From positions 1 through 64,000 of the forward strand of contig NIVC01000528.1 of the NCBI GenBank assembly GCA_002269645.1: a stretch of DNA of 64,000 nt. The letters run 5' to 3'. The notes under the pieces are model-generated. The model made no database searches. It was not told where the DNA came from and saw only the letters and a program-made list of their open reading frames with translations. Of the stretch, positions 1-64,000 are shown in pieces. A program made the translations under genes and the position numbers. Numbering within the stretch: the stretch's first letter is position 1; the number at the start of each line of letters is the position of its first letter. Source of the stretch: Macrostomum lignano. Taxonomy: Eukaryota.

Positions 1-3000
1 TCTAACTAGCCTGTCGCTGTCAATATATAGAATTAAATGGAGCTTAGAAATGACACTCAATGGGGCTGATATACACAGGTGCAAAGATGACGCAGAGCCG
101 CTACTCTCAGCATCTCTAACTAGCCCTGTCGCTGTCAATATATAGAATTAAATGGAGAGCTTAGAAATGACACTCAATGGGGCTGATATACACAGGTGCA
201 AAGATGACGCAGAGCCGCTACTCTCAGCATCTCTAACTAGCCCTGTCGCTGTCAATATATAGAATTAAATGGAGAGCTTAGAAATGACACTCAATGGGGC
301 TGATATACACAGGTGCAAAGATGACGCAGAGCCGCTACTCTCAGCATCTTCTAACTAGCCCTGTCGCTGTCAATATATAGAATTAAATAGAGCTTAGAAA
401 TGACACTCAATGGGCTGATATACACAGGTGCAAAGATGACGCAGAGCCGCTACTCTCAGCATCTCTAACTAGCTGTCGCTGTCAATATATAGAATTAAAT
501 GGAGAGCTTAGAAATGACACTCAATGGGCTGATATACACAGGTGCAAAGATGACGCAGAGCCCGCTACTCTCAGCATCTCTAACTAGCCTGTCGCTGTCA
601 ATATATAGAATTAAATGGAGAGCTTAGAAATGACACTCAATGGGGCTGATATACACAGGTGCAAAGATGACGCAGAGCCCGCTACTCTCAGCATCTCTAA
701 CTAGCCTGTCGCTGTCAATATATAGAATTAAATGGAGAGCTTAGAAATGACACTCAATGGGCTGATATACACAGGTGCAAAGATGACGCAGAGCCCGCTA
801 CTCTCAGCATCTCTAACTAGCCCTGTCGCTGTCAATATATAGAATTAAATGGAGAGCTTAGAAATGACACTCAATGGGGCTGATATACACAGGTGCAAAG
901 ATGACGCAGAGCCCGACTCTCAGCATCTCTAACTAGCCCTGTCGCTGTCAATATATAGAATTAAATGGAGAGCTTAGAAATGACACTCAATGGGGCTGAT
1001 ATACACAGGTGCAAAGATGACGCAGAGCCCGCTACTCTCAGCATCTCTAACTAGCCCTGTCGCTGTCAATATATAGAATTAAATGGAGAGCTTAGAAATG
1101 ACACTCAATGGGGCTGATATACACAGGTGCAAAGATGACGCAGAGCCCGCTACTCTCAGCATCTCTAACTAGCCCTGTCGCTGTCAATATATAGAATTAA
1201 ATGGAGAGCTTAGAAATGACACTCAATGGGGCTGATATACACAGGTGCAAAGATGACGCAGAGCCCGCTACTCTCAGCATCTCTAACTAGCCCTGTCGCT
1301 GTCAATATATAGAATTAAATGGAGAGCTTAGAAATGACACTCAATGGGCTGATATACACAGGTGCAAAGATGACGCAGAGCCGCTACTCTCAGCATCTCT
1401 AACTAGCCCTGTCGCTGTCAATATATAGAATTAAATGGAGAGCTTAGAAATGACACTCAATGGGGCTGATATACACAGGTGCAAAGATGACGCAGAGCCG
1501 CTACTCTCAGCATCTCTAACTAGCCCTGTCGCTGTCAATATATAGAATTAAATGGAGAGCTTAGAAATGACACTCAATGGGGCTGATATACACAGGTGCA
1601 AAGATGACGCAGAGCCCGCTACTCTCAGCATCTCTAACTAGCCCTGTCGCTGTCAATATATAGAATTAAATGGAGAGCTTAGAAATGACACTCAATGGGG
1701 CTGATATACACAGGTGCAAAGATGACGCAGAGCCCGCTACTCTCAGCATCTCTAACTAGCCCTGTCGCTGTCAATATATAGAATTAAATGGAGAGCTTAG
1801 AAATGACACTCAATGGGGCTGATATACACAGGTGCAAAGATGACGCAGAGCCCGCTACTCTCAGCATCTCTAACTAGCCCTGTCGCTGTCAATATATAGA
1901 ATTAAATGGAGAGCTTAGAAATGACACTCAATGGGGCTGATATACACAGGTGCAAAGATGACGCAGAGCCCGCTACTCTCAGCATCTCTAACTAGCCCTG
2001 TCGCTGTCAATATATAGAATTAAATGGAGAGCTTAGAAATGACACTCAATGGGGCTGATATACACAGGTGCAAAGATGACGCAGAGCCCGCTACTCTCAG
2101 CATCTCTAACTAGCCCTGTCGCTGTCAATATATAGAATTAAATGGAGAGCTTAGAAATGACACTCAATGGGGCTGATATACACAGGTGCAAAGATGACGC
2201 AGAGCCCGCTACTCTCAGCATCTCTAACTAGCCCTGTCGCTGTCAATATATAGAATTAAATGGAGAGCTTAGAAATGACACTCAATGGGGCTGATATACA
2301 CAGGTGCAAAGATGACGCAGAGCCCGCTACTCAGCATCTCTAACTAGCCCTGTCGCTGTCAATATATAGAATTAAATGGAGAGCTTAGAAATGACACTCA
2401 ATGGGGCTGATATACACAGGTGCAAAGATGACGCAGAGCCCGCTACTCTCAGCATCTCTAACTAGCCCTGTCGCTGTCAATATATAGAATTAAATGGAGA
2501 GCTTAGAAATGACACTCAATGGGGCTGATATACACAGGTGCAAAGATGACGCAGAGCCCGCTACTCTCAGCATCTCTAACTAGCCCTGTCGCTGTCAATA
2601 TATAGAATTAAATGGAGAGCTTAGAAATGACACTCAATGGGGCTGATATACACAGGTGCAAAGATGACGCAGAGCCCGCTACTCTCAGCATCTCTAACTA
2701 GCCCTGTCGCTGTCAATATATAGAATTAAATGGAGAGCTTAGAAATGACACTCAATGGGGCTGATATACACAGGTGCAAAGATGACGCAGAGCCCGCTAC
2801 TCTCAGCATCTCTAACTAGCCCTGTCGCTGTCAATATATAGAATTAAATGGAGAGCTTAGAAATGACACTCAATGGGGCTGATATACACAGGTGCAAAGA
2901 TGACGCAGAGCCCGCTACTCTCAGCATCTCTAACTAGCCCTGTCGCTGTCAATATATAGAATTAAATGGAGAGCTTAGAAATGACACTCAATGGGGCTGA

Positions 3001-6000
3001 TATACACAGGTGCAAAGATGACGCAGAGCCCGCTACTCTCAGCATCTCTAACTAGCCCTGTCGCTGTCAATATATAGAATTAAATGGAGAGCTTAGAAAT
3101 GACACTCAATGGGGCTGATATACACAGGTGCAAAGATGACGCAGAGCCCGCTACTCTCAGCATCTCTAACTAGCCCTGTCGCTGTCAATATATAGAATTA
3201 AATGGAGAGCTTAGAAATGACACTCAATGGGGCTGATATACACAGGTGCAAAGATGACGCAGAGCCCGCTACTCTCAGCATCTCTAACTAGCCCTGTCGC
3301 TGTCAATATATAGAATTAAATGGAGAGCTTAGAAATGACACTCAATGGGGCTGATATACACAGGTGCAAAGATGACGCAGAGCCCGCTACTCTCAGCATC
3401 TCTAACTAGCCCTGTCGCTGTCAATATATAGAATTAAATGGAGAGCTTAGAAATGACACTCAATGGGGCTGATATACACAGGTGCAAAGATGACGCAGAG
3501 CCCGCTACTCTCAGCATCTCTAACTAGCCCTGTCGCTGTCAATATATAGAATTAAATGGAGAGCTTAGAAATGACACTCAATGGGGCTGATATACACAGG
3601 TGCAAAGATGACGCAGAGCCCGCTACTCTCAGCATCTCTAACTAGCCCTGTCGCTGTCAATATATAGAATTAAATGGAGAGCTTAGAAATGACACTCAAT
3701 GGGGCTGATATACACAGGTGCAAAGATGACGCAGAGCCCGCTACTCTCAGCATCTCTAACTAGCCCTGTCGCTGTCAATATATAGAATTAAATGGAGAGC
3801 TTAGAAATGACACTCAATGGGGCTGATATACACAGGTGCAAAGATGACGCAGAGCCCGCTACTCTCAGCATCTCTAACTAGCCCTGTCGCTGTCAATATA
3901 TAGAATTAAATGGAGAGCTTAGAAATGACACTCAATGGGGCTGATATACACAGGTGCAAAGATGACGCAGAGCCCGCTACTCTCAGCATCTCTAACTAGC
4001 CCTGTCGCTGTCAATATATAGAATTAAATGGAGAGCTTAGAAATGACACTCAATGGGGCTGATATACACAGGTGCAAAGATGACGCAGAGCCCGCTACTC
4101 TCAGCATCTCTAACTAGCCCTGTCGCTGTCAATATATAGAATTAAATGGAGAGCTTAGAAATGACACTCAATGGGGCTGATATACACAGGTGCAAAGATG
4201 ACGCAGAGCCCGCTACTCTCAGCATCTCTAACTAGCCCTGTCGCTGTCAATATATAGAATTAAATGGAGAGCTTAGAAATGACACTCAATGGGGCTGATA
4301 TACACAGGTGCAAAGATGACGCAGAGCCCGCTACTCTCAGCATCTCTAACTAGCCCTGTCGCTGTCAATATATAGAATTAAATGGAGAGCTTAGAAATGA
4401 CACTCAATGGGGCTGATATACACAGGTGCAAAGATGACGCAGAGCCCGCTACTCTCAGCATCTCTAACTAGCCCTGTCGCTGTCAATATATAGAATTAAA
4501 TGGAGAGCTTAGAAATGACACTCAATGGGGCTGATATACACAGGTGCAAAGATGACGCAGAGCCCGCTACTCTCAGCATCTCTAACTAGCCCTGTCGCTG
4601 TCAATATATAGAATTAAATGGAGAGCTTAGAAATGACACTCAATGGGGCTGATATACACAGGTGCAAAGATGACGCAGAGCCCGCTACTCTCAGCATCTC
4701 TAACTAGCCCTGTCGCTGTCAATATATAGAATTAAATGGAGAGCTTAGAAATGACACTCAATGGGGCTGATATACACAGGTGCAAAGATGACGCAGAGCC
4801 CGCTACTCTCAGCATCTCTAACTAGCCCTGTCGCTGTCAATATATAGAATTAAATGGAGAGCTTAGAAATGACACTCAATGGGGCTGATATACACAGGTG
4901 CAAAGATGACGCAGAGCCCGCTACTCTCAGCATCTCTAACTAGCCCTGTCGCTGTCAATATATAGAATTAAATGGAGAGCTTAGAAATGACACTCAATGG
5001 GGCTGATATACACAGGTGCAAAGATGACGCAGAGCCCGCTACTCTCAGCATCTCTAACTAGCCCTGTCGCTGTCAATATATAGAATTAAATGGAGAGCTT
5101 AGAAATGACACTCAATGGGGCTGATATACACAGGTGCAAAGATGACGCAGAGCCCGCTACTCTCAGCATCTCTAACTAGCCCTGTCGCTGTCAATATATA
5201 GAATTAAATGGAGAGCTTAGAAATGACACTCAATGGGGCTGATATACACAGGTGCAAAGATGACGCAGAGCCCGCTACTCTCAGCATCTCTAACTAGCCC
5301 TGTCGCTGTCAATATATAGAATTAAATGGAGAGCTTAGAAATGACACTCAATGGGGCTGATATACACAGGTGCAAAGATGACGCAGAGCCCGCTACTCTC
5401 AGCATCTCTAACTAGCCCTGTCGCTGTCAATATATAGAATTAAATGGAGAGCTTAGAAATGACACTCAATGGGGCTGATATACACAGGTGCAAAGATGAC
5501 GCAGAGCCCGCTACTCTCAGCATCTCTAACTAGCCCTGTCGCTGTCAATATATAGAATTAAATGGAGAGCTTAGAAATGACACTCAATGGGGCTGATATA
5601 CGCAGGTGCAAAGATGACGCAGAGCCCGCTACTCTCAGCATCTCTAACTAGCCCTGTCGCTGTCAATATATAGAATTAAATGGAGAGCTTAGAAATGACA
5701 CTCAATGGGGCTGATATACACAGGTGCAAAGATGACGCAGAGCCCGCTACTCTCAGCATCTCTAACTAGCCCTGTCGCTGTCAATATATAGAATTAAATG
5801 GAGAGCTTAGAAATGACACTCAATGGGGCTGATATACACAGGTGCAAAGATGACGCAGAGCCCGCTACTCTCAGCATCTCTAACTAGCCCTGTCGCTGTC
5901 AATATATAGAATTAAATGGAGAGCTTAGAAATGACACTCAATGGGGCTGATATACACAGGTGCAAAGATGACGCAGAGCCCGCTACACTCAGCATCTCTA

Positions 6001-9000
6001 ACTAGCCCTGTCGCTGTCAATATATAGAATTAAATGGAGAGCTTAGAAATGACACTCAATGGGGCTGATATACACAGGTGCAAAGATGACGCAGAGCCCG
6101 CTACTCTCAGCATCTCTAACTAGCCCTGTCGCTGTCAATATATAGAATTAAATGGAGAGCTTAGAAATGACACTCAATGGGGCTGATATACACAGGTGCA
6201 AAGATGACGCAGAGCCCGCTACTCTCAGCATCTCTAACTAGCCCTGTCGCTGTCAATATATAGAATTAAATGGAGAGCTTAGAAATGACACTCAATGGGG
6301 CTGATATACACAGGTGCAAAGATGACGCAGAGCCCGCTACTCAGCATCTCTAACTAGCCCTGTCGCTGTCAATATATAGAATTAAATGGAGAGCTTAGAA
6401 ATGACACTCAATGGGGCTGATATACACAGGTGCAAAGATGACGCAGAGCCCGCTACTCTCAGCATCTCTAACTAGCCCTGTCGCTGTCAATATATAGAAT
6501 TAAATGGAGAGCTTAGAAATGACACTCAATGGGGCTGATATACACAGGTGCAAAGATGACGCAGAGCCCGCTACTCTCAGCATCTCTAACTAGCCCTGTC
6601 GCTGTCAATATATAGAATTAAATGGAGAGCTTAGAAATGACACTCAATGGGGCTGATATACACAGGTGCAAAGATGACGCAGAGCCCGCTACTCTCAGCA
6701 TCTCTAACTAGCCCTGTCGCTGTCAATATATAGAATTAAATGGAGAGCTTAGAAATGACACTCAATGGGGCTGATATACACAGGTGCAAAGATGACGCAG
6801 AGCCCGCTACTCTCAGCATCTCTAACTAGCCCTGTCGCTGTCAATATATAGAATTAAATGGAGAGCTTAGAAATGACACTCAATGGGGCTGATATACACA
6901 GGTGCAAAGATGACGCAGAGCCCGCTACTCTCAGCATCTCTAACTAGCCCTGTCGCTGTCAATATATAGAATTAAATGGAGAGCTTAGAAATGACACTCA
7001 ATGGGGCTGATATACACAGGTGCAAAGATGACGCAGAGCCCGCTACTCTCAGCATCTCTAACTAGCCCTGTCGCTGTCAATATATAGAATTAAATGGAGA
7101 GCTTAGAAATGACACTCAATGGGGCTGATATACACAGGTGCAAAGATGACGCAGAGCCCGCTACTCTCAGCATCTCTAACTAGCCCTGTCGCTGTCAATA
7201 TATAGAATTAAATGGAGAGCTTAGAAATGACACTCAATGGGGCTGATATACACAGGTGCAAAGATGACGCAGAGCCCGCTACTCTCAGCATCTCTAACTA
7301 GCCCTGTCGCTGTCAATATATAGAATTAAATGGAGAGCTTAGAAATGACACTCAATGGGGCTGATATACACAGGTGCAAAGATGACGCAGAGCCCGCTAC
7401 TCTCAGCATCTCTAACTAGCCCTGTCGCTGTCAATATATAGAATTAAATGGAGAGCTTAGAAATGACACTCAATGGGGCTGATATACACAGGTGCAAAGA
7501 TGACGCAGAGCCCGCTACTCAGCATCTCTAACTAGCCCTGTCGCTGTCAATATATAGAATTAAATGGAGAGCTTAGAAATGACACTCAATGGGGCTGATA
7601 TACACAGGTGCAAAGATGACGCAGAGCCCGCTACTCTCAGCATCTCTAACTAGCCCTGTCGCTGTCAATATATAGAATTAAATGGAGAGCTTAGAAATGA
7701 CACTCAATGGGGCTGATATACACAGGTGCAAAGATGACGCAGAGCCCGCTACTCTCAGCATCTCTAACTAGCCCTGTCGCTGTCAATATATAGAATTAAA
7801 TGGAGAGCTTAGAAATGACACTCAATGGGGCTGATATACACAGGTGCAAAGATGACGCAGAGCCCGCTACTCTCAGCATCTCTAACTAGCCCTGTCGCTG
7901 TCAATATATAGAATTAAATGGAGAGCTTAGAAATGACACTCAATGGGGCTGATATACACAGGTGCAAAGATGACGCAGAGCCCGCTACTCTCAGCATCTC
8001 TAACTAGCCCTGTCGCTGTCAATATATAGAATTAAATGGAGAGCTTAGAAATGACACTCAATGGGGCTGATATACACAGGTGCAAAGATGACGCAGAGCC
8101 CGCTACTCTCAGCATCTCTAACTAGCCCTGTCGCTGTCAATATATAGAATTAAATGGAGAGCTTAGAAATGACACTCAATGGGGCTGATATACACAGGTG
8201 CAAAGATGACGCAGAGCCCGCTACTCTCAGCATCTCTAACTAGCCCTGTCGCTGTCAATATATAGAATTAAATGGAGAGCTTAGAAATGACACTCAATGG
8301 GGCTGATATACACAGGTGCAAAGATGACGCAGAGCCCGCTACTCTCAGCATCTCTAACTAGCCCTGTCGCTGTCAATATATAGAATTAAATGGAGAGCTT
8401 AGAAATGACACTCAATGGGGCTGATATACACAGGTGCAAAGATGACGCAGAGCCCGCTACTCTCAGCATCTCTAACTAGCCCTGTCGCTGTCAATATATA
8501 GAATTAAATGGAGAGCTTAGAAATGACACTCAATGGGGCTGATATACACAGGTGCAAAGATGACGCAGAGCCCGCTACTCTCAGCATCTCTAACTAGCCC
8601 TGTCGCTGTCAATATATAGAATTAAATGGAGAGCTTAGAAATGACACTCAATGGGGCTGATATACACAGGTGCAAAGATGACGCAGAGCCCGCTACTCTC
8701 AGCATCTCTAACTAGCCCTGTCGCTGTCAATATATAGAATTAAATGGAGAGCTTAGAAATGACACTCAATGGGGCTGATATACGCAGGTGCAAAGATGAC
8801 GCAGAGCCCGCTACTCTCAGCATCTCTAACTAGCCCTGTCGCTGTCAATATATAGAATTAAATGGAGAGCTTAGAAATGACACTCAATGGGGCTGATATA
8901 CACAGGTGCAAAGATGACGCAGAGCCCGCTACTCTCAGCATCTCTAACTAGCCCTGTCGCTGTCAATATATAGAATTAAATGGAGAGCTTAGAAATGACA

Positions 9001-10682
9001 CTCAATGGGGCTGATATACACAGGTGCAAAGATGACGCAGAGCCCGCTACACTCAGCATCTCTAACTAGCCCTGTCGCTGTCAATATATAGAATTAAATG
9101 GAGAGCTTAGAAATGACACTCAATGGGGCTGATATACACAGGTGCAAAGATGACGCAGAGCCCGCTACTCTCAGCATCTCTAACTAGCCCTGTCGCTGTC
9201 AATATATAGAATTAAATGGAGAGCTTAGAAATGACACTCAATGGGGCTGATATACACAGGTGCAAAGATGACGCAGAGCCCGCTACTCTCAGCATCTCTA
9301 ACTAGCCCTGTCGCTGTCAATATATAGAATTAAATGGAGAGCTTAGAAATGACACTCAATGGGGCTGATATACACAGGTGCAAAGATGACGCAGAGCCCG
9401 CTACTCTCAGCATCTCTAACTAGCCCTGTCGCTGTCAATATATAGAATTAAATGGAGAGCTTAGAAATGACACTCAATGGGGCTGATATACACAGGTGCA
9501 AAGATGACGCAGAGCCCGCTACTCTCAGCATCTCTAACTAGCCCTGTCGCTGTCAATATATAGAATTAAATGGAGAGCTTAGAAATGACACTCAATGGGG
9601 CTGATATACGCAGGTGCAAAGATGACGCAGAGCCCGCTACTCTCAGCATCTCTAACTAGCCCTGTCGCTGTCAATATATAGAATTAAATGGAGAGCTTAG
9701 AAATGACACTCAATGGGGCTGATATACACAGGTGCAAAGATGACGCAGAGCCCGCTACTCTCAGCATCTCTAACTAGCCCTGTCGCTGTCAATATATAGA
9801 ATTAAATGGAGAGCTTAGAAATGACACTCAATGGGGCTGATATACACAGGTGCAAAGATGACGCAGAGCCCGCTACACTCAGCATCTCTAACTAGCCCTG
9901 TCGCTGTCAATATATAGAATTAAATGGAGAGCTTAGAAATGACACTCAATGGGGCTGATATACACAGGTGCAAAGATGACGCAGAGCCCGCTACACTCAG
10001 CATCTCTAACTAGCCCTGTCGCTGTCAATATATAGAATTAAATGGAGAGCTTAGAAATGACACTCAATGGGGCTGATATACACAGGTGCAAAGATGACGC
10101 AGAGCCCGCTACACTCAGCATCTCTAACTAGCCCTGTCGCTGTCAATATATAGAATTAAATGGAGAGCTTAGAAATGACACTCAATGGGGCTGATATACA
10201 CAGGTGCAAAGATGACGCAGAGCCCGCTAAACTCAGCATCTCTAACTAGCCCTGTCGCTGTCAATATATAGAATTAAATGGAGAGCTTAGAAATGACACT
10301 CAATGGGGCTGATATACACAGGTGCAAAGATGACGCAGAGCCCGCTACTCTCAGCATCTCTAACTAGCCCTGTCGCTGTCAATATATATAATTAAATGGA
10401 GAGCTTAGAAATGACACTCAATGGGGCTGATATACACAGGTGCAAAGATGACGCAGAGCCCGCTACTCTCAGCATCTCTAACTAGCCCTGTCGCTGTCAA
10501 TATATAGAATTAAATGGAGAGCTTAGAAATGACACTCAATGGGGCTGATATACACAGGTGCAAAGATGACGCAGAGCCCGCTACTCTCAGCATCTCTAAC
10601 TAGCCCTGTCGCTGTCAATATATAGAATTAAATGGAGAGCTTAGAAATGACACTCAATGGGGCTGATATACGCAGGTGCAAA
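1..10682. repeat. 118-bp tandem satellite, about 90 copies, truncated by the window start
   Basis: Unit TCTCTAACTAGCCCTGTCGCTGTCAATATATAGAATTAAATGGAGAGCTTAGAAATGACACTCAATGGGGCTGATATACACAGGTGCAAAGATGACGCAGAGCCCGCTACTCTCAGCA counted as 118 nt; the register shifts 2 nt per 120-nt line pair. Ends abruptly at ...GGTGCAAA near 10682. Confidence 0.99.
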
Positions 10683-11275
10683 TATTGTTATTTACATAGT
10701 TATTTGAATAACTATAACTTCAAATAGTTTTTCGAAGGATTGTAGTTTTGTCTCTTGAAGTCTAATATGTGTCTTTGTTTTTCTCCTTAAAGTAGTGTAT
10801 CTGATTTTAGCTTTATTTTTGTTGGGATAGGGAAAATCTTGTGTTGTTTTATTGGTTTAAGTTTCGTCATTTTTTATATGGGGTATATTTAGAATATATC
10901 CTTTTTTGAAACGGTAATTTTTTGCGCGTCATTTTTAGTTACTTAGAGGATATATTCGATTGTGTCATTTCTACATTCTGCGTCATCCAAACGCCCCTCC
11001 TTCTCTCTTTCTCTCCTCCCGTAAGTCGTTGAGTAAAAATAAACACTGCACTCACTTTGGAGACTTAGCAGCTGCAGCTTTCTGACCGCTTCACCCTTAG
11101 CCCGTGTCATTTGGCTATCTGTTTAGAATTTAGATCCTCTGTATCACTATGGATTATCATGGATTATCACTAGTAGGGCTACCTGGGATTAGTGTTCTTG
11201 TCCTGCTGCTTTTGGAGTTCAAATTATATTATAATCATTATTGTTTCTAAAAATGCCTCCTTGGATGAGGAATAC

Positions 11276-12083
<808 letters not shown>

Positions 12084-12089
12084 ATTCTC

Positions 12090-12348
12090 TCTCCAATTCC
12101 TGCTGGCCTCATCTTGCCAATTAATTTTGCGCTCACCGTCACGAAATTTGGCGTGTCGACCGGGCCGAGCGCCCCGCTGTGGCGGCGGCTGCCAGCCAGA
12201 AGCCAATCAGAGATCGGAGCGCCGCGGGAGCCTCTCAGGAGACTCAGTATTAATCCGGCTGCGATTCTCAGAGATTTACTTCATTTAGCTTTATCCATCC
12301 CTCCCAAGAATCCAGATTTCAATTCCCACATCGAGCAGTTGGCAGAAA
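12090..12348 (+). promoter_or_regulatory. Probable promoter/5'UTR of the HCN gene (CpG-rich island with CCAAT box)
   Basis: GC/CpG-rich patch with AGCCAATCAG at 12201-12210, just upstream of ATG 12349. Confidence 0.4.
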
Positions 12349-12424
12349 ATGTCGAAGAACAGAGACAAGCGACGCCTGCTGCTTGAGGTGCCGCCCGCCG
12401 TGTTTGAGAGCTGCGGATCTGATG
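12349..12424 (+). CDS. HCN: HCN putative coding exon 1 ([25 protein letters not shown])
   Basis: ATG 12349, donor G|GTGAGC in phase 1, matching the phase-1 acceptor at 24677. Inferred from phase only; 12.25-kb intron. Confidence 0.55.
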
Positions 12425-15400
12425 GTGAGCATCTTCTAAGCGCTGGGAATTCAAGGCTCACTGGCTTCTCATTGGTGGCCTTCCTACCTGTTGCGGAATT
12501 GCTTTACCTTCCATTCACTTTTCTAAACTCCACTTCTTTACCCTCCACATCTTTACCCTCCACATCTTTACCCTCCACATCTTTACCCTCCATATCTTTA
12601 CCCTCCACATCTTTACCCTACACATCTTTACCCTCCACATCTTTACCCTCCATATCTTTACCCTCTACATCTTTACCCTACACATCTTTACCCTCCACAT
12701 CTTTACCCTACACATCTTTACCCTCCACATCTTCATCCTCCACATCTTTACCCTCCATATCTTTACCCTCCACATCTTTACCCTCCATATTTTTACCCTT
12801 CACATCTTTACCCTACACTTATTTACCCTCCACATCTTTACCCTCTACGTCTTCAGCCTCCACATCTTTACCCTCCACATCTTTACCCTCCACATCTTTA
12901 CCCTCTACGTCTTTACCCTCCATATCTTTACCCTCTACGTCTTCACCCTCCACATCTTTACCCTCCACATCTTTACCCTCCACATCTTTACCCTCCACAT
13001 ATTTACCCTCTACGTCTTCACCCTCCATATCTTTACCCTCTACGTATTCACCCTCCATATCTTTACCCTCCACATCTTTACCCTCCACATCTTTACCCTC
13101 CATATTTTTACCCTTCACATCTTTACCCTACACTTACTTACCCCAACCACATCTTTATCCCCCGCTATATATTTATCTTTCAATTAATGCCATCCACTCT
13201 CTAAGAATCAATCTCTACTCCAACAAAAGATTTGAATTAGTTATTACTGTGCGTCTACCATGGTCAAATGGAGCACCAGGACGCTGTACCCAGAAATGCA
13301 TTGGCGAGATGGGAATTTTTCTGTTTTTAGATCGAAAAATTCCCAAAATATCTCACCTTCGATCTGGACTTCCGAATTCGAAATGAGGCTGAGTGATGAG
13401 AGAAGAGAGGAGAAGGCAAGAGAAGTGATGAGAGCAGAGATGGAAGATAAGACAAGAGAGTGATGAGAGCAGAGATGGAAGATAAGACAAGAGAGTGATG
13501 AGAGCAGAGATGGAAGATAAGACAAGAGAGGGAAGAGAGGAGAGATAAGAGGGGAGAGAAGAGACGCAAACCTTGAGCGGGCCGAATAGCTATTTTAAAG
13601 TTTCAAAAGACCCGAGGTCCGGATAGAGAGGAAAATAAACGAAAGAGCGAACATGAAACAATATTTTGCTCACTAAAGCCCGCTACTTTTTGTAAAGCAA
13701 GCCAATCTTTTCGAATTTTACGAGTAGAGAGGCTTCACGGGCGTTAAACATTTTCTTGACTAAATGTTCGAATAAATCTTGGACAAAACCCATGCTTGCT
13801 TCATTTGGAATTCAGAAGTCGAGAAGGGGGAGACATTGGCGATTCAGTGTTAAAGCAGGGGCGTAGCGAGGGGGGTATCGGTGTATCGGCCGATACCCCC
13901 AAATTTCCAAAGCAAAAATTTTTTTATTTACTTTTTTTAGTTGCAAGTGACCGTTAAGGAAGAGAAAGGTATCCGAATCGATAGAATAACAATTAACAAA
14001 CGAATAAAGTGATTATATGTAATAGTATCATTAATAGCTTGTATGCATTAGAAATACATTAAGGCCTAAGGGGATGTGTGGATCTCAAGTCATTTCATTG
14101 CTTTCTTTGTACTCGTATAACTTGGTCCTTGGACAACTATCAACTATCAACTCATTCTCCCAACCGACCAACCGACTATTAAGGGGTGAGGGGGGTGAGT
14201 GGATAACCGAGGGGGTGGCCGGGTGGGACTGGGGCGTGGCCCGTGGGCAGTCTGCCAGCTGAGCCAGTGGAATCAGTGATGAACGATGGGGTGGGTTGCC
14301 TGGCCAGTTTTCGCTGCAAAATGCATTAGCTTCTGAATTGTTTGAAAGAAGTCTGTCTTGAATTAACTAGAAATTAAAATTCAGGGGCCAGGGGGTGAAG
14401 GGTATATTATGTACAGAGGAGAGAACTAGAACTAGAAGGAAAGAAGGAGGAACTAAATAGGCATGTACATTAAGAAAGACTAAGATGAGCATCTACGTCT
14501 GCCTGCTGACCCCACCATCCTGAGAAGACTATAAAAAGGGGAAGGAATAAGGAAAGAATTAACTATAACCTCGCCTCCTCCAAGCCGTTTATTCTAAGGC
14601 CGTAAAGCCGTTTATTCTAAATCTAAGGCAGATTTTTTTATTTCTGGACTGGACTGCTACTAAAGTCTGCAAAAGAGTTCATGTGGAATTCAAAATGAGC
14701 AAGCGAAAATCTCATGGTCATGATATCCGCTCATTATTTGAGAACTTAAAGCGGTCCCGCCCTAACCCTGATCCTGCGCTACTGTCTACGCCTAGTTCTA
14801 GCACTACACAGCCAGATTCATCTATTGTGTCTTGTGACACTGCTACTGGCAGTTTGCCCGACTTGGCTACTCCGAATTCAGTTCCAACAGCTCCCGAGCA
14901 ACAACTGCAAGCTACTATTACTTCTTCAAGTCAGTTTGACGAGTCTGATCTCCAACATCAAGCAGATGAAGCAGCTGCTGAGACTGAGATCAATGTCAAT
15001 GACATCGGCTATGCTGTTGAGCTTCGTCGCGATGGAAAGCTGGATACAGCTACTCGACTGCGATTCCTTAAGGACTGTTGGGTGCCCCCACAAGGGTACT
15101 CATTCCCGTTCACGCTTAAATCTGATAAGGGCAATGTCCACAAGCGCTACTTGTCTCACCAACATCTAACTGGTCGCAACGCATGCTTTGCGTATTCTGC
15201 TAAGCTCGGCGGCGTATTTTGCAAGTAAGTTAGAAGTTAATGTGAGTTTATTGATGTATTGCTAAATTGTACTCTTGACATCTGGATCTGGTCTTGAGGT
15301 ACATGTATGGACCACAGATACTAGAACAACTCTAGTATCTAGTATCTAGTATCTAGTGTTCTAGTATCTGTGGTATGGACTTAATGCTCACTCCTACCAT

Positions 15401-18400
15401 TCTAACCATTTCTTTCTCCTTTAGGTATTGCGTTCTATTTCTTCCGACCAACTTTGCCATCCATGGACAAACAGTCGATGCCTTTGTGGGAACTCCATGC
15501 ACTAAGTTCGATGTCATCACAACAAAGCTGAAGAAACATTTGCAATGTGACTACCACAGAAGTGACTCTGTGATCAAAGCCGATGCCCTGCTATCTGGAA
15601 CGAATGTTGGCCACATGCTGGATGTCAGTCGCGCAAAGCTAGTGAAGGAAAATAGGGAAAGACTAAAACACGTAATTGAACCAATTGAATTTCTCGCTCG
15701 CTGTGGTCTGGCTTTTCGAGGACATCGTGACTGTGGACCTATTATCAGCCATTATCAGAGAAATTGCAGTGTGTAGATCTCGATCTTGTTGATTGTGTCA
15801 ATGAAATTAAGGCTGTCATCGATGTTCTTCGAGATCTCCGCTCTGATGATGGCCATGTCCGTTACAATAAGATATTCGATTCTGCTGAGAAAGCACTCGG
15901 CGAGCCACTACAAAAGCCTCGAACCAGTGCCAGGTGTCGACAGAAGCATCGTGCCAACCCCGATGTCTCCACGGCACGTGATTACTTCCGCATAGCAATG
16001 TACAATCCATTCCTGGATGGGATAATTGCTACTCTTGAGGAGCGCTTCAGTTCTCATGCGCAGCTTGCATTCCAGATGGCACGACTGCTTCCTCAGAGTG
16101 TTGTTGACGAAAGTTTTGACAGCGTGAAGAAATCGATAGAAATTTACATCGGACAGTTACGAGGATTAAGCTTTGTGGACGACATCGAGGCTGAATTCTT
16201 GCTATGGAAAAAGCGCTGGCAGAATGTCGATCAAAAGGACAGACCGCGAAGTGTGCTCGAGACGTTGGTAAATTCAGCTGTTAGCCTCCAGAGCTTTCCT
16301 AACATCCGGCTTCTACTACAAGTTCTGGCGACGATTCCCGTCACCACTGCAACTGCTGAGCGATCATTCAGTCAGCTTCGTCCACTGAAGTCGTACCTAC
16401 GTTCTACAATGGGACAGGAGCGACTGACAGGATTGGCCCAGCTTCTAATCCACAAGGACATGAAGCTGGACATTGATAAAGTTATCGATCAGTTCGTACA
16501 GAATGGGTCTCGTAGAATTGATCTGTAAGTACAAAGTTAAACTTTTAGACAGCAAGTTTTGATAGGCCTAGATTGAGTATGCGTAACATACATAACTAAT
16601 CACAATACGAGTAGAAGATTACATGTACATTAAATGTAATAATATAGGAACAAAAACCAAACTAATACAATAAGAGCTTGCGCATACTATTATATTCTCT
16701 ATTAATCAAAATGCTATAAGTGAGCTATACTTAGTATTCTACATTTCTTTCTACTTCTTGTATTGTCCCATATGATGTAAATGTGAAATTTGCTCTTTGA
16801 TATTGAATAAATAAAATCAATATGGAAGGTTGGTCACTGCGTTATTTGCTTGGAAAAGTGTTGGTGATTTGATAGAAGTTGAAATAATTTCGTTTTTTCT
16901 TGCTTTACGAATATGAATTACGAGTATATACGCATATACAAATATGTACACTAAAAGTCGTTTCATGAATTAAGCCAAGCCGGAAAAATGCACATGTAAT
17001 GAGTGAAAGTAGACTGATAACAGCTAACCGATACCCCCAAAAAAAAATCCTGGCTACGCCCCTGTGTTAAAGAACTGAGAAATTCCCATATCGCTAATGA
17101 ATTCTTTAGCGAGAACCGACCTCTAGCGTAGCGGTCGCGTATCGATACTTATCCTGGCCCGAGATCCTCACTCGGACCCGCTAATCGGATCAGCGGACCC
17201 CCTGCCAAAACCCAGAATCCTTGTTGCGTCCGCCATCAGCTGCTGTCAGAGTCGATCAGTTTGAGTCGAATGCGGAGCCGAGGCCTTTCTAACAAAATTG
17301 GCTTTGCATGTCCCGTCCGTGATGCATTCTGGAGCGCATCTGACTAGCAAGGTGCTTGGAAGCCCGATGGTTAAGGTGCATCGTGAGGTGTTTTAGTGGT
17401 TTAGCGCGGCGCTCTGATGTGCCAGCGGCCCAGGCTCGATTACAAGTGCAGTCGCATTAATTTGGCTCTGAGTTGGAATCTCGGCTTGGCTCTGCTCGTG
17501 CAATTAACGTCCTTGAGGGCCAAGCCCCAAGGCACAGTGGAGTGTACATGCCTGATGATAAATAAAGTCAGGGCTGCTGTACACTCCTGTGAGAGTGTGC
17601 CTGTGCGTATGACTGCGTACGTATCCGCGCGCCTGTGTGTCTGCTTAGGGGAGTCGGGGGAATGGGCAGCAATGCCTCTCAGCGGTTGTGTGACAATGTC
17701 GCTTAAAGTGCGCCAGGGTGCAAAACAGCCCGCCCTGCCTCTAATAAAAGATTTTTAGGGCCACTATAATCTCACTAATGGAAATGTAATTGAGTGCACG
17801 AGAATATCAGCTGTCTAGTCTGCTAGACTAGAATAATTTCTCTAACATAATTAAAAATATGTTACTGCAGTCCTACTTCCAGTAGCATCAGCCGCTAACA
17901 AAGTCAACCCCCCCTTTTCAGAAGAATTTTTTGTCTTTGAAATTTCTCCCTGTCGCAAAAAAGTGCCGGAAATCCGGCAGGCAAAATTTTCGTTTTTGAA
18001 GTTGACGAGCTCAAAGAGTTTTTTGCCAATAGGATGGCCTCACAGCGGGGCAGCTTTAATGAGGGCTGGCGCTGTATAAATCAGGTGACTCGGGGCTGCC
18101 GCTTCCAGCACTTGTGACAGCGAGTGTAGAAGATGCTGCAGCACCGTCAAGAAGCCGGCCGGAGCAGCTGCAGGCTGCTGAGCTGGCCTTCGTCCGAGTG
18201 CTCCGGAGCTCGTGAGATTCTTGGAAAAGCTGCTTGAGGACTTTACCGAGCTACAGGCTTACAGACTTACATGATTTTTAGTTAGAGATAGGGGGCTGTG
18301 TGTACTTAAAGTGACATTGTCACACAACCGCTGAGAGGCATTACCGCGATACGTACGCAGTCATGCACACAGGCACACACTCACACAGGAGTGTACAGAG

Positions 18401-21400
18401 CCCTGACTTTATTTATCATCAGGCATGTACACTTCACTGTGCCTTGGGGCTTGGCCCTCAAGGACGTTAATTGCTCGAGCAGAGCCAAGCCGAGATTCCA
18501 ATTCAGAGCTAAATTAATGCGAATGCACTTGGAATCGAGCCTGGGCCGCTGGCACATCAGAGCCACTAGGCTACGCCCCCTCCCGACTAACAGACTTACA
18601 GATTCGGATTCACAGACAGATTTTACAGACATGCAGGCTTCAGTGCGTACAGACTTTGAATTACAGGCTACCATTTAGAATATTTTAAACACTAATTTTT
18701 CGGCTAGCAAATGGACTAACAGACAAGGTTTGAAGAATTAAGGTTCGTAAATGCTCATAACAGTGACATAATTTCTTGTATGTTAGTAGACTTACAGACT
18801 TGCAGACCCTTAGAATTTCAATGATATAACTGGGAATGAAACAGCCATATTTCATTTCATATTTTAGTACACTGTCTATAACTAATGAAAAAATAAGCAT
18901 AATTGAAAGGGCTGAAGTCACAGCTGCCATAAATTTGCAACGACAGCCCAGGCTACTCAGCTCATGCATGCTGCAAATTTGCCATTCCTATAGTTGAATC
19001 CCCAGGCGCCTGTTGGAAAACTTCATTTTGTGCATTGTGAGACACTTCTGCCCACTCAGTCTACCGGTATACGGCCCGTACGAGACTGCCGTCTCTCTTC
19101 AGTTACCTGGCAATTTTCCTGAGCTGCATTGCTGAGCAGCCTAAGGTCTCAAAAATGCTTGCTTTGGATCTTGTAGACAGTGAGTGAATCATGGACAGTG
19201 AGTGAATCATGGACAGTGAGTGAATCATGGACAGTGAGTGAATCATGGACAGTGAGTGAATCATGGAGTGAGTGAATCATGGAGTGAGTGAATCATAGAT
19301 AGTGAGTGAATCATGGACAGTGAGTGAACCATGGACAGTGAGTGAATCATGGAGTAAGTGAATCATGGAGTGAGTGAATCATAGATAGTGAGTGAATCAT
19401 GGACAGTGAGTGAAACATGGACAGTGAGTGAATCATGGACTGAGTGAGTGAATCATGGACTGAGTGAGTGAATTATGGACTGAGTGAGTGAATCATGGAC
19501 TGAGTGAGTGAATCATGGACTGAGTGAGTGAATCATGGACAGTGAGTGAATAATGGACTGAGTGAGTGAATCATGGACAGTGAGTGAATCATGGACAGTG
19601 AGTGAATCAAGGACAGTGAGTGAATCATGGACAGTGAGTGAATCATGGACAGTGAGTGAATCATGGACAGTGAGTGAATCATGGACAGTGAGTGAATCAT
19701 GGACAGTGAGTGAGTGAATCATGGACTGAGTGAGTGAATCATGGACAGTGAGTGAGTGAATCATGGACTGAGTGAGTGAATCATGGACAGTGAGTGAGTG
19801 AATCATGGACTGAGTGAGTGAATCATGGACTGAGTGAGTGAATCATGGACTGAGTGAGTGAATCATGGACAGTGAGTGAATCACGGACAGTGAGTGAATC
19901 ATGGACAGTGAGTGAATCATGGACAGTGAGTGAATCATGGACAGTGAGTGAATCATGGACAGTGAGTGAATCATGGACAGTGAGTGAATCATGGACAGTG
20001 AGTGAATCATGGACAGTGAGTGAATCATCAGTCTGAGTGAATCATCAGTCTGAGTGAATCATCAGTCTGAGTGAATCATCAGTCTGAGTGAATCATCAGT
20101 CTGAGTGAATCATCAGTCTGAGTGAATCATCAGTCTGAGTGAATCATCAGTCTGAGTGAATCATCAGTGCATAGCACAGCAGCTTCAATTGATGAACTGC
20201 AGCAACAATTCAACAGGCTCAGTGAAGCGCAGTGCCTGAGAGAAGCAGCATCACAGATGCGCTCTCATCAGCCCCCCCCCCCAGTCACACACGGCAGCTG
20301 CAGTCTGTAGCGCAGGCCGTATGTGCGTGATCAGCCCTTGATGGGATTCTCACCAACACAGTTTTGCCTGAGTACTGCTGGCAGGGCCAGAAACAGAAGA
20401 ATGGAGGAAAACACGGACAGGCCGGCTCTGCAGTGGGCCGTCTGCCACCTGCAGCTTACGAGTGGGGGGGGGAGAAGCGGGGGCGGAGGGCGAGGAAGCT
20501 GGTAGGTTGATGGAGCTGCCAGCCTCTCTCTGCCCCGCCGTCGGGTGCTCTGAATTGTCAACTCCGGAGAGGCTGTACCAATCTGTAAAAGCCCCCCTGA
20601 CTACGGCTGATTCTGGGAGATCCCGGAGACCGCAGGTGAGCCACGGGAGAGCCGCAGGTGACATGGACGGAGATCGGCTGCCGGATCTGAGGGAATCATC
20701 GGGATGGACGCCGCAGGAGCAGCAGACTTCAGCTGTCTCTTTGGTGGGCCACCACCAACACGCGACTGGAAGCCGCCTGAGACGGCAGAGGACCATCTCT
20801 GGCTGTGCGAATTACAGATCAAGTGTCAGTGAGTGCGCACTGTCCTAGATTGGCTAGTCGTATATCCATGAGGATTAGCTAGTCGTAAATCCATGAGGAT
20901 TAGCTAGTCATGAGGGTCCATGGGGATTAGCTAGTCATAAATCCCTGATGATTAGCTAGTCATGAATCCGTGAGGATTAGCTAGTCATAAATCCATGAGG
21001 ATTAGCTAGTCATAAATCCGTGAGGATTAGCTAGTCATGAATCCATGAGGATTAGCTAGTCATAAATCCGTGAGGATTAGCTAGTCATGAATCCATGAGG
21101 ATTAGCTAGCCAGATAGACAAGATATTGACAGGAGATAGACAAAATAGAGACAAGAAATAGACAAGATAGAGACAGGAGAAGACAAGATAGAGATAGAAG
21201 ATAGACAAGATAGAGACAGGAGATAGACAAGACAGAGACAGGAGATAGACAAGATAGGGAAAGGAGATAAACAAGATAGAGACAGGAGATAGGCAAGATA
21301 GAGAAAGGAGATGAGATAGACAAGATAGAGACAGGAGATAGACAAGATAGAGAAAGGAGATGAGATAGACAAGATAGAGACAGGAGATAGGCAAGATAGA

Positions 21401-24400
21401 GACGGGAAACAGACAAGATAGAGACGGGAGATATACGCGATAGAGACAAGAGATAGAGAAGATAGAGACGGGAATAGACAAGATAAAGACGGGAGATAGA
21501 CAAGATAGAGACGGGAGACAGAAAGATAGAAATGGGAGAGGAGTGCCAGCACGTACAACTGCAGGCTTACACGTGGAGTGCCGGCATGTACAACTGCAGG
21601 CTTGCACATTTGCATCGCAGTATCAGTGTCTCCGCCTCCTCTTCCTTCGCATTTTCCCTGCTTTTGTTCTGCCACAATGTCTCCCTCTGAGATTCATTCC
21701 CAAACGCGCTCTACTGCTTTGTCTTGGCCGGGTTGTCAGCCAGTGCAGCCAACGCACCCGGTGTTTCAGATCCCTCACTAAATTGTTAGAGAAAGGCACT
21801 TTATCATTTTCGGAGCTGTATCAAAATGCGGATGATTTAGCAAATTGGTCCATAAGAATTGCCCGCATGAGACTTGCCCGTCGAGATTCGCCCGCAATGC
21901 TTTTTTCCTGCAGCGCATTTAGACAATTGTCAGCGGGCAAATCTCGACGGGCAATTCGCTCACGGGCAAAATGCACTGCGGGCAAATATCCTGCGGGCGA
22001 TTCTCGTACTCCCAATGTGTCCGCTTTCTGCAAAACAAGGCGGGGTCGCTGCTCATAGCGTTTTACCATAGACGAATCTTCTGACGATTAGAAAGTCATT
22101 TTACCATAGACAAATCTTCTGACGATTAGAAAGTCATTTTACCATAGACGAATCTTCCTGACGATTCGAAAGTCATTTTACCATAGACGAATCTTCTGAC
22201 GATTAGAAAGTCATTTTACCATAGACAAATCTTCTGACGATTAGAAAGTCATTTTACCATAGACGAATCTTCTGACGATTAGAAAGTCATTTTACCATAG
22301 ACGAATCTTCCTGACGATTAGAAAGTCATTTTACCATAGACGAATCTTCTGACGATTAGAAAGTCATTTTACCATAGACAAATCTTCTGACGATTAGAAA
22401 GTCATTTTACCATAGACAAATCTTCTGACGATTAGAAAGTCATTTTACCATAGACGAATCTTCTGACGATTAGAAAGTCATTTTACCATAGACAAATCTT
22501 CTGACGATTAGAAAGTCATTTTACCATAGACGAATCTTCCTGACGATTCGAAAGTCATTTTACCATAGACGAATCTTCTGACGACTAGAAAGTCATTTTA
22601 CCATAGACAAATCTTCCTGACGACTAGAAAGTCATTTTACCATAGACGAATCTTCTGACGATTAGAAAGTCATTTTACCATAGACGAATCTTCTGACGAT
22701 TAGAAAGTCAGGGCCACTGTAGACCCTGCGTGATGAGTTCGTGCCTGCGTACAGGCGCACTTGCATGTGCTTTGCGCCGAAGGCGTTGCGCCAGGGTGCC
22801 GGAAGCCCGCCTGCGGATATTACTGTTTACCTGGTGTACCTGAACAAATCGTAGCGGCTGAGATTCTCGGGATTTTGAAAAAAATAGGGCGGAAAAATTC
22901 ACCTAAATAGAGAATAGAAATGAGAAAACGAACATTACTGTAAATTTAGCATTTCTCCCCGCTACTTCCTACTTGCAAACAGTAGCTGAAGTGAGTATTC
23001 AGCGGTAGAAAAAGTCTCAAAGCTTTCTTGCCCACTTCTTTACCCAGCCGCTAATTCAATAGCAGCCGAAATCTTCAAAGCATGTCTCTGTCTTTTCGCT
23101 CCTCTTTCAGCTTGTCGCCTTCAGTTCTCCGATGCTCAGAGAGCAGACTCCAATTTTCTTCTGTCGCTCCTCTGAGCGGCTTTGAGCCGCCCTGCATCCC
23201 CCCGGGGGGCCAAAGCAGCAGCGAAACCTGGGCTGGAAATTCTGCCGTTCCGCATGAAGGCGTGCCAGCAGACAGTCAAAAGAGACACATAATAGGGGCG
23301 TTGGAGAGACCATGCAGGCTAAGGCTTGAAAGGGATCCCTTCTGGTTTTTTCACTTCACACTGAAGAACTTCCCTCACTGACAGAGAGGAAGACAGAGAG
23401 GGAAGACAGGGGAGAGGAGAGACAGAGAGGAGGAGAGGGAGAGGGGGATACGGAGAGAAAGCGGAGAGGAGGAGAGGGAGAGGGGTAGACAAAGAGACAG
23501 ATAAGGAGACACAGAAAGGGGAGACACGTAGGGACATACAGGGAGAGAGAGATGGGGGAGGCAGAGAGGGGAGACAGATGGGAGACAGAGATAGGGAGAC
23601 AGAGGGAGGGAGACTGAGAGAGAGAAAGACAGAGAGAGGGGGTGACAGAGAGAGGGGGTGACAGAAAGAGGGCTGACAGAGAGGGGGAGACTGGGAGAGA
23701 GAGACTGAGAGAGGGAGGTAGAGAGAGAGACAAAGAGGGGGAGACTGAGAGAGGGAGACTGTGAGACGTAGACAGACAGAGAGAAAGACGGAGAGAGGGG
23801 GGAGCAGAGAGGGGAGACTGGGAGAGAGAGACCCAGAGAGTGAGACCCAGAGAGGGAGACTGAGAGAGGGAGACTGAGAGAGGGAGACTGAGAGAGGGAG
23901 ACTGAGAGAGGGAGACTGAGAGAGAGGAGACAGAGAGGGGGAATAGCAGAGGATGAAGCCAGAGAAAAAAGAAGGCTCGGCTAAAGCCACATAGCAACGG
24001 AACAGCTCACAATAGACCAACAGAGTTAAGGTAAGGCGGAGAGCATTTTGCCCAGATAGCATAATTAGACCAAGAAGTTTGCATGTAGTCAGCCTTAGGC
24101 AGAGGATTATCCAGCTGGACTCACCTCTCATTCATTTCCTTACGGCTCTGAATCATCTTCCCGCTGTCTGGCAATGAAAAGGAAATTCGAGTCGCAATTC
24201 GGAAAGCAAGCGGCTTTGAGATCGGGTCTCGAGTTGCCGAGCAGCGCTGCATGAGCTACATGCACTGAACTCGTGGGGAAGTGCTTTGGTGATAAAATGA
24301 TGAAGAAACTCGAGTTGCTGACTTGGAAATTGTGCGAAGCGAAAACTTTAACTATAAAATGCATTTTTACTTCTCTATTGTGCAATAAAGACTTTTGAAA

Positions 24401-27400
24401 AGGCTTCTGAATGAATTAATCGATTAGAAATGATTGAATCACACAATCAGTGGGTAAATTACAAGATAAGTGGGTGAATCACAAGATCAGTGGGTGAATC
24501 ACATAATCAGTGGGTGAATTACAAGCTCAGTGGGTGAATCGCACAATCAGTGGGTGAATCACACAATCAGTGGGTGAATCACACAATCAGTGGGTGAATC
24601 ACACAATCAGGGGTGAAGCACACAATCAGTGGGTGAAGCACACAATCAGTGGGTGAATCACAACCCCGTCCTCCAGACCCGGACGGCGACAGCCGCTCGC
24701 CCCTGCTGAACCGGAGCGAGTCGTTCTGCTTGCCGGTGGAGGACGACCTGGGCTTGTCCGAGCGCCTGCACTCGATTGGCCGGCGGCCGGGGCCCAATAG
24801 CGGCGGCGGCTGCCCGGCTGTCCGACCTGCCACCTCCTCCAGCGGCTTTGGCCGGGGCGGCGGCAGCTTCCGCTCGGTGCGGGCCTTTAAATCGCTGGAC
24901 ACGGACCGACGTTCGGGCGGCAAAGCGGAAAGATTCAACTCCATGGAGCTGCAGCAGCAGCAGCAGCAGCCGGTGGAGCTGCTAGAGACTGCGAATCACT
25001 GCGACACCAGCGACATCGGATGCCAGCAGCAAGAGCAGCAGCAGACGCCTCACCTGCCCGTGTCCGTTTCGACTTCGTTTGCTGGCGGCGGCAGTAAGCG
25101 GTGGCCGAGCTTCCGAGCTAAGCTCGTCGGCAGGTTCGGCTCGGTGCGCCAGCCGCGAAATTCCCAGCATCAGCAGCAGCAGCAGCAGCGCCGCGGTCAC
25201 CATCACTCGCTGGGAGGCGGAACCAGCGAGCCGCTGATTGCTCCGCTGGAGACCGACGGAGAAAGCGGCTCGGCCAGGCAAGGCGCGGACACAAGCACGG
25301 TGGACATGGGGGCCGACCAGCAGCAGCAGCAGAGCACGTCCAGCTACCTGAAGGAGCAGTTCTTCGCCTTTTTCCAGCCGTCTGACAACAAGCTGGCAAT
25401 GAAACTGTTCGGCAACAAGAACGCGCTGTTGAAGGAGAAGCGGCGTCAGCAGCAGTCTGGGAAGTGGATTATTCATCCGTGCAGCAACTTCAGGTGCGTC
25501 GGGGGACTCGATGGAGAGGGAGGGAGGGACCATACTAGCTAACCAGGCATTATAGTAGATGTCTCATCAAAGGACCTGACTTACAGTAAGTCTGCTTACA
25601 TCAGGAGATTACGAGCGTATGTGAATGGACAGTGACACGGAGGCCAAACGGTAATTCTTAGAAAAAATGACCTTTGCAACCCGGAAGCCCAGAACTGGGA
25701 TTCGACGTTGCAGAAGCAATTAACGGCGGCAAAAAGCGGTTCAATTCGTTGTGTTTATGCTTTAGCTCCAGAATGTCACATTTCTGCCCTTGATTCGTAC
25801 AGACAAAGCTGCGACACCGGGCCGCGCAATTATAAATCTATACGCTCGTAGAAAAATATTCCCAGATATTTTTTTCGATTTCAAGGGAAATGGCAGTCGA
25901 GGTATTATAGCCGGATTGTAAATCCCGGATTGTTTCAACTTTCACGGTGCACCGAGCTCGCTGCATTTACAATGCGCAAAGAAGTGCAAAAGATGTTCGT
26001 TCGTTCGTGTCAATCACTGCCCCAGGACCTCAATCAAAAGCTAGTAGACCTTGACCTTAAATAACGACTTTGTAATTAACCATGACAATTTTCGTCAAGC
26101 ATACTATCACTTTGACCTTGAAGAGTAAAGGAGCGTAGCCGAGGTATCTTACAACATGGACAAAGGTTTACATGGCTGGCAAGGTTGACGTTAGGGCATG
26201 GATTGAGCAGACCTGGAGTTCGGGACAGAACTAGCTCGTGGGTGTGACGCCAGAGCCTCAAATCTACGCCAGAGCCTACAAGCCTACAAAAGGTACAGAG
26301 GACCGGGCAATAGCGAGCTTATTTAAAGGTTTAATCACCAGACTATTTGACTATCATACTTGTGCAGATTTTGAGAGTTCGATAAAGTGCCTGATGGAAG
26401 GTTGGGCTGCAGTGTGTTCTCTAGACACACAGGTTCAGACGATATGTCAGGGGGAATTCCCGTCACATTCGTAAACCTACACCGCTTTAAAGGCACTTAC
26501 CTCCCATTAGTGATGGAAGCAGGCCCTTAAATATGCATCTGGTAGAAACAATTTGCATTACGGATTGCAAGAGAGCAGAAGGCAATGTTTTTTCGAAGAT
26601 TATCTTGAGGAATGCGCGGACAGCAGCTGGTCAGGCGGATGCCCCGTCAGTCAGTCAAAGCTTTCGTGGCGGCAACAATCAACAGGTTTGATAGACTTGC
26701 AAGAAATTTAATTTCGCGTCAACACTTCAGATTCTATTGGGACCTGCTGATGCTGGTGATGCTTATCACCAATCTGGTGGTCCTGCCCGTGGCCATCTCC
26801 TTCTTCAATGACGATCTGAGCGCCCACTGGATCATCTTCAACTGCGTCTCGGACACCATCTTCCTCGGCGACATCGCTGTTAACTTCCGCACAGGCAAGC
26901 GGGTAGCGTACGGGCTCAAGCTGATCAATCACGCCCAGTAATTGTATCGATCTGAGGCTGTTCCCGGGGACTTAAGTGTGGGGAAATTCTCCCAGGAGGG
27001 AAACTCGAGAAAAAAATGAGTCCAACTCCGGCACTTTCCTTAAGCCGGTCCGCTGAGTGCCAAATGAAGCGGCTCCGAGCTCCCACTGCCTCCGCTCCTC
27101 TCCACAAGCTCCTTGGTCAGTTTGCCTCGGCCAGATAGATTGGCCAATTGCACTTTTTCACCAGTTTGCAACGCTCTTCCCGCCGCACCGCCCGCTCTTC
27201 ACCAGGCGTCATCACCAACGACTTTGCCGAGGAGATCATCCTGGATCCCAAGATGATCGCCCAGCACTACCTCAAGTCGTGGTTCTTCCTGGACCTGATC
27301 TCCTCCATCCCCATGGACTACATCTTCCTGGTGCTCAATCAGAGGAACAATGTCAGCCAGCTCGTGCATGCGGGTGAGAATCTGGCCTTGACAAGGACCA

Positions 27401-30400
27401 CAATTGTAGTTGTGAGGACGCAGCACCGCAAGGTCGTTGGGATATTTTCGGCGAAATTCCTATTCTCATACATAAAGCAAAAATAACTTTGAGTTTGTTA
27501 AATTTTGGGACTCGAGTCGAATTGTCATCTCTATCCCAACAACAACACCCCCTAACCAGGCCGAGCTCTCCGCATCCTGAGGCTGGCCAAGCTGCTCAGC
27601 CTGCTGCGCCTGCTGCGACTCTCGCGATTGGTCCGCTACGTCAGCCAATGGGAGGAGGTCAGTGCTATTGAGTAACTATGACGTATTATGTAATTATGTT
27701 TCGCGGACAAAAGCCTGCTTATTTTGAGACCGTAATCAAAGAGAATTATCCAGATCGCTCTAGGTGATTCGACGCAACTGTCACTCATGTAGTCAATCGT
27801 GATTTCTTTGAAACCGAATTTTCAGTTCTTTCAAATTGCCAGCAAGTGCTTCGGCATTATAAAACTCGTGCTCATCATGATGCTCTTGGGCCACTGGAAT
27901 GCCTGCTTCCAGTTCCTTATACCGTTCCTCAACGACTTCCCGGACGACTCTTGGGTGGCCAGGAGTGGCCTTAAGGTGATGCCGAGAATTGAAATTAGGA
28001 ATTCATAAGGTGGTGGCGTGCGCAGCTAACATGTACAGTTGAAGAACGCTTCACTTGCGATTCGTTTAAATGGTCTGGAGGCCGGGTTTTTCGCTCATTT
28101 GTCTCCACTTCTGCTTACTGAATTGTAAATGGGACAAGTCAGTGTTTTGACCAAGCTTGATTCAAAAGTTCATCGGGCTAAAGTTTGAAGAACTCTACCA
28201 CAGACCGGCAAGTAAACAGAGTTCCCGCGAATTCCGGATAATCCGCATGTTTTGAGTTTTTATAGGCGGGCAAAACAGCGCTAATCTGGGAGTTCCGCGC
28301 TCGCAGAACGCAGCTTTACTTGGCGGTTTGCAGACCTTTTTTCAAACTTTATCCAGAGATTTGGTGGATCAACCCCGGACAAAATACACAGACACACGCA
28401 CACACGCACGCTATAGCTCTGTTTGCAATTTGGAAGTCCAAAGACGGTGAAATGTTTTGCAATCGAATTTAGTACAAAAGAACTAAAAACTGTCTATCAA
28501 TCTATCCGATGCATTTAATAACGAAAAGCTTGTCCTCCAAGGCGATTCGCACGATTTGTGAGTGCAGCGTCACAATTCTACTTTAGCTGTAAATTCTAAA
28601 TTGATGGGTGGCGGCCCGCCGAGAGATTTTTATCGGCAGTTTTTGTCACTTGTGCTTTCTCGCTTATAGCTATAGTGTTGACCCGTCTCTGAATTGTGGG
28701 CTAACCAAGTCAATGTCGCTGCAGCCTTACTGTGCAACTATTTGTCAACCACCTGTAAGTTTTCAGCACCGACCCTATCGTGTTCATGATTAATAAATTT
28801 ATGTGACTGCCGCTTTCCTATTTGTCTAATACCTATTCATCGCACTTGAATTACGGGTAGATGAAAATGCTAAGATAGTCGTGATGACCGCACAGCTAGT
28901 TTTGTAAAGCAAGTTCATCATGCGATCATGCTGAGTTTCATCAGCGACCACCGTGGGATCAAAAACTGCTGTACCTGCGTGGGGCAAAGGATATCTCACT
29001 GTTCCGTCGCTCAACTTATCCTCATTTGCAGCTCCTGAGTGCGGCCAATAAGTTCATGGGGATTTTCAACTTAGTCCTCCTAATGATGCTGCTGGGCCAC
29101 TGGAATGCCTGCCTGCAGTACCTGATCCCCTTTCTGCAGGACTTTCCCGAACAGTCCTGGGTGGTCAGGTGCAACTTGAAGGTGAAGCTGGTCTGAGCGA
29201 ATGCGACAGGCGATCCCACTAGCACTTAGCGTTTGTTGATCCCAAAAGTTAAAAAAAGTTAGTCTGTATTGTGCTCAGACACAATCGATCGCATGAAGGT
29301 TGAGATTGAATAACTGAGAGATTGTTTTGCACGCCGCAGTTGCCATGCAGCTGTGTCACTCCAACCCGACTTACTGTTCATATTGTTGTTGTTGAGATCC
29401 GTTCTCACTTGTCGCGGGCATGACGCTCTGCACAAAATCGAACCCCATTTGCAGCTGCTAAACGTGGCGTCGGTGTTCATGCGTGTTGTGAACCTGGTCT
29501 GCTTGATGCTGCTGCTGGCGCACTGGAATGGCTGCCTGCAGTTTCTCGTGCCGTCGATTCAAGACTTTCCCAAAGACTCCTGGGTTAGGAAGCTGAACAT
29601 CCAGGTATCAGGCTCTGGTAGCTGCCCATGCTTGGCGAGTTTTTTAGTTTTAACTTTTTATAATATTCATACTTTTACACATTTACAGATTTTACAGATT
29701 TTATTAACTTTACTAAACCCGAAGAAGCCAGTTTTTTGCTCGTGACGGGGGGCTGCAGGTGTTGGAAGCGAAGAGGCATATTAAGAACATTCCGTCGACC
29801 TCTGGGCACACACGTGAATACACGCGGACGCAAGCACTCAGCTCGCACAGGGATGCGTGTACATCTAAAATGACTTGTCATCACCAGGCATGTACACGCC
29901 ATGGGCCCTTAGGGGTTGCAGGTCAAAGCATCAAAGCATCGATAGTGGGTACTCTGCCATTGACAATCGCCTACTAGTATGTACGAGCTGTGCCAATTCA
30001 TGCTACCGGTAGATACTACTCACCTGGAATTTTACTTTTTTGCACCTCTTTAGCATGATATCTGCAATATCTTTCTGAAGCGCCGCCCTCCTGTTTATGT
30101 GCTACTTTTGATTTTTACTGTTGTGGACGTGGACTATCTTTTAACTGCAATGTCGATCCACGCTAAATTGGCTCACTTTTAAAATGCGAAATTCAAAACT
30201 GCACCAGCATCTCCAAACGATTTGATATGCAACATATTAACCTACAGAATTACATCATCGATAGTAAATATTCAATCTGGTCTAGTGGCCTCCTCTTTAG
30301 CATTAAACTGACCATACATGTGGGCTCCAACTTCCAACTCTCTCCAACTCCTATCCCGCACACACCCCACCCCTCCAACTCCTGCCCCGCGCATCCCCCA

Positions 30401-33400
30401 CCCCCAGCTCCTACTGCACATACACCTACACCCACCCCTCCAACTCTTACCCCGCACATACCCCACCCCTCCAACTCCTGCCCCGCGCAAACTGCCTCCC
30501 CTCCAACTCCTACCCCGCACATACCCCACCCCTCCAACTCCTGCCCCACACATACCCCACCCCTCCAACTCCTGCCCCGCGCATCCACCACCCCCAGCTC
30601 CTACTGCACATACACCTACACCCACCCCTCCAAATCCTGCCCCGCGCATCCCCCACCCCCAGCTCCTACTGCACATACACCTACACCCACCCCTCCAAAT
30701 CCTGTCCCGCACAAACCCCCACCCACCCAAATCCTACCACGCACAAACCTTTCTTTTAACTGGCTGTTAAGCTGCACAACCAAATTCCTTAGTTTGAATC
30801 AGGTTGAAAAAAACAGATCGAATTCCCACAGTGTAGTTATTTAACACCGCAATCGCAATTAGGCCATCTTTTATTACTAAAACTAGGTACCGCAATGCTA
30901 CTAAACTGACTTATCTAAGTAGAACCATCTACGGTTCAAAACTCTAAAATCCTATCTCAAACGTTTATCCTCAGGAGGCGCACTGGTTCCGGCAGTACAC
31001 CTGGGCCCTGTTCAAAGCCATGAGTCACATGCTGAGCATTGGCTACGGCCAGCACCCGCCAACCAGCATCAGCGAGGCCTGGATCACCATCGTCAGCATG
31101 ATGACCGGCTCATCCTGCTACGCGCTTTTCGTGGGCCACGCCGCCGCCCTCATCCAGAGCTTCGATACGTCGAAGCGTCTCTATAGAGAAAAGGTGAGTG
31201 TCCCGCTGGAGCTGCTGCGCTGCTCACTGAGCCTCTAGGAGGATCTCCAAGGCTAACTGGCTGCTTGAGTGAGTGACACCCACGCATCAGGCATGCACAG
31301 GCACTGAGGCAACAAGACATGCCAACTCAAACAGGTCATACGTGGCAGCTCAAGCCCTTTGTTAAATAAACTCCTGTATGTCTGAATCACGAAATACTCC
31401 AGTTGCACATAGTCCGGACACCTAATTAATTACCAATTTAGACACTCAGAATTCTGGAAAAACAGATACCTAAATACATACCTAAATATTTAATGGATAT
31501 ATTATACTTAAATACCTAGATACCCTTGAAACCAAGATACATAGATACCCACATACCCACATATCCGATCACTCAGATACCAAGATACAGATACCCACAT
31601 ACGCACATACCCACATACCCACATACACTCATACCCTCATACCCACATACCCACATACATACATACATACATACCCTCATACCCACATACCCACATACCC
31701 ACATACCCACATACCCACATACCCACATACCCACATACCCACATACCCACATTTCCACATACCCATACATCCAGATACCCATATACCCTCATACCCATAT
31801 ATCCACATACCCACATACCCACATACCCACATACCCATACATCCACATACCCACATACCCACATACCCACATACCCATATATCCACATACCCACATACCC
31901 TCATACATACATACACACATACATACCCACATACCCTCATACCCACATACCCACATACCCACATGCCCACATACCCACATACCCACATACCCATACATCC
32001 AGATACCCATATACCCTCATACCCATTCCGTTCCTAATCTCTCCGCTCGCCAACCGCAGTTCAAGCAAGTGGAAGAGTACATGGCCTACCGCAAGCTGCC
32101 CAGGGCGCTCAGGCAGCGCATAGCCAACTACTACGAGCACAGGTACCAGGGCAAGATGTTCAACGAGAGCGAAATTCTCAGTGAGCTGTCCGAGTGCCTC
32201 AGAGAGGTAAGCAGCCTGGGCGAGGGCTCGGTTTGAGAACACTTGTCAAAGTCGCTTAAGCCGCTTGAGTTTTCGGTTCATTAGCTCCTGCCTGTAGCCA
32301 ACTATCTGCCTGCTCAAGCTGAAGTTCATGATTTAGCATCTTCTCTAACTTCGTCAGAGCATCGCATGCCGGTTGAGCGGCTCACGTGACCTCTTTTAAT
32401 TAATTGCAAGCGGCATTTAATTGGCTGCAAGATAGCAGGTGTTGTAGCCACACCAGAGTGTGTTGACGATCTGCCGAATGACTGCCACTTCATAAAGTGC
32501 ACTGATTGCTAAAAATCCCCTATTACAGTTCCTCTATTTGAAGTACATGAAGAAAAAATATTTTTTTCATTAAGTCGTCATAAATTTAGCTTTCTCCCTG
32601 TAAATCTGTTTTTAGATCTGTTACGGTCTAAACGATTGCGTTTTTAATTTTAAAAAAGAGATTGGCGGTGGAATGGAGGCATACAGAAGAGAGGGGGAGA
32701 ATGGAGAGAGGGGAGATAGAGGAGGGGGAGCTGGGGGAGAGGAGGGGGTGAGAAGATGGAGGAGGGAGAGGCATGATTTCAGTTGTACTTTTAACTTTCC
32801 CGCCCGCAGCAAATCATCAACTACAACTGCCGCGCCCTGGTGGCAGCCGTGCCCTTCTTCACCTACGCCGACCAGGACTTTGTCTCCGAGGTCGTCACCC
32901 GGCTGAAATACGAAGTTTTCCAACCTGGCGACCTCATTATCAAGGAGGGCACCATCGGGACGAAGATGTACTTTATCCAGGAGGGCATCGTGGACATCAT
33001 CACCAAGGACGGAGAGGTGGCAACGAGCCTATCGGACGGGTCCTACTTTGGCGGTGAGCGAGTGGGAATGGCGTGCTTCTTGGCTTAGTGAGATATGATT
33101 GAGCACTTGTCGGCCTTTGAGCAAATGAACAACGTTCGAGTGGAACTGAGAGCCTATCAATAGGTTAGAGGCGTCAGTGCCAGAGTCCCGTGGCCACATT
33201 AGTTTAAAGTTGGAGCACAGGCATTTGCCTGGAACAGGTAGGTTAGTGGAGAATCATTAGATTAGAACAGGTGAGGCTGCAGTCTAAAAACAGGTGAACA
33301 GTCATTAAGATAAAAACAGGTGAGACTGCAGTCTAATAACAGGTGAACAGTCATTAAGATAAGAACAGGTGAGACTGCAGTCTAATAACAGGTGAACAGT

Positions 33401-36400
33401 CATTAAGATAAGAACAGGAGAGACTGCAGTCTAATAACAGGTGAACAGTCATTAAGATAAAAACAGGTGAGACTGCAGTCTAATAACAGGTGAACAGTCA
33501 TTAAGATAAGAACAGGAGAGGCTGCAGTCTAATAACAGGTGAACAGTCATTAAGATAAGAACAGGAGAGGCTGCAGTCTAATAACAGGTGAACAGTCATT
33601 AAGATAAGAACAGGAGAGGCTGCAGTCTAATAACAGGTGAACAGTCATTAAGATAAGAACAGGAGAGACTGCAGTCTAATAACAGGTGAACAGTCATTAA
33701 GATAAGAACAGGAGAGGCTGCAGTCTAATAACAGGTGAACAGTCATTAAGATAAGAACAGGAGAGACTGCAGTCTAATAACAGGTGAACAGTCATTAAGA
33801 TAAGAACAGGAGAGGCTGCAGTCTAATAACAGGTGAACAGTCATTAAGATAAGAACAGGAGAGGCTGCAGTCTAAAAACAGGTGAACAGTCATTAAGATA
33901 AGAACAGGTGAGGCTGCAGTCTAATAACAGGTGAACAGTCATTAAGATAAGAACAGGAGAGGCTGCAGTTTAATAACAGGTGAACAGTCATAAGTATCGC
34001 AGTTAGAGAATGCAGTAATTTATATCTTCTCTAGGCTTTCATAACGAAATTCAATACCTTGGTTGTACGAAATGAAGGCTGCCTGTTTGATGCAATCTCG
34101 CTACATAATTTTTAGTTGGATCAGACGATTCCCTCATTACTGCATTTTCGCACCACGGAGAAGAAGTTGCCAACTGATAGATTTGGATATGACTACTCGT
34201 GTATGCTTGCCCTCATTTGTCTGGGTTGCCTTACCGTCAGAGGCTTGATTTGACTTGTCGATTACAGAAGTTTCGAAAGCAGAGCAGGTGGATAGAAGCA
34301 GATGAATCAAGATTGCCTCAAAATATTATAGCAAGGTATAGAAACTTACCTGAAGTATGCCTAACCAAGGCCTGAAACTGACCTGAAGTATGCCTGAAAC
34401 AAGGCCTGAAACTGACCTGAAGAATGCCTGAAACAAGGCCTGAAACTGACCTGAAGTATGCCTGAAACAAGGCTTGAAACTTACCTGAAGTATGCCTGAC
34501 AAAGGCCTGAAACTTACCTGAAGTATGCCTAACCAAGGCCTGAAACTGACCTGAAGTACGCCTGAAACAAGGCTTGAAACTTACCTGAAGTATGCCTAAC
34601 CAAGGCTTGAAACTTACCTGAAGTATGCCTAACCAAGACCTGAAACTGACCTGAAGTATGCCTGAAACGAGGCCTGAATGTAATTTGATTCGAATGTGAA
34701 CTTGATTGCCAAGCGAACTATACACGATGCATTCCCTAAGGCCGAATGCACCGCATTCCATATCGAAAATGTCCTTCGCTCAGTTCGTACCTGATCCCCG
34801 ATCGATCATTCGCTAAGAAGTTTCTTTCGATGCCTACGCAGCTTCTGTGCAGTCTGACGGATCCCTGGCAATTTCGACCAGATTCAGCTCGACCGGAATG
34901 CGGAATAGCGGAAGAAATCCTCATTCTGTTTACCCATCCGCCCGGTACTTGATTCCTGACCATCTGGAATTATCGCACTCTGCCTGCATTCCAGACCCAC
35001 TTCAGCGAAATGGAAAAGAATTGAATTTCAACGCACTAATTTTGTATAAAGTGGTCATTTTGATTCTCTAAAATGATTCGGTGCCAAGTTTGCTAAGCAA
35101 CCAGGACTATTGAGGGTGACCTAAAGCTAGGTCAAGGAGAAATGATCTTCATCTCCTAGTATACCAGTAAATTTTAACTTTTTGTCAAACATGCAGCTGA
35201 ATCGGTGTATCAATGTACGAGCGTACTAACGTCTTTCCTTCCTTCTTTTCAAAGTAGAAGCCAAACTTTTACTTAATTGTGTCTAACTGGGGTCCTGGGC
35301 GTCTAATTGGGCCCCTGGGTGTCAAACTGGGCCCAGCTGGATGTCTAATTGGGCCCCTGGGTGTCTAATTGGGCCCCTGGGTGTCTAACTGGGCCCCTGG
35401 GTGTCTAATTGGGTCCTGGGTGTCTAATTGGGGTCCGTGGTGTCTAACTGAAGTCCTGGGTGTCTAATTGGGCCCTGGGTGTCTAATTCGGGTCCTGGGT
35501 GTCTAATTGAACCAGGGATGTTTAATCAAGGCCTTGAGTGTCTAAAATTAACTGGGGTCCTGTATGTCTAATTGCGTCATGGGTGTCTAATTGGGTCATG
35601 GATGTCTAATCTAGGCCCTGAGAGTCTAAAATTAACGTCCTATATGTATAATTGGGGTCCTGGGTGTCTAACTGAAGTCCTGGGTGTCTAATTGGGGTCC
35701 TGGGTGTCTAACTGAAGTCCTGGGTGTCTAATTGGGGTCCTGGGTGCCTAACTGAAGTCCTGGGTGTCTAATTGGGGTCCTGGGTGTCTAATCGAGGTCA
35801 TGGGTGTCTAATTGGAGTGCTAGGTGTCTAATTAAAGTCCTGAGTGTCAAATTGAAATCCTGGGTGTCTAATTGGGGTCATTATATGTCTAATTTAGGTC
35901 CTGGGTATCCAATTGAGGTCCTACATGTAGGTGTCTAATCGGGTCCTGAAAATTGAATTAGATTTCTAGGCGTCTAATTCGGTTCCTGACATTACATTGG
36001 AGTGCCCTCAATGTTCCATTGGAGTTCCCAGTTGCGTGTCCATTTGTGGTCATACTGTTAAACGTTTTATTTGGCTCTTGGACATAGTAATAAATTCCTG
36101 GACATCTACTTAGGTTCATTCAGTTTGAATACCAAAATGGGGGGGGGCGTAGCCTAGTGGTTTAGCGCGGCGCTCTCATGTGCCAGCGTCCCAGGCTCGA
36201 TTCCAAGTGCAGTCAAATTAATTTGGGGCTAAATCGGAATTCAGCTTGTGCAATTAACGGCCTTGAGAGCCAACCTCCAAGGCACAGTGAAGTGTACATG
36301 CGATAAATAAAGTCAGGGCCGCTGTGCACTCCTGTGTGAGTGTGTGCCTGCGTACCTATCCGCGCGCTTGTGTGCCTGGTCAGGGGAGTCGGCGGAATGG

Positions 36401-37029
36401 GCAGTAATGCTTTTCACCGGTTGTGTGACAATGTCGCTTAAAGTGCGCCAGGGGGCACAGAGTCGTCTCCTTGCCTCTATCTATATATACCGAAATGGTG
36501 GTGCTAAAATTGGTTCAGGACGTTGTTATTCATTCTGCACTCCTCAGAAATCTGCCTGCTCACCAACGCCCGCCGCGTGGCCAGCGTCCGAGCCGAGACC
36601 TACTGCAACCTGTACTCGCTGGAGCGGGAGAACTTCCTGTCCGTGCTGGACAATTACCCGCTGATGCGCCGCACCATGGAGTCCGTGGCGGCCGAGCGGC
36701 TCAGCAAGATCGGCCAGAACCCGCAGCTGGTGAGCAACCGGGCTGATCTCAAGGAGGATCTCAACCTGGTCAAGGAGATCGTCAACCAGTCTGGTCCGCC
36801 AAACCAGCCCGAACACTCGGACGCGTCTTCAGTCGACGATCTTCCTGGCGACGGAGCCTCTGGGAGCGCCGCTCAGCAGCAGCTGCAGCCGACGGCGCCG
36901 TCGCCATCTTCGCCTCAGCCGGCGTCATCTGGCGGCGGGGATCGGCGCCTGTCAGCGGTGAAGCTCGGACTGCAGCGCCTCGGCCTGGTGCGGCCGAAAC
37001 TCAGTCCGTCGGACGAGTCGGCTCTGTGA
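12349..37029 (+). CDS. HCN: Hyperpolarization-activated cyclic-nucleotide-gated (HCN/Ih) channel, spliced: 12349-12424, 24677-25493, 26731-26894, 27206-27373, 27560-27657, [one of 27826-27975 / 29032-29181 / 29455-29604], 30975-31193, 32060-32206, 32810-33053, 36548-37029
   Basis: HCN domain ([26 protein letters not shown]), S1-S6, S4 [26 protein letters not shown], pore [10 protein letters not shown]-linker, [22 protein letters not shown]. All junction phases are compatible; total 2565 nt = 854 aa + stop. Confidence 0.95.
12536..13140. repeat. 15-bp minisatellite (CCCTCCACATCTTTA)n
   Basis: About 40 degenerate copies; source of the false LPSTS ORF. Confidence 0.97.
13425..13530. repeat. 35-bp tandem repeat (GAGTGATGAGAGCAGAGATGGAAGATAAGACAAGA), about 3 copies
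   Basis: Direct reading. Confidence 0.9.
14695..16528 (+). pseudogene. hAT (ZMYM1/DUF4371-like) transposase remnant lacking the central catalytic region
   Basis: Exon 14695-15224 spliced (AA|GTAAGT..TTTAG|G) to 15425 gives GGVFCKYCVLF...H.QCDYH (TTF-type Zn finger) and [14 protein letters not shown]. It then jumps out of frame near 15740 to [14 protein letters not shown] and the hAT dimerisation motif [28 protein letters not shown]. Confidence 0.88.
15313..15372. mobile_element. 60-bp micro-MITE nested in the transposase intron
   Basis: 16-bp TIR CACAGATACTAGAACA / TGTTCTAGTATCTGTG; 8-bp TSD GTATGGAC at 15305-15312 and 15373-15380. Confidence 0.85.
17394..17745 (+). mobile_element. tRNA-derived SINE, copy 1 (5' slightly truncated)
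   Basis: TAGTGGTTTAGCGCGG...GGCTCGATTAC head; body highly similar to the copies at 18285 and 36143. Confidence 0.88.
18285..18580 (-). mobile_element. tRNA-derived SINE, copy 2 (inverted relative to copy 1)
   Basis: Reverse complement reads GGGGGCGTAGCCTAGTGG...CCAGGCTCGATTCC (A/B boxes) followed by the same body. Confidence 0.88.
19176..20168. repeat. Compound minisatellite: 18/22-bp (GACAGTGAGTGAATCATG) changing to 17-bp (CAGTCTGAGTGAATCAT)
   Basis: Direct reading; shared GAGTGAATCAT core. Confidence 0.97.
20847..21110. repeat. 25-bp minisatellite (GGATTAGCTAGTCATAAATCCATGA)
   Basis: ATTAG recurs at 20951, 20976, 21001, 21026. Confidence 0.95.
21110..21540. repeat. Purine-rich degenerate repeat, about 22 bp (GACAAGATAGAGACAGGAGATA)
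   Basis: Direct reading. Confidence 0.93.
22061..22710. repeat. 38-bp minisatellite (TTTTACCATAGACGAATCTTCTGACGATTAGAAAGTCA), about 17 copies
   Basis: Direct reading. Confidence 0.97.
23370..23945. repeat. GA-rich low-complexity tract
   Basis: GAGAGAGGGAGACT-like repeats; false LSLS ORFs on the minus strand. Confidence 0.93.
24440..24662. repeat. 20-bp minisatellite (CACAATCAGTGGGTGAATCA) abutting the exon-2 acceptor
   Basis: Last unit ends about 14 nt before the AG at 24675-24676. Confidence 0.93.
24677..25493 (+). CDS. HCN: HCN exon 2: polyQ-rich N-terminus and HCN domain
   Basis: CTCCAG| acceptor; ends CSNF-R AG|GTGCGT. Confidence 0.9.
26731..26894 (+). CDS. HCN: HCN exon 3 (S1-S2)
   Basis: TTCAG|[12 protein letters not shown]...IAVNFRT G|GCAAGC (GC donor). 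Confidence 0.93.
27206..27373 (+). CDS. HCN: HCN exon 4 (S2-S3 loop, S3)
   Basis: ACCAG|[43 protein letters not shown]...HA G|GTGAGA. Confidence 0.95.
27560..27657 (+). CDS. HCN: HCN exon 5 (S4 voltage sensor)
   Basis: ACCAG|[34 protein letters not shown]|GTCAGT. Confidence 0.96.
27826..27975 (+). CDS. HCN: HCN alternative S5 exon 6a ([50 protein letters not shown])
   Basis: TTTCAG| ... AAG|GTGATG, 150 nt, phase 0-0, open. Confidence 0.88.
29032..29181 (+). CDS. HCN: HCN alternative S5 exon 6b ([50 protein letters not shown])
   Basis: TTTGCAG| ... AAG|GTGAAG, 150 nt, phase 0-0, open; absent from the ORF track. Confidence 0.88.
29455..29604 (+). CDS. HCN: HCN alternative S5 exon 6c, canonical-like ([50 protein letters not shown])
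   Basis: TTTGCAG| ... CAG|GTATCA, 150 nt, phase 0-0; closest to the usual invertebrate Ih [22 protein letters not shown]. Confidence 0.92.
29770..29920 (-). mobile_element. Divergent SINE fragment sharing the central core
   Basis: Reverse complement CAACCCCTAAGG...GTGTACATGCCTGGTGATGACAAGTC resembles CAAGCCCCAAGG...GTGTACATGCCTGATGATAAATAAAGTC. Confidence 0.5.
30340..30740. repeat. C-rich degenerate tandem repeat
   Basis: CCCCACCCCTCCAACTCCT-like units. Confidence 0.9.
30975..31193 (+). CDS. HCN: HCN exon 7 (pore helix, filter, S6)
   Basis: CTCAG|[29 protein letters not shown]...[14 protein letters not shown]|GTGAGT. Confidence 0.96.
31520..32025. repeat. 8-bp repeat (CCCACATA)n
   Basis: Direct reading; runs up to the exon-8 polypyrimidine tract. 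Confidence 0.95.
32060..32206 (+). CDS. HCN: HCN exon 8 (C-linker)
   Basis: CGCAG|[14 protein letters not shown]...SECLRE|GTAAGC. Confidence 0.96.
32810..33053 (+). CDS. HCN: HCN exon 9 (C-linker/CNBD)
   Basis: CGCAG|[17 protein letters not shown]...LSDGSYFG G|GTGAGC. Confidence 0.96.
33266..33990. repeat. 49-bp minisatellite (AACAGGAGAGGCTGCAGTCTAATAACAGGTGAACAGTCATTAAGATAAG), about 15 copies
   Basis: Period 49 (AAGATAAG at 33601 and 33650). Confidence 0.96.
34345..34675. repeat. 33/34-bp minisatellite (CCTGAAGTATGCCTGAAACAAGGCCTGAAACTGA)
   Basis: Direct reading. Confidence 0.94.
35280..35990. repeat. 20-bp degenerate minisatellite (GTGTCTAATTGGGGTCCTGG)
   Basis: Direct reading. Confidence 0.93.
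36143..36480 (+). mobile_element. tRNA-derived SINE, copy 3 (full head)
   Basis: GGGGGCGTAGCCTAGTGGTTTAGCGCGG (A box) ... GGCTCGATTCC (B box), same body. Confidence 0.88.
36548..37029 (+). CDS. HCN: HCN last exon (phosphate-binding cassette, C-terminus)
   Basis: CTCAG|[26 protein letters not shown]...SAL*. Confidence 0.95.
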
Positions 37030-38623
37030 GCAGAGGCTGAGGCGGGGGAAGTAATTAAAACATTCGTCCGATTCTCAGGATGTTTTCGGCTCTCGGAGTT
37101 GGATTAAGCGAGTTGAGTACAGTTGAGAACGGATAAGGCCTTCGAATCAACTGAGCCGGTTTGTGGCACACTGGCGATTTCCTGTTCAGTTGCCTGTGCT
37201 CCTCGCTACCCTTTGTACCTGTCAACTGTCGCTCATTCCTCAAAGTTGCCTACTTGTCTTGGGTTGAGAAGGCTATATTCGAACTATGGCTCTACTCAAG
37301 TATCCCGTCTGTTTAAACGCGTATTGAGCATAGAGCTGTCTGATCTGTTTTGCTTGCAATGCTTCGTTAAAATAAAGAGCAGGTTTTTTCTCAACCCGGC
37401 CCAACTCAGACCTGAGATTTTCATTTGTCCGTCATGGTTTTGTCACCTGGTTTTGCACGTGCAGGTGAGGCCCCTCTTTTCACTCGCCACAATTTTCATT
37501 CTGGTTTGACATTTTTTAAGTGTTTTATTTTTCTATTGCTTGCCAGTGCGGCTGAAAGCGGAACTCCAGTCGAAGGTGTTGTTCTTAACCCAGTTAAAAT
37601 TTATTCATTCAAAGTAGCTCGACAGACTTCTAAAATCATTCGCTGCTCGAATTTGCGATGCATTCGGCTCGGGGCAAATTCGCGTAAAAATAAAATATTC
37701 TGCGAAAACCCAGCGAATTTTTCGTCTAAATCCTTTTTAAAATCTAAATAATGGTTTCGAGATTTTGGGGTTTGCATTTGCCGAGGAAGTTGGTGAACGT
37801 CTAAGGTAGAAAATTTAGACGAATTTCTCCTTAATTAAGTAACCAGAGCTAAACGTTGCCCGCTGAGCCAGTCTTATAACTTCAAAGACTGTGCGGCACG
37901 AAAATTTTGCTCAAAAATCGATCAGATATCTTATCAATCACCTGCATGGCTGAGGTGCTCAAGGTGGGAAAAGCCTCAGCCAGATCACGCACCGAAAAAG
38001 TTGAAAAGTTTCTCTTGAGTTTGTCGATCAGCAGCTCATCTGTCTGAGCGCGAGTCTCCGCGTGTGCCACCCTCCCCTTCCCACTTGACAACGAAGATGC
38101 CGGTTTCGCCACTTCACATCTTGCCAGCGCCTTGTGCGACAATTCATTTTGACCTAATTATAATGGCTTCAAGGTCGGATCTTCGTATCTCGTACGTAAC
38201 TTGACCATGAGAATATGCAAATTAACACAACTGGTTAGAAGGTCGCCAAAACAGGGCCTCTGTGCATTGCTTCAGGTACCGAAAGCCACTTTTGTAAGGC
38301 TTTTACTTTTTAGGTATACCTTCATTTAACTGCCGAAGATTTAGGTTAGGTTTAGAGTTAGGAACAGTCAAATGTCACTTGCAATGAAATATCAATGACA
38401 GTCAAATGCCACGTCAAATCTTCAGAGAAAAAAAATTATTTGAGTTGGAAATCAAATAATTTTAAGAGAAATTGACGCATTGACTTTGGTCAGCAGCGAT
38501 CCATAAGCAGAAATATATCTAAAATATACTGTATCGAGCGGGCAATTACATATTTCTCTACGTCCTGATAACACCATTAAAACTCTGGTCGTCCTTGAGA
38601 CAAGCGTAGGGGAAGAGCAGAGA

Positions 38624-38766
38624 GCAGCTCAGCGGTGAACGCACCCGACTCCACGACCCCCCCCCCTAGTTCGATTCCGTGCGTTGTCTTTCGGGAGGTT
38701 TTCGTGCGATTTATACTTATGAGGGTCAAGCCCCTAAGGTACGAGTGTACATGTTTAACGATTAGC
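38624..38766 (+). mobile_element. Second tRNA-SINE family: different head, shared core
   Basis: AGCTCAGCGG (A box) near 38626, GTTCGATTCC (B box) at 38669-38678, core GAGGGTCAAGCCCCTAAGG..GTGTACATG at 38721-38753. Confidence 0.6.
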
Positions 38767-39268
38767 GTCTACAAGCATTGGTCACCCTGCACACCGTCTA
38801 CAAGCATTGGTCACCCTGCACACCGTCTACAAGCATTGGTCACCCTGCACACCGTCTACAAGCATTGGTCACCCTGCACACCGTCTACAAGCATTGGTCA
38901 CCCTGCACACCGTCTACAAGCATTGGTCACCCTGCACACCGTCTACAAGCATTGGTCACCCTGCACACCGTCTACAAGCATTGGTCACCCTGCACACCGT
39001 CTACAAGCATTGGTCACCCTGCACACCGTCTACAAGCATTGGTCACCCTGCACACCGTCTACAAGCATTGGTCACCCTGCACACCGTCTACAAGCATTGG
39101 TCACCCTGCACACCGTCTACAAGCATTGGTCACCCTGCACACCGTCTACAAGCATTGGTCACCCTGCACACCGTCTACAAGCATTGGTCACCCTGCACAC
39201 CGTCTACAAGCATTGGTCACCCTGCACACCGTCTACAAGCATTGGTCATCCTGCACACCGTCTACAAG
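38767..39268. repeat. 29-bp minisatellite (GTCTACAAGCATTGGTCACCCTGCACACC), 17 copies plus a partial
   Basis: (39260-38767)/29 = 17; almost invariant. Confidence 0.98.
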
Positions 39269-39843
39269 TATCGGCCCTCTTTAAAATAACGGGTTTCAGT
39301 TGGATCCAGATTTGCCCCATCAGCCTTTTACTCAAGCTTATTTTTGTGTGACCTTTTTGCATTCTCAAAACGAAATACGCGCTGCATCGGGCGTCTCCGC
39401 AGACCTGCCTCAGCGGAAGATTCTGCCAAACTGCAGAGCCTATTTGTAGAGATAAGCTGGGCCGCTGCAGCAGCTACTTGCGACCGAGCAAATCACTCTG
39501 GGGGGTTTTATGGAGCAAACACACAATTTCAATAGCTGACAATGTCTTGCAGCCTTTATAGCACACTCGAGCGCAGCGGGGGCGGCTCTCTTTGAGTTTC
39601 AATTACTATTTTTGTTTCTGTTATATTACATAGCGGGCAGGGCTTGTCTCGCCCTAATTGTCGCTATCCATTGTGTGAAAGAGACTTAAGCAGCAAAGAA
39701 GACACTGTTGGTATCTGGGCGCAGGCGGTGGCTGCGTGTGCTACCCTCTTGCCGGTATATACGCTCGGATCGCATCACGCCACACTTAGTTTTTAGCACT
39801 ACAGCAATACCAAAATTCGTTGTGTCAGCTGGTAGCACAAAAA

Positions 39844-40870
39844 ATGCCCGGCAAAAATTTTTTAACGGTGAATAGCCGGCTCGAGCAGGCGTACCAGCTG
39901 CAGCTAGGCAGCCTCCATCGGCAGCACGTGACCGCCATGGCTGACTGGGAGAACGAGCGCCTCAACACCTCCCGGCTGCTGAAGTCGATTCGACGCTGCT
40001 CATCGGATGAGGAGCCCCTGTCTGTCAAGTGAGGCCCAAGCCTGCTCCTCTGAGCTATACTGTAATGGGTCTTTATGGCCGTGGGGTCAGCGCATTCGCG
40101 GCCAGCGCTCCAAGTTAGACAAGCAGGGTCGGTCACGGTTAACTGCACAGCTAAAAGGGGCTGCGTCAAATCCTAGCCCCCATTCAGAGTAGAAGCTCCG
40201 AGCTGGATGATCACTAAGATGCTTTGTGTTCATCTTCTGTCTAAGCCTGTTACTCCGACACTCGTTCCAATTACCTTAGGTAGTCTCGCAATACCCCGCA
40301 ATATCTCGCAATGTCGTAAGACTGACAAAATATTTTCATTTCATCAGATTTTTAGGCCCGCCGACTCGAAAGAGGGCACCGAGGAAGGCTCAGGAGAGGC
40401 AGAAGCCGCTGCCGCCCCAGAATTCCGCAGCAGGCCTGCAAGCTCCCGAGACGGTAGACAGGCCGAAACCCCTGACAGCAAACCGGTTGCAACAGCCGCA
40501 AAAACCAAGCGGTTCAACTCCGCGTTACGTGGAGCGATCGAAGACCTTTGCTGCTGCCACCACAGCCGCAAAGGCGCCTGCTGCGTCAACTTCTGCAGCA
40601 GCTCCTGGAGGCAGGCGGCGCCAGCGAACACCTCTGCCGACTAAGCTAGAGCGATTCTACACAAACCTGGGCGAGACCAAATCCAGCTGCGGTCTGACCG
40701 TGGTTGACGCCACTCAGACTGAGGGCTTCTTGCGAGGCTCCTACACTTTGTCGAAGGCCGACTGGCTCGAGAAGCTGGCTAGGATAGATCCAGAGTTCTT
40801 CAAGAATGTTCAGAACACCGGGGACGATGCCAGTAGCAGTGCGGACGAGGAGGAAGCAGAAGACAGCTGA
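39844..40870 (+). CDS. Two-exon protein of unknown function, 235 aa (39844-40028, 40348-40870)
   Basis: ATG 39844; donor AA|GTGAGG; acceptor CATCAG|A restores one open frame ending ...LEKLARIDPEFFKNVQNTGDDASSSADEEEAEDS*; AATAAA at 40932. No family recognised. Confidence 0.65.
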
Positions 40871-41421
40871 CTTCTCGCTTGAGCTGGGAATCTGTTTCAC
40901 AAACTGCCACTAATATGGTACGCGTAGAAAGAATAAATAATTAGTATGGTATGTAAAGGACTGCCGACTAATGACGTAGGGCTAAAACTTTAATGACACT
41001 GATTTATAAAGGCTCTCGTTTCCGTATTTCCACATTGTGTCATCAGTTAGTGAAGAATGACCTAATCTTTCCCACTTTTTAGCTGTTGTCATGTGATCCA
41101 TTTCGCTTCCTGTACATATTATACACAAATACATTTGTTACTCTGCAAAAAATGTCAACATTTTTGTAACAGTTAGTCAAAGCCGATCAACAGAAACCCA
41201 GTCATACTAAAAGCTCCTGCCTCGAAGAATTTTTATCTTTGTTTGTTAGTTCACATCTGCTTTCTCTTACTAAAAGTAGTATTCTGTGGTTTCTATAGCT
41301 ATAGTGTGACAAATTTTGCGTGAAATTGCACAGTAAACTGAAATAAAGTGCAATAAGCAATCAGAATTAGTTCAGTCAATAAAATTTCTGATTTCCGGGT
41401 CTGGGTTCCCACATTGGGGCT

Positions 41422-43215
41422 CTACACCTTGCTGTCTGCAGAGCTGCTGCAGTCCTGGCCGATGCTATCAGCAGCCAGACTACCGACCGATGTTGTCGTA
41501 GACCATGTCTCCTGCCTTTGATCAGCAGTTCTGGCGGCGCAAGAGCCTCGAAGTCCAATGTCGATGAGGTTGTACAGCAGCTCAAGCAGTTCGAACAGCG
41601 TCAGCAGTGAACAGCCGAGGAACAGTCCCAGGATTCCGCCAACGTCGGACACAAATTCTAAGAAAGAGTATGATCGAGACATGATCACAGTAGGGCCCAT
41701 GATTTTTCCGGTGCGAATTGTCACCTTGGTGATGACCCGAGAGGCGTAGGATTCCAGCATGGCCTTGCCGGCCGCTGTGACGTTCGATTCGATCGCGGTG
41801 AACATCGCGGCCAAAATGGTGTATGCTGGAAACGGTAGATCGCGCATCGCGAGCATTTTCTCCTGAGCAATTCGGAGGAAGATCCGGTGAAGCACCGTAT
41901 CCTGGATTCCATTGAAAGTCGGCCACTTGCTAGAGTAGGCCCTGGCGTTGTAAATCAGCTTCGAGCAGGGCCTGCGCCGGTTGCACACGGACTGGACGTG
42001 GTTGAGGTCGTAGGGGAAATTTCCACCGCGCATTGCTCGACTGGTCTGAAGGAAGGCGGCTCGCTTTGCCGAGGAGGCACCGCGTCCAAGGTACTCGGAG
42101 GCGTCAAAGCAGCGGCTGAGGTTGCTGAACTCCGCCAGCCAGGGGGCAGCGTTGTCGATGCAGGAGGCATTCTGAAAGCGCAGGCGCTCTTTAAACTCGA
42201 TCCAACAGAAGTCGTCGTTGTATTCGTAGAGGTCCGCCTGCATGCTGTACGGGTCTATCACAGAGACTTTGGGTGGCTTTTCAGTGCAGGGAATCCCGTC
42301 TTTCATGATTTCCAAACTCATGTCTGTTAGCACTTGGTAGTCTCTGCCAGGCTCCAGGTAAATATGAGCCGCGTTGTCAGTGGGATAGTGACCCGGCGCC
42401 ACTAAGCTTAACCGCATTGAGGCGCCGCTTCTGTAAGCCATGCCGCTCTGAATGTCCCAGATTGGGAACTTCACACCGCCCGATATGTTCGCGTATGGCA
42501 CGGATTTCAGCAGCTCATTTGTAGGGTAGGTCCCGTTGATAGCCGAGTCATAGAACAGGTAGAGGGTGAAGAAGTTCCACGAGTCTTTCATGAAATTGCG
42601 ACGCTCTTTCTTTAGGTTGATGAAAATGCAATTCAGAAGGGCCGGGCTGTGGAACCTGATCAACGAACCTGTCTTGTTAATGGAAACCTCCTGCTCAACT
42701 TCATCTGAGAAGATGTCATTGTACAGAGTCTGCTGAGCCTGGTGTCCGAACGCATCACTGAGCAGTCTGTATGGCATGGTGCTCAACAGTATGCGAATGA
42801 AAGTTTCCGCATCTCCGTCGTTTTTCGGGGTAAAATTGAAAGTCCTGGCAATCCCGTCGATATAGCTGTTCACCAGCAGAGCGGTGGCATTGTCTATGAA
42901 GTTTCCGTAGCTTCCAGATATAATTGGCTGTGGGCAGATGTACAAGTCTGGAAAAACCATGCCGATGGAGTCCTCCTGTATAGTTGTGGTCTCAGGCAGC
43001 TGCAGCAGCTTTAAGATGAAGCCGCGAGCCTGCAAGCTGAAGATGGTAGCCATGGCCAGGAACAGCACTAGCCAGGTGAGCTTCACGTAAACTGGCCGGT
43101 TGCCGACCAGGCGAGACAGGCCGTGGGTGCTTGTCTCTGCTGCCGACGCGCAGATGACATCGATAATCGACTTCGATGCCGGTTTCTTTTCATCCGTGCC
43201 GTCTTTCAAAGCCAT
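41422..43215 (-). CDS. DEG/ENaC (amiloride-sensitive, ASIC/FaNaC-like superfamily) channel subunit, intronless, 597 aa
   Basis: Pre-TM1 ETSTHGLSRL (HG motif), TM1 KLTWLVLFLAMATIFSLQ, FPDLYICP, YSSKWP, TM2 FVSDVGGILGLFLGCSLLTLFELLE (G-x-S filter). Confidence 0.92.
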   Translation of the reverse strand: MALKDGTDEKKPASKSIIDVICASAAETSTHGLSRLVGNRPVYVKLTWLVLFLAMATIFSLQARGFILKLLQLPETTTIQEDSIGMVFPDLYICPQPIISGSYGNFIDNATALLVNSYIDGIARTFNFTPKNDGDAETFIRILLSTMPYRLLSDAFGHQAQQTLYNDIFSDEVEQEVSINKTGSLIRFHSPALLNCIFINLKKERRNFMKDSWNFFTLYLFYDSAINGTYPTNELLKSVPYANISGGVKFPIWDIQSGMAYRSGASMRLSLVAPGHYPTDNAAHIYLEPGRDYQVLTDMSLEIMKDGIPCTEKPPKVSVIDPYSMQADLYEYNDDFCWIEFKERLRFQNASCIDNAAPWLAEFSNLSRCFDASEYLGRGASSAKRAAFLQTSRAMRGGNFPYDLNHVQSVCNRRRPCSKLIYNARAYSSKWPTFNGIQDTVLHRIFLRIAQEKMLAMRDLPFPAYTILAAMFTAIESNVTAAGKAMLESYASRVITKVTIRTGKIMGPTVIMSRSYSFLEFVSDVGGILGLFLGCSLLTLFELLELLYNLIDIGLRGSCAARTADQRQETWSTTTSVGSLAADSIGQDCSSSADSKV

Positions 43216-43936
43216 TCAGAAAATGTTTTAGCAGATGAAAAGTTGGACTTCCATTTCATGGAGCCGAAAAATTCCATGCATGTGGCCTTCCCATTTTTAA
43301 GTCAATATATTCTTCGCAAACCTTGCATCTCTCACCCAGCTTCTTATGCGCAATTAAAGTTGCTGCATGAACGTACGTGTACCTGCTTCTTTAACACCTG
43401 CCTGACAGGGCTAAACCAGTCAGGACGGGTTGCTGAAACTTTCCCATGCATGCAACAGCTGCAAATAGTTCCCAATTGAGACCCATTGTTCTCTGGGGGA
43501 GGGGGGAAATTTTCCAGACAATTCCACTCCTCATGCCGATGCCAATCTATGCGGGTTTAGTTAAGCTGCACGTATATATAAGCTGCTTTTCTGTCTCAAT
43601 TTACGAACAACTTGTAAAAGTGCTTTTATTGACAGAGGCCGGCCTATATAGCTCTCAGATATACCTGGTATTAAATAAAAATAAAATTCTGTTACATGTA
43701 TATTTAACATGTGTACAATGTAGCCATGGCACCACACGCATGCATGTGTACATGCACATGCATATGTGTGATGAGGACGCACTTTTTTTCCAAATGTTAC
43801 GCTCGCACATGGGCTCCAAACTACATAGCCTACTAACAGTAGGCTATGGGGTATTTTTCCCTCTTTATGTAAATTTTCATAGAATTCATACACATGATTT
43901 TGCCATACAAGTAGTTATAATAACATACGACCTCGT

Positions 43937-44315
43937 AGGTGCGGCTTTTGGGTCATAAATCATCGCTTTTGAGGCTGGTCTGACAGCCACCTGCGCCCCA
44001 CTCAGGGCTGGGACTGGCGCCAGATGGTCTGAGAGGATGTGGCGGTAGCTTTTTTCTCATCATTTTGACAGGCCATCAAGATTTATGAGATCAGGGCCGA
44101 TTGTTAGTGGTCACTCAAGCGTGTGACAGCCTTGACAGTGCGTTTTACCCCTAAAAGTACGTTGGGATTAGAGATTAGCGATTTCTCTTCATCATCTTCA
44201 CTTTCTACTTAATAAGAGCTTTTTAATGTATATTTTTTTCATTAATGTTTGTCAATCCTACGCGAAAGGTCATAAATCATTATGTAGCGATTTTGAGTGA
44301 TTTATGACCGCACCT
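43937..44315. mobile_element. MITE-like element with imperfect TIRs
   Basis: Left AGGTGCGG(CTTTTGG)GTCATAAATCA versus right TGATTTATGACCGCACCT (44298-44315); no clear TSD. Confidence 0.5.
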
Positions 44316-44379
44316 GTTGTATTTTTATGGCCCCGAAGGAAGTGATAGGATCTCTTGGTCACGTGAGTTTGGGTGGCAT

Positions 44380-44425
44380 CAAGCTTAGCCAATCAGAAAA
44401 TTCGACGCTCATTTTAACAAATCGG
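44380..44425 (+). promoter_or_regulatory. Tandem CCAAT boxes (AGCCAATCAGAA x2)
   Basis: Two identical 12-mers about 23 nt apart; target transcript unknown. Confidence 0.35.
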
Positions 44426-44521
44426 CTCAGCCAATCAGAATCGAGGTGTTTCCATTATAACAAATTGCGGTCCAGTTGGCGGCTATTTAGACCGGTGTTT
44501 TTGGCCCGCTCGGACCTCAAC

Positions 44522-44561
44522 CAAGGACTACTTAAGAACTTAAGTTCTTAAGTAGTCCTTG
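44522..44561. mobile_element. 40-bp perfect palindrome (fused TIRs) with 8-bp TSD
   Basis: CAAGGACTACTTAAGAACTT|AAGTTCTTAAGTAGTCCTTG flanked by ACCTCAAC at 44514-44521 and 44562-44569. Confidence 0.85.
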
Positions 44562-47393
44562 ACCTCAACCTCCTGGGACCTAGCTTTGACCTCCCGGAGC
44601 CCGACCGTCGTCTCTTGATCTCCGGATCGCAACTCCCCCCATCACCATCAAGGACGAATTCCCACGGTCGTCAGCAGCGAACATCAAAGTTGAGAGCATC
44701 ATCTGCTAGCTATCTGCAAAGATTGTGACATCAGCATCATCCCGGGCCTACAGCTGCGAAGCACTAAGCCGATTCGGTCACTGTGGATTACCTTGGTCTC
44801 TGGCTGTTGAGTTCCTGATTTTTGGGTGAGAGGCTACCTAGACTTGCTTGATTGGGTGATCCCTTATCTGTCCCCTATTTCAGTAGCTGGCTTAGGCGCA
44901 CACATTTGCTCATTTTGTTCAGCAGTGCTGTTATTGAGGCAGAAATCATTCAATGATACTGCTAGTAGTCCGAAAGTAGTCCAATTCAATCTGAAGTGTG
45001 AAGTGATTTAAGGAGAAGGTTAAATCTGACAGTTATTTTTATCGGTTTTATTTCTTTGTTCGCCGATGGCTCAGATGAGTAGCTAAGCTAGTAGGCGCCG
45101 GTCACAGTGGACCAATGGCAAGCTGGCAGTTCTCAGTCGATCAATCTATCAAATCAGTGAGCAAAACTGCCAACAGTGCAAAATCGGCGCTAGAGATGTA
45201 CTCTGTGCACTCTAGATTCGCCAAGCGGCTCGGGTAATGAATCATGCGGTCTCTGAAGTTCGAGATAGCCTATCATAAGCGCTACGAGAGGCTGGTTGGC
45301 GCGTTGAAGGCCAAAAGTACAATTCCTCGTATTTAGCAATGCAATAGTACATGTAGCTACCCTATAGGCTCGCCACCGCAAGAATCCCCTGCACAAGCCC
45401 CCTCTGTACCTGCATGGCCAATGCGATCAAATCCCAGCAGTGTCCCTTATCATCGGCTATGATTTCGAGATTGACAGCAAAAGACACTAGTTGGCAGGTA
45501 AGTGCTAAGCCCCCTCTAGTCGGAAGCCCGATTTCAAAAGTTCCGGTTTGGTGAGCCAGGACACACGGGCTGGTGGCAGCGGGTTAGTTAATCTGCGGAT
45601 TAGCTGATCTCTACCTTCAAAATTCTCGCTGCTTGTCTCTCTCTGTCCCTCTCTTAGCTATAGGACCTAGACTGCTCGCCACACGATCAAGCTACCATGG
45701 GACTTACCATCTGATAGGAGTGGGGGGCCAGGACTCTAATTGATTTATTTCTGAGACCTGAGGCCCGAAGGCTTTCCGAAAGGGGCCGAAAAGGCCGAAA
45801 CCCATCATGTGTATAAAATTGTAGCTAGTACCATATACTCGTACATGTACATGTGGCGTAATGTGTACATTGTACAGTAGCTAGTATACATAAAGTAAAT
45901 TATCCGACTATCAGAGTTATAACTAGTAGTGTTGTTTTTTCAATCTTCAGTAATAGTACATGTATATATAGTAATCGTATGCTAAGTATACATGTACATG
46001 TGCCGAGCAAGCTATACTCGTAGGCCGTACTTCATGATGACTGCCCATCGAATAGCACTCTAAAAGCTTCAAGCTTTCGCATCTTTACTTCACATCCTAA
46101 AAGAAACGCGATCTATATACTATTTGCACTATTGATTGTGTTCTCTATAACACTCGTAAGTAGCTTAAAGCCTATTCGAAGTTTAAAATGGGGGTTGCAG
46201 TTGATGCAAGGGAGTGCAGACAAAAAGAGAAGTTCATCGATCATGTTTTACGTAGCGTGGATGTGGAGATAGGAATTTTGGGTAGGTTTGATTTCAACAC
46301 AATTCATTTATTAGTTACATATCTGAACTGCGAAAATAACCCGAAAATATTAGTTTAACTTGCTTACCTGAACATCTGCACGTCGTTCGACCATTTTTGT
46401 TGTACATAGTGTGTCATGCATGAAAATTTATGAACCTGACGAATTCTTTACAATAATTTCTTATCCAGACCAACCCTCCCTATGACTACCCTTAGGTTTC
46501 CAATTCTTTTAATTTTTTTATTTCAGAACTACTCGTAAGCATAGGTTTGGACGAACCCTCGATCGGCCCGCATAGAAAATGAAAGCCATATTCCTAGTTT
46601 GAAATCACTCTATTCTTCCATGTTAGCCAGCCAACAGATAAGTCGGAAGACATTCCTAGTTAAAGTAGGAAGACGGAAGAATTGTTTAATTTAATGAGCG
46701 TCGCGGAAATTTAGGAGTTATGTCCGAGTTTATCTACTGCGGTTAGTAGTGCGCAAAGTTTTTTGCCGTAGTAGTGAATTCATATTTCAACTCGAATTTC
46801 ATATTTAGAAGCCCTGACGCCAAATCTCAGCCGTTTTTGCCCGCCGTAGCAACGCTAGCTCTCACACTATTAAATTTAACAAAAGTACATAACTCTTATC
46901 ACGGATACGAGTCTGTTTAATGACGAAAACGTAGAATTTTTCTTAATTTTTACACGGTCTCCAATCTCGATTATTTCTTTATTTAATTTTAACCATAATG
47001 CAAGAAAAATGAACAGTGAGCGGTTGGAGATGCGCGTGGGAAAGAGCGAATGCGTGAATGTATTCACAATATGTCTATAAGTAGAAACTGAAGAAAATAA
47101 GAAATAAAAAAGCAGCGTGTTTTTGGGAATCGCATTTATATCCAAATTTTTATGTTATAAGATTTTTTGCGAATGAATGCAGTTATCTGACACACTTAGC
47201 TTCTAGGGGGCGAGCAGCTCGTCGAGTAAGTCGCCGCGGACAGCTAGCGTCTTCGCCATTTCAAGCTGGGCCTCAGTACTGGCGGAGGATTGTCGATCAA
47301 TAGCGTACACAGGAGATACATTGAAAAATCGGCCTCCCATGAAATTTTCACCAATTCTGAGTCTTCCGCGTCCTTCTACTTAAGTAGTCCTTG

Positions 47394-48362
47394 CATATAG
47401 GAGCCGGAGTCGCATGTAAGAGCATCACGACCTGAAATATGATAATAAACAGCAAATATAAATGTGCCGTTGGACTTTAACTTTTATAAATGGCGAACCT
47501 TTAGTGCGCTTTCATTATTATAAAATTGCAAAACCTAAAACTTCAAATTATGATAATCATTTCTTTATATTTGCAAGGAAGTGACAGACATTGTTAATTA
47601 AGTTTGAAAAGCCTCCATACCTATTAGTTCGATTAGCAGCTCCTTAGTAACAAAGCTTGGTGGCTGCCGTAGCATCGATCGCAGCATTAGCCTGAATGGC
47701 GATGTCGAGTCGCTGTTTGTTTATTGTTACGGCCGGGAGCTCATCATCCAGATTACATGTACATGCCGCCTCATCGCCGTCCTGTCCAGTCGCGATGCCA
47801 TTTTGCTCCTCCATCAACCTGTCCTGTGGTTCAGCCTCAGGCGTGTTTTCTTGTGTAGCCTGTCCAACCGTCCTACCACCGTGACTCTGGGCGCTGCACA
47901 ATTCGATCAACTTATCGAGCTTTTTGTTCATCTGCTCCAGTCGCACGGTTGCCGATTGTCGGCGCCCCTAAAAAGTTAGGGAAAATTATAAAACAAAACA
48001 TAACACAAATACTGTACAGCTAATACCACATTTTCTAATCTATAGTTTTGCAAGCTAGCCGCCTACTGTAACAAATAAGTGCCAGACGCTGTCCAGCATA
48101 TCATTCTCACCGTCTCTATTCCCATGATTAGGAGGCAGTTCCTGATCAGCGCAAAGGTAGGCAAAGCAGGGACCATCAGAGTCCCGGGTTGTAAACTGCT
48201 CGAGGAGCGTCCGTCTACATGTACTTTCCTCCCGTAGCATAGACGTAGAGGAGCCTCTTCTTTGCTCGCTGCAGTAATGGCGCACAAGTCCTGTTCATTG
48301 ACGGCTTGCATCGCATTCTGAGCAAAGCGAACTACAAACCATTTGTTTAATTGATGCTCCAT
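47394..48362 (-). pseudogene. Decayed BEN-domain-like transposon accessory gene (copy C)
   Basis: MEHQLNKWFVVRF...V.EQDL...YGRK..TLLEQF, then a coiled coil RLEQMNKKLDKLIEL and a BEN-like start KQRLDIAIQAN...ATKL..FVTKELLIELIG. Frameshifts; interrupted at 47393 by a CAAGGACTACTTAAG terminus. Confidence 0.5.
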
Positions 48363-51300
48363 GTGCAACCTGAAATAACTGCAAGGACAGTGAAAATAAA
48401 ATTAGTCATATTTTTCGATGGTACTGCACTATTTTTGTGAAGCACATTTTTTATTAACTTTTGTGTTTCTTCTACCAACTTTGGCAGTTTTACAACTTTA
48501 CAGTTAGTACTTTTTAAACTTTCTACTTATTCCAGACAAATATACCTATATTATTCAAGAAAATTATGCTCGCTTTTGACGGTGTGACGAATTTAATCTG
48601 GCAGTCCTTGGCAGAACAAGACCGAACAAGACCGAAGAAGAATGCAAGTATAGCGCAGTCCAATATTCAATTGAATTTATATCTTTTGCTTGCTTAGTTG
48701 GCCAAGTTTTTTATTTGTTTTTGAGTAGCGACGAAAAACGAACAGTTAATATAAAACGATAGATGATACAGCGAATTGTAATTGGCTGAGAGTTACGATG
48801 GGCGCTGGGCAAAATATTGATTTGTTAAAAATTCATCACTTGCCGACATATAAAAGCCGATTCAATGAATGTACTCGTACACAGAATTCATACAAAATAT
48901 GATACACTTACGTAGTAGTCTACTGATAGTAAAAATGATAGTAAAACAATGAAGTTTTCCACAAGTCCCCCGTCACAACGGCTTCTATATGCCCAACAGC
49001 TTATACTCGTACATTGCTTTTTATCTGACATGATAAAGCTAGAAGTCACTAATCACAATTAAAAAAATTTATGAAAAATAACAAGGACAAAAAACTACTG
49101 ATGATAAAAATCAAATGATGGGAGCTCAAAGTGCAAATGCAAGTGCATGCAAACAGGTTATTTTTGTGATTTAATGATTTAAAGTTATTTATTGATTTAT
49201 AATGATTTAATACTGAATTCTAGATGTCTTAAAAGGAATTTTCATTGATAAGCAGGATTTTGAGTGACCATAAAACTGTAAACCATTTTAGTTGTTTATT
49301 TCAAATATGTAAAAAAATATCTCTTTAAAATGAAGCTACCTAAAAGCTGAGATAGTTCTTACATTTAAAAACTACATGTTTTGGCTGCTAAAATTAAGGA
49401 TAGAGGAACAAAAAGTAATGCTTCTTTACAGATTTTTCTAACTATTATTTTTTATTAGAACAATGCAATTAAAATTTTGCTAATATATATATTAGTATAA
49501 CTATCAAGCATAATTCGTGTTCAATGTGTCTTTTACTATGAAAGTTTCAAGACAGAATTTAAAAGATATAAAAATATCTATTCTTTAAAATAGCAAGACA
49601 CAAGCCAAGGACTAAACAGTAATTAGTAGTATAGTTGCACACCTATCGCTTAGATCTTTAATTATTTTGGTTATTAATACCCTTTAAATAGTAGAAATGA
49701 ACAAAAGAAAGCTAATTTCGAGATTGAGGCAAAAACTGAGAATGCGCACTTCCATGTTGCTAGCCGCGTCTCAACCGCATCAAAATTTTAAACTCATGCC
49801 CCAGATGCGGCTGTAGTAAAATCTTATAGATTGGTCTGAAAGTTATGTCCCAAAAAAATTCGCGCGATAAATCGATAGTTCATTTATCATGCAGTCAATA
49901 AAAATGATAGAGTTCCTGAGCAGCGCGCGATAACATTCAAATCTATTACTTTTTTATGCTGTGTTTCATTTATGTGTGTAAAGAAGTTCAGCCTAATATT
50001 TCAACTTCAAACTTTGAAATTAATTTACAGTTAGCTAAGTTTAACAGTCATTTTTTCAACTTTTTTGATCGTGCTTTGTTAAAGTGCAATGAATTCAAAC
50101 GCCAGTTTAACTTGGAAGCGATCTTAACTCTCATTCCTAGATAAAACCTTGAATATTCACAGTTTAACTTGGAATTTAACCAGGAATCGGCTTCAATTTT
50201 TTAAGCTGGGGGGGGGGGGCTAATTCGCCTAGCTTTCGTTCCGAATTTCCAGCTTACTGTCCAGGTGTCCAGCTGTTTGCCCAGATGTCTAGCTTTTTGT
50301 ATAAAGTATTTTTTAAGGTAAATAAAATTATTTCGCCAAAACTTTACAGGCATAATCTGCACTTCTTGCTTCATTCATTTTGTTATATCCAGCTACATCA
50401 TAATAGCTACTTGCAAACTGCTTAACAATATTTGCTTAAATTAGTCAACTCATTCGTCACGATGCTAGCAATTGTATGTTATATTTATATATCATTTTAA
50501 ATTCAGTGTTAGTATTAGTCCAGACAGGGCACACCGGGAAGATCAATTAAGTAGGTTACAGCTCACGCTTGGACTTAACGACCTAAACCAGGTATTACAT
50601 TAATAACTGAGCATTTATGACCATGTTATATAAGTATGAAAATCTATAAGAAGTGAAAAGAATCATAGTTCAAAGACTACAAGGAGGCAAGAATTGCCTT
50701 TTCTGCAAAAAAGACAATGTGGGGCATGCATATTGTTCTTGGCCTTATGCTGCAACCACCTCAATCTTTACATAAGCCCATTAGCATAAAGCTAAAAATG
50801 CCTTTTCTGCAAAAAAGGTTGTGCAAAACACACATTGTTCTAGGTCTAAGGTCTTATGCCGCACCTATCTCAACTTCCACAGATTCCCACTAGCTAAACT
50901 TATTGGCATAGATTTTAATTGGCTAAAGAATTTTAAAGCCTTAATGAAATTGATATATCTGGATCTATAGTTTAAACAGTGGTAAATTATTATACACTTT
51001 CTATTTTATTTATGATAGGGGGGGGGGCCTATTTATATAATACATTAAGCTTTTTCTATTTTACAGGGCCTAATCATTAAGTAGGCCTAAGTAATTTCAA
51101 GTATTTAGGATCAAACACAATGCAATGTAGATATTTTAATTAAAATGTATACTCATATCTGTAGATATAAGGTATTAAACTTATTTGTATAATTAGTGAA
51201 AATTAAAAAAATCAATTTAATTGTGATACAAAAGATGATTTTGATTTATTACTACACTTACACTTTTGTAGATTTTTTTGCCTTGAGGCTGATTATTAGA

Positions 51301-52845
51301 TTCTAAATTTAGAGGTCTCATTCTAAATGGTTTATTCTCCCAATCTTTGACTTTGGGGTTATTCATAGGCTAATCTAATATTTATATTCTGTTTATTACT
51401 CGATTGCTAAAATAATTAGTTCATAAAAATAGGCAATTGCCCTAACCTAAAACTGATTATCATTTTTTTCTCCAAATTATAGTTGGTAAAAATCATAGTT
51501 TCCAAATAAAAATTATATTACAATATAGTTTAAACATCTTCATTGTTAGTTCAAATCTGGTTAAGCCCTAGGCTATCTGTCTTGATTAATTTTATTTTTG
51601 ATAATATTTAAACTCAAACAAAACAAGTAATTGAAAAAGATATAAAATAGGCTTTGAGGTTTTATTTAATTTGGCTTGTAACTTATTTCTATTTAGAGTT
51701 TTATTCTAAAATTAGCCTTATTATTTAAAACAAATTTTTACAAAATATATATGAGTAGAAAATATTTCTAATATTTGTATAGGGCCTAAGTATAAAAATT
51801 TGGTAGAATTTAAAAATACTATTTTCTAAGAAATCAAGATAAAGCCTATTACATACAAAAAAATCATCAAAAATGTTAAATAGTGAATTGCTAAGATATT
51901 TATTAGGGCTTATAGGAATAATTTTTTAAGATATCAAGGCTAATAAAGAATTGATAAAATGTATATCAAGACTCATGACTAATATAAAGGAAGTTACTAA
52001 AATGCAAAGTATGATTAAGGGTTGCTAAAATGTCAAGGCTTATAGGGAGATTGCTAATATTTTAAGACTAACAAGTGGAATTGCTGAAATATTAAGGATG
52101 ACAAGTGGAACTGCTAAGATATCAAGGTGGTAATTGCTAAAGTTTTAATTCTGATAAGTGATAGGGAATTACTAAGATGTCAAGGCTTATAAAGGAGAAC
52201 TGCTAATATTTCTAAGTTTCCCAGTAGGGAATTTCAGTATGCCCAATTGTGTGCTGATGGCGGCGCCCCTTTTTATGTGCCAATGCACAAGGTATAGGAC
52301 TATGTGCACGGTTGCCCCAAATGATATGGGGTGCACAGTTAGATTTATATTGAATATACTCCTTTTATCCTACTAATAGTAGTATGCTTAGCATATGCAA
52401 GAAAAACAAGTTAATAGTTTTGCATTTGTAGGCATATTGTACACAGTACCGCTTCATTATACCAATTTCCCAAAAATAACTAGTTAAAATGTCTACAATT
52501 CTTAACAAATGAACTTGAACAAATAAACTGCTCATAGCATTGAATTTCATTTTATTTGTGTATTTATTTTACTTATTTTTTACTTATTTTACTTATAAAT
52601 GAAAAGAAAAACTTACTCCAACAAAATTTTGAGAATACATAGGATTTCTACATGTAATCATTTTTTGAAAAAGACATGAACTTTTAAAATTGTAATAATG
52701 AAATAAAAGCAGCATTAAATTTGATGTTAATGTTATAGTGTCCATAAAAAAAGTATGACATAGAATGGAATAAATAAGAACTAGAATAGAAAAGACAAAA
52801 ATCATTTACATAAAAGTAATTTTTTAAGCATTATAGATATGGGAA

Positions 52846-53116
52846 CAGGGGCGTAGCAAGGGGGGTATCGGTATATCGGCCGATACCCCCAAATTTCCAA
52901 AGCAACATTTTTTTTCCTTTTTTCAGTTGCAATTGTGACCATTAACTAAGGAAGAGAAAGGTATCCAAATCGAAAGAATAACAATTAACAAACAAATAGA
53001 GTAATTATATGTATTATGCACTAGAAATATATTAAGGGGATATGTGGATCTCAAGCCCTTGCTTTCTGATAACAGCTAACCGATACCCCCAAAAAAAAAT
53101 CCTGGCTACGCCCCTG
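52846..53116 (+). mobile_element. 271-bp hAT MITE, deletion derivative of the 13856-17064 family
   Basis: Same TIRs (CAGGGGCGTAGC / GCTACGCCCCTG); 8-bp TSD TATGGGAA at 52838-52845 and 53117-53124; about 210 bp of 5' end joined to about 55 bp of 3' end. Confidence 0.96.
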
Positions 53117-53392
53117 TATGGGAAACAAGCTTGTAAACTGTTTCCTGTATTTATAAATTTAGTCGACAAGTTGTGATAAGTGTAAGCTAGGATTTATACC
53201 CATAAGGCTTGTTTCTCACTTTTATGGTTTCTGGCACCATCTCCCAAACATTTCTGACCCCTTCAACAATTACCAAAGCTTTTGCGCCTTTTGTGACAAA
53301 GTTTCTGGAGCCCTTTGAAATTAACCCATTCTACTATATCGGTGTTTAGCAATTGCAATTGTCAATACTTATTGATTTAAAAAATCGAATCA

Positions 53393-56072
53393 TTAATAGT
53401 GGTCAGTGTCTATCTGATCATCTTCAGACTCTGACAATGACACAAATCTCTGAAATGGTACCAACCATTGCACTAATTTGTGGCTCTTATAGCCCCAGCC
53501 CTGGCGCTTGCTTTGTGGCACTTGGTGCTTATTATGAGTTGATGGCAGTGCAGCTGAGGCAGCAGAGGTGGACAACCTTCTGTCATTACAAGGCTTCATC
53601 CGCTTCAATGCCGGATCTGCTGAGACAGCAGAGGCTGACAACCTTCTATTGTTAGAAGGCATCAATGCCAGATCTGCTAAGACAGCAAACAACCCCTTAG
53701 GGCCTCTATTATTTTTAGGCATTGATGCAAGGGCAGCGGGATTAGCTGTTCCAAGTTCAGGCTGTTGCCAATGTCTTCTCCCAGCAATTCTGTCATTGCC
53801 ACATTTGAGCTGATCCACAATGACAGTTTTTACATTGTCTTAGGAGAGATGCCCAAGCTCTTCAGATAGGCCATAGATGGTGGTAATGGCATCTGTGGGT
53901 TCAAAAGTTGACCAGTAAAAGTGAAAATATGTTTGTTTAAAGCATTACTGTTTTATATTGTATATATTTCTCCACACTAATTTTATTACTCCACAATTGT
54001 ATATATTGTGGAGCCAAATTATGAAGCACTAAGTTAGAATTCCTTAGTTTGGTATTTTTTAAATAAATAAGTGTTTTAAGATTTTGCTAATAATTGTATG
54101 CCCATGTTACCCATCTCCCCATTTAAAATTAAAAAGGAAAAAGTATGGATTTATTTTGTGTTATAAACAGAAAGTCCTTACCTTGAAGTCTCTCAATGAA
54201 TAGGGCACTAAAAGCCAATTCGCCATTTGATAGGATAGTTTCCATGCTAGCATTATGGGCTCTTGCTTGCAGGTCATTGCCTTTGAAGTTTATGACCACC
54301 TGCATATTTGCCAACAGAGTGCAGTCCAGCATAGCCCAGATAGAATCCTGCTATCTCTGTCTGCAACACATGCAGTAGAAGCCTCTGGAAATAATTGTAT
54401 TAATGATATATATTCTGTATTTTCAATGCTAATTTTGTATTATACACATAAAAATAGCTTTAAAGTTGATTTTCTGTCATACTACTCACTAGCTATAATC
54501 AGTAGAGTAACTAGAAAATTCTGCTTAGTTTAAGTTTGGAATTTAATTTATTGAAAAAATAACTTTAAATGCTGAGTTTCTAACACATTTTGCATGGCCA
54601 GAGTCTGAATATACTTTTGTTGGCTAAATATAAATATATTTTACCAAGGATGCTAAATGCTCTACTGGCCACTTGGCAGCAAACTGAATGTACTGCTCCC
54701 AGCTTCTAACAGGCCAAAAGGTGGTCTCTAGTGTAGCATCTGGGTCCAGTTAAGCTGAAATCTGCGTCAGCTCAGCACGCATGCCCAACACCTCATTGAC
54801 AACTCTTTTGAGATACTCCACAAGCTGAATATGCCATACCTTGGACTCCCAAAGGTGAGTTAACTGCACAAATAATAGCCCAAGAAAACTGTCCAATGGG
54901 CCCGTGTGGCATCTTTCAAACTGGTCCTATAAAGACCAAATTACTATTGCGATGTTGCTGCAATTGGCTAAGCTGAATTTTCTGAAAACATCCCACTTGC
55001 TGCTGCAGTTTTGCCTGGCAGACTCTTTGGCACAGTAGAGTCATTTGGGACTTGGCACCTCAGTTTTGGTATTGGTGGCAGGCCTATTGTTGATGGCGTC
55101 GGCACCGGGGCAGCATCCTCTATGGCCTGACTCAGTCTTAAGTGGCAGAGACTGCACCGACTGTGGCAGTTGCATAGTCGTATCATTGCCCCCAGCTTCT
55201 GGCGACACAAGTGATGTTGGTGGCTGAGACTCCTCAGCTGTGTTTCTGTCATCCAAACTAGGTGACATGGGCAGAAGCTGAGCTGCCATCTCTACCACTT
55301 TTGCTGCTCTATGCCAATAACAAACTGCCTCACTTCGCTGCTCATCAGCTGCATCTTGAGTCTTGAAGAAGGTGTCTGTATCAGACGCAGAGCCTATTGT
55401 AACATCCTGCGTGATGTACATGTAAATATAAAAATTCTGTATTCAGAGTTGATTAACAGATGGAAATTAATTCCAATGAGATAATGCTATGCTAGATCTG
55501 CTTATTTCAAAGAAAACACTTAGACTTTGAATTGGATAGACAGACAAGAAAAAAATTAAAAGTCTTTAAAAATAATTAACCGATATGGCTTAGTTAATGC
55601 ATATAGCATATATGAGAAAGTGTTGTGGTTATTGTTGATAATTTCAAAGTTGTTCTTGATGTGCTTAACTACTTATTGGTAAAGCTCATGACCCATGGTA
55701 CCCAGCTCATAATTTCTACATTGCTGGCGCGATACACAAGGAACTCACATGAATTTGGTAATGATGATAGGCTTCCTTGGCATCATTTTCAGTAAACACA
55801 CAAGGCTGCACCTTAGCAATTTTTAGCCTAGGAAGTCTTTGATGCATGGAATTCACAGCAATCAATGAATGAAATATACAACTTATTTGGAGAATGACAG
55901 CCTTGTAATATTCCCCTTTGTATTCTACTGAGCAATTCCAAATGTCAATTGACTCTTGGTACATCAGCCATTCTGATTCTGTTAATAATGCTAGATGCGG
56001 AGGCAGTCTAACATCTTCTATTTCAGTCTCAATGACTTGTCTATCAACTTTGAAAACAATCACAAATTTCAT
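53393..56072 (-). pseudogene. Decayed multi-exon BEN/DUF4806-like accessory gene (copy B)
   Basis: MKFVIVFKVDRQVIETEIEDV...YKGEYYKAVILQIS; ...WPVRSWEQY...; DSIWAMLDCTLLANMQVVINFKGN; NVKTVIVDQLKCGNDRIAGRR. In-frame stops and a frameshift. Exon limits approximate. Confidence 0.6.
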
Positions 56073-56624
56073 TATTTGCAAAAATGCAAAGATAGATCTA
56101 GTACAAACCTTGAATGGGGTTGTTGGAGTGCTAAAAAATAGATACAAGCTAGAAGGAACAAAAATACTAAATAGCTTATAGTGGCTTTTCAGTCCCCGCC
56201 CTGGTTTTTGGGGGACGAACTCTGGGACCAATGCCATTTCTTCAGGGCAGCCACAATAGGTTGGTAATAAGTTCTAGCCAACAGCCAGTAGCCAATTAGC
56301 TTAAAGTAAACTTGAAACTTTGAAAGCTTTGAATTAGAAATTTTGCTTTTTAATTTATTTTTATAGTACAAGCTTGTATTTTTAGAAAACTTTAAATTTT
56401 CTGGAATTGGGTTAAGGCTATTTTAATCTTTCATTTTTACTTTTACCAATCCAAAAAGCAGAAAACTGATTTCTTAACCTTTGGCCCTTCTATGGCACTC
56501 TGCCTCTTTAATGGAGGGGCTGCAGCCAGTTTCTAAAAATAACCATCCCAACCTTTACCTATAGGGGGTTGCTATCATAAACTTGAAAAATCGCAACTCC
56601 AAAAAGTGCTTCCCATTATAAACC

Positions 56625-56840
56625 CAAAATATCATAAACCCAAAATATCATAACTCCAAAAAACAAATAGCAACACCCATTATAAACCCAAAATATCATG
56701 ACTCCAAAATATCACAAACCCAAAAAATCACAACTCCGAAAACCAAAATAGCATTGCCCATCATAAACCTAAAATATCATAACTCCAAAAAACAAAATAG
56801 CAACAGCCATCATAAACACAAAATATCATAACTCCAAAAG
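56625..56840. repeat. A-rich degenerate tandem repeat (AAACCCAAAATATCAT core)
   Basis: Direct reading. Confidence 0.8.
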
Positions 56841-57479
56841 TTCTAGCTATGTCCAACACTTTGCACATGTTCTGCATTCAAGCCAAATAACCCCCCCCCC
56901 CTACATGTTGGGGGTGCAATTATTAAATTAAATGCTTTCCCAGAATGGGACATTTGGGCCTAGGACTCCTAGGCCTACTTTGCTAAGGGGCCTAGGAACT
57001 AGGAAGTGGGCCCAAGAGTCCTTGGCTAAATGTAGTTAGCAGTTGTATAGTGTAAAAAGCAGATAGATACGACTATGTAGAGCTTCAATTGGTTTTATTA
57101 TCAGCTCCCTTCCAATAGGCAGCCCTGTGTATTTGCTGGGCAGTGAAATTCAATGACTAAACTTGCGACCTTCTAAAGAAGGCAGCTGGGAAATTGGGAA
57201 TTCAAATGATAACTGTTCATCAAGTTTTAAACTTTGAGAAGAAAGACTTAAATTGCTAGAAAGATCTTTCAATGTTGAGTTCAATGATAAGGGTTGGTGG
57301 CAATAGGGCTCAATATACATAGCAAAATGCATTGCTTCAAAATTACATCATTTGTAGCCTTCTCTGCACCCCAGTGGATTTCAATAAACTCCAGTCTCAT
57401 GAAAAAAAATTGATGGAATTCTGTTTCATGGAGAGGATTTGGATAGATTTGGCACCTTCAGTCAATCAGAAAAAAGAGT

Positions 57480-57950
57480 AAAAAAGAGTGAAAAGAGCAG
57501 AGAGATGATAGAAAAAATAGAGTAAATGTGAGAGAGGATAGATTAGAGATGACAGATGGGAGAGAAGAGGGGAATAAGGTGGGAATGAAGAAGAAAAGAG
57601 AAGAGAAAAGAGCAGATGAGAGCGAAGATATAAGATAGCAGAGAGGAGACAGGAGAGATAAGAAGAGAAAGAAGAGAGGGGATAAAAGTGTTACAGTGGA
57701 AATAAAAGCAGAGAGAGAAAAAGAGTAGAGATAAGCGATGCAAAAGGAAAGGAGAGAGGAGAGAGTAAAGACAAAAGATAAGGAAGAAGAGATAAATAAG
57801 GGAGACTAGAGAAAGGAGAGTGAAGCAAAAGGAGAAGGGAGAGAGATCAGAGATAAGAAAGTTAAGAGGGGAAAGGGAGTGTAAGAGAGGAGCACAGAGA
57901 AGAGAGATGAGAGATGAGAAGGCAAGGATGAGAAAAAAGACAGGAGAATC
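57480..57950. repeat. GA-rich low-complexity tract
   Basis: Direct reading; false hydrophobic ORF on the minus strand. Confidence 0.88.
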
Positions 57951-59282
57951 TGAGTCTAGACAATGGCATTCAGTTTTTGCAAACAGGGAAAAATATATGG
58001 TATTTGAAAGGCTTTGTAGAGGATTGGAGACAATTTGGAAGATGAGATTCAAGTCATGGAATTTCAGCTAATGGATTTCAGGGAATGGAATTCTAGTGAT
58101 AGGAGTTTTTCACCTTTCTCCTCCAAAGGAGGAGTTTCACTCGTTATTCATAATGCCAAGAATTATGAATAACGAGTGAATGGTATTGGGGGCTTACTCT
58201 TTCTTAGTGCTCCAAACCACTCCTTTACTTTTCGTCTCTTTCTTCCCTTGTAGAAGGAAGAATCCCAAAAAGGCGGGACCTGCAAAAGCAGATTGTTATC
58301 CTCTAGATTGGTAAAATGAGTGAAAGAAAATATAGGCTCATTTAGTTTGAGCCAGGTGTTAATTTGTAAAATTGCGGGCTTTTTCAGAGCCATGTGAAAA
58401 AAGAATTTATAAGAAAAATAAAAAGAAAATATTTAAATAGCATTAAAAAATTCTAGCTAGAAACAGACCCGCATATAAATTTATAGGAGTCACAATCACA
58501 ATGGGTGCTATCTAAACAGACTAGCCAAATAAATTCTTTTTTGGACTGCAGCTAGTTTCTTCCTAACACTAAATTGTATGATTTTTCAGCAATTTCCTGC
58601 TCTGTATCACTATTGCATACTTGCTGTCAAATATTTCTATAAGAAAGAACAAAGAAGCACAAAATTTTCATTTAATTTTTATCAATGCCATACACCTTAT
58701 GAGCACTATAGGGATTTCAGTCCTGGCAGCCTGGGATTAGGATTAGGACTAATCTAGGGACTTCTAGAGCTGAGATTCTACAGATCATTAGAGCATACCA
58801 TTCGGTGTCTTCCCCAGAAAGAATCCTGTCTCTAGCTTAATCAGCTTTCCAGATATTTGAAGGCAGAGATTCTGGAAAATTCCAATGCATTTAAATGGGG
58901 AATCCCTAATGCTTTTTTGCTTTAAACATCCCAGCAGAAAAAGGCGCCGTTGGTACAACATTAGGTGCCGACAGCGTACCAACGTATGTTTGACCGGGGC
59001 AATACCGTTGGTTCAACGGCTGAATTCCAACGGCATTTGACAACGCTTAACCAACGCTTTATTGATTTATTCCCGATACAATACTTGGTACACAAGTACG
59101 TAAAAGAAGAAGACTGAAACAATACGGGGCTCGGATAAGATTTTTTCATGGTACTTACTGGCATGTAAGTACCAGTACCTCGTACTAGCACGAAATAAAT
59201 TAATATATTGGCTTTTCAAATTTTATATATTATTCAGTAGTTAAAAGTTAGTAACAGCAAATTCAATCATTTTAATTTGTTT

Positions 59283-61449
59283 CTAATTGCCTAATAATTC
59301 AAAGCCTTCGCCTTCACTGCTAGAATTGTTGCTACCGGCGCTGGCGCCACCACCATCGCTGCTGTGGACTCTAGAGCTGCACTGCTTCTTGGCGCGCGGA
59401 CTCTGGCGACGTTTACTCGTTCGCTCGCCAGTGGAGTGGCTGTCCTTACCGCTTTTTAGGGCTGCAATCACAGCTTTTTCGACCACAGGATCAGTTGGCC
59501 GATTAATATCCCCTTCAGGGTAGATAGACTTGATCGTTTCTGTAAATGATTTTTGTAGGCAATATATTAAAATATTGACAAGCAATTCAAAGGCTGTAAT
59601 ACTAAACATACAAAAAATACATTTATTACTTTTAATAACAGGCAGGAATGTTGAAGCAAATCCTAACTGCCAATCAGTAAAATCAGAAAGACTGGACAGC
59701 AGTTTTAGTCCCATGCCATTGTAGTTTACCTGCCATAGCATTTTCTTCGACAGGATTTTTCTGACCATCCTTCACACCGTGTCACGCAACGTTTCTGATT
59801 TGCACATGGCAAGTTGTGGCACCTGGAAAAATAAAAAATGGGTTATTCCAGGAGACACGACGATTGCTTTCTCAGTAGTACTAGTAATTTACATAATATT
59901 AAAATTAAAGCATAAGGCTTTGTATGCAACTTTCCTGGAGAAGGTTAGGTTTTGAAAGCCAAGTGGAGAGCATAAAGAGTGCACCACGTGAAATAAACAA
60001 GCAAGAAAAGAGGTGGCGGATCCAATGCCTAGGAATAGGATTGACAGCCAGAGCAAATATACACAAGATGCAGGATGGTCAACTGCTGTACTGGTTTAAA
60101 AACTAGCCAGGTTCTGCCCAGTCGAACCACAAAACAGACCAACTGTAGCATACCTTATAATTTCAATGCAAAAAATTAAAGCACTAAAGGAAATGACAAA
60201 GAAACTTACAAACTGGTTAGCCCTGCTTGGATCATTTATACACTGTGCATAGTCTGTCCATGAATCAATCGGCTGGACATCGACAGAGCCAGAAGTGGCA
60301 GATCTGCTGGCGAAATTACTGCTGATGCCAGACGCTTCTATTAGTCGCTTTAGTTCGCCTAGTGTCGCTATGCACATGCTTGTTCTTCGAAGGTTGAAAA
60401 GCTGGAGCATACAAATGCCTTCTAGCATATTCAGACTAACTCCCAGTTTAGCCTCCATCTTGGATCTTAGTGCAATGAGACTGCTAGCGCCAAAATTCAA
60501 AGAGGATAAGTCAAAGTAATCACATGACTCAGATGACTGCGGTGTAGCATTTCCATCCAGTGGTGGCGCAGCTGAACGGTTTCGAAGTGTTGCCGACGCA
60601 CCGGGGTATGCTTGCGGTGTATTTACTCCAGCCTTATCCACCGTGGACACAGTCAAGTCATGCTGTGGTGTGATAGCTCATTCTCGTTGTGTTGACGCCG
60701 TTGTCTCGCTCTGGCGACACGACGCAATGATAGATTGTGGAAGCGGGGGTAACGATGCTTCAGGAGTAACAGTCGTAACAGGCGAAAGGACCATGTTTCG
60801 GGCGGAAGCCGACCGGCCGACTCTTGGTGTTTGATCATTAATCGCTGGATCATCAGATTCGGTTTGCAGGTTTTGAAAAAAATTGAAGAAAACAAATTAA
60901 AAATAGAAGTAGAGCGATATACCAACACTTAATAATTACCTGGGCTGGTAAAAATCTTTGTCTTTTGTTTGGATCGGCAACTCGGGAGATTAGCTCCAGA
61001 AGTGTACTTATTTTGCAGTTCTTTTGACGCCTGAAGCAACGCATCCAGTTAACAGCAGATGATACATCAAAATCGTCATCAGGAACTACCTGAAATGTTT
61101 GAAGACATTTGAAAATAAAAACGTGACCTACTAAATAAAAACCTTCTAAACTTTGAGTTGCATAATCTCGACACCCTATCGGTGTGTATATATCAAGAAA
61201 ACGATTTTTTACTTATACAGTATTGCATGGAATGAAGTAATAACAATGTAATACTAGTATTATATATAAACTTAACTGCAAGATTGTGCCTAGCCACACA
61301 CGGTTTTCGTAAAAAATATTCACTTCAGCTCTAGTCTTCATTTGGCGCCATTCATCGATGCTGAGCGATGAAAACTCGTTTAGGAAGACGTTCTCACCAG
61401 GAACTTCAACAATCTCCATGTCTTCGTGAAAAATTACAATGAACTTCAT
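59283..61449 (-). pseudogene. BEN/DUF4806-like accessory gene of the EnSpm-like element (copy A), with nonsense codons
   Basis: MKFIVIFHED...WLGTILQLS; exons 61089-60940, about 60865-60210, 59822 onward; ETLRDTV*RMVRKILSKKMLWQVNYNG...VEKAVIAALKSGKD. TGA at 60678-60680 and 59772-59774. Confidence 0.65.
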
Positions 61450-61618
61450 TGCTGGAATTTTTTTATAAAGGGGTGAATGTAGAAATAAAAAAACACTACA
61501 AACACTAACTGAAACACTGAAACACTACATCAAGCACTGACAAAGAGGAAGGTGGTGCAGAAAAGAAAACTTGTTAGGCAAAACATAACTAAACAATTAT
61601 AATTTATGCAAAAACAGC

Positions 61619-63582
61619 TTAGCAAAAAGGAATGACCAAATATTCACTTTCACTTTCAGGAAATAGAATGCACTTTGAACTGGCTGGACCTGATTTTTTT
61701 TCTTTTGACACACAATAGAAGCCTATTTTCAGAACTTCAGAGGAATATGGATATGAGTATAAAGAGCAATGAAATTTTAAAATGTGGCCAGACACAATCT
61801 CTTTTGTAACAGACTTAACAAGGACAGGAACACCACCAACTATTGCACAATTGTTTGGCATAGATGTCGAAAAATACAAGTTGGCTTCAGGATTTGAAAC
61901 TAGCATCGATCTTACATTGAGAAACTGGTTGAAGACATGTTGAAATGTAAAACGCGTAACAACAATTCTCCGTTTTACATGACCTAAGTAATTCTCAAAA
62001 TCAAAGGTTGAGAATTTACTTAGAGTATCATAACGAAGAACAAATTCATAAAAGTGCAGCAGAAAATGGAAATTATATGTTAGTGATGTTTGACCATATA
62101 ATTGTTCCATACTTTTGACAAATAATTCAATGCAACACTTGGCATGAACATAGAGTTCCTCAAGGCCTGATGAAAAAACATAAATAGAAAAATGTAGAAG
62201 CAAAAAATGACGATAGTGCTTTTCAGACAGGAATTTTTTTTAAAAAAATAGGGACCTAAATACAAAACAAATAAAGGAAATTCTGTTGCCTTAAAGTGTG
62301 CCAGTTCACTGTCAAGGCAACAAGGGCGACGTTGAAACTCTGCAGGAATAAACTTAGCAGTGCGCTCAATGAAATCTGACAACTTAACTAGACTGTCATG
62401 GGATATTTTGCACCAAGAGCCAAATGTAGAGGAAAAAAGATACTTAAAAATTTTGCGAGTGACACCTAAACAAACAGCATGCTGATAATCTGGTGGGAAT
62501 CCAGAATACAGTCCAATCATTGGCAGAATGTTAAGAATTGGAGTAGAAGAATCATGCTTTTGATTGTTCTCTTCTATACGACTATATCATTCATCTGTTC
62601 TAGATTCACCAACTTGGGCTGAAAAAATTACACAATGTTCTGCATAGCCACATGGAGCTCGACAATAATTGCAGCCAACTCTAGAGTTGTGACCAAAAAT
62701 ATTACAAATGAATGAGCGTGCAGGTGTATCACAAGCAAAAATTACTTTACTAAACCTAATATGATGACCAAGAATGTGAACACCATTTTCAATAAAGCTT
62801 TTAAGCTCAGAACAAAAATCAGTTAAAAGTAAATTTAATTCTGGCTTTTTCTTTCCAACAAACACTGCTATAGGAAGAGGACGAGCAAATGCTGAAATTT
62901 TAATTAGAATTGGCCAAGCAAAAAGCAAGGAGCTATTGTACAAAGGCATTCCATCAATATTAATTACAACATCTACCTGAAGCATGCCAGAAACAATGTC
63001 ATACACACATTTAGAAAAATCAAACAACTTATTCCTTAAACAGAACTCTAGATTTGCAGCAATTGACAAGTACGAAAATTGTCCAGTTTGCATTGTACCA
63101 ATAATGTTAGTAGACGGGCTTGCATTCTTGTTTAGCTTTTTGAGTAGATAAATAGAAGGTGGTACATTTAAACCATGCCTACATAGGATACAAAGAAGGT
63201 GTTGCATTGCACTTTGGGAAATGTTGAATAGAATAAAGAATAGAAACAGTTCTTCAGCCAAGCTCAATTTTTCAACTTCAGGACTATCCTCAGTAGCTTG
63301 GTCTAGGTCTTCAAAATCACTTTTGCTAGAACCATCTAGTAAGTCAGTCAATGATACTCTCTTTGACCTTGAATTACTAGAATCATAGTCAAGTTCTTCG
63401 CTTGTTTTAAGGCAGCTTTCCAAACAGGTTGAAGAAGTTGCCTCCACAGGATTTTGACTAGTAAATTCAGCTAGATCTTCAACATCTTCAAAGGTTGGTG
63501 CTTCAATAGAGTTTGATTGATTTTCAAAAATGCTACCAACCAATTCATTAGCTAAATTATGGTTAAAAGTTTGTCTTGACAT
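61619..63582 (-). pseudogene. CACTA/EnSpm-like DDE transposase, disrupted
   Basis: NIDGMPLYNSS..WPIL, G.KKP, CDTPARSF...GHNS..GCNYC, PDYQHAVCLGV.RK, IPAEFQR.P....FKATEF, YNFHFLLH, FDFENYLG. In-frame TGA at 62587-62589 and a frameshift in the T8/A7 run at 62234-62248. Confidence 0.85.
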
Positions 63583-64000
63583 CTAGAAATATTTAATAAA
63601 ATGCCTTTTAATAATGATATAAACAAGTTTTAAAATGGATAAAATGTAGTAATTTAGAATCTAATATACTAAAAATGGTCTGTCGGTATATGTGTGCATG
63701 ATCAATTTTAGCAAAAACGTTTAGAAGCTAAATAAGATACTTTTTGCAATCAAAACAGTATATGAGATGCTATTATACTACAAAACAAAAATGTTTTTTT
63801 CTAATTCTTTGATATACACTATTCATGTATTACTAGATTGCATGTTGCATATTGAATGTTGCATACACAAGAATTTTTCCCCAAAACAAAACCAAGTATA
63901 GGATACATAGCCATAGGCCTTATTTGTCAAGTTTGATTTGTTATTTCCATATACTAAAATTTTGTAACTGAAAATATACATCATCATATGCATACATGTA

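Follow-up and report, generated by a model that had tools for sequence, protein, structure and literature searches.

The window, a 64,000-nucleotide stretch of a Macrostomum lignano contig, encodes an HCN (Ih) channel gene, which we placed at positions 24637..37029 (+) from its exon model, open frames and splice sites. Comparison with the paralog indicates that the gene model is incomplete at its 5′ end, where at least one more exon is expected. The spliced model forms an intact open reading frame with the HCN N-terminal domain, six transmembrane segments, a long and regularly charged S4, a C-linker and a cyclic-nucleotide-binding domain (CNBD). The UniProt model with the same residues as the window gene (P0138) contains PF08412, PF00520 and PF00027, and the best matches of an S4-to-C-linker query against PDB sequences were HCN4 (6gyn, E 5.2e-82) and HCN1 (5u6o, E 1.4e-79). 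The selectivity filter reads MLSIGYGQ, which satisfies the C/S-I-G-Y-G pattern with Ser where Cys is usual, a substitution shared by other flatworm HCNs. Judged by these sequence features, the gene belongs to the HCN family. Channels of this family open on hyperpolarization, are facilitated by cAMP and carry a mixed Na+/K+ current.

Three tandem exons, the cassettes 6a, 6b and 6c, lie between the constant S4 exon and the constant exon of the pore (Table 1). Each is 150 nt long, in phase 0 and bordered by its own splice sites (an AG acceptor behind a pyrimidine-rich tract and a GT donor), and each encodes the distal S4–S5 linker, all of helix S5 and the first part of the turret. At the DNA level they form a three-copy direct repeat of 143 nt with 69-71% identity; their products are 44-64% identical, with 18-28 of the 50 residues differing. 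The similarity between cassettes is well beyond chance (tblastn E 1.8e-20 for 6a-6b, 1.4e-18 for 6b-6c and 6.6e-15 for 6a-6c). Because the next-best tblastn match in the 64-kb window reached only E ~0.1, we count exactly three copies; the search found neither a fourth cassette nor other duplicated exons in the window. The range covered by the first-pass annotation ended at 29181 and thus spanned 6a and 6b, with 6c just beyond. The residues it had given for cassette positions 5-10, ASKCFG (6a), ANKFMG (6b) and ASVFMR (6c), proved exact when re-read from the exons.

Table 1. Exons and key codons of the HCN gene, in window coordinates
Feature	Position	Strand	Residues and remarks
Constant S4 exon	27560..27657	+	Ends in phase 0
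Cassette 6a (K/G type)	27826..27975	+	Lys 27844-27846 (AAG); Gly 27853-27855 (GGC; R339/R297 position); Lys 27862-27864 (hHCN1 N300 position)
Cassette 6b (K/G type)	29032..29181	+	Lys 29050-29052 (AAG); Gly 29059-29061 (GGG)
Cassette 6c (Arg type, like other animals)	29455..29604	+	Val 29473-29475 (GTG); Arg 29482-29484 (CGT)
Constant exon: pore helix, SIGYG filter, S6, C-linker start	30975..31193	+	Asp of QSFD at 31164-31166 (GAT)
C-linker exon	32060-32206	+	
First CNBD exon	32810-33053	+	
Last coding exon: remaining CNBD, C-terminus, stop codon	36548..37029	+	

Structurally, this is the arrangement of a mutually exclusive exon cluster: homologous tandem exons, equal in length and phase, with their own splice sites and the same protein segment. 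The GenBank annotation of M. lignano is derived from RNA-seq (PMC5730564), and two of its models, both of one paralog, carry a single cassette. The full-length model PAA85143.1 runs from S4 through 6a alone to the pore and on to the stop codon, and PAA78447.1 joins S4 to 6c alone. Among the public gene models, of paralogs or of the window copy, no 6b-alone transcript was found. The public models of the window copy (UniProt A0A1I8GHE7 and relatives) string cassettes in tandem, and none among them is a single-cassette transcript model. Taken at face value, such models would mean that the cassettes are included jointly, giving a channel with repeated S5 segments: P0138, P0394, P0395, P0139 and P0140 run two or three cassettes together in frame, as a length of 150 nt, a multiple of three, permits. 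These UniProt models, however, were built on an older assembly, and one of them starts 6b internally; the RNA-seq-based GenBank models have one cassette each; and with additional S5 helices the pore loop and S6 would have an inverted topology. We therefore give joint inclusion hardly any credence, a reading that corrects the public protein models of the M. lignano HCN genes.

None of the known mechanisms of exclusivity (RNA pairing, steric hindrance, splice-site incompatibility, frame/NMD) is evidenced at the cluster. A search of the cassette locus for docking-site/selector RNA pairings returned only short, imperfect inverted repeats, and comparison of the paralogs revealed no conserved intronic blocks. 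The inter-cassette introns, at 1056 and 273 nt, are too long for steric hindrance. All cassette splice sites are GT-AG and 150 nt preserves the frame, which leaves no exclusivity through incompatible sites or through frame/NMD.

The order 6a/6b/6c is kept in two M. lignano paralogs (loci L004 and L005), where, as in the window, the cassettes are open, exactly 150 nt long and equipped with intact AG/GT sites; a third paralog (P0140) also retains 6a and 6b. We computed pN and pS between the window and one paralog, L004, for which DNA was at hand, and obtained 0.038 and 0.76 for 6a, 0.118 and 0.78 for 6b, and 0.052 and 0.45 for 6c. Non-synonymous divergence of the cassettes is 6 to 20 times below synonymous divergence, and the introns can no longer be aligned. 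The pore/S6 exon is 100% identical in amino acids to that of the paralog although its pS is 0.57. All three cassettes are under strong purifying selection. This constraint, set against unalignable introns, speaks against 6a and/or 6b being unused, decaying duplicate exons in which the Gly is neutral in a dead copy, as do the preserved frames, lengths and splice sites and the presence of both cassettes in the third paralog. Decay would fit the lack of a 6b-alone transcript in public models and the artefactual public models of the window copy, but we consider it very improbable for either exon. For 6a it is contradicted by the full-length RNA-based model of a paralog, which uses that cassette.

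The cassettes differ at a site implicated in channel closure. Aligned with HMMER to experimental structures of HCN1 and HCN4 (E 1e-79 to 5e-82), the Gly of 6a and 6b falls on the Arg of LASAVVR, which is R297 of human HCN1 (hHCN1) and R339 of mouse HCN2; the first-pass annotation had made the same assignment, and the alignment puts the Gly nowhere else. Between this cassette position and the Asp of QSFD the alignment is gapless, and the two residues lie 104 apart, the same spacing as in R297-D401, R339-D443 and, in spHCN, R367-D471 (numbering cross-checked with PMC3434101). In the first turn of S5, 6c has a basic residue (Arg), and 6a and 6b have Gly instead. The acidic residue just past S6, rightly noted before as kept, is the Asp of QSFD and lies in a constant exon, so it is common to all isoforms. 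Cassette 6a also has a Lys at the hHCN1 N300 position, a further coupling residue that had been missed.

The literature on which the earlier assignment drew is borne out, in that the R339-D443 pair stabilises the closed HCN2 channel (PMC3439648, PMC9085832). Mutations of R339 raise the minimum open probability (PMC3439648), and the bridge has been described as one that 'locks' the closed state (PMC9085832). Support for an Arg-Asp lock comes from HCN2, HCN1 and SthK (PMC3439648, PMC9085832, PMC11189445, PMC10317503). In our own comparison of cluster representatives at 50% identity, the Asp site was acidic in 67 of the 72 with a basic Arg site and in 7 of the 14 with a non-basic one (Fisher p 3e-4, counting clusters as independent of phylogeny). 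The flatworm Gly class still has the Asp in 7/7 clusters. For the 6b and 6c cores, AlphaFold2 monomer models built from a 35-sequence alignment were of low confidence (mean pLDDT 53, pTM 0.27-0.28); they gave both cores an identical helix spanning linker and S5 (residues 142-178) and are uninformative on Gly versus Arg.

Beyond Macrostomum, Lys7, Gly10, Leu16 and Ala26 are diagnostic of a K/G class of cassettes, and all 23 distinct flatworm Gly cassettes have these four residues. Position 10 is Arg in 113/150 distinct cassettes overall, and the arthropod cassettes surveyed all have Arg or, in chelicerates, Lys. Every parasitic-flatworm HCN sequence recovered is of the K..G type, in all 3-4 paralog groups recovered, and at the genomic loci inspected in Trichobilharzia, Spirometra and Echinococcus (n=3 loci) the K/G exon is single, with no Arg-type exon. 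Since all recovered paralogs have Gly and lack an Arg-type exon, the Ih channels at work in parasitic flatworms must be of the Gly type. They are otherwise canonical, 70-80% identical to the animal core. Full-length relatives came from a 740-aa query, and short protein queries gave short database entries only; the database search with the 740-aa query recovered no planarian, polyclad or catenulid HCNs, so that Macrostomum is the sole free-living flatworm sampled.

A tree of the cassettes recovers the K/G class as monophyletic with 88% bootstrap (60% once positions 7 and 10 are masked), in a clade that contains 6a and 6b and all parasitic-flatworm HCN cassettes recovered. Cassettes 6a and 6b had been described as sister duplicates. 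They do form one class apart from 6c, but exclusive sisterhood drew only 10% bootstrap, and the clade takes in the parasitic-flatworm cassettes as well. As to whether 6a and 6b duplicated before or after the split from parasitic flatworms, every alternative received 8-25% bootstrap from these 50 residues. Molluscs and annelids have the Lys alongside Arg (A[GS]KFMR), and because the two coexist there, the simplest reading is that the Lys was present before the Arg was lost. Cassettes 6a and 6b would then not 'add a Lys', as had been claimed; most simply, 6c would be the copy without the older Lys. The same coexistence leaves the 'deliberate charge relocation' of the first-pass annotation unsupported as history. 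On comparative grounds, the Gly version is an old, selected flatworm feature, and its electrical effect is a prediction.

The first-pass annotation had suggested that 6a and 6b isoforms cannot close fully and supply a splice-selected standing (leak) cation conductance, with 6c forming the true pacemaker channel. The behaviour of the R339 mutants and the locking role of the bridge favour this suggestion, as does ciHCNb of Ciona intestinalis, a natural HCN variant that 'fails to close completely' (PMC3487815), although ciHCNb originated by gene duplication and the M. lignano variants by exon choice. The parasitic flatworms, Gly-type throughout, weigh against it: a whole animal class is unlikely to have kept a number of HCN genes, their S4 charges and CNBDs intact, merely as leaks. 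Human HCN1 R297T, moreover, is a loss-of-function variant that mainly lowers current without promoting opening, and the authors of that study question the salt bridge in HCN1 (bioRxiv 10.64898/2026.03.18.712601). Part of the contact may also be made up by the conserved Lys; in spHCN, A364, at the position of the cassette Lys, forms Cd2+ bridges to C-linker residues 472/476/482 of the neighbouring subunit (PMC3434101). We regard a leak conductance as rather improbable.

Instead, we favour a graded shift in closed-state stability over a switch between leak and pacemaker, a gating effect predicted from sequence. Taken as a whole, it seems to us reasonably probable that the gene uses mutually exclusive S5 exons, in which an ordinary Arg version (6c) and an old flatworm K/G version (6a/6b) re-tune closed-state stability. 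The three cassettes would be mutually exclusive alternatives for the end of the S4–S5 linker, S5 and the turret start. Cassette 6c would represent the ordinary animal version, its Arg being the residue that in HCN2 bridges subunits to the post-S6 Asp and stabilises the closed gate, and the K/G class would have lost this Arg and retained the Lys from a lophotrochozoan ancestor. Choosing a K/G cassette would then remove the Arg-Asp lock and lower or re-tune the stability of the closed state. For K/G isoforms, we would predict a V1/2 moved to more positive voltages, faster opening and a somewhat larger voltage-independent component, and/or a changed sensitivity to anionic lipids and cAMP, rather than a channel turned into a leak. 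A turn of the helix earlier, at a position that touches the neighbour's C-linker, the conserved Lys probably makes up for some of the lost electrostatic contact. As the lock is inter-subunit, co-assembly of isoforms could give 0-4 locks per tetramer and so grade the effect.

Several observations pull the other way. Loss of function in R297T without promoted opening implies that loss of the Arg need not destabilise closure. Differences between isoforms may stem from other S5 or turret residues, given how many of the 50 differ, and conservation of the Lys is no proof of compensation, since Lys occurs with Arg in other phyla. The many S5 and turret differences beyond positions 7 and 10, with L16 and A26 among the class-diagnostic residues, also suit a reading in which gating is essentially equal in the three isoforms and the difference lies in PA/PIP2 lipid regulation, assembly, trafficking, auxiliary-subunit binding or pharmacology. 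In simulations, R297 contacts lipid headgroups in a state-dependent manner, and phosphatidic acid binds at the corresponding site of SthK (PMC10317503); that R297T chiefly reduces current points in the same direction. Cassette positions 10 and 13, however, have experimental ties to closed-state stability and coupling polarity (PMC3439648, PMC10317503), and changed lipid regulation at position 10 would itself work via gating. Equal gating appears unlikely to us.

In mouse HCN2 (R339-D443), human HCN1 (R297-D401) and spHCN (R367-D471), the salt bridge of the closed state runs from the start of S5 to the neighbour's post-S6/C-linker region. The Arg of 6c aligns with these channels and the Asp follows 104 residues downstream in all isoforms; unlike in them, Gly occurs naturally in 6a, 6b and every recovered parasitic-flatworm HCN. 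Invertebrate linkers are also 4 residues shorter than those of vertebrate HCNs, and HCN2 Y331 has no counterpart. Alternative splicing is known in arthropod Ih channels (Panulirus PIIH, Drosophila DMIH). PMC3487815 cites Ouyang et al. 2007 for the diversification of invertebrate HCN gating by splicing. The human HCN1 epilepsy variants R297T and D401H substitute the same two positions, but as disease alleles and not as natural isoforms. D401H promotes opening and R297T lowers current without doing so (bioRxiv 10.64898/2026.03.18.712601), a contrast which shows that loss of the Arg acts in a context-dependent way. Bacterial SthK, a distant CNG-type relative of the flatworm HCNs, has the same position pair, and the summary in PMC10317503 describes a bridge that is formed when closed, broken when open, adjoined by a lipid site and unlocked by phosphatidic acid. 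In our literature search we came across neither three clustered, homologous exons for the whole of S5 nor an exon choice by which the lock Arg is lost, and nothing relevant on flatworm HCN channels, recordings or mutually exclusive HCN exons.

Few accounts of HCN closure reach the level of residues; the Arg-Asp pair is one, and its generality is disputed by recent human-variant data. Flatworms provide a natural test, as a phylum-level lineage of canonical HCNs without the Arg and with the Asp, and M. lignano presents the Arg and Gly versions in one protein background, a single 50-residue exon apart. New here are the exclusive K..G type of parasitic flatworms, the conserved cassette order in paralogs, the selection on the cassettes, the 6a-only and 6c-only models, the grouping of K/G cassettes in one class, and a Lys that most simply predates the loss of the Arg. 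A bolder proposal, which we put forward as tentative and on balance doubtful, is that flatworms swapped the Arg-Asp lock for Gly plus an obligatory Lys, one turn earlier, contacting the neighbour's C-linker. Macrostomum would set the number of locks per tetramer by exon choice and heteromers, giving a graded, cell-specific Ih set-point, and the parasites would be wholly lock-free. This proposal takes Macrostomum as keeping Arg and Lys/Gly S5 exons in every HCN paralog. If a lock-free design is true, parasitic-flatworm HCNs would differ in mechanism, and perhaps in pharmacology, from the HCN channels of the hosts. At the level of residues, host and parasite differ consistently at this gating site of schistosome and tapeworm HCN channels. 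Among the three Macrostomum cassettes, 6b is the most similar to 6 of the 8 parasitic-flatworm cassettes compared (58-76% identity).

On the + strand of the window, at about 24.6-37.0 kb, lies an HCN (Ih, pacemaker) channel gene of the free-living flatworm Macrostomum lignano, which we rebuilt exon by exon (see table). The encoded sequences recur residue for residue in the UniProt M. lignano model P0138 and its cluster mates P0394 and P0395, and the frame runs uninterrupted throughout with any one of three alternative exons, 6a, 6b and 6c, which encode the distal S4-S5 linker and S5. Judged from a paralog, the gene has at least one more 5' exon, so the cassette is exon 6, matching the numbering of the first-pass annotation. 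At the end of the S1 exon (26894-26896) the donor appears to be GC (ACAG/gcaagc) and not GT, and the frame into the next exon (NFRTG/VITND) works only with this site. The filter motif in the pore exon is SIGYGQ, in place of the usual CIGYGR; its Ser is common to other flatworm HCNs, and Gln-His-Pro after GYG was seen in M. lignano only.

Features of the window (exons according to the HCN exon model)
Feature	Position	Strand	Remarks
118-bp satellite array	1-10682		~90 copies, 99% matches; occupies the first 10.7 kb
(AGAT)n array	11276-12082
15-bp array	12528-13157
hAT-family transposase remnant	14683-16528	+	Dimer_Tnp_hAT, E 6e-12
N-terminal exon	end at 25493	+
S1 exon	26731-26894	+	apparent GC donor
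S2-S3 exon	27206-27373	+
S4 exon	27560-27657	+
Cassette 6a	27826-27975	+	150 nt, phase 0, AG acceptor, GT donor
Cassette 6b	29032-29181	+	150 nt, phase 0, AG acceptor, GT donor
Cassette 6c	29455-29604	+	150 nt, phase 0, AG acceptor, GT donor
Pore/S6 exon	30975-31193	+
C-linker exon	32060-32206	+
CNBD exons	32810-33053 and 36548-37029	+
DEG/ENaC ORF	41422-43215	-	597 aa, uninterrupted; PF00858, E 6e-29
Micro-/minisatellite arrays	30342-30749, 31545-32025, 33254-33991, 34341-34678, 35279-35922, 38766-39268

The three cassettes are homologous (tblastn E 1.8e-20, 1.4e-18 and 6.6e-15), with amino-acid identities over 50 residues of 64% (6a-6b), 56% (6b-6c) and 44% (6a-6c) and DNA identity of 57-68%; no further copy in the window scored better than E ~0.1. 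Translation of all three exons confirmed the residues first read at cassette positions 5-10: ASKCFG in 6a, ANKFMG in 6b and ASVFMR in 6c. The first-pass annotation had also equated the Gly of 6a and 6b with the gating Arg R339 of HCN2 and its retained partner Asp with D443, and both assignments held. Against solved HCN structures (HMMER; HCN4 6gyn, E 5.2e-82; HCN1 5u6o, E 1.4e-79), the 6a Gly aligns with the Arg of LASAVVR, which is R297 by counting along the HCN1 chain and R339 in mouse HCN2 (offset 42, from E282/E324, Y289/Y331 and D401/D443). The Asp of QSFD (31164-31166) lies 104 residues downstream of cassette position 10 without a gap, the same spacing as in R297-D401, R339-D443 and spHCN R367-D471 (PMC3434101); the gap-free alignment and equal spacing thus place the Gly at the Arg site and nowhere else. 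Invertebrate linkers align as four residues shorter than vertebrate ones, and HCN2 Y331, another residue needed for closing (PMC3439648), has no counterpart.

An alanine scan of HCN2 identified E324, Y331 and R339 as required for closing, mutations at these sites raising the minimum open probability, and an R339-D443 bridge was then proposed (reviewed in PMC3439648). According to simulations and later papers, this inter-subunit bridge locks the closed state (PMC9085832), and the same lock has been described for HCN1 R297-D401 (PMC11189445). Simulated R297 makes state-dependent contacts with lipid headgroups, E282 and H392, and the equivalent bridge of bacterial SthK is freed by phosphatidic acid (PMC10317503). 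However, a 2026 preprint reports that in HCN1 D401H promotes opening while R297T does not (loss-of-function), and its authors doubt the bridge in this channel (bioRxiv 10.64898/2026.03.18.712601). The Arg-Asp pairing, initially taken as established, is therefore a fair statement for HCN2 and not a general rule.

Our main new result is that Lys7 and Gly10, the K/G signature, are found together in all the HCN sequences that we recovered from parasitic flatworms, where the motif reads A[SNG]KF[MI]G and then ..LVL..GHWNAC. Each species contributes three to four paralog groups, and the sequences cover trematodes (Schistosoma, Trichobilharzia, Fasciola, Opisthorchis, Clonorchis, Paragonimus and Echinostoma), cestodes (Echinococcus, Taenia, Hymenolepis, Spirometra, Schistocephalus and Mesocestoides) and the monogenean Cichlidogyrus. 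A single K/G exon lies between the S4 and pore exons at the Trichobilharzia, Spirometra and Echinococcus loci (L001, L002 and L003), and no Arg-type exon was found there at E up to 0.01-1. Among 150 distinct cassettes, position 10 is Arg in 113, Gly in 25 and Lys in 4 (chelicerates); flatworm-type cassettes account for 23 of the 25 with Gly, and L16 and A26 as well as K7 and G10 are invariant in all 23. An unbiased scan (one representative per 50%-identity cluster) found the Arg site to be non-basic in only seven clusters of HCNs that look canonical, all from flatworms; the remaining non-basic exceptions were divergent tick, sponge and chimaera paralogs and unnamed transcripts.

The Lys had been described as added, in a "deliberate charge relocation". 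As history this is not supported, since Lys occurs together with Arg in molluscs (A-G-K-F-M-R) and annelids (Capitella ASKFMR, Helobdella AEKFMR); elsewhere the site holds Met (nemertean), Val (brachiopod, insects) or Ala (vertebrates). In the simplest history suggested by these sequences, the lophotrochozoan ancestor would already have had the Lys, with later loss of the Arg from the K/G class and of the Lys from 6c. A weaker charge idea survives: the Lys is well placed to make part of the lost contact, because the equivalent spHCN A364 forms Cd2+ bridges to residues 472, 476 and 482 of the neighbouring C-linker, which adjoin D471 (PMC3434101). Among cluster representatives, the Asp site is acidic in 67 of the 72 whose Arg site is basic vs 7 of the 14 whose Arg site is not (Fisher p 3e-4, relatedness uncorrected), and the Asp is kept in all seven flatworm-class clusters. 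This covariation and retention fit compensation, and equally other roles of the Asp, which also contacts H392, Q398 and R404 (PMC10317503).

The proposal that 6a and 6b are sister duplicates stood in part. All K/G cassettes form one clade (neighbour-joining over 50 residues; bootstrap 88%, or 60% with positions 7 and 10 removed), but groupings within it reach only 8-25%, and 6a with 6b alone 10%. The 6a/6b split predates the M. lignano paralogs, as orthologous cassettes are 94%, 84% and 90% identical between paralogs vs 64% for 6a-6b; the paralog loci L004 and L005 and the models P0139 and P0140 carry 6a, 6b and 6c in unchanged order. The 6a hallmark K-C-[FL]-G-I-[IV]-K is conserved and includes a Lys at cassette position 13 (27862-27864), a site (hHCN1 N300, spHCN N370) that is Asn in 6b, in 6c and in most HCNs. 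A W281-N300 contact reportedly determines coupling polarity (PMC10317503). This Lys is kept in 6a of two M. lignano paralogs, and one HCN gene of Spirometra has it too (GISKLL).

Each cassette is under purifying selection as coding sequence, since against L004 synonymous sites are near saturation while pN is low (pS and pN: 0.76 and 0.038 for 6a, 0.78 and 0.118 for 6b, 0.45 and 0.052 for 6c, 0.57 and 0 for the pore exon), and introns align over nothing beyond a few bases at exon edges. L004 and L005, on separate contigs of GCA_002269645.1, are two copies of one paralogous HCN gene that differ by 0-2 nt per exon, consistent with the recent duplication known in this M. lignano line; their split from the window copy is old by comparison (pS 0.4-0.8). 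RNA-seq data and a de novo transcriptome underlie the GenBank annotation of Mlig_3_7 (PMC5730564). Among its models, PAA85143.1 joins S4 to 6a and the pore exon, through to the stop, and PAA78447.1, from the near-identical second paralog copy, joins S4 straight to 6c; these 6a- and 6c-only models derive from the paralog and not the window copy, and none of these models was 6b-only. The cassettes are separated by introns of 1056 and 273 nt, with GT-AG sites throughout, and their 150-nt length keeps the frame. We found no competing RNA pairings that would enforce exclusivity in the window, and no conserved intronic elements between window and paralog. The UniProt models A0A1I8GHE7, A0A1I8HJ31 and A0A1I8I1D7 (P0138, P0394 and P0395), made on an older assembly, run 6a into a shortened 6b and on into 6c (27826-29604), which is best read as a prediction artefact; the RNA-based paralog models carry one cassette each.

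One exon position thus gives three versions of the linker end and S5, one with the lock Arg and two with Gly, and the Gly class is ancient, is maintained by selection and, in parasitic flatworms, is sufficient alone. Choosing 6a or 6b would remove the Arg-Asp lock and re-tune closed-state stability without abolishing closure, perhaps re-tuning lipid or cAMP sensitivity too; the Lys one turn earlier may partly substitute for the Arg, and the Lys at the N300 position may set 6a further apart. The lock is made between neighbouring subunits, so a tetramer of mixed isoforms could have zero to four locks. We are highly confident of the structural and evolutionary part of this picture and evenly divided on the functional part; taken whole, re-tuning through exon choice of an Arg or Gly S5 is somewhat favoured. 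The original suggestion of a leak mode (6a/6b) vs a pacemaker mode (6c) seems improbable, since entire lineages rely on HCNs of the Gly type whose voltage sensors and CNBDs are intact, and since R297T in HCN1 fails to open the channel (bioRxiv 10.64898/2026.03.18.712601).

Our literature search turned up no publication that treats the gating residues of flatworm HCNs, and none that describes three clustered S5 exons in an HCN gene. The Arg-Asp lock is already known, as is the tuning of invertebrate Ih channels by splicing; what makes the cassettes valuable is chiefly the clean natural experiment they offer on a gating contact in dispute.

Variation around this exon was also seen elsewhere: an Ixodes scapularis HCN model (P0158) has the S5 cassette twice in tandem, as identical copies, and mollusc and crustacean isoforms vary just upstream of it (QWEE / LLKSKK / RRRKPG; EVYVSS). 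In the window, the (AGAT)n and 15-bp arrays follow the 118-bp satellite, and the HCN gene has the transposase remnant on its upstream side. The DEG/ENaC (amiloride-sensitive sodium channel) frame is tail-to-tail with the HCN gene, so that two ion-channel genes adjoin. Arrays of 8- to 65-bp units crowd the introns and 3' flank of the HCN gene, and several of these arrays yield long spurious open frames.
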